64,000 nucleotides of DNA from a virus: IMG/VR virus record IMGVR_UViG_3300029760_000001; one strand, written 5' to 3'. Below are positions 1-64,000 of the stretch, in pieces. Within the stretch, counting starts at the first letter, position 1. Every line of letters begins with the position of its first letter. The notes under the pieces were generated by a model. The model was not told the origin of the DNA. It was given only the letters and a program-made list of their open reading frames with translations, and made no database searches. A program made the translations under genes and the position numbers.

Positions 1-434
1 GTATATATAAAGAAAATCAGAATCTTGAAGAGCTTATTAATCTGTTAAAGGAAAAGGCAGCATACTTATCTTATCCAATTGATGGGCTTGTTGCTGCATA
101 TAATGATATTGCTTATGGATTATCACTTGGAGTCACAGATAAGTATCCACGTCATTCTCTGGCATACAAGTTTTATAATGAAGAATATATTACGACACTT
201 ATTAATATTGAATGGCAAGTTGGTAAAACCGGAATTATTTCTCCGATAGCCGTATTTGAACCTATCGAAATAGAAGGAAGTATTATAACAAAAGCTAGTT
301 TATTTAATCTTTCTATATTAAAAGAAAAATTGGGGCATCCTTATGTTGGACAAAAATTATGGATAATTAAAGCAAACCAAGTAATTCCATATATTACAAA
401 AGCAGAAATGGTGGATGATAAATGGATAATATAA
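1..434 (+). CDS. ligA: NAD-dependent DNA ligase, N-terminal fragment (end of adenylation/OB-fold region), truncated by the window start; ends with its own stop at 432-434
   Basis: The frame from nt 3 translates to ...GLVAAYNDIAYGLSLGVTDKYPRHSLAYKF...EWQVGKTGIISPIAVFEPIEIEG...KLWIIKANQVIPYITKAEM. This is collinear with host LigA (55937-57895) residues ...DGLVALYDDIAYGDSLGRTAKFPRNAFAFKW...VYKANMIIPQIAENL. The stop TAA falls right after the OB domain. Confidence 0.75.
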   Translation, partial: IYKENQNLEELINLLKEKAAYLSYPIDGLVAAYNDIAYGLSLGVTDKYPRHSLAYKFYNEEYITTLINIEWQVGKTGIISPIAVFEPIEIEGSIITKASLFNLSILKEKLGHPYVGQKLWIIKANQVIPYITKAEMVDDKWII

Positions 435-982
435 AAATAGAAATATGGAAAGATATAATAGGATATGAGGGGTATTATCAAATAAGTAATTTAGGTAATG
501 TTAAAAGTTTGAATAGAATTGTAAAAAATAAAAATGGTTATAGAAATACTGGCGAAAGATTATTAAAAATTTATTTACCTAAAGATAGTCAGCATTATCC
601 ATTTGTTATTTTATGCAAGAATGGAAAAACTGAAAACAAATTAATACATCGTTTAGTAGCCACAGCATTTGTAACTAATGACGATCCTATACATAAAACA
701 CAGGTAAATCATATAGATGAAAATAAAATGAATAATAGTTCTGATAATTTAGAATGGTGTACTCCTAAATATAATGCAGAATATGGAACAAGAATAGAAC
801 GTACTAAAAAATCTACAACAAATAATCAATCGTGGAAGCGCGTTTTATGCGAAGAAACAGGTAAGACATACAGGTCTATTCGTTCAGCGTCTATGGATAC
901 AGGTGATTGCGAACACACCATTGCAAGAATGTGTAACGGATTAAAAACTAAAAATCTAAAATACCATTGGAGGTATGTATAA
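422..982 (+). CDS. Free-standing HNH homing endonuclease (NUMOD4 + HNH_3-like) inserted inside the phage ligase gene
   Basis: The N-terminus WKDIIGYEGYYQISNLGNVKSL is a NUMOD4-type motif and HIDENKMNNSSDNLEWCTPKYN is an HNH_3-like core. It has its own ATG and overlaps the ligase fragment stop by 13 nt. Confidence 0.7.
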   Translation: MDNIKIEIWKDIIGYEGYYQISNLGNVKSLNRIVKNKNGYRNTGERLLKIYLPKDSQHYPFVILCKNGKTENKLIHRLVATAFVTNDDPIHKTQVNHIDENKMNNSSDNLEWCTPKYNAEYGTRIERTKKSTTNNQSWKRVLCEETGKTYRSIRSASMDTGDCEHTIARMCNGLKTKNLKYHWRYV

Positions 983-1854
983 TGAACAATATAAAATTTA
1001 TTAAAATCCCTGAAGTATGCCCGATTTGTGGTAAGCCGGTGTCTGTCGTAAAAGAGAACGATTCTGAAGTATTGATGTGCATGAATGCTGGATGCAAAGG
1101 CAAGCTTCTGGGTGAATTAAATGCTTTTGTAGGGAAAAAGGCCCATGATATTAATGGATTATCTGAGGCCACATTGCAGCTATTGATTGATACTGGGCTT
1201 GTGACATCACCAATTTATCTGTATTATTTGAAGGATCATTCTACAGAATTGTCCAGATTACCTAGAATGGGAGCAAAGAAAATTGCGAATATTTTAGATT
1301 CTATTGAGTCTAGCAGGAATACTACCATAGAAAAATTTATTGTAGGATTAAATATTCCGTTAATTGGTGGTAGAGCTGCAAAGGATATTGCTAGATATGA
1401 AGAAATAAGAACCAGGGAATTAGGAATGCTCTATCCATTTGAAACATTTATTAAAGATGCTGCTTCTGATTTTAATTTTACCTGTATTGAAGGATTAGGG
1501 ACGGAGCGAAATATTTCTATCCATAGATATTTTAAGGAAAATTATGATTACGTTATTGCTTTGTCAGAACAGTTCATATTTTCGAAAATTAATAATGATA
1601 AAATATCTTCTGAAAGCGATTCATTGTCCGGAAAGAAATTCTGTATCACTGGGAAGTTACATATTTTTGCTAACCGGGATGAACTTGTGGCGGATATAGA
1701 ATCAAAAGGAGGGAAAGTTGTGTCCGGAGTTACAAAGGCAACTGATTATCTAATTACCAATGATAAAAACAGTGGATCTAGTAAAAATAAGAAAGCTTCT
1801 GAGTTGAATATTCCCATTATCAGTGAAGAAGAATACAAAAACAAATTAAATTAA
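967..1854 (+). CDS. ligA: NAD-dependent DNA ligase, C-terminal fragment (Zn-finger, HhH, BRCT)
   Basis: CPICGKPVSV...CMNAGC is a Cys4 zinc finger aligning to host CPACGHGTQ...CTNPDC. The C-terminal BRCT (GKKFCITGKL...ITNDKNSGSSKNKKASELNIPIISEEEY) matches host FVITGSVEHF...NSSKNKKAKELGIPILSEEDF. The true start may be ATG 982. Confidence 0.75.
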   Translation: MEVCIMNNIKFIKIPEVCPICGKPVSVVKENDSEVLMCMNAGCKGKLLGELNAFVGKKAHDINGLSEATLQLLIDTGLVTSPIYLYYLKDHSTELSRLPRMGAKKIANILDSIESSRNTTIEKFIVGLNIPLIGGRAAKDIARYEEIRTRELGMLYPFETFIKDAASDFNFTCIEGLGTERNISIHRYFKENYDYVIALSEQFIFSKINNDKISSESDSLSGKKFCITGKLHIFANRDELVADIESKGGKVVSGVTKATDYLITNDKNSGSSKNKKASELNIPIISEEEYKNKLN

Positions 1855-1863
1855 CTTTTGCTA

Positions 1864-1892
1864 TTGACAAATATGGTTATAAGTGATATAGT
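1864..1892 (+). promoter_or_regulatory. Sigma-A-type promoter (TTGACA, 17 nt spacer, TATAGT) preceded by conserved AAATTAAATTAACTTT box (1844-1859)
   Basis: Exact -35 hexamer, 17 nt spacer and a near-consensus -10. The same architecture recurs at 10555 and 28094. Confidence 0.5.
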
Positions 1893-1940
1893 TGACCTAT
1901 CAAAACGAATTAGATTAACTCAATCAGAAAGGCATGAACA

Positions 1941-2573
1941 ATGATATGTTACTATTTAAAAGGGAAAAATGGAGAGTACATCGCAAGAGATTCAACAGGA
2001 AGAATCAAATTAGTATCTGATCTTGCTGATGCACTCTTGGTTCCTGAAATTGAAAAGAAAAAGATTAAGGCAATTCAAGCAAATAATATTCCAGACGTAT
2101 TAAAAAAATTTGGACCATATGAAATTTGTGAAACCGATTATAATGGAGTTGAAGCAATTACAACAGATGATATAGTTGGTGAAATTATCGGTAGTATAAA
2201 TGAATTTTCAAGTAAGATGAATGAAATTACTGATTATTCAAAAGAACTTAATTCTATTATTTCATATACTGATTCACAAATTTCAGACATTTTGCATTAT
2301 ATTGAATTTCATAAGTTTTCTGCGGCAGAAGGATATAAATTATGCAAAAAGCTGCAAGAGATTTGTGATAGACGAAGAGAAGCTAAGAATAAGATGCAAA
2401 TTATAAATACAATGAAAATTCAATCATGTGCGAGCGTTTTATCTGGAAGTGCTACTAAAAGAATAGAAAAAATTGTGCCAGATAAAAAGTATACTCCAAG
2501 AGTATTTGATGAATTGTTCAAAAAGAATCAGTCTCGAATAAGAAAAGAAAAATCAGTGAAAATAAAAATTTAA
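1941..2573 (+). CDS. hypothetical protein
   Basis: 210 aa ORF with an RBS-like aaaggcatg context and no recognisable motif. Confidence 0.45.
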   Translation: MICYYLKGKNGEYIARDSTGRIKLVSDLADALLVPEIEKKKIKAIQANNIPDVLKKFGPYEICETDYNGVEAITTDDIVGEIIGSINEFSSKMNEITDYSKELNSIISYTDSQISDILHYIEFHKFSAAEGYKLCKKLQEICDRRREAKNKMQIINTMKIQSCASVLSGSATKRIEKIVPDKKYTPRVFDELFKKNQSRIRKEKSVKIKI

Positions 2574-2596
2574 TTAAACAATAAGGAGATAAAAAT

Positions 2597-4666
2597 ATGT
2601 TTAGAGATTTTGTAAAGGCAATCCAGAAAAATTTACAGCAGATGTCTAAAGATTCTTCAAGATTATTCACAGTAAATGTGGACACCGAGGAGCTTTATAA
2701 TTTATATCTGGATTCGTTTCCGGCAGGTACAAATGAAATTTACAGAGAAAGAAGAGAATATGACTGTAGTTGTTGTAGACATTTTATCAGAGACGTTGGT
2801 AACGTCGTATCTATTAAAAATGGTGAGTTACATACCATTTGGGGAATTAATCCAGTATCAGATGATAAATATAATGTAGTCGCAGCTGCGCTTGATGCCT
2901 ATGTAAAACAGAAAGCGGTATTAGGGGTATTCCTCAAAAAAGAGAAACGAATTGGTACTCCTGAAAATAGAGAAATGCTCCCGACAGGAAAAATTAATAA
3001 ATACGAGCATTTCTTCGTAGATCTGCCAGAAATTTGTATCTTTAAGGAATGTTATGGACATACACTTGAAGGTGATTTAAGTCAATTCAGAGATGTCCGT
3101 AATGTATTTAAACGTTCTCTTGATGAAATTAGTAAAGAAGCTGTAGATACTGTACTTGAACTGATTGCTCAAAATTCTTTATATAAAGGTGCCGAATGGA
3201 AAAAGCAACTTACTGAATTTAAGAATTATCAGAAAGAATATGGAAAGCTTACGGATGAACAGAAAGAACTTTGGATCTGGGAAAAGTCAATTGCTGCAGG
3301 TGCCGTTATTGGCAAGATTCGCAACCATAGCATAGGAACATTGCTGGTGAATATTTCCGAAGGAATGGATCTTGACCTTGCCGTTAGAAAGTATGAGCAG
3401 ATTGTAGCCCCTGTAAATTATAAACGTCCAAAGGCAATCTTTACAAAGAAGATGCTTGAAGATGCAAAGAAGACTATTACAGAACTTGGTTATATGGATT
3501 CATTACAGAGAAGATTTGCTACCTTGGATGATATCACAGTAAACAATATACTTTTCTCCAATAAAGACGCAGCAAAGAGAATTACCGGTGCTATGGATTT
3601 GTTTGATGAAATGGAACAGGATGTTGCAATTGATCCAAAACGATTCTCTAAGGTAGAGGAAATAAGTGCAGAAGATTTCATTAAGAATGTTCTGCCTGTA
3701 GCGAAAGAATTGGAAGTATATTTGGAGAATAAACATATTCAGAATATGGTATCTCTGATTGCTCCAGAAGTTGCTGCCGCGAAAACAATGTTCAAATGGA
3801 ACAATGGAATGTCTTGGGCATATACCGGTAATATTACAGATTCAGATATCAAAGAGAATGTAAAAGCTGCTGGTGGTTCAGTCACAGGTATTGTAAGATT
3901 CTCCATTCAATGGAATGACAAAGATGGAAAGGATAATTCTGACCTTGACGCACATTGTATTGAACCAAAAGGTGGAGATCATATTTATTTTGGTTGTGTA
4001 AAATCACGACGTACTAGAGGAGAATTGGATATAGACATTACTAATCCAATCGAACAGTGCAGAAATAGTAATGGAGTTGCTGTTGAAAATATTACATTTC
4101 CATCTAAAGAACACATGATTCCTGGTACATATAAGTTTTTTGTAAATCAGTTCGCATACAGAGGATCTCAGGGATTTAAAGCTGAAATTGAAGTAAATGG
4201 AGAAATTCATTCTTACGAATACAATACTCCAGTACGTGGAAATGTAGATGTTGCAGAAGTAATCCTTGATCAGTCAGGAAATTTCAAAGTAGTGGACAAA
4301 CTTCCAGGAAATTGTGCAACAATCAGTAAAGATGTCTGGGGAATTAAAACTTTGCAGTTTACACCGGTATCAGTTGTATGTTACTCACCAAATTACTGGG
4401 ACGAACAGAAGGGAATTGGTCATCAGCACTTATTCTTTATGCTGAAGGATTGCATCAATCCAGAAGAACCAAATGGATATTACAATGAATTTTTGAAACC
4501 GGAACTTGAGCAGCACCGAAGAGTATTTGAAGCGCTTGGAGCAAAAGCACATGTAAAAGATGTTGATGATCAGCTTTCAGGAGTAGGATTTTCACTTACA
4601 AAGAGAAATGATCTGATTATTAAAGTAAAAGGCGCTACAGAGCGAGTATTAAAAGTAAAATTTTAA
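2597..4666 (+). CDS. large hypothetical protein (689 aa), unknown function
   Basis: Good RBS (AAGGAGAT N6 ATG) and a long uninterrupted ORF. I recognise no motif. The C-terminal half contains FSIQWNDKDGKDNSDLDAHCIEP...GELDIDITNP. Confidence 0.55.
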   Translation: MFRDFVKAIQKNLQQMSKDSSRLFTVNVDTEELYNLYLDSFPAGTNEIYRERREYDCSCCRHFIRDVGNVVSIKNGELHTIWGINPVSDDKYNVVAAALDAYVKQKAVLGVFLKKEKRIGTPENREMLPTGKINKYEHFFVDLPEICIFKECYGHTLEGDLSQFRDVRNVFKRSLDEISKEAVDTVLELIAQNSLYKGAEWKKQLTEFKNYQKEYGKLTDEQKELWIWEKSIAAGAVIGKIRNHSIGTLLVNISEGMDLDLAVRKYEQIVAPVNYKRPKAIFTKKMLEDAKKTITELGYMDSLQRRFATLDDITVNNILFSNKDAAKRITGAMDLFDEMEQDVAIDPKRFSKVEEISAEDFIKNVLPVAKELEVYLENKHIQNMVSLIAPEVAAAKTMFKWNNGMSWAYTGNITDSDIKENVKAAGGSVTGIVRFSIQWNDKDGKDNSDLDAHCIEPKGGDHIYFGCVKSRRTRGELDIDITNPIEQCRNSNGVAVENITFPSKEHMIPGTYKFFVNQFAYRGSQGFKAEIEVNGEIHSYEYNTPVRGNVDVAEVILDQSGNFKVVDKLPGNCATISKDVWGIKTLQFTPVSVVCYSPNYWDEQKGIGHQHLFFMLKDCINPEEPNGYYNEFLKPELEQHRRVFEALGAKAHVKDVDDQLSGVGFSLTKRNDLIIKVKGATERVLKVKF

Positions 4667-4706
4667 TATAATTAAATTAAACAAATAGAAAGAGAGGAAT
4701 AAAAAC

Positions 4707-5087
4707 ATGGAACTTACAAATATTTTTGAGGCGGCAACAAGATATAAATACAGATTCCCGTTCAAAGGAATGATTTCAGTAGAGGATTTATGGGACCTGA
4801 AATTACAGGATCTGGATTCAGTATTTAAACTGCTGAATAAAGAGAAAAAACAGAGTGATGAAGAAAGTCTGTTACAGGTTAAATCTGAAGCAGACCAGGA
4901 GCTGGAAAATAAAATTCAGATTGTAAAGTTTATCGTACAGGTGAAACAGGCAGAAACTGCAGAGAGACTAGCTGCAAAAGATAAGAAAGAGCGCAATCAG
5001 AAGATTATGAGAATCATTGAAAGAAAGCAGAACGAAGCTCTGGAAGGCAAGAGTCTTGAAGAACTGACAGCCATGTTAGAGGAGTAA
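4707..5087 (+). CDS. hypothetical protein (charged, coiled-coil-like)
   Basis: 126 aa ORF with an AGAGAGGAAT RBS and the conserved AATTAAATTAAAC box just upstream. Confidence 0.45.
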   Translation: MELTNIFEAATRYKYRFPFKGMISVEDLWDLKLQDLDSVFKLLNKEKKQSDEESLLQVKSEADQELENKIQIVKFIVQVKQAETAERLAAKDKKERNQKIMRIIERKQNEALEGKSLEELTAMLEE

Positions 5088-5090
5088 TAT

Positions 5091-5264
5091 ATGGGAATAC
5101 TTGGAAATATTGCAGGGTTTCTGTTTATGGTGATTGTGATATTGATTTTACTACTAATTTTGTGTTTTATATGTGCTGCGGTGTTAGCTGTAATTGTAGA
5201 GGCTATATACGAGGAAACCGGAAAATTAGAAGCTTTGTATAATATTTTACGCAATCTTCTTTAA
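5091..5264 (+). CDS. small hydrophobic membrane peptide (57 aa)
   Basis: ATG follows a GGAG; the product MGILGNIAGFLFMVIVILILLLILCFICAAVLAVIV... is one predicted TM helix. It is absent from the ORF track only because it is shorter than 60 aa. Confidence 0.35.
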   Translation: MGILGNIAGFLFMVIVILILLLILCFICAAVLAVIVEAIYEETGKLEALYNILRNLL

Positions 5265-5274
5265 GGGAAATAAA

Positions 5275-6021
5275 ATGAAAACATTTACAAAAAGAATTCT
5301 TTTACTTGCTTCGATACTCCTTATTTGGAGTATCGCTGCAAGACACGTAAATCCCTTGTTCGTTCCGGAACCAGTTACGGTATTTGATGATCTGATAGGC
5401 ATGATACGTACAGGACAGTTGATTAAGGCAATTGAATATTCGTTTCTAAGAATAACTGCTGCTACATTTATATCTGGAGCAATAGCATTTCCTATAGCGA
5501 TTCTGGTTTATAATTCCAGAATTGCTAAGGATATTCTTAATCCGATAATCAGTGTTATGCGATATATTCCGGTGACTGCATTTTATCCATTGCTTATTAT
5601 GTGGTTCGGGATAGATGAAATGATGAAAATTGTATTTTTGTTTATCGCAACATTCGTATATATGATGCCGTCAGTTGTATTATGCCTGGAGGAAGTAAAC
5701 AACGATCTAATAGATACCGGACTTACAATTGGAATGAGCAAATTACAAACGATATGGAGAATTCAGATTCCGGCATCATTGCCAGGAGTATTAAATAGCT
5801 ACATTATGATGTATGGAATTGGATTTACATATATTGCAGTAGCTGAAACAATAAATGCTCAATATGGACTTGGATATATAATCCAGCAATCATCTTCCAG
5901 AGGAAGAACAGATTTAGTATTTATGGCAATCATTGTGATTATGATCATCAGTGTTATATTTGATTATGTATCTAAATGGTTAGTAAGGAAAATTTTTAAG
6001 TGGAGGTATATAAATGATTGA
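5275..6021 (+). CDS. ABC transporter permease, SsuC/TauC/NrtB family (BPD_transp_1)
   Basis: Six hydrophobic segments with an EAA-like loop region ([22 protein letters not shown]). The overall pattern is typical of sulfonate/nitrate/taurine-type permeases. Confidence 0.7.
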
Positions 6022-6625
6022 AATTCATAATTTATACACAGGATACAGTAGAGATAAACCACTTTTATCTGGGTTTAATTATAATTTTGATAATAAGATC
6101 TACGGGATCCTTGGAGAATCTGGATGCGGCAAGACAACTTTGTTAAGGACGGTTGCAGGATTAATCAAACCGTTATCTGGAGAAATTATCATAGATAATA
6201 ATCCGGTTACAAAAGCAAGTAAAAATGAAGTATATATGATGCATCAGAACTATACTTCTTTTGATTGGTTAAATTGTCTTGACAATATACTAATTGCTAA
6301 AAAAGTTAAAGGCCATGTAGAACCAGAAGATATAGAAGCAGCTAAGAAGATGCTTTATTTAGTTGGTCTGAATGGAAACGAAAATAAATATCCTAAGCAG
6401 CTATCTGGAGGTATGAAACAACGGCTTGCGTTAGCCAGGACGTTATTTGCAAAACCAAAGATTCTTTTAATGGATGAACCATTGTCAGCACTGGATGCTG
6501 AGACACGAAGTAATATGCAATTGTTAATTATGGATTTGCATAGGTTACTTGATAATACTGTAATCATGGTCACACACAGTGAATCAGAAGCAAAGATAAT
6601 GTGTGATGAAATATTGAAATTTTAG
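6014..6625 (+). CDS. ABC transporter ATP-binding protein (short, SsuB/TauB-like)
   Basis: Walker [10 protein letters not shown], signature [13 protein letters not shown], Walker [13 protein letters not shown] and H-loop VTHS are all present. The start overlaps the permease stop. Confidence 0.75.
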
Positions 6626-6637
6626 GAAGGACATACA

Positions 6638-7171
6638 ATGGGAATTTTAAAAAACTTATTTGTGGAAGAAGTACCGGATGAGACACCTGATATTCCAGAT
6701 ATAGATACTGATTTTGATACAACCGAGACTAACGCAGAGCTTGATTCAGTCAATACTGACACTTTGATTGATGATATTTACAGCCAGAATAATCTGGCAG
6801 ATAAAACACAGTCAATTTTTAAAGTGGAAGAGTTAATAAAATCATTTCCAAAGGAAATGACGACAGAAACAAAAAGAAATTCAGTATTGGCAACACTTGG
6901 TGTATTTGGCTTGACAGTGACTGATGTTGAGGCAGACGGAGAAAAAAGAGTTGATGTTTTAAGCGACATTCTCTCAAAGATTATTTGTGATTCTGAAACT
7001 GTTGTTACTGAAAAAGAAAATGCCATTGAAGAACACAAAATGGAAATCGAGCGCCTGGAAAAGGAAATTGCTGATCAGAGGGCTGAAACAAAAACATCTG
7101 ATGAAACTATTACTACTGAAATTGATAGAATCAAAAATTTAATTAACTTTACTATTGGAGGAAATGCATAA
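6638..7171 (+). CDS. hypothetical acidic protein
   Basis: 177 aa, D/E-rich N-terminus and coiled-coil C-terminus. It sits inside the ABC cassette. Confidence 0.4.
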   Translation: MGILKNLFVEEVPDETPDIPDIDTDFDTTETNAELDSVNTDTLIDDIYSQNNLADKTQSIFKVEELIKSFPKEMTTETKRNSVLATLGVFGLTVTDVEADGEKRVDVLSDILSKIICDSETVVTEKENAIEEHKMEIERLEKEIADQRAETKTSDETITTEIDRIKNLINFTIGGNA

Positions 7172-7908
7172 TGGAACTTGGTAAACTAATTTTTATTGTT
7201 GCAGTGGTTGTTATTGTATTGATACTGATCCTGTTTCCGGAAGCAAGAAAATTACTGTCTGGATTTACTAGATTATTTATCAAAGATATGGCAACCACAC
7301 CAGAAGGAGCAGAGGCTATCTACGAAGAAAAAATTGACCAGGCTCAGGAATCTTATAATAAAGCGGATAATGCATATAAGATTGCTGCTGGAAAATTAAG
7401 CAATGCACAGAAAGATCTCGATAGGAAAAGAAAAAGACTTATTAATGTTGAAGCAGAGTGTGAATCTCTGGTTAAAACTAATCAGATCGAGCTTGCACAG
7501 TTAAAGGCAGAGGAAAGAGAAGAGATTCTTTCAGATATTCGCAGAGTTACTGGATTGGTAAATGCTTATAAAGAAGCTACAGACGCAGCAAAAGAGACGC
7601 AGGAAAGATGTGAAAAGAATCTGAGAAGTCTGAAGCGTGAGAGCAAAGAAGTTGTGGAGAATATGAAAGTAAAGAAGCAGCTTCAGGAAGTCTATGATGA
7701 TATGGATGAATTGAAAAATGTCACGGCAACAGATAAATTGCTTGATTCTGTTCGAGATAAAAACAGAGATCTGGATGCTATTGTGGAAGGATCTAAAGTA
7801 GTACACAATAATAAGATGTCTACCAAACTTGAAAAGGCTGAAGCGGAAGCAAAAAAGAATAACAGCAATGATTATCTGAACAGCTTGAAAAAGAAATATA
7901 ATAAATAA
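7171..7908 (+). CDS. hypothetical membrane-anchored coiled-coil protein
   Basis: N-terminal TM helix (LIFIVAVVVIVLILILF) followed by a long charged helical region. Confidence 0.4.
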   Translation: MELGKLIFIVAVVVIVLILILFPEARKLLSGFTRLFIKDMATTPEGAEAIYEEKIDQAQESYNKADNAYKIAAGKLSNAQKDLDRKRKRLINVEAECESLVKTNQIELAQLKAEEREEILSDIRRVTGLVNAYKEATDAAKETQERCEKNLRSLKRESKEVVENMKVKKQLQEVYDDMDELKNVTATDKLLDSVRDKNRDLDAIVEGSKVVHNNKMSTKLEKAEAEAKKNNSNDYLNSLKKKYNK

Positions 7909-7919
7909 GGAGTAGTAAA

Positions 7920-9518
7920 ATGAAGAAAGCAAAAAGATTTAGATTAACTAAAGCAGCAAAAATTCTGATTATGGTTCTGATTGTAGCTTTAATTGGTGGA
8001 GGTATTTTTGCAGGAGTACAAACCGGAGTAATTCAGACGAAGAAAGATAAAAAGGAATCAATCGTAGCAAAGACAGATGATACCGATACAAATAAAGAAA
8101 ACAGTGCGAACAAAGATAATAAAACTGCAGATGATGATACAACCATCAATTTATCATTAGATGAATGGATCGGTTGGAAATCCATTATTGACGCTAATGG
8201 CGGCTTAACAACTCAGTCAGGTTCCATCTATGATAAACTTGGCGTAAAAGTAAATATTAATGTTATTAACGACGCAACACAATCAAGTAATGCTCTGATT
8301 AAAGGAGATCTGAACGCTGCAGGTTATACAATCAACAGAACTGCATTCTTATCTAAGAAATTCACTGATGCCGGAAAAGAAGTGGTGATGCCGTATATTA
8401 CAAATTACTCAAATGGTGGTGACGGTATTATTGCGAAGTCTTCTATTCAGAATGTAAATGATCTTGTAAATGCTAAAATTGGTGTACCAGAATTCTCTGA
8501 AGCTCAAACACTTGTAGTATGGTTTGTAAATAATTCTGATCTTTCTAATAAAGCCAAAGCAAAGATTATTGATAATCTTGTATTGTTCTCAACACCAGAT
8601 GATGCAGCAAAAGCATTTTTTGCCGGTCAGATTGATGTTGCAGCAACCTGGGAACCATACCTGACTCAGGCAAAGAATATGACAGACGCACATGTATTAT
8701 TTAGCACTGCAAGTTCTTCAAATCTTGTTATGGATGGAATTCTGTTTGATAAGAAATTTGCAGAAGCACATGCAGATGTAGTAGAGAAATTTATCCAGGG
8801 ATCTCTGGAAGCTGCAGATATGTATAATACAGAATTTAATGCAATCCGTGAAGTAATGCCTATGTTTAACACTGCATCAGATGAAGATATTGTAGCAAAT
8901 ACGGAGTCTGCAAAACTGACAACATGGAAAGATAATTTAGATCTATTAAATGGAACTGCAAAGACAATTTATTCAGATATGTGTAACGTATGGACATCAA
9001 TTGGTGAGTCTGTAAATGCTGATCTTGTTAATAGTATTTTTGATGATACATATATTAATGCTATTTCAGATAAATTTAGTGCAACGGAAGTGTCTAATAC
9101 AAATACTGTAAAGGTTACAGAGGATAATAAAAAGGAAATTCAGGATACTGAAGCTTTATTACAGGGTAAAGCATCTGTTACATTTATTCAGAATACGGCA
9201 AAATTCTCTGATTCTGCTGCAGCATCTAAAGAACTTAATAAGTTTATTGACATTGCAAAGGTGCTTGACGGTGCAATCATTGAAATTGCAGGAAATACAG
9301 ACCCTAATCCGGAATCAGATCCTGAAGACGAGTATAATCAGAAGTTGTCCTTACAAAGAGCAGAAGCTGTTAAAAACTATTTTGTTATGAATGGAATTTC
9401 TAACGGACGTATTGTAGTAGTTGGAAATGGATCCAGCAATCCTGTTGTTGATAATGATACTGATGAACATCGCGCAATGAATAGACGTACTGATGTATCA
9501 TTTAAGATCATTGAGTAA
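7920..9518 (+). CDS. Membrane-anchored NMT1/SsuA-like substrate-binding domain fused to a C-terminal OmpA-like peptidoglycan-binding domain
   Basis: N-terminal TM helix. The middle region (KVNINVINDATQSS...GYTINRTAF...KIGVPEFSEAQTLVVW...IDVAATWEPYLTQA) resembles SsuA/NMT1-type SBPs. The C-terminus (LSLQRAEAVKNYF...NRRTDVSF) matches the OmpA_C motif. Confidence 0.55.
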   Translation: MKKAKRFRLTKAAKILIMVLIVALIGGGIFAGVQTGVIQTKKDKKESIVAKTDDTDTNKENSANKDNKTADDDTTINLSLDEWIGWKSIIDANGGLTTQSGSIYDKLGVKVNINVINDATQSSNALIKGDLNAAGYTINRTAFLSKKFTDAGKEVVMPYITNYSNGGDGIIAKSSIQNVNDLVNAKIGVPEFSEAQTLVVWFVNNSDLSNKAKAKIIDNLVLFSTPDDAAKAFFAGQIDVAATWEPYLTQAKNMTDAHVLFSTASSSNLVMDGILFDKKFAEAHADVVEKFIQGSLEAADMYNTEFNAIREVMPMFNTASDEDIVANTESAKLTTWKDNLDLLNGTAKTIYSDMCNVWTSIGESVNADLVNSIFDDTYINAISDKFSATEVSNTNTVKVTEDNKKEIQDTEALLQGKASVTFIQNTAKFSDSAAASKELNKFIDIAKVLDGAIIEIAGNTDPNPESDPEDEYNQKLSLQRAEAVKNYFVMNGISNGRIVVVGNGSSNPVVDNDTDEHRAMNRRTDVSFKIIE

Positions 9519-9631
9519 GGAGTAATTATGGTTGCTTTAAATATAGAAACATTTGTTGTATGCCTTGTCATTGCTTTTCTGGCAGGCGTGGTGGTAAAAA
9601 CTATTATATCGAGAAAATAAAGGTGTGCAAT

Positions 9632-10015
9632 ATGTTGATAAGAAAAGAAATTATTCCAATAGATGAGGTATATTCAGCAGTAAAAGATGTATTGTTCGAA
9701 CCAAATAGAAAGAAATCCTTTGTTAATATTCGTGGGGATTTAATTAAAGGAAATAGTCAGCGATTTCAGACGTTTTTTACAAAAGGATTGAAATGCGTCT
9801 CTTGTGGAATAGAAGGCAAATATTTCGCAAAGGAAAAAACAAAGGGAGATAAGAGATATCATTTAAATCTATATGCTATAGATGGTAATGGAAAAGAGGT
9901 ATTAATGACAAAAGATCATATTTTTCCTCATAATAAAGGCGGAAAGAATAATATCTCTAATTATCAAACTATGTGTGTGAAATGCAATGTAGCAAAAGGA
10001 AGTAGGATATTATAG
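9632..10015 (+). CDS. HNH endonuclease (free-standing)
   Basis: HIFPHNKGGKNNISNYQTMCVKCNVAKG is an HNH core with the zinc-ligand cysteine pairs CVSCG and CVKCN. ATG 9632 has an AAAGGTG RBS; the track ORF 9560 start is probably over-extended. Confidence 0.6.
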   Translation: MLIRKEIIPIDEVYSAVKDVLFEPNRKKSFVNIRGDLIKGNSQRFQTFFTKGLKCVSCGIEGKYFAKEKTKGDKRYHLNLYAIDGNGKEVLMTKDHIFPHNKGGKNNISNYQTMCVKCNVAKGSRIL

Positions 10016-10027
10016 GAGGAGACAATT

Positions 10028-10540
10028 ATGAGTTTTGTTGTAAAAGGTAGTTTTGGAGAGATTGAAGTGGATTGTATTATAAATGGATTGATAACACCTA
10101 ATAAGATGATTATGTTTAATGCTATGCTTGTGGATGGCAGGAAGATATTTGTAGGGATTGCCCCAATAAACAAAGGTTATCAAGAAGCATTAGAGCAGAT
10201 TCAAGAAATCAATAAGATACTTGAAGGGGCAAATTGTAAAAAAGAAAAAGCAGCACCAGCCCATAAACCTAAATATAAATGGGGAGACTGGACAGAAGGT
10301 TACACTTATTTTATGGATCCATTTTCTCGTAGAGAAAAACTATTAGTATATAATGTTAGAACTAATGGTAAGAGAGTGCAGGTAGAATTTGACGGTGTAA
10401 AAGCTATGGCTTCTTGTAATATTGAAGCGGGAGATCAATTTAATTATCAGTTTGGTAAAAAATTAGCAGAACGAAGATTGATTGCGAAGTTAACTGAGAA
10501 ACTTGCAAATGATACAAGTAAAATCAACAAAACAAATTAA
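10028..10540 (+). CDS. hypothetical protein
   Basis: 170 aa ORF with a GGAGGAG RBS. Confidence 0.45.
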   Translation: MSFVVKGSFGEIEVDCIINGLITPNKMIMFNAMLVDGRKIFVGIAPINKGYQEALEQIQEINKILEGANCKKEKAAPAHKPKYKWGDWTEGYTYFMDPFSRREKLLVYNVRTNGKRVQVEFDGVKAMASCNIEAGDQFNYQFGKKLAERRLIAKLTEKLANDTSKINKTN

Positions 10541-10554
10541 ATTAACTTTGTATA

Positions 10555-10583
10555 TTGACAAACACAACTCGATATGCTATACT
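10555..10583 (+). promoter_or_regulatory. Sigma-A-type promoter (TTGACA, 17 nt spacer, TATACT) preceded by AAATTAAATTAACTTT box; drives the tRNA cluster
   Basis: Consensus -35, 17 nt spacer and a -10 one base off consensus. A stem-loop (AGCACAG...CTGTGCT, 10600-10636) and the first tRNA follow. Confidence 0.5.
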
Positions 10584-10680
10584 AAATACATAGTCAAGGA
10601 TGACAACAGCACAGTGGAGTGAAAGCTCCCTGTGCTAAATAAAAAGAAGAAAGAAATTTAATTATACAAACAATGAATGT

Positions 10681-10765
10681 AGCGGTATGATGAAATTGGC
10701 TAGACATAATAGACTTTGACTCTATTGAGCAGTAGCTCGTGTGGGTTCGAATCCCACTACCGCCG
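10681..10765 (+). tRNA. Type II (long variable arm) tRNA with anticodon UUG. The body is Leu/Ser-like, discriminator G, and pair 1:72 is an A:C mismatch
   Basis: Hand-folded. Acceptor AGCGGTA/TACCGCC; 3-bp D-stem ATG/CAT; anticodon stem ATAGA/TCTAT with loop CTTTGAC; 15-nt variable arm with GAGC/GCTC hairpin; T-arm GTGGG-TTCGAAT-CCCAC. Confidence 0.55.
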
Positions 10766-10844
10766 TTTGGCAAGTATTTTATAAAAATATACTCCAGCCG
10801 AATTGCAGAGAAATATAATTTAATTATACAAAAAGGAGATAAAA

Positions 10845-11963
10845 ATGAGTAAAATTATTAGTACAGGTTCCACTTTTAGAATCTACGGAGATGATCTTGT
10901 AACACATAATCAACTTCCGGCACAAATTTATTCTATCAGATGTTCAAAGATGACAGGATTTTATTTAGAGAAACATGCTGATATTGAGATCAATGAAGAT
11001 AAAATATACGGTGTGCACATGGAAAAAGTAAATAAAGTATTAAATGCTTTTCCAAATTTCAATAAAAATCTTGGCGTGATCTTATCTGGAGCCAAAGGAA
11101 TTGGCAAATCTTTATTTTCTAAGATTCTTGCTGTAGAAGCTGTAAAAAAAGGATTGCCAGTAATTATTGTTGATACATATATCCCTGGAATTGCTAATTT
11201 TATTGAAGAAATTGAACAGGAAGTATTAGTAATGTTTGATGAGTTTGATAAAACATTTGGTAATATTAAAGCTGCTGATGGTATGGCTAATCCGCAAACA
11301 GAGTTGCTTACATTATTTGATGGATTAGCTCAAGGGAAAAAGTTATATGTTATTACTTGTAATAATCTTAATACTCTGAGTGATTATTTGGTAAATAGAC
11401 CTGGAAGATTTCATTATCATTTTAGATTTGATTATCCGACAGATTCTGAAATCACAGAATATATGAGAGACAAGTTACATAAAGAGTATTATGGAGAAAT
11501 TAGTAAGGTAATTGCATTTTCTAAAAGAGTCAGCTTGAATTATGATTGTTTAAGAGCTATCGCATTTGAGCTTAATACAGGATTACAATTTCAAGAGGCA
11601 ATTAAAGATATGAATATCCTTCATATAAATAATACCGTTTATATAGCTACTTTGTATACTAAAGATGGGAAAAAAGATACAGAAGAAAAAACTCTTGACT
11701 TGTTTGATAAGACTTCTAATCATAGTTTATATTTTACAATAGATGGAAAATGGTTCTATACAAAATTTTCTGGTGTTGATGTAAGATATGATTTTGACAG
11801 ACACATTGATTTTGTTGATGGAAAAGATGTTGAAATTATTCCGGATGAAGACTATGCGGATCTTACAAAAGAAGAAAAGAAAAAATACGAAAATATTAAA
11901 ATTGATCGTATCGTTTTTGCAAGAAAAGAAGAAAAGGGACTTCATTATAATCTTGCTGCATAA
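10845..11963 (+). CDS. AAA-family ATPase
   Basis: Walker A GVILSGAKGIGKS and Walker B VLVMFDEFDK are present. The gene lies inside the tRNA cluster. Confidence 0.6.
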   Translation: MSKIISTGSTFRIYGDDLVTHNQLPAQIYSIRCSKMTGFYLEKHADIEINEDKIYGVHMEKVNKVLNAFPNFNKNLGVILSGAKGIGKSLFSKILAVEAVKKGLPVIIVDTYIPGIANFIEEIEQEVLVMFDEFDKTFGNIKAADGMANPQTELLTLFDGLAQGKKLYVITCNNLNTLSDYLVNRPGRFHYHFRFDYPTDSEITEYMRDKLHKEYYGEISKVIAFSKRVSLNYDCLRAIAFELNTGLQFQEAIKDMNILHINNTVYIATLYTKDGKKDTEEKTLDLFDKTSNHSLYFTIDGKWFYTKFSGVDVRYDFDRHIDFVDGKDVEIIPDEDYADLTKEEKKKYENIKIDRIVFARKEEKGLHYNLAA

Positions 11964-12130
11964 AAATTAAATTAAACATTCCGATAAATAAAAACTTTAA
12001 ATATGCAGAAGTTCGGTTATAAGCATATGTCTTTCATTTTACTTTTTACCTCTTATAACTCGTTTGAAGCAGGTCTTACGAGTATAAATAAACTGTATAA
12101 GGGTAAGCCGGTAGTAACCTTATACAACAA

Positions 12131-12210
12131 GCGGATATGGCGGAATTGGCAGACGTAGAAGGCTCAAACCCTTCGGAGAAATCGTGTGGGTTCGAATCCC
12201 ACTATCCGTA
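12131..12210 (+). tRNA. tRNA-Leu (anticodon CAA)
   Basis: Acceptor GCGGATA/TATCCGT (G1:U72 wobble); anticodon stem GAAGG/CCTTC with loop CTCAAAC; T-arm identical to the 10681 tRNA; 11-nt variable region; discriminator A. Confidence 0.6.
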
Positions 12211-12646
12211 TTCGGACTATTCTTACGGATTTACTTGATGGCCTAAATAGTAATGAGGAGAAATAAGTCCGAGAGGTTAACCTTTATATTATATAGCGTC
12301 TATAGGACATTAAAGAAGATTGAAAAGTTGGTGGAATACTGGAACCCAGTGATGAGGAAGCTGCGAATGTGTTGGTTGTATGGTTTGGACGCATTGAAAG
12401 GAAACATTTATATAGATGTGCTTTGTGCTAATGAGGTTGTGAGTGGGCGTTGGAGGAGGATCTGGTAGCAGATGTGTAATTAGTTACGAAGCGAAAAGTA
12501 ATTGAGTCAGTGAGGTAGAAATAATGTGGGAGGGCTTTTGAGAGTGATGACGATCGTTCGTGTAACTGACACGATTGCATAAGCAAGTTTTTTACAGATA
12601 TTGTTACATTTCTATATTGTGGGTGTAATTATAACGCCCACTACAT

Positions 12647-12720
12647 GGAAACTTAGCTCAGTTGGTTAGAGCAACCGGCTCATAACCGGTCGGTCCTGGG
12701 TTCGAGTCCCAGAGTTTCCA
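12647..12720 (+). tRNA. tRNA-Met (or Ile2-lysidine) anticodon CAT, elongator type
   Basis: Perfect cloverleaf: acceptor GGAAACT/AGTTTCC; D-arm GCTC-AGTTGGTTA-GAGC; anticodon stem ACCGG/CCGGT with loop CTCATAA; T-arm CTGGG-TTCGAGT-CCCAG. Confidence 0.8.
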
Positions 12721-12925
12721 TTTCTCCTGACGAAGGAGTGACTTTTATAGGCTGTAGAGTTCCAATAAGAAACAAGCCGTTTCTAGTTAGGGCGTGAAAC
12801 TGGTGTTTTTTTGAGATGTTTTATAAGTAAAAATATCCAGCTTTAGAGAAAATGTAGTGAATTGAGCTGATCAAAGAACACATAATCCTGTTAGGACTGC
12901 AGCACGACAGGTCATGCATGAAAAG

Positions 12926-12998
12926 TGATAAGTAGCTCAGTTGGGAGAAAGAGCGCACTACAAAAGTGAGGTCGGTGGTTCGAGTCCACTCTTATCAC
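12926..12998 (+). tRNA. tRNA-like gene with aberrant anticodon arm (possibly degenerate or non-canonical)
   Basis: Good acceptor (TGATAAG/CTTATCA) and T-arm (GGTGG-TTCGAGT-CCACT). The D-loop is 12 nt, and the anticodon region CACT-ACAAA-AGTG forms only a 4-bp stem with a 5-nt loop. Confidence 0.35.
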
Positions 12999-13075
12999 AT
13001 TTGTAATGATGACGCGCGGATCGTTACAAAAGAAAATAGTAACTACTGAAATGTATATTTAAGGAGGCAGTAAAC

Positions 13076-13447
13076 ATGACAAAATATGATTTATGTACGG
13101 GTGATATCGTTCTTTCTACAAAGGGAAGCTACGGTATTGTGCTAATCGGAACTAATGGAGATGATCAAATCAAATGGTACAGTAATAATAAAGGACAGGT
13201 TATTAACAGATTTAGATCTTTTTCTATGATTAACGAAGATCTTACATTTAAATATGATTTAGGTAATCGTATTATTAAGGTATGGAGAACGAAAGACAAA
13301 CATTATCTTGGTGATAAAGCAATTACAGAATATAATGCAGCAGAATGTCATGGATTTGAATGCATCTATGAAGAGTTAATTAAGGAAGTAACTATGGCTG
13401 AAGTTGAAGAAAAGTTTGGCTGCAAAGTAAAAATTGTAAAGAAATAA
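13076..13447 (+). CDS. hypothetical protein
   Basis: 123 aa ORF with a AAGGAGG RBS. Confidence 0.5.
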   Translation: MTKYDLCTGDIVLSTKGSYGIVLIGTNGDDQIKWYSNNKGQVINRFRSFSMINEDLTFKYDLGNRIIKVWRTKDKHYLGDKAITEYNAAECHGFECIYEELIKEVTMAEVEEKFGCKVKIVKK

Positions 13448-13582
13448 AATTTAATTATACAGGCACGTATAAATGAGAAATAGGAAATAATATTTGAAGC
13501 ACTATCTTAAAAGATCAGTGCATAGATGTCAGTGTGACAATAAACTGCAAGGTTATTCCACTTCGGAAAGCGAGGTGAAATA

Positions 13583-14503
13583 ATGGAGCAGAAGAAATTT
13601 ATGGATATTCAACGTCTGAAAGAAGGATATGCAGATGGATTTGTACCGGGTGACTTAATTGTTATCCAGGAAAAATTCGACGGATCCAATGCAGCAGCTA
13701 GATATGATGCAGAGACTGGCAAAATGGTAGCTTTTTCCAGAAGACATACGTTGGATCAGAACAATACATTAAATGGTTTTTATAATTATGTGCAGGAGTT
13801 AAATCCTGAAGATTATAAAGACGTTCCGGACTATGTAATATTTGGAGAATGGTCTGGAGCAAGAAATGCGATTATTTATTATCCAGAAAATACTAAGAAA
13901 TGGTACGTATTTGATATTTATGATGTAAGGGAAGAAAAATATCTTCCTCAGTCAGAAGTAAAGGCATTTGCAGAAACGCATGGACTTACATATATCAATA
14001 CATTTTATGTTGGACCGTTTGTCAGTTGGGAACATGTACAAAGTTTTATGGATCATCCGGGATATGGAGAAATTCAAGAAGGTATTGTTATAAAGAACCA
14101 AACAAGATTAAACGATCCGAATAGCAGATTACCATTTGTAGTGAAAATCGTTGGAGATAAATTTCATGAAGTCGCAAAAATGAATCATGTTAAAAAGATT
14201 CAAGATCCACAAAAGTTGCAAGAACGAACAGAAGCACAGGAACTTGTAAAATCTGTCGTGACGCGGCGTAGAGTTGAAAAAGAGTTATATAAAATGCGTG
14301 ATGAAGGAATCATCCCAACAGAGTGGTGTGAACAGGATATGAAAACTGTTGCAAGGAATCTTCCAAACAGAATTTATACAGATTGTGTAAAAGAAGAACC
14401 GGAAGTAGTTCGAGCAGCAGGACAATATTTTGGAAAATTCTGTTCCGTTATTTCGATGAATTACGCACGAGAGATTATTCTCGGTCCGACTGGAGCAAAG
14501 TAA
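13583..14503 (+). CDS. ATP-dependent RNA ligase (Rnl2/RNA_ligase family nucleotidyltransferase)
   Basis: Motif I IQEKFDGSNAA (KxDGxN, RNA-ligase type) and motif III-like FGEWSG. The size and neighbourhood (tRNA cluster) fit a phage tRNA-repair ligase. Confidence 0.55.
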   Translation: MEQKKFMDIQRLKEGYADGFVPGDLIVIQEKFDGSNAAARYDAETGKMVAFSRRHTLDQNNTLNGFYNYVQELNPEDYKDVPDYVIFGEWSGARNAIIYYPENTKKWYVFDIYDVREEKYLPQSEVKAFAETHGLTYINTFYVGPFVSWEHVQSFMDHPGYGEIQEGIVIKNQTRLNDPNSRLPFVVKIVGDKFHEVAKMNHVKKIQDPQKLQERTEAQELVKSVVTRRRVEKELYKMRDEGIIPTEWCEQDMKTVARNLPNRIYTDCVKEEPEVVRAAGQYFGKFCSVISMNYAREIILGPTGAK

Positions 14504-14521
14504 GGCGAAAGGAGGACACGA

Positions 14522-14737
14522 ATGGTGGCAACAGCATTTAGTAGATTATGTACTTCTTGTAAAAAAAGATTTGCATACAAACAAACAGACGCCATCTTTG
14601 ATGAGAATGGATATGGATATTCAACCAAGCTTGTGAGATGCAAACATTGTGGGCGATTAAATGTGATTCGATATTTTGAAGATGACTCGATGAAATTAAA
14701 CAATGATAGAAAATATTATGATTATGACATGGTATAG
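14522..14737 (+). CDS. small zinc-ribbon protein
   Basis: CTSCKK...CKHCGR forms two CxxC pairs. Confidence 0.35.
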   Translation: MVATAFSRLCTSCKKRFAYKQTDAIFDENGYGYSTKLVRCKHCGRLNVIRYFEDDSMKLNNDRKYYDYDMV

Positions 14738-14756
14738 AATAGGAGAATAATAAATA

Positions 14757-15974
14757 ATGGCAAAACAGAAAGAAAAAAAACCGTTAGATAAAAAAGGCTG
14801 GGTTCAGACATTTGAATTGATTGGAAAGGCATGTATTAAAGATTACACATTCAAAATTGATGAACATTCTAAGAAAAGCGACTGGATTTACAATTCTATT
14901 AACCTGAATGTTGACTGCGGTGATAAATACGGAAAAGTTGGCTGCGAATTAATGGGTGGTTATGGAGCTGGCAGAAACAATGTTATTTATGTTCATGGCA
15001 AAGATGAGAATGGCGGAGATGATTTTGATAACAGATATCAGATTGATTTTGATGATCGATTTGACGAGGATATTCTAAAAGATATCGGAGAGCTTTGCTT
15101 TATCAAAATTGGTATTGAGAAGGATACAAAAGGTGAAGTTGTTATCAATAAATTCTTACATGCATATGATGCAATTAAATATCTGTCTGAAGCATTGCAG
15201 GATGGTATGGAGATTAAGGTAAGAGGGCAATTAAAATATACTGTATATGACAAACATATACAAGTAAGAAAAGAAATTAACAGTATTTATCTTCCAAGAG
15301 AGAAGGAATTGAATACTTATGAAGCAGCATTTACTCAGTCGATGCTTCTTGACAAGTATTCAATCGGAAAAGCAGATAAAGATAAATGTGCGTTCCCGAT
15401 AACGGCATACATTCTGGAGAAATTCAAAGAATATAATGGTAACGACTTGACTGAAGGTGGCGCTGTAAAAGGCGGAAAGTTTGTACCTTTAAGAAAAACA
15501 TTTGAATATGCTTATGATCCGGAAGATGAAAAATCTATTGAGCGCGCAGGAAAACTTTTCAAAGTTAAGAAAAACGTGACATTGATTACTTGTCAAGGAG
15601 TATTTGTTGAAGGCGGTGCAGTGATCCAGACAACTGAAGACGATTTACCAGACGATATTAAAGAACTGGTAGAAATGGGAGCTTACAGTTTGGAAGAAGC
15701 ATTAGCACTTTGTACAGAAAATGCTAGTAAAGAACGCAGGATGTTACTTACTAGACCAGTTATTAAGTTAGTTGGAGAAGACGGATCTAAGATTCCACAG
15801 ATTCAGAAATTCGATTCTATGTATTCAGAAGATGATCTTGTATTAGATTATCTGATTGAAGCAGATGATGACGAAGAAGTGGATGAAGTAGAGGAAGATT
15901 CAGAAACTGATACAACGGAGCAGGATGAAGAAATTGATTATGACTCAATGTTAGATTCGTTGCTTGATGATTAA
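14757..15974 (+). CDS. hypothetical protein with strongly acidic C-terminal tail (possible ssDNA-binding/recombination mediator)
   Basis: 405 aa; the last ~45 residues are D/E-rich (DDDEEVDEVEEDSETD...) as in SSB-type tails. It lies directly upstream of the AAA_24 recombination ATPase. Confidence 0.4.
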   Translation: MAKQKEKKPLDKKGWVQTFELIGKACIKDYTFKIDEHSKKSDWIYNSINLNVDCGDKYGKVGCELMGGYGAGRNNVIYVHGKDENGGDDFDNRYQIDFDDRFDEDILKDIGELCFIKIGIEKDTKGEVVINKFLHAYDAIKYLSEALQDGMEIKVRGQLKYTVYDKHIQVRKEINSIYLPREKELNTYEAAFTQSMLLDKYSIGKADKDKCAFPITAYILEKFKEYNGNDLTEGGAVKGGKFVPLRKTFEYAYDPEDEKSIERAGKLFKVKKNVTLITCQGVFVEGGAVIQTTEDDLPDDIKELVEMGAYSLEEALALCTENASKERRMLLTRPVIKLVGEDGSKIPQIQKFDSMYSEDDLVLDYLIEADDDEEVDEVEEDSETDTTEQDEEIDYDSMLDSLLDD

Positions 15975-16020
15975 CTATAAATAATTAAATTATACAAAGT
16001 ACAGAAAGGAAACAAATACT

Positions 16021-17169
16021 ATGGGATACGGAAAAAAGAATACAATTAAAATTGATCCTTTATCATATAATATTGGACTTATTGGGGAAAGTGGTATCGG
16101 AAAAACAACAATTATTAAAGAGATGTGCGAGAAACTTGTAGGTGAAGATGGATATCGTTTTCTTGAGTGTGGTAAAGAAGATGGCGCTGACGGTATTAAT
16201 GGAATCAACTATTTAAATTGTCCGGAATGGTCAATGGATTATGATGAAGAAACAAACAGTATTGGATTTGAAGATTTTGTGGATGATGTCGTTGAGAATA
16301 AATCCACAGAATATCCTGATCTAAAGACAGTTGTTATTGATACATATGATCAGCTTGTAGAAATTGCAAAGCCAGAAGTCATTCGTATGCATAATGCGGA
16401 GAATCCTGAGAAACCGGTAAAATCTATCAAAGCAGCTTTTGGTGGTTATATGGCCGGAGAGGATAAGGCAACAGAAATTGTTCTGAATAAGTTATGGGAA
16501 CTGAAATCGGTTGGTGTTCATTTCATTATTATTGGACACGTTAAGCAGCGTACACAAGATGATGTAACGACGGGACAGACATATACTTCTCTAACAACTA
16601 ATATGTCAATGAGAGATTTTAATGCAATCAAAACAAAATTACATTTTCTTGGTGTTGCTTCTATTGATAGAGAAATCGTGCAGGAAAAGACTGGCAAGAC
16701 TAAAAAGGAAGGTAAAAAAGATGTAGATATTATGAAAGGTGTAATTACAAGCGAAAGCCGTAAAATTACATTCCGTGATGATTCTTATTCTATCGATTCC
16801 AAATCAAGATTTGCTGACATTGTTCCGGAAATTGAATTTAGTTCAGATGCATTAATCAAGGCTCTTACAGATGCTATCAAAGCCGAAGCATCTAAAGGGA
16901 GTAAATCTGTTGATGAATTAAAGAAAGAACAGGATTCAGCTGCAGAAAAAAGAGCTGAAAAGATTGCGGAAGCTGAGGCAGAAGCTAAAATACAGAAAGA
17001 ACTTAGTGAAATCACAGAAAAGATTAAGGCGTTCTGTATTGCTAATAAAGGTAAAACAGCAAAATTAAAACCACTTGTAGCTGCAGCTAAAGAAATGGGT
17101 TATGACAATCCGATGAAAGTAACAAATATTGATGACGCAAAAAAGATTCTTGAACTTACTGTTGCGTAA
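16021..17169 (+). CDS. AAA_24-family (Sak4-like) RecA-fold ATPase
   Basis: N-terminal KIDPLSYNIGLIGESGIGKTT Walker A, VVIDTYDQL Walker B and HFIIIGHVKQ, typical of the phage AAA_24/Sak4 family. Confidence 0.55.
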   Translation: MGYGKKNTIKIDPLSYNIGLIGESGIGKTTIIKEMCEKLVGEDGYRFLECGKEDGADGINGINYLNCPEWSMDYDEETNSIGFEDFVDDVVENKSTEYPDLKTVVIDTYDQLVEIAKPEVIRMHNAENPEKPVKSIKAAFGGYMAGEDKATEIVLNKLWELKSVGVHFIIIGHVKQRTQDDVTTGQTYTSLTTNMSMRDFNAIKTKLHFLGVASIDREIVQEKTGKTKKEGKKDVDIMKGVITSESRKITFRDDSYSIDSKSRFADIVPEIEFSSDALIKALTDAIKAEASKGSKSVDELKKEQDSAAEKRAEKIAEAEAEAKIQKELSEITEKIKAFCIANKGKTAKLKPLVAAAKEMGYDNPMKVTNIDDAKKILELTVA

Positions 17170-17196
17170 ATAAATATTGATCCCAGGGCTTTTGCC

Positions 17197-17691
17197 TTGG
17201 GATTTCTAAGGAGAATAACATTGAGTAAGGAAAATAAAAAGGACACAACTGGTTGGAAAAATGAAGACTTCTTACAAATGTGTAATTGGGTTGAAAGAGA
17301 ATTGATGGGGTATTCTGGGACGCAGCGTTTGCATAAGAACGCATGTCTAAGATTGCAGGGGCTAAGAAAAGGACAAAGTATGGCAAATAATTCTCATGAA
17401 ATGTATGGAGAATATCCTATTGATGTTATTTTTAATACTTTTAAAGCGAATAAATATGTCATTTTAAAAGCAATAAAAGGAAAAACATTTAACAGCGAAG
17501 ATCAGAAAATGGCTTACATTTGTGCTATTGTAAGCAGTCGAATTAATGATATGTACACCAGAATGAAAAATGCAAAGAAAAGCGAAGAGAAGTCTGAAAA
17601 GATTGATATAGGAGCGCAAAATAGTGAAGCCGCTAAATATCAACGTCAGACGGAAGAGGTCATAAATTCTACATTCGAGGGGATTTGGTAA
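17197..17691 (+). CDS. hypothetical protein
   Basis: 164 aa ORF. Confidence 0.4.
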   Translation: MGFLRRITLSKENKKDTTGWKNEDFLQMCNWVERELMGYSGTQRLHKNACLRLQGLRKGQSMANNSHEMYGEYPIDVIFNTFKANKYVILKAIKGKTFNSEDQKMAYICAIVSSRINDMYTRMKNAKKSEEKSEKIDIGAQNSEAAKYQRQTEEVINSTFEGIW

Positions 17692-19215
17692 TTGACATCT
17701 GTCACTACTAAGACGAAGGATCGCAGTAGTGCGAAAACAATGTCTCCTTTTGAAAAGGAATGTATTGAGACTATTAAAAAGGTAAATGAATATAAGTTAA
17801 TTGCAGAAGCAAATGCAGTGTCTTCTATTTACAAGAACCCGGATTTAGTCAGAGACACTTCTTTGAAACTGGAAGATATAACAAATAATGCTTGGAGAGT
17901 ATATTTTTCAATTGCGAACGATATCATCAATGTAGAACAAAAAAATACATTAGATGAAATTACAATCAATATGTATCTATCGAAACATTCAAAATTAAGT
18001 AAGAAATACGATGAATATGGTGGATATGGGAAGATTGAAAGTTCATTTACATACATCGAAGAGGCTAATTTCGATTCTTATGTGAATGAGGTAAAAAAGT
18101 GGAATGCTGTAATGAAATTAGCCCGAATGGGCTTTCCTGTAAAAGAAAAGTTAAGTAAATATGTCGATGCTAAAGCTGAAGATATATATAACGAACTTGA
18201 GGCACTTTTGAATCACACATTTATTAATGTGGAATCTGAAGTTAAAACTTATAATGCCTGCGACGGATTATTTGATTTGATTGATAAATTAAATGCTGGA
18301 AGTCAGGTAGGAATGCCACTTAAACATTGTGATATTTTGAATAGAGAAATTGGCGGCATTAATTTTAATGGAAACATTTATGGTCTAGGTGCCAATTCAG
18401 GTGTTGGAAAATCAACAACAGCAATCAACTACTTAATGCCTTCAGTATTAGAACATAATGAAAAAATGGTCATTATGATTAATGAAGAAGATCAGGACAA
18501 AGTAAAGAAAGAGTTGCTTGTCTGGGTTGCAAATAATTTATATAGTGCTGGACTACATAAATATATTTTGCGCGACGGCCATTTTAGTAAAGATGTTTTA
18601 GATAAGCTTCGTAAAGCAGCAAAATATCTTGAAGAGTTAAAAGAACGCAGAAATATTACAATCGTTCCCTTTGAAAAATATACTGTCAAAGCAGCAATCA
18701 AAGTAATAAAAAAATACTCTAGCATGGGAGTAAGGCTGTTTGTTCTGGATACATTAAAAGAATCATCTGATTCAAGAGACACAGAAACATGGAAATCTAT
18801 GGAACGAGATATGGTTGATCTTTATGATGTTGTGAAACCAGCTGCTAAAAATGTAGCATTATTTGTTACATATCAGTTAGGGAAAGCTTCAGTAAAGATG
18901 AGGTATCTTACAAATAATGAAATTGGACAAGCAAAGAATATATTGGATGTATTTAGTGTGAATTTAATGATGCGTAAACCATTTGAAGATGAGTTTCCTG
19001 GTGGTTCACATGAGATTAAAGCTTATAAGTTGGCGGGGAAAAATAATTCCTCAAAGATTCCATATCATCTGGATCCGGATAAACATTATATGATCACATT
19101 TATTACTAAAAATAGATTTGGTGCTACAGACCAATTTCAGATAATCTCAGAGTATGATCTGAGTACAAATATGCATAAAGATGTTGCAATTTGTAATATA
19201 GCACAAGATTTTTAA
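17692..19215 (+). CDS. DnaB-like replicative helicase (TTG or internal ATG start)
   Basis: C-terminal RecA-like core GLGANSGVGKSTTAINY (Walker A) and FVLDTLKES. The N-terminal domain is consistent with DnaB_N. Confidence 0.5.
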   Translation: MTSVTTKTKDRSSAKTMSPFEKECIETIKKVNEYKLIAEANAVSSIYKNPDLVRDTSLKLEDITNNAWRVYFSIANDIINVEQKNTLDEITINMYLSKHSKLSKKYDEYGGYGKIESSFTYIEEANFDSYVNEVKKWNAVMKLARMGFPVKEKLSKYVDAKAEDIYNELEALLNHTFINVESEVKTYNACDGLFDLIDKLNAGSQVGMPLKHCDILNREIGGINFNGNIYGLGANSGVGKSTTAINYLMPSVLEHNEKMVIMINEEDQDKVKKELLVWVANNLYSAGLHKYILRDGHFSKDVLDKLRKAAKYLEELKERRNITIVPFEKYTVKAAIKVIKKYSSMGVRLFVLDTLKESSDSRDTETWKSMERDMVDLYDVVKPAAKNVALFVTYQLGKASVKMRYLTNNEIGQAKNILDVFSVNLMMRKPFEDEFPGGSHEIKAYKLAGKNNSSKIPYHLDPDKHYMITFITKNRFGATDQFQIISEYDLSTNMHKDVAICNIAQDF

Positions 19216-19228
19216 TCGGAGAATAATT

Positions 19229-20308
19229 ATGACTGCATTAGAGATTAAGGAATACATTCAGAAAAATGGAAAAATACCTTATGTCTTAGAAAGCATTGGG
19301 TGTAGCAATATAGTATATCATGATAACAAGGATTATTATAGCTGCTCTAATGCGGTGGGTGGTGACTGTAACAATCCAGCCGCCATCAATATAAGAAATA
19401 ATAAATATCTGAATTATCGAAATTATACCAGAGGAGTTGAATATGACGATGGTAAGGATTTAATTTCTTTAGTTCAGTATAATAAAAATATTGATTTTGC
19501 AAATGCAATGAAATATCTTCATAAACTTTTAGGATTGAAAAATTTATACAAAGTAAAAGAGGAGAAGAAAAAGCCGGATGATTCATGGTTCGTGTTCTCA
19601 AGATTTGTGGTTAAGCGTAGGAAATGTGTCGTAAATGATTTTGATCCTATGAGTGAAGATATTTTAAATGATTTTGTTCCATATATTCATATTGATTTAT
19701 TTCGCGAAGGGATTGTAAAACGAACAATTAAAAAATTTGGACTTGGATATTCGTATAGATGGAAGAGAACAATATTTCCAATTAGATATTGGCTAGATGG
19801 AACTCTGATGGGATATAATGCCAGAAGTTCTATCGAAAATTGTTCTGAATTTGGAATATCAAAGTACTTTATAACACCTGGGATGCGAAAAGAAATTAAT
19901 ATATATGGATTGTGGGAAAATTATAAAGATATTCAGAAAGCAGGATATATTGTTATATTCGAAGCCGAGAAATCTGTTCTTAAAAGAGATAGCAGAATGG
20001 ATCCAACCGGCGGTGCAATTGAAGGCCATGTACTTTCAGATGAGCAGGTGCGAATTATACTTGGCATCGGAGTAGAAGAAGTTATTATCGCGATGGATAA
20101 TGATGTTCCAATAGAAGAGGTCTGGAATATGTGTGAGAAGTTTTACGGACTACGCAAAGTTAGCTACATTCGTGATAAATGGAAACTGCTTGGCCCAAAG
20201 GACTCACCTGCAGATGCGCCAAATAAGATATACAACTTCCTATTTAAATGGAGAATTCCTTATGATGAAAGTAAACACAGAGAATATTTAAAGAGTTTGA
20301 AAAAATAG
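19229..20308 (+). CDS. DNA primase (zinc-binding + TOPRIM)
   Basis: N-terminal Cys/His cluster CSNIVYHDNKDYYSCSNAVGGDC. The TOPRIM region is IVIFEAEKSVLK...IIAMDNDVP (E...DxD). Confidence 0.55.
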   Translation: MTALEIKEYIQKNGKIPYVLESIGCSNIVYHDNKDYYSCSNAVGGDCNNPAAINIRNNKYLNYRNYTRGVEYDDGKDLISLVQYNKNIDFANAMKYLHKLLGLKNLYKVKEEKKKPDDSWFVFSRFVVKRRKCVVNDFDPMSEDILNDFVPYIHIDLFREGIVKRTIKKFGLGYSYRWKRTIFPIRYWLDGTLMGYNARSSIENCSEFGISKYFITPGMRKEINIYGLWENYKDIQKAGYIVIFEAEKSVLKRDSRMDPTGGAIEGHVLSDEQVRIILGIGVEEVIIAMDNDVPIEEVWNMCEKFYGLRKVSYIRDKWKLLGPKDSPADAPNKIYNFLFKWRIPYDESKHREYLKSLKK

Positions 20309-21490
20309 TTGAGATTAAGCTATGAAGAACTGCAGAAGATGTGCGAGGCACTTGGAGTCGATAGACTCAATTCATGGAGCCGTGTAAACTGCGTACACAA
20401 TGGTCTCTATGAGTATTTTTTGAAGTATGTATTACATAAAAAAGAGGATCGTGATGATTCTATTTATAAAGTAACTGGCGGTATTAGTCATGATATTATA
20501 GAGCGATTTTATACTGAAGAATTATCTTATGAAAAAATGGCTGAAGAGTTTGACGAAGGATGGATGATGGCATTTGATATTGCTGATCTAAAATTTGTTC
20601 GTGGAGATGGTGCCAGAAACAATAGTATTGCAACTAAGTATTATTATGATTTGAAAAATTTCTTTGAGACACACGAGAAGATTACTGATCATATTGATAT
20701 TGAAAAGTTTGTAACCGTAAAGGTTGGTGATGAATATTACCAGGGGTATATTGACGCTCTGGTGACAGATGAAAATGGTAATTATACTATATTAGATTGG
20801 AAGACAAGCAGCATATATAAAGGAGATAAAGCGAAAAATGAATGTGGGCAGTTGGTAATGTACTCTCTGGCTTTACATCAGATGGGAATTCCGTTTGAAA
20901 AGATCAAAATTGCATGGAACTTCCTTAAATATCAGTGTGTAACTGTTCAATCTAAAAAAGGCGTAAAGAAAGTAAGAGAAATCGAACGCTTTGAGCTTGG
21001 GGAGAAGCTACAGGCAAATGCAAAGATGTGGTTAAAAGAATTCGGATATGAAGAAAACATGTTGGAGTATCTGGATAAATTAGCTCAAACAAATGATATT
21101 ACCTGTCTTCCACCGGAAGTACAGGAGAAATATGAATTGCATGATTGTTATGTATATGTTGACTTAACTCCGGAGCTGATTCAGTATTGGGAAAATTTTA
21201 TTATCAATACTATGAAAATGATTCGTGATAAAGAAGCTACATATGCGGAACTAAAGGCAGCAGGAAAATATGATGAAGCAGATAAACTTTGGTGGGAAGA
21301 TGAAGAGAGTCTAAAAAAGCAAAGTTATTATCTTACGAATTTGTGTGGTTATTCCACTAAACTTTATAAACCGTTAAAAGCTTATCTTGATGCTCAAGAT
21401 GCAAAGAAAAATGGAGATATTTTGGGTACGAAAAATAAGCAGGATGAAGAATACGACATTGATAACTTAGATTGGCTTAACGATTTATAA
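20309..21490 (+). CDS. PD-(D/E)xK family exonuclease (Cas4/RecB-like fold)
   Basis: YIDALVTDENGNYTILDWKTS is a D...D/E-x-K nuclease core. Apparent TTG start. Confidence 0.45.
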   Translation: MRLSYEELQKMCEALGVDRLNSWSRVNCVHNGLYEYFLKYVLHKKEDRDDSIYKVTGGISHDIIERFYTEELSYEKMAEEFDEGWMMAFDIADLKFVRGDGARNNSIATKYYYDLKNFFETHEKITDHIDIEKFVTVKVGDEYYQGYIDALVTDENGNYTILDWKTSSIYKGDKAKNECGQLVMYSLALHQMGIPFEKIKIAWNFLKYQCVTVQSKKGVKKVREIERFELGEKLQANAKMWLKEFGYEENMLEYLDKLAQTNDITCLPPEVQEKYELHDCYVYVDLTPELIQYWENFIINTMKMIRDKEATYAELKAAGKYDEADKLWWEDEESLKKQSYYLTNLCGYSTKLYKPLKAYLDAQDAKKNGDILGTKNKQDEEYDIDNLDWLNDL

Positions 21491-21499
21491 GGAGATAAA

Positions 21500-24400
21500 A
21501 TGGGACAGTATACTATTTATCATTGCCACTCAAACCGTTCTCTTCTTGATAGTTGTACTGGTTATAAAGAATATGCAGACCGTGTATCGGAGCTAGGGTA
21601 TAAAGCCTTAGCTCTGACGGAACATGGTAATGCCTACAATTGGGTTGAAAAAAAGATGTATATCAATTCAAAAGGATTGAAATACATACACGGAGTTGAG
21701 TGTTATTTAACAGCTTCACTAGAAGAGAAGGTGAGGGACAATTATCATACAATTCTTTTGGCTAAAAACTATGAAGGTGTAAAAGAAATCAATCTTTTGA
21801 TTGATAAATCTACACAACCGGATCATAGATATTATAAACCACGTATTACATTTGAAGAATTTTTTAATATTTCAGATAATGTAATCAAGATTTCTGCTTG
21901 TTTGGCATCACCTTTGAATAAATACCCAAAGGATATCCAAAAGCAAATAGCGGAAAAGTCTGCAGCATTAAAGCAGGAACTGGCAAATAAAGTAGCTGAA
22001 CTTGAAAAACAGAAGAATGATCAAAAAGCCATGATAAAATGGTTTAAACAGTTTGATAACTTTGAAGAAGAGGAGTTACCGTGGGTAATAAACGGATGTA
22101 TTCCAGGGGATTCATATTTGCATTATATCGAAGCTCAAATTGATAAGTTGAAGCAATATTATGATAATCTGCTTGAAGAAGTTCAGCTTATGAATGTGAC
22201 AGCGAGAGAGACTTTTTATAAGTTACTGGAAACATATGATTACTATGAAATTCAGCCGCATGATTTTCCAGAGCAGAAACGATATAACGAATTTTTATAT
22301 GCTGCATCAAAACAAACAGGGAAACCTTTAATCGCCGGAACAGATACACATAGCATTGATTATTATAAAGCTGAATGCAGAAGCATTTTACAGAAAGCAA
22401 AACGTATCGAATATGCTGATGAAGATAAATTTGATCTGACATTAAAGACTTACGAAGAGTTGGTTGAAATGTTCCGTATTCAGAATTGCGATATTCCATT
22501 TGATGTGATTCTGCAGGCAATAGAGAATACAAATGTGATGGCCGATTCTGTTACTGATTTCGAACTTGATACTTCTGTAAAATATCCAAAATTATACGAC
22601 AATGAAGAGGAAGTATTAAAGAAAAGAATTTTTGATAAATTGCATGAGAAAATTGATGCAGGAATTATCAAAAAGGAAAAAATTCCAGAATACGTGAAGC
22701 GTATCAAAGAGGAAATGCGTGTATTTAAAAAGATTAATATGATTGGATTTATGCTCTTTATGTCCGAACTGGTATGTTGGTGTTGGGAAAATGGTATACC
22801 AGTTGGGCCATGTAGAGGATCTGTAGGTGGTTCTACTGTTGCATACATAACAGATATCATTGATGTTGATCCAGTTATCTGGAATACAATTTTCTCACGA
22901 TTTGCAAATGAAGATCGTGAAGAGGTTGGAGATATCGATCTTGATATTTCACCAGATCAGCGAGAATTAGTTTACAATCACATCATTGAGTCATTTGGAT
23001 ATGATAAGACAGCGTATATTCTTGCTATCGGAACCGTATCTGATAAAGGCACTATTGATGAGATCGGGCGAGCTTTAGATATCCCGCTTGATGAGGTTGC
23101 GCATATCAAGGAGATGTATAGTGCCTATAAAGATACAATTGAATCAACCGGAAAAAGAATCAAAGAAATCGAGGATATGATTCATTTCGATGAAATTAAA
23201 CAGGCAGATAAAGAATCAGAATATTATGGCTTACGTCGTGATTATGAAAATAAGATAACTGAGCATGATAAGGCTATAAAACATATGAATGATCTAAAAA
23301 ATAATCAATATAGACAGTTGTTCTATTATTTTGATGGAATTAATGGCACTCCGGTTTCTCAGTCAATTCATCCGGCAGGCATTGTAGTTTCTCCGGTAAC
23401 ACTTCCAGACAACTATGGAACGTTTTGGAATGATGGAAAACGTATTATGTGTATTAATATGGAAGAAATTCATGATGGTGCCGGTCTTGTTAAATACGAT
23501 TTACTTGGCCTAAAGAATCTGGAAATTATTCGAAAGTGCTATGAATATGCCGGACTTCCATATCCAAAATCACATCAGATTAACTGGAATGATAAGAAGG
23601 TATGGAATGATATTGTTCTTTGTCCTGCTGGCGTATTTCAGTTCGAATCGCCATATGCATATGAAATGCTCAAGAATTACGGCCCACAATGTATCAACGA
23701 TTTATCAATGATAAATGCGTCACTAAGACCATCTGGGGCTTCATATCGAGATAGGCTACTGGCAGGTGAAACAAATAAAAATCCATCACCACTTATTGAT
23801 GAATTGCTGAAAGATAATAGAGGATTTCTTATTTTTCAGGAGGATGTAATTGCATTTCTTCAAAAGATATGTGGTTTAAGTGGATCTGAAGCAGATAATG
23901 TAAGACGTGCGATTGGTCGTAAGCAAATGGGTCGATTACAAAAAGCACTTCCGAGTATTCTGAAGGGATATTGTAAAATGTCTCCGCAGCCTCAAGATGT
24001 CGCAGAGGAAGAAGCTAAGACGTTCCTTAAAATCATTGAAGATTCATCTAATTATATGTTTGGATACAACCATTCAACAGGCTATTCTATGATTGGTTAC
24101 ATGTGTGCATTCTGTAGGTATTATTATCCAGAAGAATTCATTGCTGCATATTTAAACTGTGCAAACAATACAGACGATATTCTGATGGGGACTGAATTGG
24201 CGAAGATAAAGAACATTGAGATAAAAAATATCAAGTTCCGAAAATCCGGCGCCGAATATACCGTAGATAAAGCGAATCATGCATTATATAAGGGTATTGC
24301 ATCAATTAAATTCTGTAATGCTCAAATAGCAGATGATCTTCTTGAGCTAGCAACGAATCGATATAACAATTTTACAGAAGTTCTGGCGGATGTAAATACA

Positions 24401-25009
24401 AAAACATCTGTGAATTCAAGACAGTTAACGATTCTTATTGGATTAAATTATTTCGAGGAGTTTGGAAAAAATCAGTATTTGATGCAAGTAACGGATCTTT
24501 ATAATAAATTTGCTACATGCAAAATTATCAGTAAAAAGAAATTGGAAGATCTTGGACTGACTGAGTATCTGATGAAAAAATATGCCGGAAAAGAAACTGC
24601 TTCTCAATATAGGGATTTGGATAATACAGGGCTTATAGCTGAGTTATCTAGTCGTTTAGAAAATAAAGCAATGTCTGTCATTGATCAGGTAAAATTCGAA
24701 AAGGAATATCTTCAGTATATTGTATATGTAAATCCAAAAGTAAATCAATGTTTTTACGTCGTGACAGATTATAAAACATTCAAGGAAGTCAGAAAACCAT
24801 ATTGTGTATTACATAATATTAAAACCGGAGAGGATGTAAAAGCAAGAGTAACCAGTATAAAAGTATATCAGGATAATCCATTTGGTGAATTTTCTATTTT
24901 GAAAGTTCCACACTTTACAAAGAAAAAGAAGAAAAAATGTGTGAATGGAACATGGCAGGAAACAGACGAACTTGAAAATATACTTGATGAATATGAAGTA
25001 ATTAAATAG
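21500..25009 (+). CDS. dnaE: DNA polymerase III alpha subunit (DnaE/PolC-type, N-terminal PHP domain)
   Basis: The PHP motif YTIYHCHSNRSLLDSC...ALTEHGN and the Pol III alpha core (GPCRGSVGGSTVAYITDIIDVDP, FESPYAYEML) in 1169 aa. Confidence 0.85.
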   Translation: MGQYTIYHCHSNRSLLDSCTGYKEYADRVSELGYKALALTEHGNAYNWVEKKMYINSKGLKYIHGVECYLTASLEEKVRDNYHTILLAKNYEGVKEINLLIDKSTQPDHRYYKPRITFEEFFNISDNVIKISACLASPLNKYPKDIQKQIAEKSAALKQELANKVAELEKQKNDQKAMIKWFKQFDNFEEEELPWVINGCIPGDSYLHYIEAQIDKLKQYYDNLLEEVQLMNVTARETFYKLLETYDYYEIQPHDFPEQKRYNEFLYAASKQTGKPLIAGTDTHSIDYYKAECRSILQKAKRIEYADEDKFDLTLKTYEELVEMFRIQNCDIPFDVILQAIENTNVMADSVTDFELDTSVKYPKLYDNEEEVLKKRIFDKLHEKIDAGIIKKEKIPEYVKRIKEEMRVFKKINMIGFMLFMSELVCWCWENGIPVGPCRGSVGGSTVAYITDIIDVDPVIWNTIFSRFANEDREEVGDIDLDISPDQRELVYNHIIESFGYDKTAYILAIGTVSDKGTIDEIGRALDIPLDEVAHIKEMYSAYKDTIESTGKRIKEIEDMIHFDEIKQADKESEYYGLRRDYENKITEHDKAIKHMNDLKNNQYRQLFYYFDGINGTPVSQSIHPAGIVVSPVTLPDNYGTFWNDGKRIMCINMEEIHDGAGLVKYDLLGLKNLEIIRKCYEYAGLPYPKSHQINWNDKKVWNDIVLCPAGVFQFESPYAYEMLKNYGPQCINDLSMINASLRPSGASYRDRLLAGETNKNPSPLIDELLKDNRGFLIFQEDVIAFLQKICGLSGSEADNVRRAIGRKQMGRLQKALPSILKGYCKMSPQPQDVAEEEAKTFLKIIEDSSNYMFGYNHSTGYSMIGYMCAFCRYYYPEEFIAAYLNCANNTDDILMGTELAKIKNIEIKNIKFRKSGAEYTVDKANHALYKGIASIKFCNAQIADDLLELATNRYNNFTEVLADVNTKTSVNSRQLTILIGLNYFEEFGKNQYLMQVTDLYNKFATCKIISKKKLEDLGLTEYLMKKYAGKETASQYRDLDNTGLIAELSSRLENKAMSVIDQVKFEKEYLQYIVYVNPKVNQCFYVVTDYKTFKEVRKPYCVLHNIKTGEDVKARVTSIKVYQDNPFGEFSILKVPHFTKKKKKKCVNGTWQETDELENILDEYEVIK

Positions 25010-25017
25010 GTGTAAAT

Positions 25018-27315
25018 ATGAGTAAAAAAGAAGTGAAATTTAATTGTAAAATCGTAAAGCGTATGTATAATTCAGAGAATTACAAGATTTATGCTACATA
25101 CGTAGATAAAAAAGAGTTTCCTAATATTAAGCATAATAAATATGATAACGTCACTATTTATGGAGACGTACATAATTTGGTAGTTTCACAGTCGTATGAA
25201 GTTACGGCTGTGGAGCAGCTTGATAATAAGTATGGATATGGATACGATATTGTAAATATACGGATGGATAAACCCAAGAATGAGGAAGAAGTCTATATGT
25301 TCTTAAGAGAAATTTTAACTGAGAACCAGGCAGGAGTACTTTGGCAGCATTATCCGGATATTATTGATATTATTTTAAGAGGAGAAGCAGATACCGTTGA
25401 TTTGGATAAATTAAAAGGTATTGGCGAAAAAACGTTTGAAACTATTAAGACAAAAATAATTGAGAATTATTGTATCTATGACTTAGTAGTTGAATTTGGT
25501 GGAATTCTTACAATGTCTATGCTGAAAAAACTATACGATGAATTTAAATCAATTCCCAAAATGAAACAGGAATTGAGAAAACGACCATATAAATCATTAA
25601 CCAAAATATCTGGGGTAGGTTTTATTAAGGCAGATAGTATTCTTTTAGAATTGCAGCGATTGGGTAAAATTGATTTTCCTTTTGAATTAAAATCATCCGC
25701 TCAAAGATGTGCTGCTTGTATGGAGTATTATTTGGAGGAGAATCAAAAAGAAGGAAATACTAAAATGGATCTGCGCGATCTCAGAAAACAGGTTGTAAGA
25801 CTTGTTCCTGCTTGTTCATCACATTATGTTGAATGTTTAAAGGATCCAGATATTTATTATAACAAAGATACTTTTGAAGTAGCATTAAAAATCACACATG
25901 ATACTGAATGTCAAATAGCAGCTTCATTATTCGTAGCAAACTTAAAACCTAAAATATGGGATTTTGATTGGAAAAGTTACCAGACAGCAGGAGAATATCA
26001 TTTAACTGACGAACAAACCAGTGCATTGGAATGTATATGTAACAATAATATTATGATATTAAATGGCTTTGCAGGATCTGGTAAAAGTGCTACTTCTGCA
26101 ATGATCATCAAAATGCTAGAGGATAATAGTATCTCATATACCTTGATGGCTCCAACAGGACGCGCTGCAAAAGTATTGAGTGATTATACTGGCAGGCCAG
26201 CGGCTACAATTCATCGTGGATTAGGATATATGCCAAAGAATAGATGGGGATATAATAGCGAATACCAATTACCATTTGATGTTGTTCTTGTAGATGAATT
26301 TTCAATGACAGATATATTCCTGTTCTTACATTTATGTGAAGCAATTGATTTTAGTAGAACAAAACTTATTGTTGTAGGAGATTCCGCACAGCTTCCATCC
26401 GTTGGGCCAGGAAATTTGCTTTATGATATGATTAATTCATTTGTTATACCTACAATAACTTTAAATCAGATTTTTAGATACGCTGAAGGCGGATTGATGA
26501 AAGTCGCTACGGATGTTAGAAATATGAAACCATATTTATACGATTTGAATAATGGTATAGCAAAATTTGGGAACGATTATACATTCATTAATGCAAATAA
26601 TGAACAATCAATAAAATGTGCAATTAGTTTGTACCAAAAACTTCTTACCAAATATTCTTCCGAAGACATTCTTGTTTTATCTGCTTTTAATAAAGGAGAT
26701 TGTGGCACTATTGTAATTAATAATTCGATTCAAAAAATTGCAAATCCAAATTATGGGTCAGAAAAATGTATCAAATCTGGAGACACGACATATTATGTTA
26801 GAGATATAGTTATTCAGATAAAAAACAATTATGAAGCAGAAGTAGATATGGGTGATATGAAGATAGAAAATGCTAATCCTAGAGAATATTCTGTTGATAC
26901 AACATTTATTCCTAATGGTATGTTAGGAAAGATCGTTGATATTTATGACGAAACTATCCCATATACAAACGAACATAAAACTGGTGCGATTATTGATTTT
27001 GACGGTGTTAGAGTAAAATATGAAAAATCAGAAATGTCAATGTTATTATTGGGATATGCAATTTCTATTCATAAAAGCCAGGGAGGAAGTGCTAAAGTGA
27101 CAATTACACTTACGCCATCTTGTCATGCATACATGATGAATTCTAATTTATTATATGTGGCATTGACACGTACAAAAGAAAAAAGTTTTCATATTGGCGA
27201 TAAAGATACTGTAAACAGAGCAACTAAAAAGAAGGAGAACTTTAAGAGGAACACTTTCTTATTAGATGTATTAAAGAAAATAAAAATTAAATTAAACAAA
27301 AAGGAGAACAAATGA
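25018..27315 (+). CDS. RecD-like SF1 DNA helicase
   Basis: Walker A GFAGSGKSATSAM, Walker B VLVDEFSMTD, and C-terminal ISIHKSQGGSAKVTI...LYVALTRTKEK (UvrD_C_2). Confidence 0.8.
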   Translation: MSKKEVKFNCKIVKRMYNSENYKIYATYVDKKEFPNIKHNKYDNVTIYGDVHNLVVSQSYEVTAVEQLDNKYGYGYDIVNIRMDKPKNEEEVYMFLREILTENQAGVLWQHYPDIIDIILRGEADTVDLDKLKGIGEKTFETIKTKIIENYCIYDLVVEFGGILTMSMLKKLYDEFKSIPKMKQELRKRPYKSLTKISGVGFIKADSILLELQRLGKIDFPFELKSSAQRCAACMEYYLEENQKEGNTKMDLRDLRKQVVRLVPACSSHYVECLKDPDIYYNKDTFEVALKITHDTECQIAASLFVANLKPKIWDFDWKSYQTAGEYHLTDEQTSALECICNNNIMILNGFAGSGKSATSAMIIKMLEDNSISYTLMAPTGRAAKVLSDYTGRPAATIHRGLGYMPKNRWGYNSEYQLPFDVVLVDEFSMTDIFLFLHLCEAIDFSRTKLIVVGDSAQLPSVGPGNLLYDMINSFVIPTITLNQIFRYAEGGLMKVATDVRNMKPYLYDLNNGIAKFGNDYTFINANNEQSIKCAISLYQKLLTKYSSEDILVLSAFNKGDCGTIVINNSIQKIANPNYGSEKCIKSGDTTYYVRDIVIQIKNNYEAEVDMGDMKIENANPREYSVDTTFIPNGMLGKIVDIYDETIPYTNEHKTGAIIDFDGVRVKYEKSEMSMLLLGYAISIHKSQGGSAKVTITLTPSCHAYMMNSNLLYVALTRTKEKSFHIGDKDTVNRATKKKENFKRNTFLLDVLKKIKIKLNKKENK

Positions 27316-28079
27316 AGTCAGAATTATTTCAGAATGAATTAAAAACGATTCAATCAGACGATATCCGTGATTTTGCAAAAGTTGTCTTGGATGATGCTCC
27401 TGACTATTTTTTCAAGGTTGCGGCGAGTTCTACAGGTAAATATCACCCGGCATATGCGCTGGGTGATGGAGGTCTTATGCGGCACACGAAAGCAGTATTA
27501 AGAATCTATAATTATATTGTAGGGTTAGAGCAGTATCCATTTGGAGAAAGAGTAATAGATTTAGGTCGAGTCGCATGTTTAGCACATGATATTCAAAAAT
27601 CCGGGACAGAAGAATATTATAATGAAAAGTTAAAAGATGGGAAAAAAGTATTCACTGTATTTAACCATCCTTTATTGGCAGCAGAATATATTCGTAATTA
27701 TAAAGGAATGTATTTAGAAGATGATGATCTGGAAGATATTGCCAGACTTATCGAAACGCATATGGGGCAGTGGAATACTGATAAGCGTGAAAATATTATC
27801 TTGCCTAAACCCAAAAGCGAAGTAGAGAAGATTGTGCATTTAGCAGATTATCTGGCTTCTAGAAAGGATATTGATATTTCTTTTAAAGAGGATGTTAATG
27901 CATATGACTTGCCGGATATTGAAACATATAAATGTCCGTATAAGAAACATAAGGATGAATTACTGGTAGACGTTGCAAAGACAGACCCTGAATATCTGGA
28001 ATGGTTATCTGAGAATGTTAATATGAGAGAACCTATGAAAACATTTGTAAATGAACTTTTAAAAAGCAAAACAAATTAA
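27312..28079 (+). CDS. HD-domain phosphohydrolase
   Basis: H...HD pattern (KYHPAYALGD...CLAHDIQKSG...HLADYLAS). Confidence 0.6.
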   Translation: MKSELFQNELKTIQSDDIRDFAKVVLDDAPDYFFKVAASSTGKYHPAYALGDGGLMRHTKAVLRIYNYIVGLEQYPFGERVIDLGRVACLAHDIQKSGTEEYYNEKLKDGKKVFTVFNHPLLAAEYIRNYKGMYLEDDDLEDIARLIETHMGQWNTDKRENIILPKPKSEVEKIVHLADYLASRKDIDISFKEDVNAYDLPDIETYKCPYKKHKDELLVDVAKTDPEYLEWLSENVNMREPMKTFVNELLKSKTN

Positions 28080-28093
28080 ATTAACTTTTACTA

Positions 28094-28122
28094 TTGACAT
28101 CATAAGCCTATGGTGCTATTAT
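28094..28122 (+). promoter_or_regulatory. Sigma-A-type promoter (TTGACA, 17 nt spacer, TATTAT/TATAAT) preceded by AAATTAAATTAACTTT box
   Basis: Third copy of the box-plus-promoter arrangement. A second box (28138-28152) and an RBS follow. Confidence 0.5.
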
Positions 28123-28170
28123 AATGACACAGGGAAAACAAATTAAATTAACTCAAGGAGACATGTAGAC

Positions 28171-28923
28171 ATGAAAGTAACCCTTACAGAAATGCACTCA
28201 ATTAGAGATGCAATCAGAACAATGTACATGAGCAAAAGAACATGGAATGAAGAGATAGAGCAGCAGCTCAAAGAAATGGTAGATCATTGCACAGATCGTT
28301 ATGGAAGGCCATTAGATCTGCCAGAGGATGATGAATTAAAAATTAAATTCGACAAAGAAGTAGCAAAACTTCTTAAATGGGGACAAAAGCATATCACAAT
28401 GCTGCGATTTGAAGATATTTCAGTTGTTGTAGAAGGTCTTCATAGAGGAGCAACTGACGATCTTGATTCCCACGCAAAGAGAATGGATAACAGAATTATT
28501 CGTAGCAGTACAAGGCTTGCAGATTACCATGAAGGAGAAGTTTCTGAATGGTACGAAGATAAAATTATCACATGGGATGAAGTATTAAAATATCTTGGTA
28601 CGAAAATTCCTGGTGAGATTAGTTATTATGGTGATACTTATGTAAGGTCAAATAATGGTTTCATTAAAAAAGGATTAGAAAATAATAAAGATGTAAAACG
28701 TGGTTTATATCCACTGGCGATTCCCATGAATTTTACTTTCAAAATAAATATTACTGAATTAGCGCATATTTATGTTGAGAGAGGATCAAAAGATGGTGGC
28801 GCTCATGGAACAGCTGCTCCGGAGCTTCAAATCATGATTGAAGATTTAATTAATCAGATTGAGTCTTGGTATCCGGGAATTAATAGAGAATTACTTTTAA
28901 AGATTGCGAGCAATAATGTATGA
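28171..28923 (+). CDS. hypothetical protein, possibly divergent ThyX-like (weak)
   Basis: LHRGATDDLDSHAKR...IIRSSTRLADY loosely resembles the ThyX RHRx7S...S.R motif. It sits in the nucleotide-metabolism block. Confidence 0.3.
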   Translation: MKVTLTEMHSIRDAIRTMYMSKRTWNEEIEQQLKEMVDHCTDRYGRPLDLPEDDELKIKFDKEVAKLLKWGQKHITMLRFEDISVVVEGLHRGATDDLDSHAKRMDNRIIRSSTRLADYHEGEVSEWYEDKIITWDEVLKYLGTKIPGEISYYGDTYVRSNNGFIKKGLENNKDVKRGLYPLAIPMNFTFKINITELAHIYVERGSKDGGAHGTAAPELQIMIEDLINQIESWYPGINRELLLKIASNNV

Positions 28924-29150
28924 ATGTATATTTTGCAAACGGAACTAATATTGTAGTTGGATGCGATAATGAAAAAGATAGTTATTATTTTTGCCAGAAA
29001 GATGGTAATGAGTGCTGCAAGAAAGATACTTGCAAAAGATTTCTTGATTCAGATGGCAATGTAAGCACAAGACTTTTTAAGATTATGTGTAATGATGAAA
29101 ATCATCACATCTTATATATACCGGAAAGGAATGAAACAAATAATGCATAA
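28920..29150 (+). CDS. small Cys-rich protein
   Basis: 76 aa with CDNEKDSYYFCQKDGNECCKKDTCKRF. Confidence 0.3.
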   Translation: MNVYFANGTNIVVGCDNEKDSYYFCQKDGNECCKKDTCKRFLDSDGNVSTRLFKIMCNDENHHILYIPERNETNNA

Positions 29151-29715
29151 AAAGTTAGTATTTTTATTTATTGGAAGAACCGCTTCTGGTAAATCATCAC
29201 TTGCAAGATATATATGCGAGACATTAGGACTTCGACAGGTAAAAAGCATTACAACAAGACTGCCGCGCAAAGATGAAATAACAGGATATGAAGATCATTA
29301 CTTTGTATCTGAGAGTGAATTCGATGAAATTAAATTTAAAGAAGGCTTTGTAGCGTATACTGAAATTAACGGAATTAAATATGGCACTACATATAATGAA
29401 ATTGTGAATTCCGATATTTATGTAATTGATCCGAACGGAGCAAAGTATTTGAAAGAACATTGCAAAGATGAATTTAAATTTATCGAGATTTATTTTTCTT
29501 CACCATTTGAATTAGCAAAAGACAGGTTCCTTAAAAGAGATGGATCAGAAGAAGAATTTTACTCCAGATATAACAGTGAAGATGAACAATTCACTAAATA
29601 TGAAGAAGCTGAAGGGTATGACCACTTATTTGTGAATGATATGAGCTTTTCGAAAGCTTCAGAAGCATTACGTGACTTACTTAAGAGTGAAATGGAAAAG
29701 GAGAAATCGTTATGA
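29131..29715 (+). CDS. P-loop nucleotide/nucleoside (dNMP) kinase-like protein
   Basis: Walker A FIGRTASGKSS in a protein of about 195 aa, which fits guanylate or dNMP-kinase size. The start is ambiguous (ATG at 29092, 29131 or 29143). Confidence 0.5.
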   Translation: MKQIMHKKLVFLFIGRTASGKSSLARYICETLGLRQVKSITTRLPRKDEITGYEDHYFVSESEFDEIKFKEGFVAYTEINGIKYGTTYNEIVNSDIYVIDPNGAKYLKEHCKDEFKFIEIYFSSPFELAKDRFLKRDGSEEEFYSRYNSEDEQFTKYEEAEGYDHLFVNDMSFSKASEALRDLLKSEMEKEKSL

Positions 29716-31955
29716 ATGTACAGGAATGGCTAGGACATGATAATCAATTAGGCATAGATATTTGGGAAAGAAAATATAGATATAATAATGAGTCATTTGA
29801 CGAATGGATCACCCGTGTTTCTGGCAAGAACATAGCAATAGCAGAATTAATAAAAGAGAAAAAGTTCTTATTTGGAGGTCGCATTCTTGCTAATAGAGGT
29901 CTTGAGAATAAAGGACGTAAAATTAGTCTCAGTAATTGCTATGTAATTGAACCACCGGAAGATAACATTGAAAGCATCTTTGATTGTGCTAAGAAACTGG
30001 CACGTACATATAGCTATGGTGGTGGATGTGGAGTTGATATTAGTAAGTTAGCTCCAAAAGGCGCGCGAGTAAATAATGCTGCTAAAGAAACAACCGGTTC
30101 TGTATCATTTATGGATCTTTATTCTATGGTTACTGGATTAATTGGACAAAACGGTCGAAGAGGGGCTTTAATGCTCAGTATTTCATGTGAGCATCCAGAT
30201 TTAGAAGAATTTATTGGTATAAAATCAGATCTCGATAGAGTTACAAAAGCGAATATTTCTATTAGAATTACAGATAAGTTTATGGCTGCTGTAAAGAATA
30301 GAACTCCATTTACTCTGTCATTCACAAGATTGGAAACAAAAGAAACGATTACTAAAGAAATAGATGCGTATGCAATGTTTCATAAAATGTGTGAAATGAA
30401 CTGGGATTATGCTGAACCTGGAATGCTTTTCTGGGACAGAATCAATAATTGGAACTTGCTTAGTTGTGATGATGAGTTCGAATATGCAGGAACAAATCCT
30501 TGCGCAGAAGAACCTTTGCCAGCGGGAGGTTCGTGCCTTCTTGGTAGTATCAACCTAGCTGAATTTGCATGTGATACAGGATTTGATTTTGAGAGCTTCA
30601 AGCATTGTGTCAAATCGTCTGTTATTGCATTAAATGAAGTATTAGATGAAGGACTTCCACTCCATCCATTAAAAGAACAAAGAGAATCTGTATATGATTG
30701 GAGACAGATTGGACTTGGAATCTTTGGTCTTGCCGATTTGCTTATTAAACTGGGAATTAAATATGGTAGTCCAGAAGCCATTGATTTATGTGACATGATT
30801 GGACATACTATGGCAGATATGGCGATTAAAACATCTGCTGTGTTAGCAAAAGAATATGGTGTATATCCTAAATATAAACCAGAAGCGGTAGAACAATCAG
30901 CGTTTTATAGTAAAAATGCATTAGGAGAAACAAAAGAATTAGTAGAATCATTTGGACTTAGAAACTCTCAGTTACTTACAATTGCACCAACTGGATCTCT
31001 TTCAACTATGATTGGTGTATCTGGTGGCATTGAACCTATTTTTGCAAACTACTATACAAGAAAAACAGAGTCTCTTAAAGGTCATGATGAATATTATAAA
31101 GTCTACACTCCAATTGTAAAAGAATATATGGATAAACATGAATTAAAAGATGATTCTGAATTACCAGATTACTTTGTAACTGCGCAGACACTGGATTATA
31201 AGAACAGAATCTATATGCAAAGTATTTGGCAGTCACACATTGATGCATCTATTAGTTCTACTGTTAATGTTCCAAATGATTTTACAGTTGAACAGGTTGA
31301 AGATTTATATATGACAGCGTGGGATGCAGGATTAAAAGGTGTAACTATCTTTAGAGACGGATGTAAACGTGCAGGTATTTTAACGACAACTATTAAAGAG
31401 AAAGATACAAAGCCAGCTGATGTCAAACCTCATACTTTAGAAAGAGGAATGATTATTAAAGCAGATGATAATTGCATTGGCAAGAAAAGGACACTTACAA
31501 CTGGATGTGGAACATTACATTGTGAAGCATTTTTTGATCCAGAAACCGGACAGCTTCTTGAAACATATTTCAGTAAAGGATCTTCCGGTGGTTGCCAGAA
31601 TTTTATGATTGGCTTATCCAGAGCTATTTCACTTGCTGCTAGAGGCGGAATTGATATTTATTCTATTGTCGATCAGCTTGCATCATCTGGAACTTGCCCG
31701 TCATATGCAGTGCGAAGAGCAACAAAACATGACACATCAAAAGGAAGCAGTTGTCCAGTTGCAATCGGAAATGCATTAATAGATATGTACAATGAAATGC
31801 AAAATGATCTATTTGATGATGGAGATGGTGATGAATTTATAGAAAGTACTAATAAACAGATAAATAAAGCTAAGTGTCCTCAATGTGGAGGAGAGTTAAT
31901 TTTTGAAGGTGGATGTAACACATGTAAATCATGTGGATGGAGTAAATGTGATTGA
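29712..31955 (+). CDS. nrdJ: Class II (adenosylcobalamin-dependent) ribonucleotide reductase NrdJ-like, with C-terminal Zn ribbon
   Basis: Thiyl-radical loop NPCAEEPLPAGGSCLLGSINL (NPCGE-type), 747 aa, C-terminal CPQCGG...CNTCKSCGW. Confidence 0.75.
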   Translation: MNVQEWLGHDNQLGIDIWERKYRYNNESFDEWITRVSGKNIAIAELIKEKKFLFGGRILANRGLENKGRKISLSNCYVIEPPEDNIESIFDCAKKLARTYSYGGGCGVDISKLAPKGARVNNAAKETTGSVSFMDLYSMVTGLIGQNGRRGALMLSISCEHPDLEEFIGIKSDLDRVTKANISIRITDKFMAAVKNRTPFTLSFTRLETKETITKEIDAYAMFHKMCEMNWDYAEPGMLFWDRINNWNLLSCDDEFEYAGTNPCAEEPLPAGGSCLLGSINLAEFACDTGFDFESFKHCVKSSVIALNEVLDEGLPLHPLKEQRESVYDWRQIGLGIFGLADLLIKLGIKYGSPEAIDLCDMIGHTMADMAIKTSAVLAKEYGVYPKYKPEAVEQSAFYSKNALGETKELVESFGLRNSQLLTIAPTGSLSTMIGVSGGIEPIFANYYTRKTESLKGHDEYYKVYTPIVKEYMDKHELKDDSELPDYFVTAQTLDYKNRIYMQSIWQSHIDASISSTVNVPNDFTVEQVEDLYMTAWDAGLKGVTIFRDGCKRAGILTTTIKEKDTKPADVKPHTLERGMIIKADDNCIGKKRTLTTGCGTLHCEAFFDPETGQLLETYFSKGSSGGCQNFMIGLSRAISLAARGGIDIYSIVDQLASSGTCPSYAVRRATKHDTSKGSSCPVAIGNALIDMYNEMQNDLFDDGDGDEFIESTNKQINKAKCPQCGGELIFEGGCNTCKSCGWSKCD

Positions 31956-32023
31956 TAAGCTATTATAGCTTTGATATAAAAATTTAATTAAACAAAACAC
32001 AGAGAAAAAGGAGAACTAAAAAC

Positions 32024-33004
32024 ATGGCAGAAATTACAATGAAATCAACAAAGGCAGAAATTATGGAAGCGTATAAGGCAGCAGTGGAGAAACTTGATAC
32101 AAGAGACCGAATGATTGATGATCCTGCAAAAGAAGCAGCGAAGGCTAAAAAGGTAGAAGTTATCGAATCTGCAGATAAAACAGCTAAAGAAGATATTTTT
32201 AATCCGGAGATTATCAAGAAGTACAATGATCTTACAGAAGCAATTACAATGAAGCAGATTGAACTGGATGATCTTTATGGAATTGAAGCAAAAGCCAATG
32301 CTATGGCAGCTATGATCAATGCTTATAAAGAGAAAAATGAAGAATTAAAAGAGGCTCAGGCAGCGAAAGAAGCAGAGATTGAAGCTGAATTAGGAGAGAA
32401 AAAAGACACACTGAGAGCTGAAATTGAGTCGCTGAAGCAGCAGAAACAGGAAATTATTGATTCTATCAATGCAGAAGCTAAAGCAAGAGAAAATGAAATT
32501 AAATTAACTCGTAGTCGTGAGGAAGATGAATACACCTATAATCTGAAACGCAGTCGTAAAGCTGAAAATGATAAATGGGAAGATGAGAAAGCTGCTAGAG
32601 AAAAGATTTTGGAACTTAGAGAAACAGCGGCTCTTGAGAAAGAAACAGAACTGAATGCAAAAGCTGATCATGTAAAGGAATTAGAAGCAAAAGTAGAAGA
32701 GATTCCGACATTGATTGCAGCAGCAACAGAGGAAGGTATTAAAAAAGGTAAAGCCGATGCTGATAAATCAAATGCTTTTGAAGTTAGAGCACTTAAGAAA
32801 GATGCTGAATATCAGAAACAGCTTCTGGAAGATAAAAATGAAAGACTTGCAGAGGATCTGGCTAATGCGAGAGCAGAAAAAGTTGAATTACAGCAGAAAC
32901 TTGACGATGCATATGCTCAGATGAGAGAACTTGCTGCTAAGACTGTAGAATCTACCGGTGGAGTTAAAATTCTGAACGGTCAGACTCAGCAGAATAATAA
33001 ATGA
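32024..33004 (+). CDS. coiled-coil protein (A/E/K-rich)
   Basis: 326 aa with a heptad-rich, low-complexity helical composition. Upstream of the SPFH gene. Confidence 0.45.
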   Translation: MAEITMKSTKAEIMEAYKAAVEKLDTRDRMIDDPAKEAAKAKKVEVIESADKTAKEDIFNPEIIKKYNDLTEAITMKQIELDDLYGIEAKANAMAAMINAYKEKNEELKEAQAAKEAEIEAELGEKKDTLRAEIESLKQQKQEIIDSINAEAKARENEIKLTRSREEDEYTYNLKRSRKAENDKWEDEKAAREKILELRETAALEKETELNAKADHVKELEAKVEEIPTLIAAATEEGIKKGKADADKSNAFEVRALKKDAEYQKQLLEDKNERLAEDLANARAEKVELQQKLDDAYAQMRELAAKTVESTGGVKILNGQTQQNNK

Positions 33005-33059
33005 TAATTTAATTATACGGTATGCGTAAGAACACGCATACCGTAGTAAGGAGAATTAT

Positions 33060-33227
33060 ATGAATCCGGTATTTATATTTTTAGTATTAGTTGGAGCTGT
33101 AGTTTTATGGTTTCTATTATCTGCACTGTTTTATCCATTTGGGAGATTCTTACATAGAATCTGGAAAGATGCAGCAGATGAAATAAATAGAGAAGAAAAT
33201 AAAGAAAAAGATAAGGAGAATGAGTAA
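33060..33227 (+). CDS. small membrane protein (55 aa)
   Basis: MNPVFIFLVLVGAVVLWFLLSALFYPF... is one predicted TM helix. The stop overlaps the SPFH start. Confidence 0.35.
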   Translation: MNPVFIFLVLVGAVVLWFLLSALFYPFGRFLHRIWKDAADEINREENKEKDKENE

Positions 33228-34189
33228 TGAGAAAAGGATTTTTAGGTGGGGTTGGATTAGCAGTAATAATTGTAGCAGGATTAATTTGTGTAGCAAAGTG
33301 TACGGTAAGAGTTCCTGCTGGTTATGTAGCTGTAGAATACAAGATGAACGGCGGAATTTCAAATGATACTCTTCCACAGGGATGGCATTTGATTTCACCT
33401 ACAGTAAAAACATCACTGTATTCAATTGGTATTGAACAGTCTTATCTGACTTCAGAAGATAAAGGTGATTCACCAAAAGATGAGAGTTTTAAAACACCTA
33501 CTGCTGATGGAAAACAGCTTCTTGTTGATTTGGAATTCTCTTATAAGTTCGATCAGGATCAAGTTGCTGATGTATTTACAAGATTTAAAGGTCAGTCCGG
33601 TGAAAGTGTAAAAAATACTTTCATTAAACCAAAGATGAAAGCGTGGACACAGGAAGTAACTGCTAAGTATCCGGTAACAGATGTATTTGGTGATAAACGC
33701 CAGGAACTGAATGAAGCACTTGACAAATACTTGAAAAAGAAATTTGAGCCATATGGAATTATCATTGATACTGTAAACTTTACTTCGATTTCAACCGATG
33801 ATGAAACTCAGGCAGCTATTCAGAAGAAAGTAAATGCACAGCAGGAACTGGAACTTGCAAATATTGAAGCTAAGACTGCAAAGGTACAGGCAGATAAAGA
33901 TAAAGAAGTTGCTCTTATTGCAGCAGAACAGGATAAAGAAAAGGCCGCTATTGAGGCTGAACAGGCGAAGATCACTGCTGAAGGTAAAGCGGAAGCAACA
34001 AGAATTAAAGCGGATGCTGAAGCAGAAGCAAATAAAAAGATCGCTGAGTCACTTACTCCAGAACTTATTGAGAAACAGAAGATTGATAAGTGGAATGGTG
34101 ATGTGCCGAAGGTACAAGGTGGAAATGCTGCAACAATTGTTGATGCAGGTGATTTAACATCAGGAACAGCAAGTGTAAAAGGAGAATAA
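33227..34189 (+). CDS. SPFH/band-7 (prohibitin/HflK-like) domain membrane protein
   Basis: N-terminal TM helix, SPFH core (VRVPAGYVAVEYKMNGGI...), and a C-terminal A/E/K coiled coil. Confidence 0.65.
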   Translation: MRKGFLGGVGLAVIIVAGLICVAKCTVRVPAGYVAVEYKMNGGISNDTLPQGWHLISPTVKTSLYSIGIEQSYLTSEDKGDSPKDESFKTPTADGKQLLVDLEFSYKFDQDQVADVFTRFKGQSGESVKNTFIKPKMKAWTQEVTAKYPVTDVFGDKRQELNEALDKYLKKKFEPYGIIIDTVNFTSISTDDETQAAIQKKVNAQQELELANIEAKTAKVQADKDKEVALIAAEQDKEKAAIEAEQAKITAEGKAEATRIKADAEAEANKKIAESLTPELIEKQKIDKWNGDVPKVQGGNAATIVDAGDLTSGTASVKGE

Positions 34190-34190
34190 T

Positions 34191-34364
34191 ATGAGGGGAA
34201 TGTTACTTATTATTATGTCATTATTGGCATTAGCTTTCAGTTGGATCGTAACATGTGGAATTATAAAATTAATCACATTATGTTTCGGGGTCGCTTTCAG
34301 CTGGTTGATTGCTACAGGAATTTGGCTTGTAATCTTATTACTGAAATCAGTATTTGGGAAATAA
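34191..34364 (+). CDS. small two-TM membrane peptide (57 aa)
   Basis: MRGMLLIIMSLLALAFSWIVTCGIIKLITLCFGVAFSWLIATGIWLVILLL. Confidence 0.3.
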   Translation: MRGMLLIIMSLLALAFSWIVTCGIIKLITLCFGVAFSWLIATGIWLVILLLKSVFGK

Positions 34365-34367
34365 ACT

Positions 34368-34988
34368 ATGATTAGATGGAAAATAGAAAAATTTATTGTT
34401 GGCGATTATGTAAAATTAACCAATCTCCCTCAAGGTTACGAACGCCTTGAGGGAACTGAGGGAATCATCACGAACATTAATTGCGAATTATATACAGTAC
34501 ATAATTCTGATTCTATGATTTTTGAAGTAGAAAAACAATATTTGACGCATTTATATAAATCAGAAGAGGAGAATGGACAAATGGCAAAATTAACAGGATA
34601 TTATGCAGTAGCAGTAATTGAAGAAGTAACTTGTTGTTGTAAGAAAGACTATTATTATGCAGTCTTTGACGATGGCAATACATATAAAGCCGGAGACCAG
34701 GTTTTAGTAAGTGGTTGTAACAAAGATGTTCTGACAATTAAAGAAATTTTAACTGTGTCGGAAGCAGAAGTAAAATGCGCCAAGAATATTACTGCAGAAA
34801 TTATCTGTAGAGTTGATACATCTGCATATGACCAGCGTGTTGAAAATAGAAAGAAAGCTGAGAAGCTTAAAAAAGATATGGATGCAGTTATTAAGCAGAT
34901 GGATGTAACAAAGAAATATGAAATGTATGCGGCTGAGAATCCGGAACTGGCGACCTTGCTTGATCAGTATAAGGAGTTAACGAAATAA
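34368..34988 (+). CDS. hypothetical protein
   Basis: 206 aa ORF. Confidence 0.45.
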   Translation: MIRWKIEKFIVGDYVKLTNLPQGYERLEGTEGIITNINCELYTVHNSDSMIFEVEKQYLTHLYKSEEENGQMAKLTGYYAVAVIEEVTCCCKKDYYYAVFDDGNTYKAGDQVLVSGCNKDVLTIKEILTVSEAEVKCAKNITAEIICRVDTSAYDQRVENRKKAEKLKKDMDAVIKQMDVTKKYEMYAAENPELATLLDQYKELTK

Positions 34989-35142
34989 TGATTAAAACGA
35001 TATTAAAAAATATTGTGTTTTTCATTATCAGTGTGATATGCATGAGCATTGTTCTGAATAATGTTGTTCCGGGTGGTTATTGGCCTTCTGCAATATCATT
35101 ATTTATTTTAAGTGTTAACTACTTCATTTGGGGATCACGGAC

Positions 35143-35880
35143 ATGATTTGGGTAACTGGAGATACGCATGGGGATTGGATCCATAGAGTTAATATGGATT
35201 CTTTTCCCGAACAGCGTGAGATGTCGAAGGACGATTATGTGATAATTCTTGGAGATTTTGGGATATGGAGAGATTCACCGCAGCAAAGGTGGTACCTGAA
35301 TTGGCTTGAAGAGAAACATTTCACAACACTCTTTATTGACGGAAATCATGAGAATTACGATATATTAGATTCTTATCCGGTAGAAGAATGGCATGGTGGT
35401 AAGGTGCATTTTATTAAACCATCAGTAATTCATCTTATGAGAGGACAGGTATTTGATATAGACGATTTAAAATTCTTTACCTTTGGAGGGGCTGCAAGTC
35501 ATGATATTTCAGATGGAGTATTAGAGATTGACGATCCAAGAGTAAAGGAATGGAGGGATGATCCGGATAAAATGTACCGAATCAATCATATTTCATGGTG
35601 GGAACGAGAAATGCCAAATCAAGAAGAGATGGATGAGGGTATAAAGAATCTGGCAGAACATAATAATAAGGTAGATTTTATCTTAACACATTGTACAGCT
35701 TCTTCTACAGCAGCATTATTATCACATGGACTATATAAGCCGGATAAGTTAACAAATTATCTGGAAGAAATAAGGCGCAATGTTGATTATAAGCGTTGGT
35801 TGTGTGGACATTACCACGACAATAAAGCAATAACAATAAAAGATATAGTTATATATGAACAGATTGTGAGGATCGCATAA
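35143..35880 (+). CDS. Calcineurin-like metallophosphoesterase
   Basis: MIWVTGDTHGD, ILGDFG and IDGNHENYD motifs. The ATG at 35143 is preferred over the TTG at 35128. Confidence 0.65.
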   Translation: MIWVTGDTHGDWIHRVNMDSFPEQREMSKDDYVIILGDFGIWRDSPQQRWYLNWLEEKHFTTLFIDGNHENYDILDSYPVEEWHGGKVHFIKPSVIHLMRGQVFDIDDLKFFTFGGAASHDISDGVLEIDDPRVKEWRDDPDKMYRINHISWWEREMPNQEEMDEGIKNLAEHNNKVDFILTHCTASSTAALLSHGLYKPDKLTNYLEEIRRNVDYKRWLCGHYHDNKAITIKDIVIYEQIVRIA

Positions 35881-36338
35881 TGGTAGATATATCAGAACTT
35901 ACAGAAAGTGTTAAGGGTTACATTGAAGGATTGCAAGCTGTATTACAAAGAAAATATCAAATTTCAGAAGAGAAGGCTTTAAATATGATTACTTCTTCTT
36001 ATATTATGGATTCTCTTATAGATTACCCAGAAGAGACGTTACATGATGATATTGAAGCACATGCAGATAATATATATGAAGACCAAGTATCAAAAACAGA
36101 ACGGTTATTGTTAGAGGCCGGATACGAGGGAACGATATTTTTTACAAATCCATCTTATGAAGATGCGTTTCTTGGTATTTCTTCTGATGATAGAGCAATA
36201 TATGATTACGAAAAAATGGTTGAATCTTTAGTTAACAATGAGGATATGACAGAAGATGAGGCTAGAGAATTTATAGATTACAATGCGACGTTCTATATTG
36301 AAGGTGGACCAATTATTTTGTATAGACTGGAGGAATAG
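35880..36338 (+). CDS. hypothetical acidic protein
   Basis: 152 aa ORF. Confidence 0.4.
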   Translation: MVDISELTESVKGYIEGLQAVLQRKYQISEEKALNMITSSYIMDSLIDYPEETLHDDIEAHADNIYEDQVSKTERLLLEAGYEGTIFFTNPSYEDAFLGISSDDRAIYDYEKMVESLVNNEDMTEDEAREFIDYNATFYIEGGPIILYRLEE

Positions 36339-36340
36339 TC

Positions 36341-36700
36341 ATGCCGGAACGTAACAGAGGATATTTGAGAGAACAAAGGTTAAAAAGTATTAAAAAGAGA
36401 CGCAGATTAATTAAGGGCCAAAAATATTCCGGAAGATATCTTGGAGAATGGATTGATGAACCTGAATTTAAATCTGGTGTATTAGCAAAAGGTCATAATG
36501 GTTTGCTTGGTCGAGGTGGCACTGCAGTAAAAACTAATACTCGTAAAGGACATGCTTCATATCGACATAAAGGTGCTTATGGTCCGGCAGACAACTATTC
36601 AAAACATGATAAGCAGCAAGTTGAAGATGGATCACAGCAAATTAAAGAATGGGAGAACAGAGATGGAAAAAGAGAAAAAGAAAGTCTTGATTGTGATTGA
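36341..36700 (+). CDS. hypothetical basic protein
   Basis: 119 aa, R/K-rich. Confidence 0.35.
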   Translation: MPERNRGYLREQRLKSIKKRRRLIKGQKYSGRYLGEWIDEPEFKSGVLAKGHNGLLGRGGTAVKTNTRKGHASYRHKGAYGPADNYSKHDKQQVEDGSQQIKEWENRDGKREKESLDCD

Positions 36701-37217
36701 TGTACAGAATGATTTTGTAACCGGTTCACTTGGTACGCCGGAAGCTCAAGCTATTATTCCGAATGTAAAAAAGAAATTTGATGAATATAAGAATAATAAG
36801 AACTATGTAATTCTTACAAAGGATACTCATCATTCAGATTACGCAGATACTTCAGAGGGCAGAAAACTTCCTGAACATTGTATGTATGGTACTAAAGGTT
36901 GGGAAATTGTTGATGAACTTGATTATAAAAATCTCGATAGTTTTATGGTATGTTGTAAATCTACTTTTGGATTTGATGACTGGGATTGGGAAGAAACATT
37001 TGATATCGTATATGATTCTTCTTTATTAGATATTGAAATTATTGGCATATGCACAGATATCTGTGTTATTACGAACGCTCTTTTGATTAAAACTTATTAT
37101 CCAGAGGCAAAAATCACAGTTGATGCATCATGCTGCGCAGGATCAACACCGGAAAAGCATAAAGCGGCTCTTGATGTAATGGAAAGCTGCCAGATTAATG
37201 TAATCAATAGAAATTAA
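36663..37217 (+). CDS. pncA: Isochorismatase-family cysteine hydrolase, nicotinamidase (PncA)-like
   Basis: VLIVIDVQNDF (Asp), the K in ILTKDTHH, and the GICTDICV catalytic Cys form the nicotinamidase triad pattern. Confidence 0.65.
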   Translation: MEKEKKKVLIVIDVQNDFVTGSLGTPEAQAIIPNVKKKFDEYKNNKNYVILTKDTHHSDYADTSEGRKLPEHCMYGTKGWEIVDELDYKNLDSFMVCCKSTFGFDDWDWEETFDIVYDSSLLDIEIIGICTDICVITNALLIKTYYPEAKITVDASCCAGSTPEKHKAALDVMESCQINVINRN

Positions 37218-37225
37218 ATTAAACA

Positions 37226-37858
37226 ATGGAGGGAATTAAAATGATGAATAATTTTATGAATGGAATGTTTGGAAAAATTGGTAGTGGAATGTGCAAGTTA
37301 TCCATGAGCGGTAATATTGCAGTAAAAACTTCCAATGGATATAAGAGTTACAATGTTAAATCCGGAAAGCTCACAAACTGCGGTAATTTTGTATTTCCTG
37401 GAGTAGATGAGAACTTCTTCTTCGTCATTCCGACAAATAAGGTGGCTAAGGGAGACATCATCCTTGTAAATGGCAAACCTAAGTGCGTCATCGAAGCAGA
37501 TAAAACAAAGATCACTGTAATTAATTATGAGGACTCTACAGTTGAAACAATCCTGCCGGAACGTCATGTATTTATGGGCAATACTTATTTCTATGGAAAA
37601 ATTGTATCTATGTTCGGAAGTAATCTTGGAAAAGATAAGAATAGTGCAAATAAAATCTTTAAATATATGATGATGTCCCAGATGATGAATGGAGCGGCCG
37701 GTACCGGAACTGGAACAGACAGTAATCCAATGAGTGCTATGATGCCATTTATGATGATGAATGGTGGTATTGGTGATGTATTTGACGGTATGTTTGATTT
37801 TAGCATGGATGATACAGACACAGAAGATAGTGAAGATGATTTAGAGGAGGATGAATAA
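37226..37858 (+). CDS. hypothetical protein with Met-rich, acidic C-terminus
   Basis: 210 aa; C-terminus reads MMMSQMMNGAAGTGTGT...MMPFMMMNGG...DDTDTEDSEDDLEEDE. Confidence 0.4.
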   Translation: MEGIKMMNNFMNGMFGKIGSGMCKLSMSGNIAVKTSNGYKSYNVKSGKLTNCGNFVFPGVDENFFFVIPTNKVAKGDIILVNGKPKCVIEADKTKITVINYEDSTVETILPERHVFMGNTYFYGKIVSMFGSNLGKDKNSANKIFKYMMMSQMMNGAAGTGTGTDSNPMSAMMPFMMMNGGIGDVFDGMFDFSMDDTDTEDSEDDLEEDE

Positions 37859-37860
37859 TT

Positions 37861-38757
37861 ATGGGAAGCGGAAGTTGGACAACGGCAAGTTTTGTAAATT
37901 ATGCAACAACAAGAGGATATGACACTGATTCACGAGGAGTAGTCACAACAAACTATTCTAATCAGGAAATGTTTAAATCAAAAGAACTTGATTCATCACT
38001 CAATCCTAAAAATGTTGTAAGAGAATGTTGTGATAGTAAAGAACATCCAAATACAGTTCCAGTTATTTTAGCTTTAGATGTTACCGGATCTATGGGGCAG
38101 GCAGCTGTTGAAATATCTAAAAAACTTAATAATATTATGACGAAATTATATGAACAAGTTGAAGATATTGAATTTATGGTAATGGGTATTGGCGATTTGT
38201 CATATGATAGGTTTCCAATACAGGCATCTCAGTTTGAATCCGATATTCGAATTGCAGAACAGCTTGAGAAAGTTTATTTTGAGTTTGGTGGTGGTGGTAA
38301 TTCTTATGAATCTTACACTGCTGCATGGTATTTTGGTGCCAGACATACAAAGCTTGATTGTTGGAATAGAGGTAAAAAAGGAATAATTATCACAATTGGT
38401 GATGAGAGACTTAATCCTTATCTTCCAAGGACAGCATATTATTGTGGCTTATTAAATGCTACAGGAGATTCACTTCAGGCTGATGTAGAAACAAAAGACT
38501 TGTATACAGAAACTGCTGAGAAATTTGATATCTATCATATTAATGTAAATCATCGTGGTGGGTATGACCAAGAGCAAATTAAAAAATCATTTTTAGAATA
38601 TCTTGATGATAAGCATTTTTGTACAATTAATAAACTTGATGATATTACAGATACAATTGTAGAAATTATTACTTCTGCAAATGAAAGCAACAACATCCCA
38701 GAAGTAACACCATTAGTTCAGGCAGAGACAGATGAATCAGGAGCTATTGTTTGGTAA
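37861..38757 (+). CDS. von Willebrand factor A (vWA) domain protein
   Basis: MIDAS-like ILALDVTGSMG (DxSxS) at the start of a ~200 aa alpha/beta domain. Confidence 0.5.
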   Translation: MGSGSWTTASFVNYATTRGYDTDSRGVVTTNYSNQEMFKSKELDSSLNPKNVVRECCDSKEHPNTVPVILALDVTGSMGQAAVEISKKLNNIMTKLYEQVEDIEFMVMGIGDLSYDRFPIQASQFESDIRIAEQLEKVYFEFGGGGNSYESYTAAWYFGARHTKLDCWNRGKKGIIITIGDERLNPYLPRTAYYCGLLNATGDSLQADVETKDLYTETAEKFDIYHINVNHRGGYDQEQIKKSFLEYLDDKHFCTINKLDDITDTIVEIITSANESNNIPEVTPLVQAETDESGAIVW

Positions 38758-38769
38758 GGAGAATAACTT

Positions 38770-39876
38770 ATGAAAGATATAAAAATTGTCATCGGAGCAA
38801 ACTTTGGTGACGAGGGCAAGGGTAAATTAACAGATTATTATACTAAAAATGCAGATAACTGTATCGTTGTGTGTTCAAATGGCGGCGCTCAAAGAGGACA
38901 CACAGTATTAAAATCAGACGGAACCCGGCATGTCTTTCATCATTTCGGCTCTGGAACATTAAACGGAGCAGATACTTATTTACCGGAGGATTTTATTTTA
39001 AATCCTCTGGTATTTAAGGAAGAATGGGAAGAATTGAAAAATTTAGGATGGGAACCTTATGTGTATATTCATGAAAAATGCATGATTACAAATCCTCTTG
39101 ATATGATGGCAAATCAAATTATTGAACGAAGTCGTGGTAACAATAAACACGGAAGCTGTGGAATGGGGATTTATAATACAATTCAACGCTATAAAAAACA
39201 GATTTATATGTTCACATCGTCATGGTCATATTATATGAATATATTCAAAAGCATGGGAATTACGTTATCTGAGCAGGAAGAAGAATTATTTAATCCATTC
39301 AAAAATCCTGGGCTTCAAGACCATTACAATGAAGATCTTGATTTTATGATGTCACACGTACATGTCGTAAATGATGATCAATTACTTAACGGATACGACA
39401 CCATAGTATTTGAAAATGGGCAGGGGCTTCTTTTGGATCAAAACAATATGGAATATTTTCCGCATTTAACACCATCAAATACTGGTATTAAGAATCCTGC
39501 CAGAATTATAAAGTCTGTAAATTGGACTGATGAGATTAATATAGAAGCTTGTTATGTGACACGTACATATATGACTAGACATGGAGCCGGTGCATTTCCA
39601 ACTGAATGTAATAAGGAAGAAATTAATCCAAACATGGAAGATTTAACCAATGTTCCAAATCCACATCAGGATACTTTAAGATATGGGAAGTTAAATGTGG
39701 AAGAATTACATGAAAGATGTCAAGCAGATATAAAAACCTCTGGAATCCCATGTCGGAAGACATTGGCTATGACTCATATGAATGAATATTGTGAGTCTAA
39801 TATATCTCTTTATGAAATACATAAAATATTCAAAGATAACTGGAAATTAAAATTGTTTGAACGTGAGGAGAACTAA
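38770..39876 (+). CDS. Short adenylosuccinate-synthetase family protein (PurA-like / candidate PurZ-like)
   Basis: The P-loop GANFGDEGKGKLTD, GGAQRGHT, FENGQGLLLD and TRHGAGAFPTE align to E. coli PurA GTQWGDEGKGK, GGHNAGHT, FEGAQGTLLD and TRVGAGPFPTE. It is only 368 aa (PurA is ~430) and lacks the GATTGRRRR segment. Confidence 0.6.
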   Translation: MKDIKIVIGANFGDEGKGKLTDYYTKNADNCIVVCSNGGAQRGHTVLKSDGTRHVFHHFGSGTLNGADTYLPEDFILNPLVFKEEWEELKNLGWEPYVYIHEKCMITNPLDMMANQIIERSRGNNKHGSCGMGIYNTIQRYKKQIYMFTSSWSYYMNIFKSMGITLSEQEEELFNPFKNPGLQDHYNEDLDFMMSHVHVVNDDQLLNGYDTIVFENGQGLLLDQNNMEYFPHLTPSNTGIKNPARIIKSVNWTDEINIEACYVTRTYMTRHGAGAFPTECNKEEINPNMEDLTNVPNPHQDTLRYGKLNVEELHERCQADIKTSGIPCRKTLAMTHMNEYCESNISLYEIHKIFKDNWKLKLFEREEN

Positions 39877-40674
39877 ATGATTAAATTAAACGACGTAGAA
39901 ATCAAACTTAATAAATATCCGGATGGAACATTCTTATTTAAGGATATTCCTCCTATTGGACCCAAAAACCTTATTGAATGGTTTTTTGAGTCAATGGAAG
40001 AAATGTCAGCAATTATTTATCTTACTCAATATTGTAAAGATCAGGGTACTAAAATTTATTTAGATATGCCATATATTCCTGATGCACGTATGGATAGAGT
40101 AAAAAAGAGAAAAGAAATCTTTACACTAAAATATTTTGCTCAAATTATTAACTTGTTAAATTTTGAACAGGTAGAAGTTTTAGATCCTCACTCTGATGTA
40201 TCTGCCGCATTATTTAATAAAGTACATGTAGGAACCCCGAATCGAATGATTGAAACTGCTGTTAAGAAGATTGCGAGTAATAATCTTATGATGTTTTATC
40301 CGGATGCGGGATCTATGAAAAGATATTCTTCAGCAGTACATCTTCCATATGCTTTCGGTATTAAGAATAGAGATTGGGAAACAGGAGAGATTAAAGGTTT
40401 AGATTTATCTGGTGAAATTGATCAATTACCAGGTAAAGACATTCTTATTGTAGATGACATTTGCAGCAGAGGTGGTACTTTTTATTATAGTGCTAAAAAG
40501 CTGAAAGAGGCCGGTGTAGGTAAGATTTATCTTTATATTACTCATTGTGAGAATACTATTTATGAAGGAGAACTTCTGAAAAATAATGGATTGATTGAGA
40601 AGATTTATACGACAGATACGATTCTGACAAATCTGGAAAGTCCTAAGATTGAACTGGTTGAGAGATTTAGATAA
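39877..40674 (+). CDS. Prs-like phosphoribosyl pyrophosphokinase-family enzyme (candidate ADP-ribose pyrophosphokinase Adps / PRPP synthetase)
   Basis: The type I PRTase PRPP-binding loop ILIVDDICSRGGT is present, and the architecture is Prs-like. It lies immediately upstream of the NAMPT-like gene. Confidence 0.5.
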   Translation: MIKLNDVEIKLNKYPDGTFLFKDIPPIGPKNLIEWFFESMEEMSAIIYLTQYCKDQGTKIYLDMPYIPDARMDRVKKRKEIFTLKYFAQIINLLNFEQVEVLDPHSDVSAALFNKVHVGTPNRMIETAVKKIASNNLMMFYPDAGSMKRYSSAVHLPYAFGIKNRDWETGEIKGLDLSGEIDQLPGKDILIVDDICSRGGTFYYSAKKLKEAGVGKIYLYITHCENTIYEGELLKNNGLIEKIYTTDTILTNLESPKIELVERFR

Positions 40675-40683
40675 GGAGGCATT

Positions 40684-41052
40684 ATGAAACCGATTGTTAG
40701 TCCTTGGACGATTTATTTTGCTAGTAGAGCAGATTCTTTGAAGATTCTTGCTGGATGTATTTTAATATGCTGCATAATTGCGATATGTATAGCATTCATT
40801 GAGGGTGACATAGACTATGGATCTGTATTAACTCATAAAAGTTTTATGAAGAAATGTGCGATAGTATCTGTCATCAGCGCAGTTACTTTGGTTATCACTC
40901 CAAGTACAGAAACAATATATACGATGGCAGTTGTAAAGGAAATTACACCTGACAACATTCAAGCAATTGGGAAAACCGGCAAGGATGTTATTGATTACAT
41001 TACAGATCAGATTGATAAAGTTATAAATGATAAAGAGGAGAATAAAAAATAA
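40684..41052 (+). CDS. small membrane protein
   Basis: 122 aa with two predicted TM helices. Confidence 0.4.
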   Translation: MKPIVSPWTIYFASRADSLKILAGCILICCIIAICIAFIEGDIDYGSVLTHKSFMKKCAIVSVISAVTLVITPSTETIYTMAVVKEITPDNIQAIGKTGKDVIDYITDQIDKVINDKEENKK

Positions 41053-42524
41053 TGAATACAATGGCAATTTTACTCTCAGACACATATAAACAGATACATA
41101 ATAAAATCTATCCGAAAGGACTGGATCAATTAGTATCTTACTGGACCCCACGAAGATCAATGCTTAAGAATCAGAACAAAATGGTATTCTTTGGTCTACA
41201 GGCATTTATTGAAGAGTATCTGGTCGATTATTTTAATAAAAACTTTTTTGAATTAACAGCAGCAGAAGTTGAGCATACATATAAATACAGTATGGATATA
41301 CAGTTAGGAAATAGTTATGACCTAAAGCCTATTATGAAACTTCATAAATTAGGTTATCTTCCAATTCGGATACGTGCTATTCCGGAGGGAACATTAGTAC
41401 CAATGGGCATCCCATGCATCGAAATTACAAATACACATCCAGATTTTGCCTGGGTAGTACAGTGGATCGAATGTATTCTGCAGGTTGAACTCTGGAAACC
41501 ATGTGCTCATGCAACAATTGGTCATATGTATAGAGAACTTGCAAACGACTACTATAAAATGACCTGTGATGACTTTTTAAGACCTGAAATGGCCTGCTCA
41601 GACTTTGGTATGAGAGGAATGTCTTGTATGGAAGAGGCTATTAGATGCTCGTCTGCTTGGTTATTGTCATTTGATAAAACAAGTACAATTCCTGCTATTG
41701 ATTATATAGATACATATTATGATGCTTGTTGCTGGACTGAAAAGATTGGAATTGGGGCTGTATCAACAGAGCATAGCTGCATGGCTTCAAACTTTGCAGT
41801 AGACGGTGATGAAATCACATTTGTAAAAAGACTACTTACAGAACTATATCCTAATGCATCTTTTAGTATGGTATCTGATACATATGATTACTGGAACATG
41901 ATTGATAATATTCTTCCGGCTTGTAAAAAAGAAATCATGCAGCATAATGGTAAACTTCTGGTTCGTCCAGATTCCGGAGATATGGTAGAAATTGCTGTAG
42001 AGACAATTGAAAAGCTTTGGAATACATTCGGCGGAACAGTAAATAGCAAGGGATATAAAGTGCTTGATCCGCACATTGGAATTATCTATGGAGACGGATG
42101 TACTCTCAACAATGTAGAACAGGTATGGGAAGAACTTAAAGAAAAAGGATTCGCTGCAAACAATATCGTATTCGGGGTCGGAGCATTTTGCTTCTCAGCA
42201 GTTATAGAACCCGATGGACATATAGTTGTTGTAACTAGGGATATGTTTGGTATTGCTATGAAAGCTACATATGGAATTGTTAATGGCGAGCCAATTATGA
42301 TTTATAAAGATCCAAAAACCGACACGAGTCATTTGAAAAAGTCTCATAAAGGGTGTTGTTGTATATATCACGATGACAATGGAGAGTTGCAATGCATGGA
42401 TGGATTTAATGATGTATTTCGTGACGGAGTATTAAGAACTGTATTTAAAGACGGTGAAATGTATCATAAAGAAACATTTGAAGACATTAGAGAAAGATTA
42501 AACAGAGGAAACAAAGATGAGTAA
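41052..42524 (+). CDS. nadV: Nicotinamide phosphoribosyltransferase family (NadV / candidate Namat)
   Basis: The N-terminal LLSDTYKQIHNKIYP matches the NAMPT DSYK.H motif. At 490 aa with GDGCTL...GVGAF, it is type II PRTase (NAPRTase family)-like. Confidence 0.65.
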   Translation: MNTMAILLSDTYKQIHNKIYPKGLDQLVSYWTPRRSMLKNQNKMVFFGLQAFIEEYLVDYFNKNFFELTAAEVEHTYKYSMDIQLGNSYDLKPIMKLHKLGYLPIRIRAIPEGTLVPMGIPCIEITNTHPDFAWVVQWIECILQVELWKPCAHATIGHMYRELANDYYKMTCDDFLRPEMACSDFGMRGMSCMEEAIRCSSAWLLSFDKTSTIPAIDYIDTYYDACCWTEKIGIGAVSTEHSCMASNFAVDGDEITFVKRLLTELYPNASFSMVSDTYDYWNMIDNILPACKKEIMQHNGKLLVRPDSGDMVEIAVETIEKLWNTFGGTVNSKGYKVLDPHIGIIYGDGCTLNNVEQVWEELKEKGFAANNIVFGVGAFCFSAVIEPDGHIVVVTRDMFGIAMKATYGIVNGEPIMIYKDPKTDTSHLKKSHKGCCCIYHDDNGELQCMDGFNDVFRDGVLRTVFKDGEMYHKETFEDIRERLNRGNKDE

Positions 42525-42990
42525 AATTACAGATTATTTATTAAAAGATGATGTGATTGTAGTAATGGATGTAGATGGAGTACTTGCTCCGTATGAGTTC
42601 TCTGAATTAAGTCATAGTATGACTGATGATGAATGGGATAGACTTGTAGCTTCCGGTGAGAATCCGTATAAAGATGTACGTCCGATTAAATTAATGCAAG
42701 AGTTCATTCAGAAGAAAGGTATTGACAAAGTATATGCTTGTTCAAAGAGTCCTTCTAGTGAGATCCCCGGCAAAAGAGCTTTTATCAAAGATAATTACGG
42801 CCTTCCGGATGATAATATCTATTTTACTTTAGAAAAGACAGAAAAACTTACTGTGCTTCAGACGCTGCAACAAAAGCTTGGGCTTAAGCCGTCTCAGATT
42901 GCAATTGTAGAGGATACAGTAAAAACTTTGGATTATATTCGTGCACATAGTGATTTTGTAACTGTACACGTTTCATCATTTATGGAGTAA
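42517..42990 (+). CDS. HAD-superfamily 5'(3')-deoxyribonucleotidase-like protein
   Basis: HAD motif I VVMDVDGVL (DxDGV) in a 157 aa protein, NT5C-like in size. Confidence 0.45.
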   Translation: MSKITDYLLKDDVIVVMDVDGVLAPYEFSELSHSMTDDEWDRLVASGENPYKDVRPIKLMQEFIQKKGIDKVYACSKSPSSEIPGKRAFIKDNYGLPDDNIYFTLEKTEKLTVLQTLQQKLGLKPSQIAIVEDTVKTLDYIRAHSDFVTVHVSSFME

Positions 42991-43005
42991 AGAGGAGTAA
43001 AGAGA

Positions 43006-43545
43006 ATGAATTTACAAAGTATTAGTAGATATATAAGTCTTATATTAAGACATAAGCCTGAAGTTATTGGTATTACTATAGATGAACATGGTTGGGCGAA
43101 TGTAGAAGAACTGATTCAGGGTATCGCTAAAAACAATCCCAGATTCAACAAAGAATTTTTAGAGGAAATTGTACGGACTGACAATAAGCAGCGATATTCT
43201 TTCAATGACGACAAGACATTGATCAGAGCGAATCAGGGACATTCAATTCCGGTAGATGTAGAACTGGAAGAGAAAGAGCCACCTAAAATTCTTTATCATG
43301 GAACTGGCGAGAAATATATAGCGTCTATTGATCAGAATGGACTGATTCCTAAAAGTCGTTTATATGTTCATTTGTCAAAAGATGTTGAAACCGCCAAAGC
43401 TGTCGGCAAGAGACATGGTAAAGAAGTTGTTTATTCTATCAATAGTGAACAGATGTACAAAGATGGATACAAATTTTACTTATCTAAAAATGGAGTTTGG
43501 CTGACTAAAAGGGTTCCAGTGAAATATTTAATGAAGGAGGTATAA
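43006..43545 (+). CDS. kptA: RNA 2'-phosphotransferase Tpt1/KptA family (NAD+-dependent)
   Basis: [32 protein letters not shown]...LYHGT...LYVHLS matches the KptA/Tpt1 (PTS_2-RNA) family. Confidence 0.65.
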
Positions 43546-43547
43546 AA

Positions 43548-43955
43548 ATGAGTAGTACATATTTTACGGATTCAGTTTCAGATCTTTGTCAGGGGATTGT
43601 TGATAAAGCAGATACTTATGAAAAACGAATTAAATACTTAGAAGAAGAAAACAAGAAGCTCAAAGATGAGCATTATAAAGATTCTGAAATGCAGAGAATG
43701 GAAGCAGAATTGAAAAAAGCGAAAGAGGATCTGTACAGAGGATTTCCAATTTCAGAAAAAGAACAAGAGAAAATCAGAGAGTGGGAATTAAAACATGATG
43801 CTGAGAAACATGGTTTGAAAACTATGGAACAGAGGGCAATGGGACATGGTTGCATAGGCGGCTCTCTTACATGGTGCTTTACACCAACATCAATCGGAAC
43901 TATTGGAGAAGTGATTTGCTCCTGTGGCGAGAAGTTTACATTTCAGGATTTATAG
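43548..43955 (+). CDS. hypothetical protein (coiled coil + Cys cluster)
   Basis: 135 aa ORF. Confidence 0.4.
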   Translation: MSSTYFTDSVSDLCQGIVDKADTYEKRIKYLEEENKKLKDEHYKDSEMQRMEAELKKAKEDLYRGFPISEKEQEKIREWELKHDAEKHGLKTMEQRAMGHGCIGGSLTWCFTPTSIGTIGEVICSCGEKFTFQDL

Positions 43956-43965
43956 GAAAAGATTT

Positions 43966-44466
43966 ATGATTAAAATTATTGAAGGTAATATTGTTAATGC
44001 AAAGACAGATTTTATAATTCATCAGGTTAACTGCCAGGGTGTTATGGGATCTGGAGTTGCTAAAGCATTAAGAGATTATGATGAAGGCATTTATAAACAC
44101 TATAGAAAGTTTTGTGAATTTTGTAAGTTCGAGCCGGAAGAACTACTCGGAACATGTGATGCATATTTATTGAAAGATAGAGGTCAAATTGTATTGTCTT
44201 TATTCGCACAAAATAACTATGGATATGATGGTAAACAGTATACAGATCTTGAAGCTTTTAGAGATGGTTTAAGATATATTTCGCAACATTTTGGAGTATG
44301 GCGTGAAAAAAATGGACTAGAAGGAAAAGATCTTTGTAGAACCTCAGTAGCACTTCCGTATAAGATTGGTTGTGTAAGAGGGGGAGCAGACTGGGAAGTG
44401 GTTTATAAAATCATTGAAGAGGAACTTAAAGATTATGATGTGGAATTATGGAGGCTGGATGAATGA
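43966..44466 (+). CDS. Macro domain protein (ADP-ribose binding / ADP-ribosyl hydrolase)
   Basis: IIHQVNCQGVMGSGVAKAL matches the macrodomain VNAAN...GGGV core. ATG 43966 with an AGGAAAAG RBS is preferred over the 43924 start. Confidence 0.6.
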   Translation: MIKIIEGNIVNAKTDFIIHQVNCQGVMGSGVAKALRDYDEGIYKHYRKFCEFCKFEPEELLGTCDAYLLKDRGQIVLSLFAQNNYGYDGKQYTDLEAFRDGLRYISQHFGVWREKNGLEGKDLCRTSVALPYKIGCVRGGADWEVVYKIIEEELKDYDVELWRLDE

Positions 44467-44747
44467 ACAGAAAAGATAATACATTAGAAGGAATAGGTGC
44501 GTTTACAGTAATCATCCTTGCGATTTTCACTCTTGTTATTAGTCCGGCATTATCATTTATGTTTGCTTACATAGGTGGATGTATACTGAAATTTTTTGTA
44601 GGGGACGCATTGGTTAATGGACTAAATATCATATTTAATACAACTAGATTTACGAAACCAATGATCCCTGTTATTTGTGCAACAATTGCAACAATTGGTA
44701 AATATTTTAAAACAACAGTCGATATGTCAAGACATAAAGGACAGTAG
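44463..44747 (+). CDS. small membrane protein
   Basis: 94 aa with two TM helices. Confidence 0.35.
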   Translation: MNRKDNTLEGIGAFTVIILAIFTLVISPALSFMFAYIGGCILKFFVGDALVNGLNIIFNTTRFTKPMIPVICATIATIGKYFKTTVDMSRHKGQ

Positions 44748-44756
44748 GAGTTTTAT

Positions 44757-45332
44757 ATGAGAGAGTACCATATTTATATACAACATACAAAATGTGTAGA
44801 AGCTCATTTTAATTACATTATATACAGATGGCTCCCATGGGAATATGTAGGATGTGTAGAAGGGACTAAAGAACTGTATACATACTTTAAGTCAAAGTTC
44901 CCATACAGCATGAGAAGTATCAATTTATATCATTCATTCAACTATTTTGATGATGAATATTTAAAAATAGATAATAATTGGGATTTTATGTGTACTTGTC
45001 CGCGTGAATATCACAGATATTTGATTATTGATGATTATGGTAATGTACGAGACTTTCATCAGCTTACTAAGAAATATAAAAAGAAATACTATCGTACATA
45101 TCATAAGCATCATGGTTGGAATATTCATTGGGCTTCAACAGTGCCGGATCAGCGTAAAAGTATTACACCAGAAGAGATTGTAGAGGTAAGAAATGAATAT
45201 GGTATTACGCTCAAACCTATAAAACCAAAAAGAAAAACAGATTCATGGGATCATGTGAGAGGATTAAAAGTGTCGGGTTGGAAAATGCAGAGTAAAAGGA
45301 GAAAACAGTGGAAACCAATGGAGGGCATTTAA
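44757..45332 (+). CDS. hypothetical protein (basic, His/Tyr-rich)
   Basis: 191 aa ORF. Confidence 0.4.
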   Translation: MREYHIYIQHTKCVEAHFNYIIYRWLPWEYVGCVEGTKELYTYFKSKFPYSMRSINLYHSFNYFDDEYLKIDNNWDFMCTCPREYHRYLIIDDYGNVRDFHQLTKKYKKKYYRTYHKHHGWNIHWASTVPDQRKSITPEEIVEVRNEYGITLKPIKPKRKTDSWDHVRGLKVSGWKMQSKRRKQWKPMEGI

Positions 45333-45333
45333 A

Positions 45334-45762
45334 ATGATTAATAGTTTTACTGGAGATTATTACTTTTTAAGTAACTTTTATATGGCACCGGTAAATTACA
45401 ACGGATGGGACTATACAAATAATGAAGCAGCTTTTCAAGCGCAGAAAACAAAGAATCGTAGACTAAGATTCCAGTTATTTTCTGAAGCTAACCCATCAGA
45501 AGCAAAAGCAGCAGGCAGAAAGATTGATTTAAGATCTGATTGGGAAGAAGTGAAAGATAAAGTAATGTATGAAATCGTACTGGCTAAATTCACTCAGAAT
45601 CCAGACCTTAAGGAAAAGTTACTTGCTACAGGTGATGAACATTTGGAAGAAGGAAATACATGGGGAGATACAACTTGGGGAACTGTTAATGGTATTGGAG
45701 AAAACAGGCTTGGTATAATTCTTATGAAAGTAAGAAAGGAACTGCAGGAGGAATCAAAATGA
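45334..45762 (+). CDS. NADAR / YbiA-like (DUF1768) domain protein
   Basis: GDYYFLSNFY...EAAFQAQKT...W...G matches the YbiA/NADAR family. That family includes N-glycosidases and the guanine de-ADP-ribosylating NADAR antitoxins. Confidence 0.6.
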   Translation: MINSFTGDYYFLSNFYMAPVNYNGWDYTNNEAAFQAQKTKNRRLRFQLFSEANPSEAKAAGRKIDLRSDWEEVKDKVMYEIVLAKFTQNPDLKEKLLATGDEHLEEGNTWGDTTWGTVNGIGENRLGIILMKVRKELQEESK

Positions 45763-45977
45763 AAAAAGCAGTATCTATATTAATTCTTCTGTTTATCAGT
45801 GTATTTATGTTGACTGGATGCGCTAAATGTATTGATAAGAAAGAAGAAAGTGTAAAAGTCAAAATTGTTAATGAATACTATAAGCCGGAAGAAACTCATT
45901 TAATAGGTATAATTAATCATGTTCCGCAATTTCGGACAGATTATGCCGAGTATGAAATTACGGTAAACTATAACTGA
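45759..45977 (+). CDS. small lipoprotein
   Basis: Signal peptide plus lipobox LTGCAKC. Confidence 0.4.
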   Translation: MKKAVSILILLFISVFMLTGCAKCIDKKEESVKVKIVNEYYKPEETHLIGIINHVPQFRTDYAEYEITVNYN

Positions 45978-46119
45978 GTGGAATATTCACTTAGTGATGA
46001 AAGTACATATCGTAAATATCATGGAAGAATAGGACAAACAGTGTCTGCAGTATTAGTTACTAAAACATATGATGATGGTGAGGTTAGGCAGTATATTAAT
46101 CGTTTGGGAGGATTATAAG

Positions 46120-46881
46120 ATGAAATATTACAATGGATACTTTAAAGAACTTAAGAATGAAATTGTACAGTGGATCAGAGACTGGTTTGATCAAAATGGC
46201 CCAGGCTGCAATGCAATAGTAGGAATCTCTGGTGGAAAAGATTCTTCTGTTGTAGCAGCATTATGTGTTGAAGCATTAGGAAAAGACAGAGTAATTGGTG
46301 TGCTTATGCCACAGGGTCAGCAGAAAGATATTTATGCTGCGTACAAGCTTTGTGAATTTCTTGATATTAAATCATACGAAATCAACATTGGCGACACAGT
46401 TCGAAGTGTATTGTCAAGACTCGAAAGCTCAGGAATCGAGATCAGCGAACAGACAAAAATAAATCTTCCGGCACGTATTAGAATGTCTACATTATATGCT
46501 GTCTCTCAGTCTTGTAATGGAAGAGTAGCAAATACATGTAATCTTTCAGAATCATATGTCGGTTATGAAACCAGGTATGGTGATTCGGCAGGTGATTTTA
46601 GTCCGTTAGGAAAATTAACTGTATATGAAGTTAAAAAACTTGGATATGAATTATTGCTTCCTACAGAACTTATTGAAAAGATCCCGATAGATGGCTTGTG
46701 TGAAAAGACAGATGAGGACAATTTAGGATTCCCATATGAAGTTCTGGACAGATATCTTCGTACAGGAGAGATTGACGATCTGGATGTAAAAGCTAAGATT
46801 GATTTAATGCATAAACGATGCCTTTTTAAATCAGAGAAGATCCCGGTATTTAATCCTGGATTAAAAGTAGAGGTAGCATAA
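46120..46881 (+). CDS. nadE: NH3-dependent NAD+ synthetase
   Basis: PP-loop GISGGKDSS, 253 aa from the MKYYNGYF start, with a GGAGGA RBS 7 nt upstream. Confidence 0.75.
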   Translation: MKYYNGYFKELKNEIVQWIRDWFDQNGPGCNAIVGISGGKDSSVVAALCVEALGKDRVIGVLMPQGQQKDIYAAYKLCEFLDIKSYEINIGDTVRSVLSRLESSGIEISEQTKINLPARIRMSTLYAVSQSCNGRVANTCNLSESYVGYETRYGDSAGDFSPLGKLTVYEVKKLGYELLLPTELIEKIPIDGLCEKTDEDNLGFPYEVLDRYLRTGEIDDLDVKAKIDLMHKRCLFKSEKIPVFNPGLKVEVA

Positions 46882-47141
46882 TGGAAAATGTACTTATATC
46901 AATTTTTTTGTTCGAACTTTTCTTTACAATGCTTTTAGTAATAAACTGTGCAGTAGATGAATTATTACCAATAGAAGAATATAAAATGTTGGTCCAAAAT
47001 AGAAATTGGTTCGGTAAGATATATATATTTATTACAATTATATTTACTATTCCTTCAGCAATTATTATATATATCGCTTTGTTAATTGTGTTATTAATAA
47101 CATTTATTTATACACTTGGAATTAAAGAGGAGAAGAAATAA
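46881..47141 (+). CDS. small membrane protein
   Basis: 86 aa with two TM helices. Confidence 0.35.
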   Translation: MENVLISIFLFELFFTMLLVINCAVDELLPIEEYKMLVQNRNWFGKIYIFITIIFTIPSAIIIYIALLIVLLITFIYTLGIKEEKK

Positions 47142-47142
47142 C

Positions 47143-47691
47143 ATGAAACCATATGATGTTGGGCTTGTTTGCGGGCGTTTTCAAACGTTCCACAAAGGCC
47201 ATGAAAAACTTATTGATACTGGGTTATTACTTTGTGATCGAATGCTTATTCTCGTCGGTAGCGCTCAAGAATGCGGGACAGAACGTAATCCTTTGAATGT
47301 CAATACTAGAATCAAGATGATACGTGAAGTGTATGGTGATGATCCAAACATTATGATTTATGCATTATCAGATCTCACTGATGAAAATGATATTACTCCA
47401 GATTGGGGTAGATATCTTCTTCAAAATGTGGATCGGTATATTTATAAAAATCCAGATGTAATGATTTATGGTAATGATGATAGCCGGAGCGGATGGTTTG
47501 ATAAGAAAGATTTAAAGAACACAACCGAATTAATCATTAATCGTGAAGAATTACCCATCTCTGGGACCATGTTGAGAGCACTTATGATACAGGATAAACG
47601 GCGAGAATGGATGACTTTTGTTAATCCTAAGTTACATAAAATGTATGATGAAATTCGTAGTGAACTTATGGAAAGCATAAGGGAGAATTAA
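47143..47691 (+). CDS. Nicotinamide/nicotinate mononucleotide adenylyltransferase (NadM/NadR-type cytidylyltransferase fold)
   Basis: VCGRFQTFHKGHEKLI is the (H/T)xGH nucleotidyltransferase motif in its GRFQPFHxGH NMNAT form. 182 aa. Confidence 0.7.
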   Translation: MKPYDVGLVCGRFQTFHKGHEKLIDTGLLLCDRMLILVGSAQECGTERNPLNVNTRIKMIREVYGDDPNIMIYALSDLTDENDITPDWGRYLLQNVDRYIYKNPDVMIYGNDDSRSGWFDKKDLKNTTELIINREELPISGTMLRALMIQDKRREWMTFVNPKLHKMYDEIRSELMESIREN

Positions 47692-47875
47692 TATATGGAA
47701 TTTGCAAAAGCAATAGCATGGATTTCAACTGCAGTAGCAGTAATAATAGGCATGAAAATTACAGAATCGCCATGGTGCTTGTGGGCGTTTTTGTTACCAT
47801 TATCAATGAGTTAAAGTTACATGATAATGTAGATGTGGAATTTGAAATTTTAGCAGAGGAGTTTAAAAGATAAAC

Positions 47876-48082
47876 ATGAATAATATTTATTTGGTTATGA
47901 GAGAAAAAGACAATGTAGTTGTGTCTATTATGCTGAATAAATCAGATCATACATATTCTTTTGTAAATCTTACAAAAGGACATATTTGTACTTGCAAATT
48001 TGCTACATTTGAAGATGCTATAAAAGATATGGAGGAGAAGAAAGACAATGGAGAAGTCATAGATTATATAAAATTACTATGA
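47876..48082 (+). CDS. hypothetical protein
   Basis: 68 aa. Confidence 0.3.
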   Translation: MNNIYLVMREKDNVVVSIMLNKSDHTYSFVNLTKGHICTCKFATFEDAIKDMEEKKDNGEVIDYIKLL

Positions 48083-48118
48083 ATTATAAAGAAAGAACTG
48101 ATTCTAAAGAGGTTTTAA

Positions 48119-48826
48119 ATGGCAAAATATTTAATGAAATATAAAGGTACTTACAGACTAAAAGCTGCAATAGATCAAAGTACCAATGATTATCCCAGAG
48201 ATGATTCTGGAGGAATAGATCCAAGTTTTGATGATATTTATATTAAGTGTTATGGTGGTGCTCAAATATATCATTATGGTTTTTCTACTCTTGTAGCTTA
48301 TATCCCATCTATAGGAAGAGGACACAATATTTTAAAAGCTATAGCTAATGATATTGGGTTACCGGAATATGAAACTTATGAAGAATTATATAAGGCACTT
48401 GAAGATGAAGGAACTGTACGAAGTATCATGGAAAACGACAAAGAAATAGAGTTTAAGTTCCATGCTCGTAAGTTAGAATACATAGCACTTTTTCTTAAAC
48501 CTGCGATTGCAGGAGCTGATATTAGTCCTTTCTCGACTAAGAACTTACCCAAATGTGATTACCCTATTCCTGAGGAAGATTTAGCAGAATACAACGCTAT
48601 TTTGGATTCTATGGACAGTAAGGATTACTTGTTAGTCTCTAGGGTAACCGATGCTTTTTTGACCAATAAACTTCAAAAAAGTAAGCAGTATAGGACAATT
48701 GATTTGAAAAAAGATATGAAGAAAAAATGTTTAAAAACTAAAGAATATATCCATTCATTAGGCGAATGGAATGAATATATTGAATATTTAAAAAAGGAGA
48801 TTTGTAAATGCGGATCGAAAGATTAA
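48119..48826 (+). CDS. hypothetical protein
   Basis: 235 aa. Confidence 0.45.
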   Translation: MAKYLMKYKGTYRLKAAIDQSTNDYPRDDSGGIDPSFDDIYIKCYGGAQIYHYGFSTLVAYIPSIGRGHNILKAIANDIGLPEYETYEELYKALEDEGTVRSIMENDKEIEFKFHARKLEYIALFLKPAIAGADISPFSTKNLPKCDYPIPEEDLAEYNAILDSMDSKDYLLVSRVTDAFLTNKLQKSKQYRTIDLKKDMKKKCLKTKEYIHSLGEWNEYIEYLKKEICKCGSKD

Positions 48827-49260
48827 CTTACGTTACTGAAAATGGAGAGATTTTGTTCCACCCAGACGGTTATCCATCTGATAAAGGACTTACAATTAAG
48901 CAACTTGCAAAAAACAAAAGATGGAAAATTCTTAATAAAATTGCTCGTCAATTAGCAAATTATGAACAATCTGACAATATTAAACAATCAATAAAATTAA
49001 GTAACGATATAATACTTTATTATATTGATTTTATATGGTCGAAATGTCATAAAGGAATAGAACACGATGGATATAGTGATGAATGTAACCATTGTAACGA
49101 CTATGGATGTAGTAGTAAGAAAGAATACTATATAGACACGATTAACCTTATTAGTCACTTGGATTATATTTCTAAAAAGGATATTGGTAAAAAATACTTT
49201 TTTACGTATGAAGAAGCACAAACTAAACTAAAAGAATTGCAAAATGCTCATTTAATATAA
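48808..49260 (+). CDS. hypothetical Cys/His-containing protein
   Basis: 150 aa. Confidence 0.4.
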   Translation: MRIERLTYVTENGEILFHPDGYPSDKGLTIKQLAKNKRWKILNKIARQLANYEQSDNIKQSIKLSNDIILYYIDFIWSKCHKGIEHDGYSDECNHCNDYGCSSKKEYYIDTINLISHLDYISKKDIGKKYFFTYEEAQTKLKELQNAHLI

Positions 49261-49315
49261 AGTTATACTCAGATAATATATACATTAAATTACATACAAA
49301 AAGGAGATTAATAAT

Positions 49316-49846
49316 ATGGCAAAAAGAGTAGCAAGATTTGAGAAAGTTACATACAGACAGTTTGAAAAAGATTGGATTGATGCATTTAATGTTCCTGAAC
49401 TAAATATGTCAACTAGGCGAAATATTAAGGATATTTATGATGCAATTACGTTACCTAAAAGAGCAACAAAAGGCAGCGCAGGATATGACTTTGTAAGTCC
49501 TTTGACATTTACTTTAAAGCCGGGTGAAACCATTAAAATTCCTACAGGGATCAGATGTGAAATGAACATAGATTGGGTCCTAATGTTATATCCTAGAAGT
49601 GGATTAGGATGCAAATATGGGTTAAATCTCATGAATCAAACAGGTATTGTGGATTCAGATTTTTATTACAGTGATAACGAAGGACATATCTTTGTTAAAC
49701 TGAAAAATAATGGTGATAAAGAATGTACAATTAGAGAAGGTGACAATGTTGTACAGGGAGTATTTTTAGAATATGGTATTACTATTGATGATGAAGTAAC
49801 AGGCATAAGAAATGGTGGATTTGGAAGTACAACAAAGAATAAGTAG
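49316..49846 (+). CDS. dut: dUTP diphosphatase (trimeric dUTPase family)
   Basis: KGSAGYDF (motif I), RSGLG (motif II), GIVDSDFYYSDNEG (motif III) and the C-terminal RNGGFGST (motif V). Confidence 0.65.
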   Translation: MAKRVARFEKVTYRQFEKDWIDAFNVPELNMSTRRNIKDIYDAITLPKRATKGSAGYDFVSPLTFTLKPGETIKIPTGIRCEMNIDWVLMLYPRSGLGCKYGLNLMNQTGIVDSDFYYSDNEGHIFVKLKNNGDKECTIREGDNVVQGVFLEYGITIDDEVTGIRNGGFGSTTKNK

Positions 49847-49860
49847 AGGTGTAAACGCTT

Positions 49861-50337
49861 ATGAAGAATAGAGAGAAATTTGCTAAAGAGATTTTGGATA
49901 TTGCTTGTAATGGTAGGAGTATAGCAGTAACAAAAGAAAATAAAATCGCTTATTGTAGTAATATATCATGTGAATCATGCATGTTTGATGATTGTGGTAA
50001 ACATATTGGACGTTCACAGGCATGCTCCGATCGATTACGTGAATGGGCTGAATCAGAATATGTAGAGAAACCTACAATTACATCAAGAGAAAAGAACTTC
50101 CTTGATGCCCTTCTGTCTAATTGTAAATATATTGCAAGAGATATCAATAATGATCTTTATATTTACTATAATAAACCAAGACGTAATTCTATGAATGAAT
50201 TGTGGATAACTGAAGATAGTAATTATTTTTATGTATCAAGAGATATGTATGGTAATATGTTTAACTTCATTAAATGGGAGGATGAAGCACCTTGGGGCAT
50301 TGAAGACTTGAAAAAATTAGAGGTGAGAGACGAATAA
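49861..50337 (+). CDS. hypothetical Cys-rich protein
   Basis: 158 aa. Confidence 0.4.
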   Translation: MKNREKFAKEILDIACNGRSIAVTKENKIAYCSNISCESCMFDDCGKHIGRSQACSDRLREWAESEYVEKPTITSREKNFLDALLSNCKYIARDINNDLYIYYNKPRRNSMNELWITEDSNYFYVSRDMYGNMFNFIKWEDEAPWGIEDLKKLEVRDE

Positions 50338-50532
50338 CATATGATTACAACAGACAGAGAAAAAGCTATATGCGAAAAATATAGCGCATATGATAAAAAT
50401 AATCGTGTCCATTGTAATGAGTGTCCACTTAGTAAAGGGAATCCTACTCAATATGACTTCCGGTGCAAAGCGAACAGTCATTATAATAGACACACTCGTG
50501 CATGGGAATATGATGATTAAGAAAGGATAATT

Positions 50533-50775
50533 ATGAAGATTCGTTTAAACAATTCTACAGATGCTAAAACTGTAGTATCTATTGCAAATAAATTTAAAGA
50601 TTGTGATATTGATGGTAGTATAGGACGATGCATTATAGATTTGAAATCTATATTAGGAGTATTATCATTTGGCCTTCCGAAAGTAATTGATGTTACAGTA
50701 AGAAGCGATGATAAAGCTTTAGTTAAAGAATTTGAAGATAGTGTAATGTTCTGGAGGTGCGATGACGATGGATGA
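50533..50775 (+). CDS. HPr/Crh-like phosphocarrier-fold protein lacking the His15 site
   Basis: ANKFKDCDI...GRCIIDLKSILGVLSFGLPKVIDVTVRSDDKAL aligns to HPr ASKYDADV...[36 protein letters not shown]. The Ser46 region is conserved, but the His15 position is occupied by TDAKT. Confidence 0.5.
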   Translation: MKIRLNNSTDAKTVVSIANKFKDCDIDGSIGRCIIDLKSILGVLSFGLPKVIDVTVRSDDKALVKEFEDSVMFWRCDDDG

Positions 50776-50950
50776 AATGTTAACTCCAACAGATATACAA
50801 AAACATCTTAAAATAGGACGTAACAAGACATATCAGCTTATTCAATTAAGTTCTTTCCCTAAAATAAAGATAGGAAATACATACAGGATTCCTAAAGAAA
50901 AGTATCTTAAATGGATATCTGATAATATACGTAAAACAATATTTTTATAG
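50762..50950 (+). CDS. xis: Excisionase / HTH_17 DNA-binding protein
   Basis: 62 aa; LTPTDIQKHLKIGRNKTYQLIQ...IKIGNTYRIPKE is an Xis-type winged helix. It is convergent with int. Confidence 0.6.
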   Translation: MTMDEMLTPTDIQKHLKIGRNKTYQLIQLSSFPKIKIGNTYRIPKEKYLKWISDNIRKTIFL

Positions 50951-50959
50951 TAAAAAAAT

Positions 50960-50996
50960 GGGAGCTATATCGAAATGATATAACTCCCTTATTTTT
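50960..50996. terminator. Bidirectional rho-independent terminator between xis (+) and int (-)
   Basis: GGGAGCTATATC-gaaatg-GATATAACTCCC stem (one mismatch) followed by TTATTTTT. Confidence 0.55.
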
Positions 50997-52188
50997 AATC
51001 AAGTAAATTTATGACTTCTGATTTATGTTTATTCATGATATGCATATATATGTTATAAGTTGTGGAAACATCTTCATGTCCGAGTATCTCTGATATCACC
51101 TTAATATCTACAGGCTGGTTCTGTTCCCATCCTTTCTGCAGCAGCATGGACCCAAATGAATGTCTGAGATCATGTAAGCCGAAGCCATTAGATTCAATAT
51201 CAGCTCTCTTGAGGATCGCTTTAAGCGTCCTAGTAAGAGTTGACTGTGATGGTGGAATATTATTTTCAGTTACGAATATGTGATCATCTCCGGATGCTTT
51301 TAAGCCAGGAGAGACAGTTTTAAGCCAGAGCAGCTGTTCCTTTGCACGATTTGCCAGAGGAATGACTCTGATTGACTTAGGACGCTTTGGTGTATCTATG
51401 AGCCACTGATATTTGCCATCTACTTTGATACGCTCCATTGTCTTATCTATGTTAATGGTATTATTCTTAAAATCTATATCTTTCCATGTGAGAGCATAAG
51501 CTTCTCCTATACGCATGCCAGTATAAAGAACTAACAGACAGAACCTGGCATTACGTCCATAGATGTAATCACCTGTCCTTACGCCGGGCAAAGCAGAATC
51601 TGCTTTCATAAGAGCCGTCTTATAAAACTTCTCAGCTTCTTCTAAAGATAAGAAAGAATGTTCTTTCTTCTGTACTGCATATTTTGACTTATGCGGCATC
51701 TTAATCCCTTTTGCAGGATTCTCTGTGATAATATTACAGGATACAAGATAGTCGAAAACAATATTGAAAAGAGTGCGTGTCTTTTTAACAGTGCTCTCAG
51801 AATATTTCTTCGACATATTTGTATAGTATGTTTGAATGACAATCTTGTCTATAGCAGCCATCTGGACATCAGCAATCGGATTAGTTTTAATATAGCAGCG
51901 ATTTGTAGACTGAAGAGTAGCATAGTTGTTCGTCTTGAAGGTTGGCTCCAATGTCTGCAGGATATTATCTATGCATTCCCCAAGAGTCATCTTACGATAA
52001 TCTTTTTGGTTAACCCTCATACTCTTAGCTTCAAATTCTTGTATCTTGCGTCTTACATCAGCTTTTGTCCTTCCTACAAATTCTTTCCGGCTTGTCATAC
52101 CATCATATTTCTTACGGTACCTATAGTATGTAATGTCATTCTTTGTTACAGTATCCCATGATCCTGAACCTTTTTCCCTTCTTGCCAT
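50995..52188 (-). CDS. int: Tyrosine-type site-specific integrase (phage integrase family, N-terminal arm-binding domain)
   Basis: C-terminal catalytic HDLRHSFGSMLL...Y; N-terminal MARREKGSGSW arm-binding motif. ATG 52188 has a GGAGGG RBS, so the track start at 52257 is over-extended. Confidence 0.85.
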   Translation of the reverse strand: MARREKGSGSWDTVTKNDITYYRYRKKYDGMTSRKEFVGRTKADVRRKIQEFEAKSMRVNQKDYRKMTLGECIDNILQTLEPTFKTNNYATLQSTNRCYIKTNPIADVQMAAIDKIVIQTYYTNMSKKYSESTVKKTRTLFNIVFDYLVSCNIITENPAKGIKMPHKSKYAVQKKEHSFLSLEEAEKFYKTALMKADSALPGVRTGDYIYGRNARFCLLVLYTGMRIGEAYALTWKDIDFKNNTINIDKTMERIKVDGKYQWLIDTPKRPKSIRVIPLANRAKEQLLWLKTVSPGLKASGDDHIFVTENNIPPSQSTLTRTLKAILKRADIESNGFGLHDLRHSFGSMLLQKGWEQNQPVDIKVISEILGHEDVSTTYNIYMHIMNKHKSEVINLLD

Positions 52189-52299
52189 ATACATCCCTCC
52201 GTTGTGTAAATTTACACTAATTTTACTTACAAAATAAAAAACTTTACTTTTTTCCAAAATTATGATAATATGAATTATGTGTTAAGTAAATTATAGCAT

Positions 52300-52400
52300 A
52301 CGGATAAGGATGAAGCAATAATTATTTCCCCCTTATCAATGCGGGAAATGAAATATTCCCCCTTATTTCACCCTTATGAATTAAATTTAATAGGGTGAAA
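52300..52400. repeat. Cluster of direct/inverted CC(C)TTAT repeats (TTATTTCCCCCTTAT, TATTCCCCCTTATTTCACCCTTAT, inverted TAGGGTGAAA) - candidate integrase arm-type binding sites / att region
   Basis: Seen directly in sequence, between int and tRNA-Arg. The phage-to-host compositional shift occurs near 52.4-52.6 kb. Confidence 0.45.
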
Positions 52401-52530
52401 GAGGTACAAACTAACACGATTAGGTATCAAGTTTGACAACTGAATATCTCTTATAAAATTGTTTTAAAGCCAGTAAAATCAATACTTTCCAGTATTTACA
52501 AGGGTTTTAAAAGATTGATTTTCAAGATAC

Positions 52531-52602
52531 GCGCCTGTAGCTCAGTGGATAGAGCAGTGGTTTCCGGTACCATGTGCGGGGGTTCGATTCCCTTCAGGCG
52601 TG
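52531..52602 (+). tRNA. tRNA-Arg (anticodon CCG), likely the integration target
   Basis: Acceptor GCGCCTG/CAGGCGT (G1:U72); D-arm GCTC-AGTGGATA-GAGC; anticodon stem GTGGT/ACCAT with loop TTCCGGT; T-arm GGGGG-TTCGATT-CCCTT; no encoded CCA. Confidence 0.7.
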
Positions 52603-52725
52603 CTGCCTGGGACGTATGTACAGTTCCGGTGCGTTGTATCACAGGAGTTATCAGAATCGGGAACTGTCAGAAATCGTATGCGGCAGTGAACGGAGCAAAC
52701 GGTAACTCATAAGGAGGACAAGAAC

Positions 52726-53631
52726 TTGGATGATTTTAGAGAATGGTTATCAGATAATCTCCGGTATTTTATGCTGGGTGGAGCTATTCTGATAATTGTG
52801 GTTGTCCTGTTTTGCGGCATTCGAGCCTGTTCCGGAAGTAATAAGGGGAATTCCGGAGATGAACAGAAAACCACATCCGAAGACCAGGGAAATGTTCCTT
52901 CTTCTCCGATAAGTGAAGGGGAGTCTGACGAGAAGAAAGAAGACGCCAATCCCATGGAAACAGCAGATGCAGATGTTACTGCATTGATCACGAGCTATTA
53001 TCAGGCTCTGGGGGAAAAAGATATTGCAACGCTGAAGACTCTGGAAGATGATTTTACACCGTCTGACGAGTCAAAAGTCACAAATTTGAAAGATTATATC
53101 GAAGGGTATGAAGTAGGCGATGTGTACACGAAGAAAGGTATGACAGATGATTCTTACGTGGTTTACGCCTGTTTCTCGTATATCTGTCAGGGCGTTGAGA
53201 CCAAGGCCCCTGCACTGACTCAGTTCTATGTATATAAGAACAGCGAAGGAAACTGGGTGATCAATAACGGAGCTTTACAGGATTCTGAGATTTCCGCATA
53301 TATGGAAAAACAGTTATCAGACAGTGATGTTTCAGCTCTTATAAAGAAGGTGCAGAATGAACTGGATCAGGCACAGCAATCTGATCCGTCTCTTGAAGAA
53401 TTCCTGAATGGTCTTGGGGAGGAAGCAGGTGTGTCAACAGAGGCAGAAGATGGCACGATGCTTACTGCTTCGGAGGAATGTAATGTACGCGCAGAAGCCA
53501 GCACAGATGCTGATATCCTTGGCGTGATCTCAGCAGGTGATCAGGTTCAGAAGACAGGTACTGATGGTGAATGGGTTCAGATCGACTACGACGGTCAGAC
53601 CGGATACATCAGAGGAGATTTACTTGAATAA
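52726..53631 (+). CDS. membrane protein with C-terminal bacterial SH3 (SH3_3) domain
   Basis: N-terminal TM helix, a Ser/Glu-rich linker, and a C-terminal ECNVRAEASTDADILGVISAGDQVQKTG..GEWVQIDYDGQTGYIRGDLL SH3b motif. Host-like GC content. Confidence 0.6.
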   Translation: MDDFREWLSDNLRYFMLGGAILIIVVVLFCGIRACSGSNKGNSGDEQKTTSEDQGNVPSSPISEGESDEKKEDANPMETADADVTALITSYYQALGEKDIATLKTLEDDFTPSDESKVTNLKDYIEGYEVGDVYTKKGMTDDSYVVYACFSYICQGVETKAPALTQFYVYKNSEGNWVINNGALQDSEISAYMEKQLSDSDVSALIKKVQNELDQAQQSDPSLEEFLNGLGEEAGVSTEAEDGTMLTASEECNVRAEASTDADILGVISAGDQVQKTGTDGEWVQIDYDGQTGYIRGDLLE

Positions 53632-53641
53632 AATTGAATAT

Positions 53642-53700
53642 GGAACGTAAAAAATACAGGCGGTTATCCTTGTGGTAACTGCCTGTATTTTTTACGTTCC
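53642..53700. terminator. Bidirectional intrinsic terminator (26-bp perfect stem flanked by A- and T-runs)
   Basis: GGAACGTAAAAAATACAGGCGGTTA-tccttgtgg-TAACTGCCTGTATTTTTTACGTTCC, lying between convergent genes. Confidence 0.7.
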
Positions 53701-53779
53701 GTTTTTCTGACATTGTTCTTGTCAGCTTCTGCCGGAGATTTTGCTGTTCTTATTACTTTTCGCAACTTCCGCAAGGGAC

Positions 53780-55024
53780 TTACTTGATTCGATTAAATTC
53801 ACCGTATGTAACTCCTGTCGATAATTTTGTCTGATGCAGGGAAGCCAGTTCGTGCACTGTTACAAGCTGATAGCCTTCTTCGATAAGCTGCGGAATCAGG
53901 ATCTCGGCTGCATCTACAGAGGTGCTGAAGATATCGTGCATCAGAATAATGGAACCATCTTTTACATTATTCATGACTTCCTCAACCGTAGATTCCACAT
54001 CCTGCGTTTTCCAGTCCAGAGTGTCAATGGACCACAGAATCATCGGGGTTCCCACAGTTGATTTTACCGTATCATTAACAGATCCATATGGCGGGCGGAC
54101 CACCGAAGCTCCCTCACCTGTAAGATTTACAAGCTGTTCATCCACTCTTGCAATTTCTGAACTGATCTCATCCGAAGAAAGAGTCGCCAGATCCTTATGG
54201 TCATAAGTGTGGTTTCCAAGTTCACAGCCCAGTTTTTTCATGCGTTTTACTTCGTCCGGAAAACTGGCAATCTCAGTACCCACCATAAAGAAAGTTGCCT
54301 TTGCATTATTTTCTTCCAGACAGTCCAGAAGACGGTCTGTAAAAGAACTGGGACCATCATCAAAAGTAAGGGCGACCGACTTCTTTGCCGTAGATGTACC
54401 GGACTTGTCAGAGGTGTCTGACTTACCTGAAGATTTCTTCTTCGAGGATTTTTTCTTTGGTGTATAATCTTTCAGAGAACCATCTGTATCCAGTTCATAA
54501 GTTTTCTTATCTATTATCACAGTCCCTGTCTGCAGAATGCCATCCATATCAAAATAATACCGCTTCTTTCCGATATCTGTCCAGCCTGTCTGCATAATAC
54601 CGGTCTCATCCATATAGTACTGTTTCCCGTCTGTATCTGTGAACCATCCTGTGTATGGCTTATCATCTACCAGAAACATCCAGTTACTTCCACTGGAAGC
54701 CCAGCTGCCCTCTGATGCCTCAGGCGAGATATCGGTGCTTAATGCAGGACCGCCCGGAGAAGCTTCAGATGAATCTGAAGAAGTGCGTCCAAACAGTTTC
54801 CCGGAAGAAGAATCCGTAAAATTATCATTGCTATCAGTCAATGTTTCCTCAGAAGTAAACTCCGCAGAATCCTGATCTTCTGACACGAAAGCTCCGGTAT
54901 CGCTGATGGCATCTGCCTGTGAAGTCACAGCGGAAGAACGGGTGAAAATTCCTCCAAGTATCAGACACAGAATAACAGAAAGTGCGATCAGCCACCGGTT
55001 TGTACGTGGTAAATGATCTGACAT
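53780..55024 (-). CDS. Polysaccharide/peptidoglycan deacetylase (NodB homology domain) with N-terminal cell-wall-binding repeats
   Basis: LTFDDGPS...HTYDHKD form the NodB motifs. Choline-binding-like repeats (GWFTDTDGKQYYMDETGIMQTGWTDIGKKRYYFDMDGILQTG). Signal/TM at the N-terminus. Confidence 0.7.
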   Translation of the reverse strand: MSDHLPRTNRWLIALSVILCLILGGIFTRSSAVTSQADAISDTGAFVSEDQDSAEFTSEETLTDSNDNFTDSSSGKLFGRTSSDSSEASPGGPALSTDISPEASEGSWASSGSNWMFLVDDKPYTGWFTDTDGKQYYMDETGIMQTGWTDIGKKRYYFDMDGILQTGTVIIDKKTYELDTDGSLKDYTPKKKSSKKKSSGKSDTSDKSGTSTAKKSVALTFDDGPSSFTDRLLDCLEENNAKATFFMVGTEIASFPDEVKRMKKLGCELGNHTYDHKDLATLSSDEISSEIARVDEQLVNLTGEGASVVRPPYGSVNDTVKSTVGTPMILWSIDTLDWKTQDVESTVEEVMNNVKDGSIILMHDIFSTSVDAAEILIPQLIEEGYQLVTVHELASLHQTKLSTGVTYGEFNRIK

Positions 55025-55167
55025 GAAAGCCTCCTTTTTGATAAAATCAATGACAAAAAAGATATCCTGTCATTCGATATCATACAATAAAATCTGACAA
55101 AATACAAGGCGATTCCCCATTCCTGCCCTTTTGAAAAAAATTCCAGAAAAATTTCACCGTTGATAAG

Positions 55168-56139
55168 ATGTACAAAAAATTATATAATAGAACAATGGAC
55201 GAAAAAATCAGAATAAACAAATATTTAAGCGAGGCAGGCATATGCTCCAGACGGGAAGCCGACCGGATGATCGAAGAGGGAAGGATTACGGTAAACGGAA
55301 AAAAAGCAGAAAGCGGTCAGAAAGTCAGCCTGGAAGATGAGGTCTGTGCAGACAATATACCTGTCCATAAAAATGAAAAAAAAGTACTGCTTCTTTTTAA
55401 CAAACCCAGAGGGATCGTGTGCAGTACAAAGCAGCAGTTTGATGAGACAACGGTAACAGATTATCTGGATTATCCTCTGCGTGTTTATCCTGTGGGCAGA
55501 CTGGATAAAGAATCACAGGGCCTTCTCCTTCTGACAAATGAAGGAGATCTGGTCAATAAGATCATGCGCGCCGGAAACTATCATGAGAAAGAATATTTTG
55601 TGACAGTGAATAAGCCGGTGGACAGGGAATTTGTCCGAAGGATGAGCAAGGGAGTCCCTGTTCTTGATACAGTGACCAGACCATGCAGAGTGGTGCAGAC
55701 AGGAGAATGCAGCTTTCGGATCATTCTGACACAGGGACTGAACCGGCAGATCCGCAGAATGTGCCGGTATCTGGGATATGAGGTACAGAAGCTGAAAAGG
55801 ATCAGGATCATGAATCTGACTCTGGACGGGATCAGAGAAGGCGAATACAGAGAGATCACAGCACAGGAATGGGAAGAACTGAACCATTTACTGGAATCTT
55901 CCACAAGTGAAACAGTGATCAGAACAGGAGAACAGAATGGAAACAGCAGCGATCATGCGAATGAAAGAGCTGGTGCAAAAGCTGGACAGGGCAGCAAAGG
56001 CGTATTACCAGCAGGATACAGAGATCATAAGCAACAGAGAGTACGATCAGATGTACGACGAGCTTCAGGCTCTGGAGAAAGAGACAGGCACTGTTCTGGC
56101 AAACAGCCCAACCATAAGCGTAGGGTACGAGGCAGTTGA
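55168..56139 (+). CDS. rluF: Pseudouridine synthase RluF/RsuA family (S4 domain + catalytic domain). The ORF as read runs ~200 nt into ligA in another frame
   Basis: S4 motif INKYLSEAGICSRREADRMIEEGRITVNG and catalytic VGRLDKESQGLLLLTNEGDL. The recognisable domain ends near 55920; the low-complexity R/G-rich tail beyond that is probably a read-through artefact. Confidence 0.6.
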   Translation: MYKKLYNRTMDEKIRINKYLSEAGICSRREADRMIEEGRITVNGKKAESGQKVSLEDEVCADNIPVHKNEKKVLLLFNKPRGIVCSTKQQFDETTVTDYLDYPLRVYPVGRLDKESQGLLLLTNEGDLVNKIMRAGNYHEKEYFVTVNKPVDREFVRRMSKGVPVLDTVTRPCRVVQTGECSFRIILTQGLNRQIRRMCRYLGYEVQKLKRIRIMNLTLDGIREGEYREITAQEWEELNHLLESSTSETVIRTGEQNGNSSDHANERAGAKAGQGSKGVLPAGYRDHKQQRVRSDVRRASGSGERDRHCSGKQPNHKRRVRGS

Positions 56140-57895
56140 CCAGCTTCCAAAAGAAGAACACGAATCCCCCATGCTGTCTCTGGACAAGACTAAGGACAGA
56201 GAAGTTCTGAGGGAATTTATCGGGGAACACAAAACGCTTCTGTCATGGAAGCTGGACGGACTGACGATCGTTCTTACCTACGAGAATGGAGGACTTGCCA
56301 AAGCAGTTACACGTGGAAACGGTGTGACAGGAGAGGTTGTCACCAATAATGCCAGAGTATTTAAGAACGTTCCTCTTAAAATCCCGTATCAGGGAAGACT
56401 GGTGTTACGCGGGGAAGCGATCATTACCTATTCAGACTTTGAACGGATCAATGAATCCATAGAAGACGTTGATGCGAAATACAAGAATCCGAGAAACTTA
56501 TGCAGCGGTTCTGTCCGCCAGTTAAACAATGAGATCACAGCCCGCAGGAATGTGCGTTTCTACGCATTTACGCTGGTAAGCGCCGACGGGGTTGATTTCC
56601 ATAATTCAAGAGCCCGGCAGTTTGAATGGCTGAAAGAACAGGGATTTGATGTAGTGGAATACAGGACAGTCACAGCTTCAACGCTGGATGAAGCCATGGA
56701 ATATTTTTCAACTGCGATCACTGAGAATGATTTTCCGTCGGACGGACTGGTTGCTCTTTATGATGATATTGCATACGGAGATTCCCTTGGAAGAACGGCG
56801 AAATTTCCCAGAAATGCTTTTGCATTCAAATGGGCAGATGAGATCAGAGAAACCCATCTTCTGGAGATCGAATGGAGCCCGTCAAGAACAGGGCTGATCA
56901 ATCCGGTGGCTGTTTTTGAACCGGTTGAGCTGGAGGGAACCACTGTGAGCCGCGCCAGCGTACACAATGTGAGCATTCTAAAAGAATTGCAGCTTGGTAT
57001 CGGGGATACGATCACTGTATATAAAGCAAATATGATCATTCCGCAGATTGCAGAAAACCTCACACGCAGCAGTAAACTGGAAATTCCGGATACCTGCCCT
57101 GCATGTGGCCATGGAACACAGATACAGAAGGTAAATGATGTGGAGGCACTTTACTGTACAAATCCTGACTGTGCCGCAAAGAAGATCAAATCCTTTGCAC
57201 TTTTTGCAAGCAGGGATGCCATGAACATTGACGGACTGTCAGAAGCAACACTGGAGAAATTCATTGCAAGAGGCTTTATTCATGATTTCGGAGATATTTT
57301 TGAGATTGGAAAGCATCGTGATGAGATTGTGGAGATGGACGGATTCGGGGAGAAATCCTTTGAGAACCTGATGACCAGCCTTGATAAAGCTAAGGAGACT
57401 ACTCTTGCGAAGGTGATCTACAGCCTTGGAATCGCCAATATCGGTCTTGCCAATGCAAAAGTGATCTGCAGGCATTTTGATGATGATCTGGAGAAGATCC
57501 GTCATGCAGATAAAGAGGAAATCAGCTCTATTGATACCATCGGACCGGTAATTGCCGGAAGTCTGACTGATTATTTTTCAAACGAGGATAATAACAGAAA
57601 ACTGGATCATCTGATGAGCCATCTGACTGTTAAGAAAGAAGAAAAGACAGGTGAGCAGATTTTCCGGAACATGAATTTCGTTATCACAGGAAGTGTGGAG
57701 CACTTTGCAAACAGAGCACAGGCAAAGGAATTTATTGAGTCTCTGGGAGGCAAGGTGACCGGATCAGTAACATCGAAGACGAACTACCTGATCAATAATG
57801 ACACAACTTCCAATTCTTCAAAGAATAAAAAAGCCAAAGAACTGGGAATTCCGATCCTTTCTGAAGAAGATTTCCTGAAGATGGCACAACAATAA
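55937..57895 (+). CDS. ligA: NAD-dependent DNA ligase LigA (host, intact)
   Basis: 652 aa: Ia domain, adenylation domain, OB fold, CPACGHG...CTNPDC zinc finger, HhH and C-terminal BRCT. AGGAGA RBS. Confidence 0.9.
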   Translation: METAAIMRMKELVQKLDRAAKAYYQQDTEIISNREYDQMYDELQALEKETGTVLANSPTISVGYEAVDQLPKEEHESPMLSLDKTKDREVLREFIGEHKTLLSWKLDGLTIVLTYENGGLAKAVTRGNGVTGEVVTNNARVFKNVPLKIPYQGRLVLRGEAIITYSDFERINESIEDVDAKYKNPRNLCSGSVRQLNNEITARRNVRFYAFTLVSADGVDFHNSRARQFEWLKEQGFDVVEYRTVTASTLDEAMEYFSTAITENDFPSDGLVALYDDIAYGDSLGRTAKFPRNAFAFKWADEIRETHLLEIEWSPSRTGLINPVAVFEPVELEGTTVSRASVHNVSILKELQLGIGDTITVYKANMIIPQIAENLTRSSKLEIPDTCPACGHGTQIQKVNDVEALYCTNPDCAAKKIKSFALFASRDAMNIDGLSEATLEKFIARGFIHDFGDIFEIGKHRDEIVEMDGFGEKSFENLMTSLDKAKETTLAKVIYSLGIANIGLANAKVICRHFDDDLEKIRHADKEEISSIDTIGPVIAGSLTDYFSNEDNNRKLDHLMSHLTVKKEEKTGEQIFRNMNFVITGSVEHFANRAQAKEFIESLGGKVTGSVTSKTNYLINNDTTSNSSKNKKAKELGIPILSEEDFLKMAQQ

Positions 57896-57920
57896 AATAA
57901 TAAGAACAGGAGATAAGATA

Positions 57921-58853
57921 ATGCCAATTAAAATACAGAGCGATCTGCCAGTAAAAGAGATTCTGGAAAAAGAAAATATTTTCGTGATGGATGAGTCACG
58001 TGCATCCCATCAGGATATCCGCCCCATTCAGATCCTCATTCTGAACCTGATGCCTCTGAAAGAGGAGACAGAGCTTCAGCTTCTGCGTTCCCTTTCCAAC
58101 ACACCGCTGCAGGTAGATGTCACCTTTATGGCAGTACAGAGCCATGAAGCGAAGAATACATCTGTGAGTCATCTGAATAAATTTTATCAGACATTTCCGG
58201 AACTGAAAAATAACAAATATGATGGAATGATCATCACAGGTGCTCCTGTAGAGCAGATGGAATTCGAAGAGGTAGACTACTGGAAGGAACTGGTAGAAAT
58301 CATGGACTGGACAAACACCCATGTTACCTCCACCATTTATCTGTGCTGGGCTGCACAGGCAGGACTCTACCACCACTATGGACTGAAAAAGCGCAAACTT
58401 GATAAGAAGATGTTCGGTCTTTTCTGGCATAAAGTGATGAACCGTAAGATTCCGCTGGTACGCGGATTCGACGATATGTTCCTTGCACCTCATTCCAGAC
58501 ATACGGAAGTTCCCATCGAGGATATCCATAACTGTAAAGAGCTGACAGTGCTTGCTGAATCCGATGAAGCAGGGCTTTTCCTTGCAATGGCAGACGGCGG
58601 CCGCAAGATCTTTGTAATGGGACATCCGGAATATGATCGTGTGACTCTTGATGGTGAGTACAAACGTGATGTCAGCAAAAACCTGCCCATCGAAATCCCG
58701 GAGAATTATTACAAAGACAACAACCCGGAAAACAGACCGCTCCTTATGTGGAGAGCACATGCGAACAACCTGTATACAAACTGGCTGAATTACTATGTCT
58801 ACCAGTCAACTCCGTTCGACCTGTATGGAACACCGGATTTCAGCGAGATTTAA
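57921..58853 (+). CDS. metA: Homoserine O-acyltransferase (MetA/MetAA)
   Basis: MPIKIQSDLP...ILILNLMP..., catalytic Cys in IYLCWAAQ, 310 aa. Confidence 0.85.
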   Translation: MPIKIQSDLPVKEILEKENIFVMDESRASHQDIRPIQILILNLMPLKEETELQLLRSLSNTPLQVDVTFMAVQSHEAKNTSVSHLNKFYQTFPELKNNKYDGMIITGAPVEQMEFEEVDYWKELVEIMDWTNTHVTSTIYLCWAAQAGLYHHYGLKKRKLDKKMFGLFWHKVMNRKIPLVRGFDDMFLAPHSRHTEVPIEDIHNCKELTVLAESDEAGLFLAMADGGRKIFVMGHPEYDRVTLDGEYKRDVSKNLPIEIPENYYKDNNPENRPLLMWRAHANNLYTNWLNYYVYQSTPFDLYGTPDFSEI

Positions 58854-58911
58854 AAGGTTTGCGAGAAGTTCAATTTCACTATCTTACCGTATTTTTACGC
58901 ATCTTTATGAA

Positions 58912-58958
58912 AAATGGTGTCAAAATGGTGTCAAAACTGTGAGAAAATGGTGTCAAAA
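58912..58958. repeat. Three direct copies of AAAATGGTGTCAAAA(C) in the metA-Uma2 intergenic region
   Basis: Seen directly: ATGGTGTCAAAA at 58914, 58925 and 58947. Confidence 0.5.
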
Positions 58959-59072
58959 CTGAACAGTAACCGGATATCTATATTCGTTTTGTCAGAATCA
59001 AAAACAGGTTGCTGAACAGACATAACCTATATTATAATGTACATATAACCAAACTCACTTGGAGGTGATAAT

Positions 59073-59630
59073 ATGCCATTACTTGAAGAGGAATATAGAA
59101 AAGAAGAGAAGATTAATGGTGTAATCTATGATATGTCACCATCACCAAATTATCAGCATGGGCTTGTAGATGGTAATATTTATCGAATCATATCAACCGG
59201 TTTACAGGGAACACTGTGTTTAGCATTCATGGAGAATCTGGATTATAAATATCATGCACAGGAGAATAATGATTATGTGATACCAGATGTGATGATTATA
59301 TGTGATCGTAAGCATTTGAAAGGTGGTTCCTATACTGGTACACCCAGATTTATTGTGGAAACTCTTAGCCCGGCAACAGCATTAAGAGATATGACTGTGA
59401 AGAAAGAAATTTACCAGGCAGCAGGTGTAGAAGAGTATTGGATCATCTCACCGAAAGAAAGAGCAGTACAGATTTATTATCTTGAGGATGGTAAATATGA
59501 TTTGAAGTATAGCTATATCTTGCAGGATGATCCAGAAGAAGAACATTATAATGCAGATACAGTGGTGACACTGAAAGATTTTCCGAAAATCTCCATGACA
59601 TTGGCAGAGATGTTTGAGAATGTAGAATAA
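59073..59630 (+). CDS. Uma2-family (DUF820) putative restriction-endonuclease-like protein
   Basis: YEIIDGV...-like N-terminus and YWIISPKERAVQIY, the Uma2 signature. 185 aa. Confidence 0.6.
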   Translation: MPLLEEEYRKEEKINGVIYDMSPSPNYQHGLVDGNIYRIISTGLQGTLCLAFMENLDYKYHAQENNDYVIPDVMIICDRKHLKGGSYTGTPRFIVETLSPATALRDMTVKKEIYQAAGVEEYWIISPKERAVQIYYLEDGKYDLKYSYILQDDPEEEHYNADTVVTLKDFPKISMTLAEMFENVE

Positions 59631-59769
59631 TATGAGCAGCATGAAAGCCCTCGGGAGTTAATCCTGGGGGGCTTTTGGTATAGCCAAATCCGTTGAAGTA
59701 TGTTATTATATGCATCAGTTCTCAGAATCGGGAATATTCAGTTGAGATAAGAAAGGACACAACAATCAT

Positions 59770-60009
59770 ATGAACATAGGAAACAATATAGGAAATATCA
59801 TGAAGATCACAGGCGCATGGAACACCTTTAAGAGCAATCATCCCAAGTTCCCGGCATTCTGTCAGGCAGTTTCACGCAAAGGGCTTAAAGAAGGAAGCAT
59901 CATTGAAATTGCGATCACCACTCCTGAGGGAGAGAAGATTGAGACAAACCTGAAAGTAAAGGACAGTGACCTGGAATTACTGAAACAGTTGTCTGACCTG
60001 AAAATGTGA
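59770..60009 (+). CDS. hypothetical small protein
   Basis: 79 aa. Confidence 0.35.
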   Translation: MNIGNNIGNIMKITGAWNTFKSNHPKFPAFCQAVSRKGLKEGSIIEIAITTPEGEKIETNLKVKDSDLELLKQLSDLKM

Positions 60010-60140
60010 AAAAGTTTACAAAAATTTTATTTGAATAACAGGTATAAATCTGCTATAGTATTCTATGTTGGTTAAGTTGATTATTATTCGTTCCCATATA
60101 TAAGAATGATAGGTTCTCAAAAGAAAGAAGAGGAAGAAAA

Positions 60141-60731
60141 TTGCGTAAAAAATCACATATTTTATTAGCAAGATACCTTGCGGATCAGATGCAGACCACA
60201 GCAAGCCTGCAGTCTCACAGAAAGGCTTTCTGTCTGGGCAGCATTCTGCCGGATATCAAACCGTCCTTTATCACCAGAAGGCACGAGTTCTACGGAACAT
60301 TTGAAGATGTCAAGAACCGGATGAAAGAACTGGCAGATATCAGACCGGATGAGAGTAACCAGAGAGTTTACTGGCGGCGGTTCGGCGAAGTGATCCACTA
60401 TATGGCGGATTATTTTACCTTTCCTCATAACAAAACATATACAGGAAGCTTCAGCCAGCATAATCATTATGAGAAAGTACTTAAGAACAGACTGAAAGAA
60501 TGTATACAGCAGGGAGAAGCATATGCATATCTGGAACCGGCCATCCGCTTCGCTGATTTCTCCACCCTGATCGATTATATCGAAGCTACTCATGAGAAAT
60601 ACCTCAACAAGCTCCGCAGCGTGGAAGAGGATATCCGCTTTATCCTGAATATGTGTTTTCAGGTAGTGCAGGGACTGATACAGATCTGTATTGGTAATAA
60701 GAACTTTGCAGGAGCCATTCAGGCAGCCTGA
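60141..60731 (+). CDS. hypothetical protein, possibly zinc-dependent phospholipase C-like family
   Basis: HILLARYLADQ...CLGSILPDIKPSF...H pattern. The fully overlapping antisense ORF was judged spurious. Confidence 0.35.
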   Translation: MRKKSHILLARYLADQMQTTASLQSHRKAFCLGSILPDIKPSFITRRHEFYGTFEDVKNRMKELADIRPDESNQRVYWRRFGEVIHYMADYFTFPHNKTYTGSFSQHNHYEKVLKNRLKECIQQGEAYAYLEPAIRFADFSTLIDYIEATHEKYLNKLRSVEEDIRFILNMCFQVVQGLIQICIGNKNFAGAIQAA

Positions 60732-61048
60732 CAGAGATACGCTAAGAATACAGGAAGGCTGTGTGGAAATCATATCCGCACAGCCTTCCTGCATTCTGAA
60801 ACATATCTTCCTCACTGCTTGTTGCTTTTCGCAACTTCTGCAGGGGGACTTACTTGATTCGGTTAAAATGTGACAAAAAAATGAATTTTGGTCAAATCTG
60901 GAATTTACCTGCCCTGAGCTGTTGATTTCAAAAAATGATTATGCTAGAATAAAACAGGTTAATATTTCGGGATAATTCACTTATGAAATAACATAATAAT
61001 GTGAAAAGTAATTTAGACAGTATGCCCTTATAAACAGGGGGTAAGGAC

Positions 61049-62956
61049 ATGCTCACAGTAAGAAGGGAGCAATTTAGATATATGAAAAACAAGTATCTTA
61101 CCAGATTCTTATGTCTGACATTGATGTCAGGAATGGTATTATCCGGTCCTGCGTCCGTACTTGCAGCAGAGGATACTGCTGCGTATACAGCAGACGGTTC
61201 TGATTTCAGCGATTCCGGTGATTTTGATTCAGGATCAGAGGATCCGGCGCCGGCAGATCCGACTCCTGCAGAGCCAACACCTGCGCCGGTAGATCCGACA
61301 CCTGCAGACCCGACACCTGCACCGGTAGATCCGACACCAACACCTGCAGAGCCAACACCTGCACCGGCAGATCCGACTCCGACACCAACAGATCCTACTC
61401 CGACACCTGCGAATCCTACACCAACACCGTCTTCACAGATTACGAAGGCAGCCCAGGATGTGATCGACAGAATCAAAGAGTTGAACGCACAGACCATCAC
61501 GCTGGAGAAGAAAGCCACTGTTCAGAGCATCCGCACTGCATATAATGCCCTGTCTGATACAGAGAAGGCACAGGTTTCTAATTATAATCTGCTGGTTCAG
61601 GCAGAAGCGACTATTGCTCAGCTGGAAGCGCAGAAGAACAATGCGAATACGAATAATCCATTTACGAGTAATACCAGTGCTGCACAGACCGGAACTCCGG
61701 TATATTATGCGTCCAATATCCACGCAGGTAAGGATTTCTATCTGGACAGCCTGAAGAATAACTACAATCTGACCTTCTCAGATGATTTCGCTTCTGTTAT
61801 GGATGAGATCGAGAAGGAATATAAAGAGAAGAACAAAGTAGCAGATGCCAGCGATGTAAACGGCAGCAAGACCACCACATCTGCAGACAGTCTTCTGGTA
61901 AGAAACTGGCAGGATATCCTTGCAGTCTATGTATATCAGCAGAGCCAGGACGGAAAAACAGAATTTACCCTGGATTCTTCCTGCAAGAAAGACCTTGCGA
62001 AAATCTTTGCAGAGATGAACCCGATCGTAAGGGACAAGCAGGATATCACTCACGTTACATACGCTAATCGTAAAATCAACTACTATATTAAGAAAAATAA
62101 AATCGCAAAAAAGGATCGTACGATCCTTAAGAAATATGTGGAGACAGACTGCAAACTCCTCTGCGCGGTAGTAACAGCTGCCAACGGTTTTGTCCGCGAG
62201 AGTGTAGGGGATGATGTTTCCGAGGAAAGAGTAAATGTTATTTCCGCAGCCTATTCACTGGTTGGTAAAGTCGGTTACTTCTGGGGCGGCAAATCCACAG
62301 TGATCGGTGAAGATCCAGGCTGGGGAACCAGCGAGAAGGTATCAGCCGAGGGAAGCAAGAGCACCGGAACCATCCGCGCATACGGACTGGACTGCAGTGG
62401 TTTTGTCACCTGGGCAGTGATCAACGGATATCAGGATAAAGCAATGCAGGAAGCTGTAGGTGACGGAACTTCCGATCAGTGGGAGAAAGCAAACGTGGTA
62501 ACTGAGGCAGATGCACAGCCCGGAGATCTGGTGTTCCAGAAAGGACCGGAAGCAGGAAGCGATAATCATGTAGGTATTCTCTGCGGTAAAACAGACGCAG
62601 GTGACTGGATCGCAGTACACTGCTCCTCCGGCAAGAATGGAGTAACAGTAGGCGAAGCATACAGTGCAAGCTTCCGTTACATCCGCCAGCCATCCTTCTA
62701 CCCGACACAGGAACAGGTTCAGGAAATGCAGAGCAGCAGTACGGTAAGCACAACAACAGGTGATGCAGCAGCTTCCACAGGAACAGATATCTTTTCTGCA
62801 AATGTGACAGTAAGCAATACTCTGCAGGATGCGATGAAGTCAAATACTTCCGACTCAACAGGATTCACAACATTGGAATCCACTGAGAAGACTTCCATCC
62901 TTCCGGATAAGATTGATCTGTCAAAAGAGAAAGTCGCTGTATTTAAGGCAAAATAA
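61049..62956 (+). CDS. Secreted NlpC/P60-family cell-wall hydrolase with N-terminal Pro/Thr-rich tandem repeats
   Basis: Signal peptide; (DPTP[AT]P) repeats; C-terminal NlpC/P60 core GLDCSGFVTWAV...H(DNHVGIL). Confidence 0.7.
   Translation: MLTVRREQFRYMKNKYLTRFLCLTLMSGMVLSGPASVLAAEDTAAYTADGSDFSDSGDFDSGSEDPAPADPTPAEPTPAPVDPTPADPTPAPVDPTPTPAEPTPAPADPTPTPTDPTPTPANPTPTPSSQITKAAQDVIDRIKELNAQTITLEKKATVQSIRTAYNALSDTEKAQVSNYNLLVQAEATIAQLEAQKNNANTNNPFTSNTSAAQTGTPVYYASNIHAGKDFYLDSLKNNYNLTFSDDFASVMDEIEKEYKEKNKVADASDVNGSKTTTSADSLLVRNWQDILAVYVYQQSQDGKTEFTLDSSCKKDLAKIFAEMNPIVRDKQDITHVTYANRKINYYIKKNKIAKKDRTILKKYVETDCKLLCAVVTAANGFVRESVGDDVSEERVNVISAAYSLVGKVGYFWGGKSTVIGEDPGWGTSEKVSAEGSKSTGTIRAYGLDCSGFVTWAVINGYQDKAMQEAVGDGTSDQWEKANVVTEADAQPGDLVFQKGPEAGSDNHVGILCGKTDAGDWIAVHCSSGKNGVTVGEAYSASFRYIRQPSFYPTQEQVQEMQSSSTVSTTTGDAAASTGTDIFSANVTVSNTLQDAMKSNTSDSTGFTTLESTEKTSILPDKIDLSKEKVAVFKAK
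61246..61430 (+). repeat. Tandem ~21-27 bp repeats encoding PTPA(E/D)PTP units
   Basis: Repeated gatccgac(t/a)cctgca(g/c)c(g/c)g... units are seen directly. They encode a low-complexity linker in the NlpC/P60 protein. Confidence 0.6.
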
Positions 62957-63241
62957 AATGTATAAAAGAAGAGAAAGTCATACAAAAAAGTCTGGCTTTC
63001 CCTTCTTTTTTCGTGTATAAACTTTTTTATCTGTTAACTTAAACGGTTAAGTAAAACTGACGAATTTGCTTATTGGTCTGCGGAATATGCTTCAAAAACG
63101 AAAAAAATATTCAAAAATATGGAAACCCCTGGAGAGTACAAAAACCTGTGAGTAGATGGATATTTATATCATCAAAAGCATATTCGTTGAAGTAGGAATG
63201 GAACATAAAAGTTTATAATTTTTTATAAGTTTTCAGTAACG

Positions 63242-63454
63242 GTGTCATTAATCTATATGAAGGGATTTGAGAGAGATACGATCATGTATGAAAAAGGTCA
63301 GGAAGCTGAACGCAAAAATACAGAAAGGGAACGTCAGAGAGCGGATTTTGCTGAAAAAGAAAAAATAAAGGCCCCAAAAGAGACAACAGAAGCACTTAAA
63401 AGAGTAGCTGAACTGGAGAAGATTTTGCAATGTAAAACTACGGAGGGTAAATAA
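63242..63454 (+). CDS. hypothetical small charged protein
   Basis: 70 aa; may be non-coding. Confidence 0.25.
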   Translation: MSLIYMKGFERDTIMYEKGQEAERKNTERERQRADFAEKEKIKAPKETTEALKRVAELEKILQCKTTEGK

Positions 63455-63943
63455 GATTATCTTAAGATAGCCACAGACTGGCACCCATCCAGCCTGCGGC
63501 TTTTTCACCCACTATTTTTGAGTTGACTTTTTGGCACATTGCGCATATACTAACAGTAGCTAAGGAATGTGGTGAGATTCCTTGAAGCAAAACAAAAACC
63601 CTCAGAGTGCCAGCTCTGGGGGCTTTCTTGCTCGTTACGGTGAGCTATTCCGTTTAGACTGTTGCTGTCTATCGTCTGCTGTCCAGCCATTTGCATATGT
63701 AGTAGCTAACTACGCCTGCTATAACAGAGACAAGAAATGTGGTGAGAATTTCTTCCATGGAGTCCACCTCTTTTCTGCTGGAGGTTCGACAGCTTTTTGA
63801 GTATAACATGTTTTAGAACAAATTGGAATAGTAAAACCTGGCATGAGTTAACTGATAGAGGCAGTTAGGGGAGAACCCTCTGCCGGGACTGGTATTAATA
63901 CTGAACAGATCTGGCGGGGTCGCACCCCAATGTGGTCAACTTA

Positions 63944-63996
63944 AGCCCAGAATGCTGAAAATTCAACGATTCTGGGCTTATATTCTGGATTTTTTT
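63944..63996 (+). terminator. Intrinsic terminator (10-bp perfect stem AGCCCAGAAT/ATTCTGGGCT then T-run); an ATTCTGG duplicate suggests alternative pairing
   Basis: Seen directly, at the window end. Possibly the expression platform of a leader RNA. Confidence 0.5.
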
Positions 63997-64000
63997 ATAT

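What the first reader, a model, noticed from the sequence alone, without database searches (positions are those of the whole stretch)
38770..40674. Short PurA/PurZ-like adenylosuccinate-synthetase homolog directly upstream of the Prs-like/NAMPT-like pair
The PurA-family protein keeps the GDEGKGK P-loop, GGxxxGHT, FENGQG and TRHGAGAFPTE motifs but is only 368 aa, the size of phage PurZ and archaeal short PurA. Its nearest neighbours are a Prs-like PRTase-motif enzyme and a NAMPT-like enzyme, which is unusual. It could work in purine/AMP supply for NAD synthesis, in 2-aminoadenine (Z-base) DNA synthesis, or in a new succino-nucleotide reaction.
Basis: partly seen in the sequence, partly recalled or inferred. 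Interest (0 to 1): 0.7.

Follow-up and report, generated by a model that had tools for sequence, protein, structure and literature searches.

The report
vWA-partnered PurA-like enzyme, not PurZ
The gene is a real but atypical relative of the AMP-making enzyme PurA: it is not the Z-base enzyme PurZ, it is always encoded next to a vWA-domain partner, here it lies in a prophage island for rebuilding NAD+, and it belongs to a very large family whose reaction is still unknown.

Summary

It is neither PurZ nor canonical PurA. It keeps the P-loop and the catalytic Asp, His and Gln. PurZ has Ser at that Asp position. The residues that hold the 5'-phosphate of IMP and L-aspartate are replaced by family-specific invariants: Gln41, Cys130, His271 and TNxPNxxQ.

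It belongs to a huge uncharacterised clade, with more than 2,300 clusters at 50% identity. A vWA/MIDAS protein is encoded directly upstream in 80 of 80 viral loci and 68 of 69 genome loci. A third gene comes first, either a Met-rich protein, as here, or a J-domain pseudokinase.

The downstream Prs-like/NAMPT-like pair is NARP1 (Adps plus Namat, 42% and 41% identical to the SPbetaL1 enzymes). That adjacency is lineage-specific, but NARP1 genes recur next to the module in distant Clostridium loci. An NrtR-like ADP-ribose-responsive regulator flanks it in 38 of 80 genome loci.

Best reading: a PurA-type NTP-driven ligase with new substrates, working with its vWA partner in the NAD+/ADP-ribose conflict. 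The reaction itself is unknown. I found no literature on this module.

The parts
38770..39876 (+). PurA-like enzyme, 368 aa. Member of an uncharacterised vWA-linked branch of the adenylosuccinate-synthetase superfamily.
   Evidence: PF00709 E = 1.9e-37. NCBIfam PurA models score 106 bits against cut-off 402, and the PurZ model 47 against 300. The AF2 model with Foldseek gives canonical PurA as the top 28 hits. Family residue profile.
37861..38757 (+). vWA-fold protein with a MIDAS-like D73-x-T-G-S77 motif and an invariant N-terminus MGxGxW. It is the obligate partner of the PurA-like gene.
   Evidence: phrog_2971. AF2 model pLDDT 71, pTM 0.74, and Foldseek matches to integrin I-domains, BatB and pilus vWA. 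It lies upstream of the PurA-like gene in 80/80 viral loci and 68/69 genome loci. It is 37-40% identical to the upstream genes in Rhizobium phage TM30 and Vibrio phage pv27. Conservation.
37226..37858 (+). Met-rich protein, 210 aa with 22 Met. It has a beta-rich N-terminal part, a Met/Gly-rich segment and an acidic tail. It is the third member of the phage-type module.
   Evidence: Same position and order in the viral loci. An HMM finds it in 25/80 genome loci. Similarity to TM30 gp016 and pv27 CDS0142 is weak but collinear and includes the shared motif MMxSQ(M/L). Composition. No Pfam, PHROG or PDB match.
39877..40674 (+). Adps-like enzyme (ADP-ribose pyrophosphokinase of NARP1).
   Evidence: 42% identity, E = 1e-54, full length, to the biochemically characterised SPbetaL1 Adps (paper read). 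phrog_619 E = 7e-68. It scores below the Prs cut-offs and lacks the Prs N-terminal half.
40684..41052 (+). Small hydrophobic ORF, 122 aa, between Adps and Namat. Function unknown.
   Evidence: Present but variable in relatives, 40-98% identity.
41052..42524 (+). Namat-like enzyme (nicotinamide ADP-ribose transferase of NARP1).
   Evidence: 41% identity, E = 3e-134, full length, to SPbetaL1 Namat. PF04095 and PF18127. The Namat clamp motif is only partly kept: GAFCFSA, then a 10-residue insertion, then TRD, against GSFTYQYNTRD (motif from PMC12774641).
36552..37217 (+). Isochorismatase-fold, PncA-like (nicotinamidase-like) protein. It marks the upstream edge of the NAD island.
   Evidence: PF00857 E = 4e-23. 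Weak match to nicotinamidase NF008623. Homologues recur next to the module in L119, L129, L133, L136 and L144.
42517..44466 (+). HAD hydrolase (42517-42990), Tpt1/KptA RNA 2'-phosphotransferase (43006-43545), a 135-aa ORF, and a macro-domain protein (43924-44466). These form the downstream ADP-ribose-related part of the island.
   Evidence: A macro-domain ADPR-1''-phosphate phosphatase (Adpp) is a known NARP1 accessory.
46069..46881 (+). NadE-type NAD synthase encoded by the prophage.
   Evidence: PF02540 E = 1.2e-52.

Best explanation
ORF 38770-39876 encodes a probably active member of a very large, so far undescribed branch of the adenylosuccinate-synthetase (PurA) superfamily. It works as a unit with the vWA/MIDAS protein encoded just upstream and with a third adaptor. 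Here the adaptor is the Met-rich, acidic-tailed protein. In other lineages it is a J-domain pseudokinase.

Shown: the PurA fold; retention of the NTP P-loop and of the Asp, His and Gln that in PurA phosphorylate the C6 oxygen of a purine; replacement of the ligands for the IMP 5'-phosphate and for L-aspartate by other invariant residues; strict synteny with the vWA gene across phyla; frequent adjacency to an NrtR-like ADP-ribose-responsive regulator and, repeatedly, to NARP1 or PncA-like genes.

Inferred: the enzyme performs PurA-type chemistry, meaning NTP-driven O-phosphorylation of a lactam carbonyl followed by displacement by an amine. The acceptor would not be a simple nucleoside 5'-monophosphate and the amine would not be free aspartate. 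The process it serves would be the NAD+/ADP-ribose conflict (counter-defence in the phage, NAD/ADPR homeostasis in cells), not Z-DNA synthesis or bulk AMP supply. The actual substrates are unknown.
For: Fold: AF2 model pTM 0.83; the top 28 Foldseek hits are canonical PurA, and PurZ and PurZ0 rank 29-37.

Residues across 233 diverse members: D14, K17, H44 and Q218 are 233/233. Q41 (E. coli N38) is 229/233. C130 (T129) is 217/233. H271 (V273) is 232/233. N294 and Q300 are 232/233. The E. coli loop GATTGRRRR, carrying R303 and R305, is replaced by TNxPNxxQ(G/D)xxRYG. Even the divergent PurZ enzymes keep N38, T129 and R143.

Curated models: every PurA and PurZ equivalog scores far below its cut-off.

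Synteny: the vWA gene lies directly upstream on the same strand in 80/80 IMG/VR loci and in 68/69 genome loci from Bacillota, Pseudomonadota, Cyanobacteria/Melainabacteria, Chlorobiota and Planctomycetota. It is also upstream in Rhizobium phage TM30, Vibrio phage pv27 and Mycobacterium phage Bxz1. In the one genome locus without vWA (L135), the PurA-like gene is split into two ORFs.

Third gene: Met-rich in 25/80 genome loci and J-domain pseudokinase in 35/80. Bxz1 gp247 belongs to the pseudokinase family.

NAD/ADPR link: an NrtR-like Nudix plus NrtR_WHD protein is adjacent in 38/80 genome loci. L144 carries NrtR, Adps, PncA-like, Namat, J-pseudokinase, vWA and PurA-like in that order, and L133 is similar, at only 39-40% PurA-like identity and with a different gene order from the window. 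pv27 has a NADAR protein two genes upstream, and TM30 has Nudix, HAD and PRTase_3 upstream. In the window the module sits inside a co-directional, tightly packed island: PncA-like, the three-gene module, Adps, Namat, HAD, Tpt1, macro, NadE.
Against: There are no biochemical data, and neither substrate is identified.

In 46 gut-phage loci (58-62% identity) the three-gene module stands without any NAD gene within 6 kb, so the NAD link is frequent but not universal.

Loop alignments between this family and E. coli PurA are uncertain. The family's near-invariant R140 and R304 could substitute for R143 and R305.

A vWA partner and a J-domain or Met-rich adaptor look more like protein-handling parts than parts of a metabolic pathway.

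The window's own lineage lacks the C-terminal SxG base-binding motif that most family members keep, and it has THMN in place of TKLD. NTP use is therefore unclear.

Neighbours of the bacterial loci are mostly housekeeping genes, which says little about function.
Confidence: 0.55

Rival explanations
1. Protein-directed ligase. The amine that replaces aspartate is the alpha-amino group of the invariant N-terminal glycine of the vWA partner, exposed after Met removal. The enzyme would then covalently attach a purine nucleotide to its partner.
For: The vWA partner starts with M-G-x-[GAS]-x-[WFY] in essentially all of 72-73 sequences from many phyla, including an internal Met in the Bxz1 annotation. 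The aspartate-binding arginines are replaced by uncharged polar invariants T293, N294, N297 and Q300. The pairing with vWA is obligate.
Against: This is pure inference. There is no precedent for a PurA-family enzyme acting on a protein. No complex model could be built. An invariant N-terminus can have structural or translational reasons. In 14 of the 72 sequences the motif is not at the first Met of the ORF, and 3 of those 14 show no N-terminal MGxGxW motif at all, so the true start there is an assumption.
Confidence: 0.1
2. Ordinary auxiliary PurA. The phage boosts AMP/ATP synthesis (IMP + Asp + GTP) to feed Adps and NAD+ rebuilding.
For: The PurA fold and catalytic core are kept. Adps consumes ATP. 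The gene sits in an NAD island.
Against: N38, T129, V273, R303 and R305 are all changed to other invariant residues. It scores 106 bits against cut-off 402 for the PurA equivalog. An obligate vWA partner is not expected for a housekeeping enzyme. The host already has purA.
Confidence: 0.08
3. PurZ/PurZ0. The enzyme makes the precursor of 2-aminoadenine for a Z-DNA genome.
For: Short length. PHROG 1211 and RefSeq label relatives '2-aminooxy adenylosuccinate synthetase'. F12 is shared with PurZ.
Against: D14 and E15 are kept, whereas PurZ has S and T; a Ser-to-Asp mutation is reported to abolish PurZ selectivity. NF038379 scores 47 against cut-off 300. BLASTP gives E = 1e-4 to PurZ against 6e-20 to E. 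coli PurA. No datZ, mazZ or dpoZ is found in 64 kb, and the HD protein is unlike DatZ. The polymerase is DnaE-type. The element is an integrated prophage.
Confidence: 0.02
4. Nucleotide-dependent switch or scaffold. The PurA-like protein acts as an NTPase that, with vWA and a J-domain or Met-rich adaptor, recruits or remodels a target protein, for example through DnaK, without any ligase chemistry.
For: The partners are protein-interaction modules: vWA/MIDAS, a J domain with an HPD motif, and a pseudokinase lacking the HRD and DFG aspartates.
Against: The residues specific to PurA chemistry, beyond NTP binding (D14 base, H44 acid, Q218), are invariant in 233/233 members. That is hard to explain for a mere switch.
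Confidence: 0.12
5. A step in making a nucleoside-like small molecule, together with neighbouring phosphoribosyltransferase, HAD and Nudix enzymes. This would resemble the metabolite clusters proposed for Ter-associated operons (recalled from memory).
For: TM30 has HAD, PRTase_3 (PF15610, E = 9e-46) and Nudix just upstream. The window has a PRTase-type enzyme and a HAD nearby. The changed 5'-phosphate pocket would suit a nucleoside.
Against: In the window the PRTase-type genes are clear orthologues of NARP1 enzymes. Most loci have no such neighbours.
Confidence: 0.08

Closest known systems
Adenylosuccinate synthetase PurA (e.g. E. coli, PDB 1ADE/1CG0; B. anthracis 4M9D)
   Same: Same fold over the full length (Foldseek E down to 4e-16, TM about 0.65). 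Same P-loop GDEGKG, catalytic Asp13 and His41, Gln224 and Thr239.
   Different: About 20-27% identity. The IMP 5'-phosphate ligands are changed (N38 to Q, T129 to C; R143 not aligned to a conserved Arg). V273 becomes an invariant His. The aspartate loop with R303 and R305 is replaced. TKLD becomes TH(x)N/D. The roughly 70-residue C-terminal insert is missing. The gene is always paired with a vWA gene. It scores far below the curated PurA cut-offs.
PurZ / PurZ0 (succino-amino-deoxyadenylate synthase of Z-genome phages; PDB 7ODX, 6FM0, 7VF6)
   Same: A short PurA-type protein encoded by phages. It shares the C-terminal deletion. PHROGs places them in one family (phrog_1211).
   Different: PurZ has Ser-Thr where this family keeps Asp-Glu. 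PurZ keeps N38, T129 and R143, and this family does not. PurZ is encoded next to datZ and mazZ. Similarity is weaker than to PurA in both sequence and structure.
NARP1 / NARP1-AP (Adps + Namat, with or without macro-domain Adpp), the phage NAD+ reconstitution pathway
   Same: The two genes downstream are orthologues (42% and 41% identity to the SPbetaL1 enzymes), and a macro-domain gene lies nearby. The PurA-like module is co-directional with them here and in L144 and L133.
   Different: The PurA-like, vWA and Met-rich genes are not mentioned in the main text of the NARP papers I searched. Most members of the PurA-like family are not next to NARP1.
TerY-P triad: vWA protein plus protein kinase plus PP2C phosphatase (recalled from memory of Anantharaman, Iyer and Aravind 2012; not checked here)
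   Same: A small conserved operon that couples a MIDAS-type vWA protein with a kinase-fold protein.
   Different: Here the kinase-fold protein is a J-domain pseudokinase or is replaced by a Met-rich protein. There is no phosphatase. The enzymatic member is a PurA-like ligase.

Membership tests
Canonical PurA (adenylosuccinate synthetase) | PurA fold / Pfam PF00709 | tested here: met
   PF00709 E = 1.9e-37. Foldseek top hits are PurA, aligned over about 360 columns.
Canonical PurA (adenylosuccinate synthetase) | P-loop GDEGKG with catalytic Asp13, His41 and Gln224 | tested here: met
   D14, K17, H44 and Q218 are invariant in 233/233 family members.
Canonical PurA (adenylosuccinate synthetase) | IMP 5'-phosphate and ribose ligands N38, T129, R143', V273 | tested here: not met
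   Q41 229/233, C130 217/233, H271 232/233. R143 aligns to a variable position. The R143 call depends on the alignment, because the family has a near-invariant R140 nearby.
Canonical PurA (adenylosuccinate synthetase) | L-aspartate loop T300-T301-G-R303-R-R305 | tested here: not met
   Replaced by T293-N294-x-P-N297-x-x-Q300-(G/D)-x-x-R304-Y-G.
Canonical PurA (adenylosuccinate synthetase) | Guanine-specificity elements K331/D333 (TKLD) and S414-x-G | tested here: inconclusive
   T335 is kept. K becomes H (166) or C (60). D becomes N (118) or stays D (109). Most members keep SxG, but the window's lineage ends in LFEREEN without it.
Canonical PurA (adenylosuccinate synthetase) | Score above the curated equivalog cut-off (NCBIfam NF002223 / TIGR00184) | tested here: not met
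   106 bits against 402, and 92 against 396.
PurZ | [quoted passage not shown] | tested here: not met
   The window has GDEGKG. PurZ of phiVC8 and S-2L have S and T. The role of S14 is taken from the paper read.
PurZ | Score above the NCBIfam NF038379 cut-off | tested here: not met
   47.3 bits against 300.
PurZ | Z-cluster neighbours datZ and mazZ, and a Z-adapted polymerase (DpoZ or PrimPol) | tested here: not met
   tblastn of DatZ, MazZ and DpoZ against the 64-kb window gives nothing below E = 1. The polymerase is DnaE-type. The part of the prophage that lies outside the window could not be searched.
PurZ | 2-aminoadenine in virion DNA | not testable with these tools
   Needs nucleoside LC-MS or Z-sensitive restriction digestion.
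vWA-linked PurA-like family (defined here) | Signature residues Q41, HGSC130G, TRH271G and TNxPNxxQ300, with the catalytic D/H/Q kept | tested here: met
   All are present in the window protein.
vWA-linked PurA-like family (defined here) | vWA/MIDAS gene with an MGxGxW N-terminus immediately upstream on the same strand | tested here: met
   37861-38757 ends 12 nt before the PurA-like start codon. vWA fold. Synteny statistics.
NARP1 (for the downstream pair) | Adps-clade Prs homologue with a Namat homologue in the immediate vicinity | tested here: met
   42% identity, E = 1e-54, to SPbetaL1 Adps, and 41% identity, E = 3e-134, to SPbetaL1 Namat. One small ORF lies between them. Criterion taken.
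NARP1 (for the downstream pair) | [quoted passage not shown] | tested here: inconclusive
   GAFCFSA, then a 10-residue insertion, then TRD. The position-3 Phe is kept and position 7 is not obvious (motif).
NARP1 (for the downstream pair) | ADPR to ADPR-PP to NAD+ activity | not testable with these tools
   Needs enzymology.

The most novel reading that the evidence does not exclude
The PurA-like enzyme uses PurA chemistry to join C6 of a purine nucleotide to the alpha-amine of the invariant N-terminal glycine of its vWA partner. This would be an enzymatic protein 'N-terminal purinylation'. It would be switched on when ADP-ribose rises and would be used by phages and bacteria in the NAD+ conflict.
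Probability: 0.08. Interest if true: 0.9.

Novelty: new variant of a known kind. Interest (0 to 1): 0.66.

Why it matters
First, annotation. PHROGs and RefSeq label this family '2-aminooxy adenylosuccinate synthetase' (PurZ-type) in hundreds of phages, including about 200 cluster C mycobacteriophages. The residue evidence says that label is probably wrong, so Z-genome predictions based on it would be false.

Second, biology. A family with thousands of sequence clusters forms a strictly conserved module (vWA plus PurA-like plus an adaptor). It is found in large phages of very different hosts and in bacterial chromosomes. It is often under an ADP-ribose-responsive regulator and repeatedly lies beside NAD+ reconstitution genes, and I found no described function for it. 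It is a concrete, testable candidate for a new component of the NAD+/ADP-ribose arms race. It may also represent new enzymology in a textbook enzyme family. Cultivable models exist: Bxz1 on M. smegmatis, Vibrio phage pv27 and Rhizobium phage TM30.

Tried and rejected
PADLOC-DB gave no hit for the PurA-like, vWA or Met-rich proteins.

phmmer against the PDB found nothing for the vWA or Met-rich proteins.

Seven literature searches found no description of the module. They covered PurA-like with phage, vWA with adenylosuccinate, NrtR with adenylosuccinate, prophage with von Willebrand, and anti-defence or anti-phage with adenylosuccinate. A term search of the main text of the NARP1, Namat and aRES papers found no mention of adenylosuccinate or PurA. 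For the NARP3 paper only the abstract and outline were read; it describes a PnuC/NadR pair.

A second viral-contig scan with a family alignment returned only the same close relatives. Diversity therefore came from genome contigs.

Pooling 105 neighbour proteins of the bacterial loci through Pfam showed mostly unrelated housekeeping families. That gives no sign of a prophage or defence-island signature.

hhalign of the Met-rich protein against the J-domain pseudokinase showed no homology. They are alternative third genes, not relatives.

The HD protein (27312-28079) has no similarity to DatZ. It is HD plus an ExoX-like C-terminal domain.

The afdb50 fold library was not available.

No complex model of the PurA-like and vWA proteins could be made with the tools, so the N-terminal glycine idea remains untested.
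Full report
1. OBSERVATION

The ORF at 38770-39876 (+) is real: ATG start, 368 aa. Pfam PF00709 matches at E = 1.9e-37, but only over aa 6-284. An AlphaFold2 model (pLDDT 79, pTM 0.83) aligns with solved PurA structures over about 360 columns, so the C-terminal third is also PurA-like.

The Prs-like ORF (39877-40674) starts on the base after the PurA-like stop codon. The NAMPT-like ORF (41052-42524) follows after a 122-aa hydrophobic ORF.

2. WHERE THE WINDOW COMES FROM

G+C rises from about 33% to about 43% near 50-52 kb. A tyrosine integrase lies at 50995-52257 (-), and a tRNA-Arg(CCG) at 52531-52603. Host-type genes follow: polysaccharide deacetylase, RluA-like, LigA, MetA. The window is therefore the end of a large prophage plus host flank.

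The phage part encodes a DnaE-type Pol III alpha, a RecD2-like helicase, an HD protein, ThyX-like, RNR and four tRNAs. The closest genome copies are in Ruminococcus sp. AM36-2AA (87% identity) and Mediterraneibacter sp. NSJ-55. About 170-kb relatives are abundant in IMG/VR viral contigs; the one cultured-collection relative, GenBank MT835469, comes from human faeces.

3. NOT PurZ

PurZ enzymes have Ser-Thr where PurA has Asp13-Glu14. [quoted passage not shown] The window protein and 233 of 233 family members keep Asp.

- The curated PurZ model NF038379 scores 47 bits against a cut-off of 300.
- BLASTP gives E = 6e-20 to E. coli PurA and only 1e-4 to PurZ.
- In the fold search, PurZ of S-2L, PurZ0 and PurZ of phiVC8 rank 29-37, behind 28 canonical PurA chains.
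- tblastn with DatZ, MazZ and DpoZ from phiVC8 and S-2L finds nothing in the window. The HD protein at 27312-28079 is unrelated to DatZ.
- The polymerase is not of the PolA or PrimPol type.
- The element is integrated in a chromosome.

The part of the prophage that lies outside the window could not be searched.

4. NOT CANONICAL PurA EITHER

All NCBIfam PurA equivalogs score far below their cut-offs; the best is 106 bits against 402. I aligned the protein with E. coli PurA, two PurZ sequences and diverse family members, then counted residues in 233 members.

Kept:
- D14, K17, H44 and Q218 in 233/233 members.
- T234 in 229/233.

Changed to other conserved residues:
- N38 to Gln (229/233).
- T129 to Cys (217/233, motif HGSCG).
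- V273 to His (232/233, motif TRHG).

Other changes:
- R143 aligns to a variable position.
- The aspartate loop GATTGRRRRTGWLD is replaced by TNxPNxxQ(G/D)xxRYGxxD, so R303 and R305 are lost.
- TKLD becomes TH(or C)xN/D.

Even PurZ, which is very divergent, keeps N38, T129 and R143. The machinery for phosphoryl transfer to a purine-type carbonyl is therefore preserved. The pockets for the 5'-phosphate and for aspartate are rebuilt.

One caveat applies. The loop alignments are uncertain, and the near-invariant R140 and R304 might stand in for R143 and R305.

5. A VERY LARGE FAMILY

There are 3,772 homologues at E <= 1e-5 in the 90%-clustered database. Among representatives at 50% identity there are 8,056 clusters, 2,344 of them at E <= 1e-30.

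Cultured phages that carry it include:
- About 200 cluster C mycobacteriophages, such as Bxz1 gp250.
- Rhizobium phages of the Kleczkowskaviridae.
- Vibrio phages pv27 and phiTY18.

Listeria, Salmonella, Staphylococcus and Acinetobacter phage records also gave tblastn hits, but I did not check whether they belong to this clade.

PHROGs places the protein with PurZ in phrog_1211, and RefSeq and Pharokka-style annotations call it '2-aminooxy adenylosuccinate synthetase'. This is probably an over-annotation.

6. THE CONSERVED PARTNER IS UPSTREAM

In all 80 IMG/VR loci, the order Met-rich protein, ~298-aa protein, PurA-like is kept. Prs and NAMPT follow only in the 74-98% identity clade. They are absent in 46 loci at 58-62% identity.

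Rhizobium phage TM30 and Vibrio phage pv27 have the same upstream pair, at 37% and 40% identity (E = 1e-44 and 2e-55), with no Prs or NAMPT downstream.

In 80 loci from the genome collection, spanning Bacillota, Pseudomonadota, Cyanobacteria/Melainabacteria, Chlorobiota and Planctomycetota, an HMM finds the ~300-aa protein directly upstream on the same strand in 68 of the 69 loci with enough upstream DNA. In the exception, L135, the PurA-like gene is broken into two ORFs.

The ~298-aa protein has no Pfam hit. Its AF2 model (pLDDT 71, pTM 0.74) is a vWA domain, matching integrin I-domains, BatB and pilus adhesins. It has an invariant MIDAS-like D-x-T-G-S and further invariant patches: RE, QFExD and GGGNxxESY. 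Its N-terminus, M-G-x-[GAS]-x-[WFY], is essentially invariant across phyla. I cannot explain this.

7. THE THIRD GENE

Position -2 holds one of two unrelated proteins.

- The Met-rich protein, as in the window: 22 Met in 210 aa and an acidic tail. It occurs in 25/80 genome loci.
- A ~348-aa protein with an N-terminal J domain (HPD motif) and a kinase-like domain. The kinase-like domain lacks the HRD and DFG aspartates, so it is a pseudokinase. It occurs in 35/80 genome loci.

Bxz1 gp247, annotated 'kinase', belongs to the second family. The two show no homology to each other.

8. LINK TO NAD+/ADP-RIBOSE

The downstream pair in the window is NARP1. The Prs-like protein is 42% identical (E = 1e-54, full length) to the biochemically characterised Adps of phage SPbetaL1. 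The NAMPT-like protein is 41% identical to its Namat (papers read).

Around them lie a PncA-like isochorismatase, a HAD hydrolase, Tpt1/KptA, a macro-domain protein and NadE. A macro-domain ADPR-1''-phosphate phosphatase is a known NARP1 accessory. All are co-directional, with gaps of 0-12 nt around the three-gene module.

This adjacency is lineage-specific, but it is not an isolated case:

- In Clostridium chromiireducens (L144, 40% PurA-like identity) the order is NrtR, Adps, PncA-like, Namat, J-pseudokinase, vWA, PurA-like.
- L133 is similar.
- PncA-like genes flank three more loci.
- An NrtR-like protein (Nudix plus NrtR winged helix; best NCBIfam match 'ADPR-responsive transcriptional repressor', below cut-off) is adjacent in 38 of 80 genome loci, with both types of third gene.
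- pv27 has a NADAR-domain gene two genes upstream. TM30 has Nudix, HAD and PRTase_3 genes upstream.

Against this, 46 gut-phage loci have no NAD gene within 6 kb. The flanks of the bacterial loci are mostly housekeeping genes.

9. INTERPRETATION

Shown: this is a distinct PurA-superfamily clade with an intact catalytic core and rebuilt substrate pockets. It has obligate genetic coupling to a vWA/MIDAS protein and a third adaptor. It is statistically associated with ADP-ribose-sensing and NAD+-rebuilding genes.

Inferred: it catalyses NTP-driven activation of a lactam carbonyl and displacement by an amine, on substrates other than IMP and aspartate, in the service of the NAD+/ADP-ribose conflict. 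I hold this with about 0.55 confidence.

Which substrates are used is open. The options are a purine nucleotide whose 5' end is not a free phosphate, a nucleoside, or a protein amine such as the partner's N-terminal glycine.

The rivals are scored separately: ordinary PurA, PurZ, an NTPase scaffold, a nucleoside-metabolite pathway, and protein purinylation.

10. NOVELTY

Seven full-text searches, plus term searches of the NARP1, Namat and aRES papers and the abstract and outline of the NARP3 paper, found no description of this module. PADLOC has no model for it.

I classify it as a new variant of a known kind: a PurA-type enzyme with new specificity determinants and an obligate vWA partner. 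It would become categorically new only if the protein-modification reading were proven.

Noticed in passing
window 50995-52603, and the G+C step at about 50-52 kb: Prophage/host junction. A tyrosine integrase lies at 50995-52257 (-) next to tRNA-Arg(CCG) at 52531-52603. Host genes at 43% G+C follow: polysaccharide deacetylase, RluA-like, LigA, MetA. The window is chromosomal, and the element is a large SPbeta-like temperate phage of a gut Lachnospiraceae/Ruminococcus host.
   Followed up: partly
window 36552-46881: A 10-kb co-directional NAD+/ADP-ribose island: PncA-like isochorismatase, the three-gene module, Adps, a small membrane ORF, Namat, HAD hydrolase, Tpt1/KptA, a 135-aa ORF, a macro domain (DarG/Adpp-like) and a NadE NAD synthase. 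It looks like an extended NARP1-AP-type counter-defence locus.
   Followed up: partly
window 41052-42524 (about aa 376-398): The Namat-like protein carries a 10-residue insertion inside the adenine 'selectivity clamp' helix motif: GAFCFSAVIEPDGHIVVVTRD against GSFTYQYNTRD in SPbetaL1 Namat. Its preference for ADPR-PP over PRPP may differ.
   Followed up: no
window 37861-37880; 72 homologues in L092-L171: The vWA partner has an essentially invariant N-terminus M-G-x-[GAS]-x-[WFY] across bacterial phyla and phages. In Bxz1 gp248 the motif starts at an internal Met, which suggests a mis-annotated start codon. The reason for the conservation is unexplained.
   Followed up: partly
proteins P0194-P0197 (relatives of window 37861-38757 and 43006-43545): Natural deletion variants. 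The first ~210 aa of the vWA protein are fused in frame to the C-terminal part of Tpt1. This removes the PurA-like, Adps, Namat and HAD genes as one block.
   Followed up: no
protein P0029; L031:7324-8483: Mobile elements hit this spot in relatives. A GIY-YIG homing-endonuclease domain is fused to the C-terminal 220 aa of the PurA-like protein. In L031 two minus-strand ORFs of 211 and 172 aa lie between the PurA-like and Adps genes; I take them for an IS630-like transposase from reading the translations only, with no family search. Other relatives have ~270-bp inserts at the same junction.
   Followed up: no
L146:5914-6960, L093:5960-6979, L083:3541-4671 (Bxz1 gp247): A family of ~348-aa proteins with a J domain (HPD motif) fused to a kinase-like domain that lacks the catalytic HRD and DFG aspartates. 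It occupies the position of the Met-rich gene in 35/80 genome loci.
   Followed up: partly
L117:9285-10196, L139:2928-3689, L146:5141-5797(-), L095:1279-2127: NrtR-like Nudix plus winged-helix proteins next to the module. The Nudix box (GX5EX7REUXEEXGU) looks intact in L095, so these may be active ADPR pyrophosphatases as well as regulators.
   Followed up: no
L135 (uncultured Clostridium sp.): This is the only genome locus with enough upstream DNA that lacks the vWA gene. Its PurA-like gene is split into two ORFs. That is consistent with decay once the partner is lost.
   Followed up: no
phage records H9-H59, e.g. NC_004687 Bxz1 gp250: RefSeq and PHROG annotate the cluster C mycobacteriophage homologues as '2-aminooxy adenylosuccinate synthetase'. 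They carry the family signature (D14, Q41, GSCG, TRHG), not the PurZ signature. The PurZ-type name is probably wrong.
   Followed up: partly
L002:5215-5865 (pv27); L001:1918-4245 and 6655-6972 (TM30): Other ADP-ribose and nucleotide genes lie near the module in distant phages. pv27 has a NADAR domain. TM30 has HAD, PRTase_3 (ComF-like) and Nudix genes, plus a HIRAN-domain ORF between the Met-rich and vWA genes.
   Followed up: no
window 10680-12999: A phage tRNA cluster: Gln-TTG, Leu-CAA, Met-CAT, and a tRNA that ARAGORN calls Cys with anticodon ACA.
   Followed up: no
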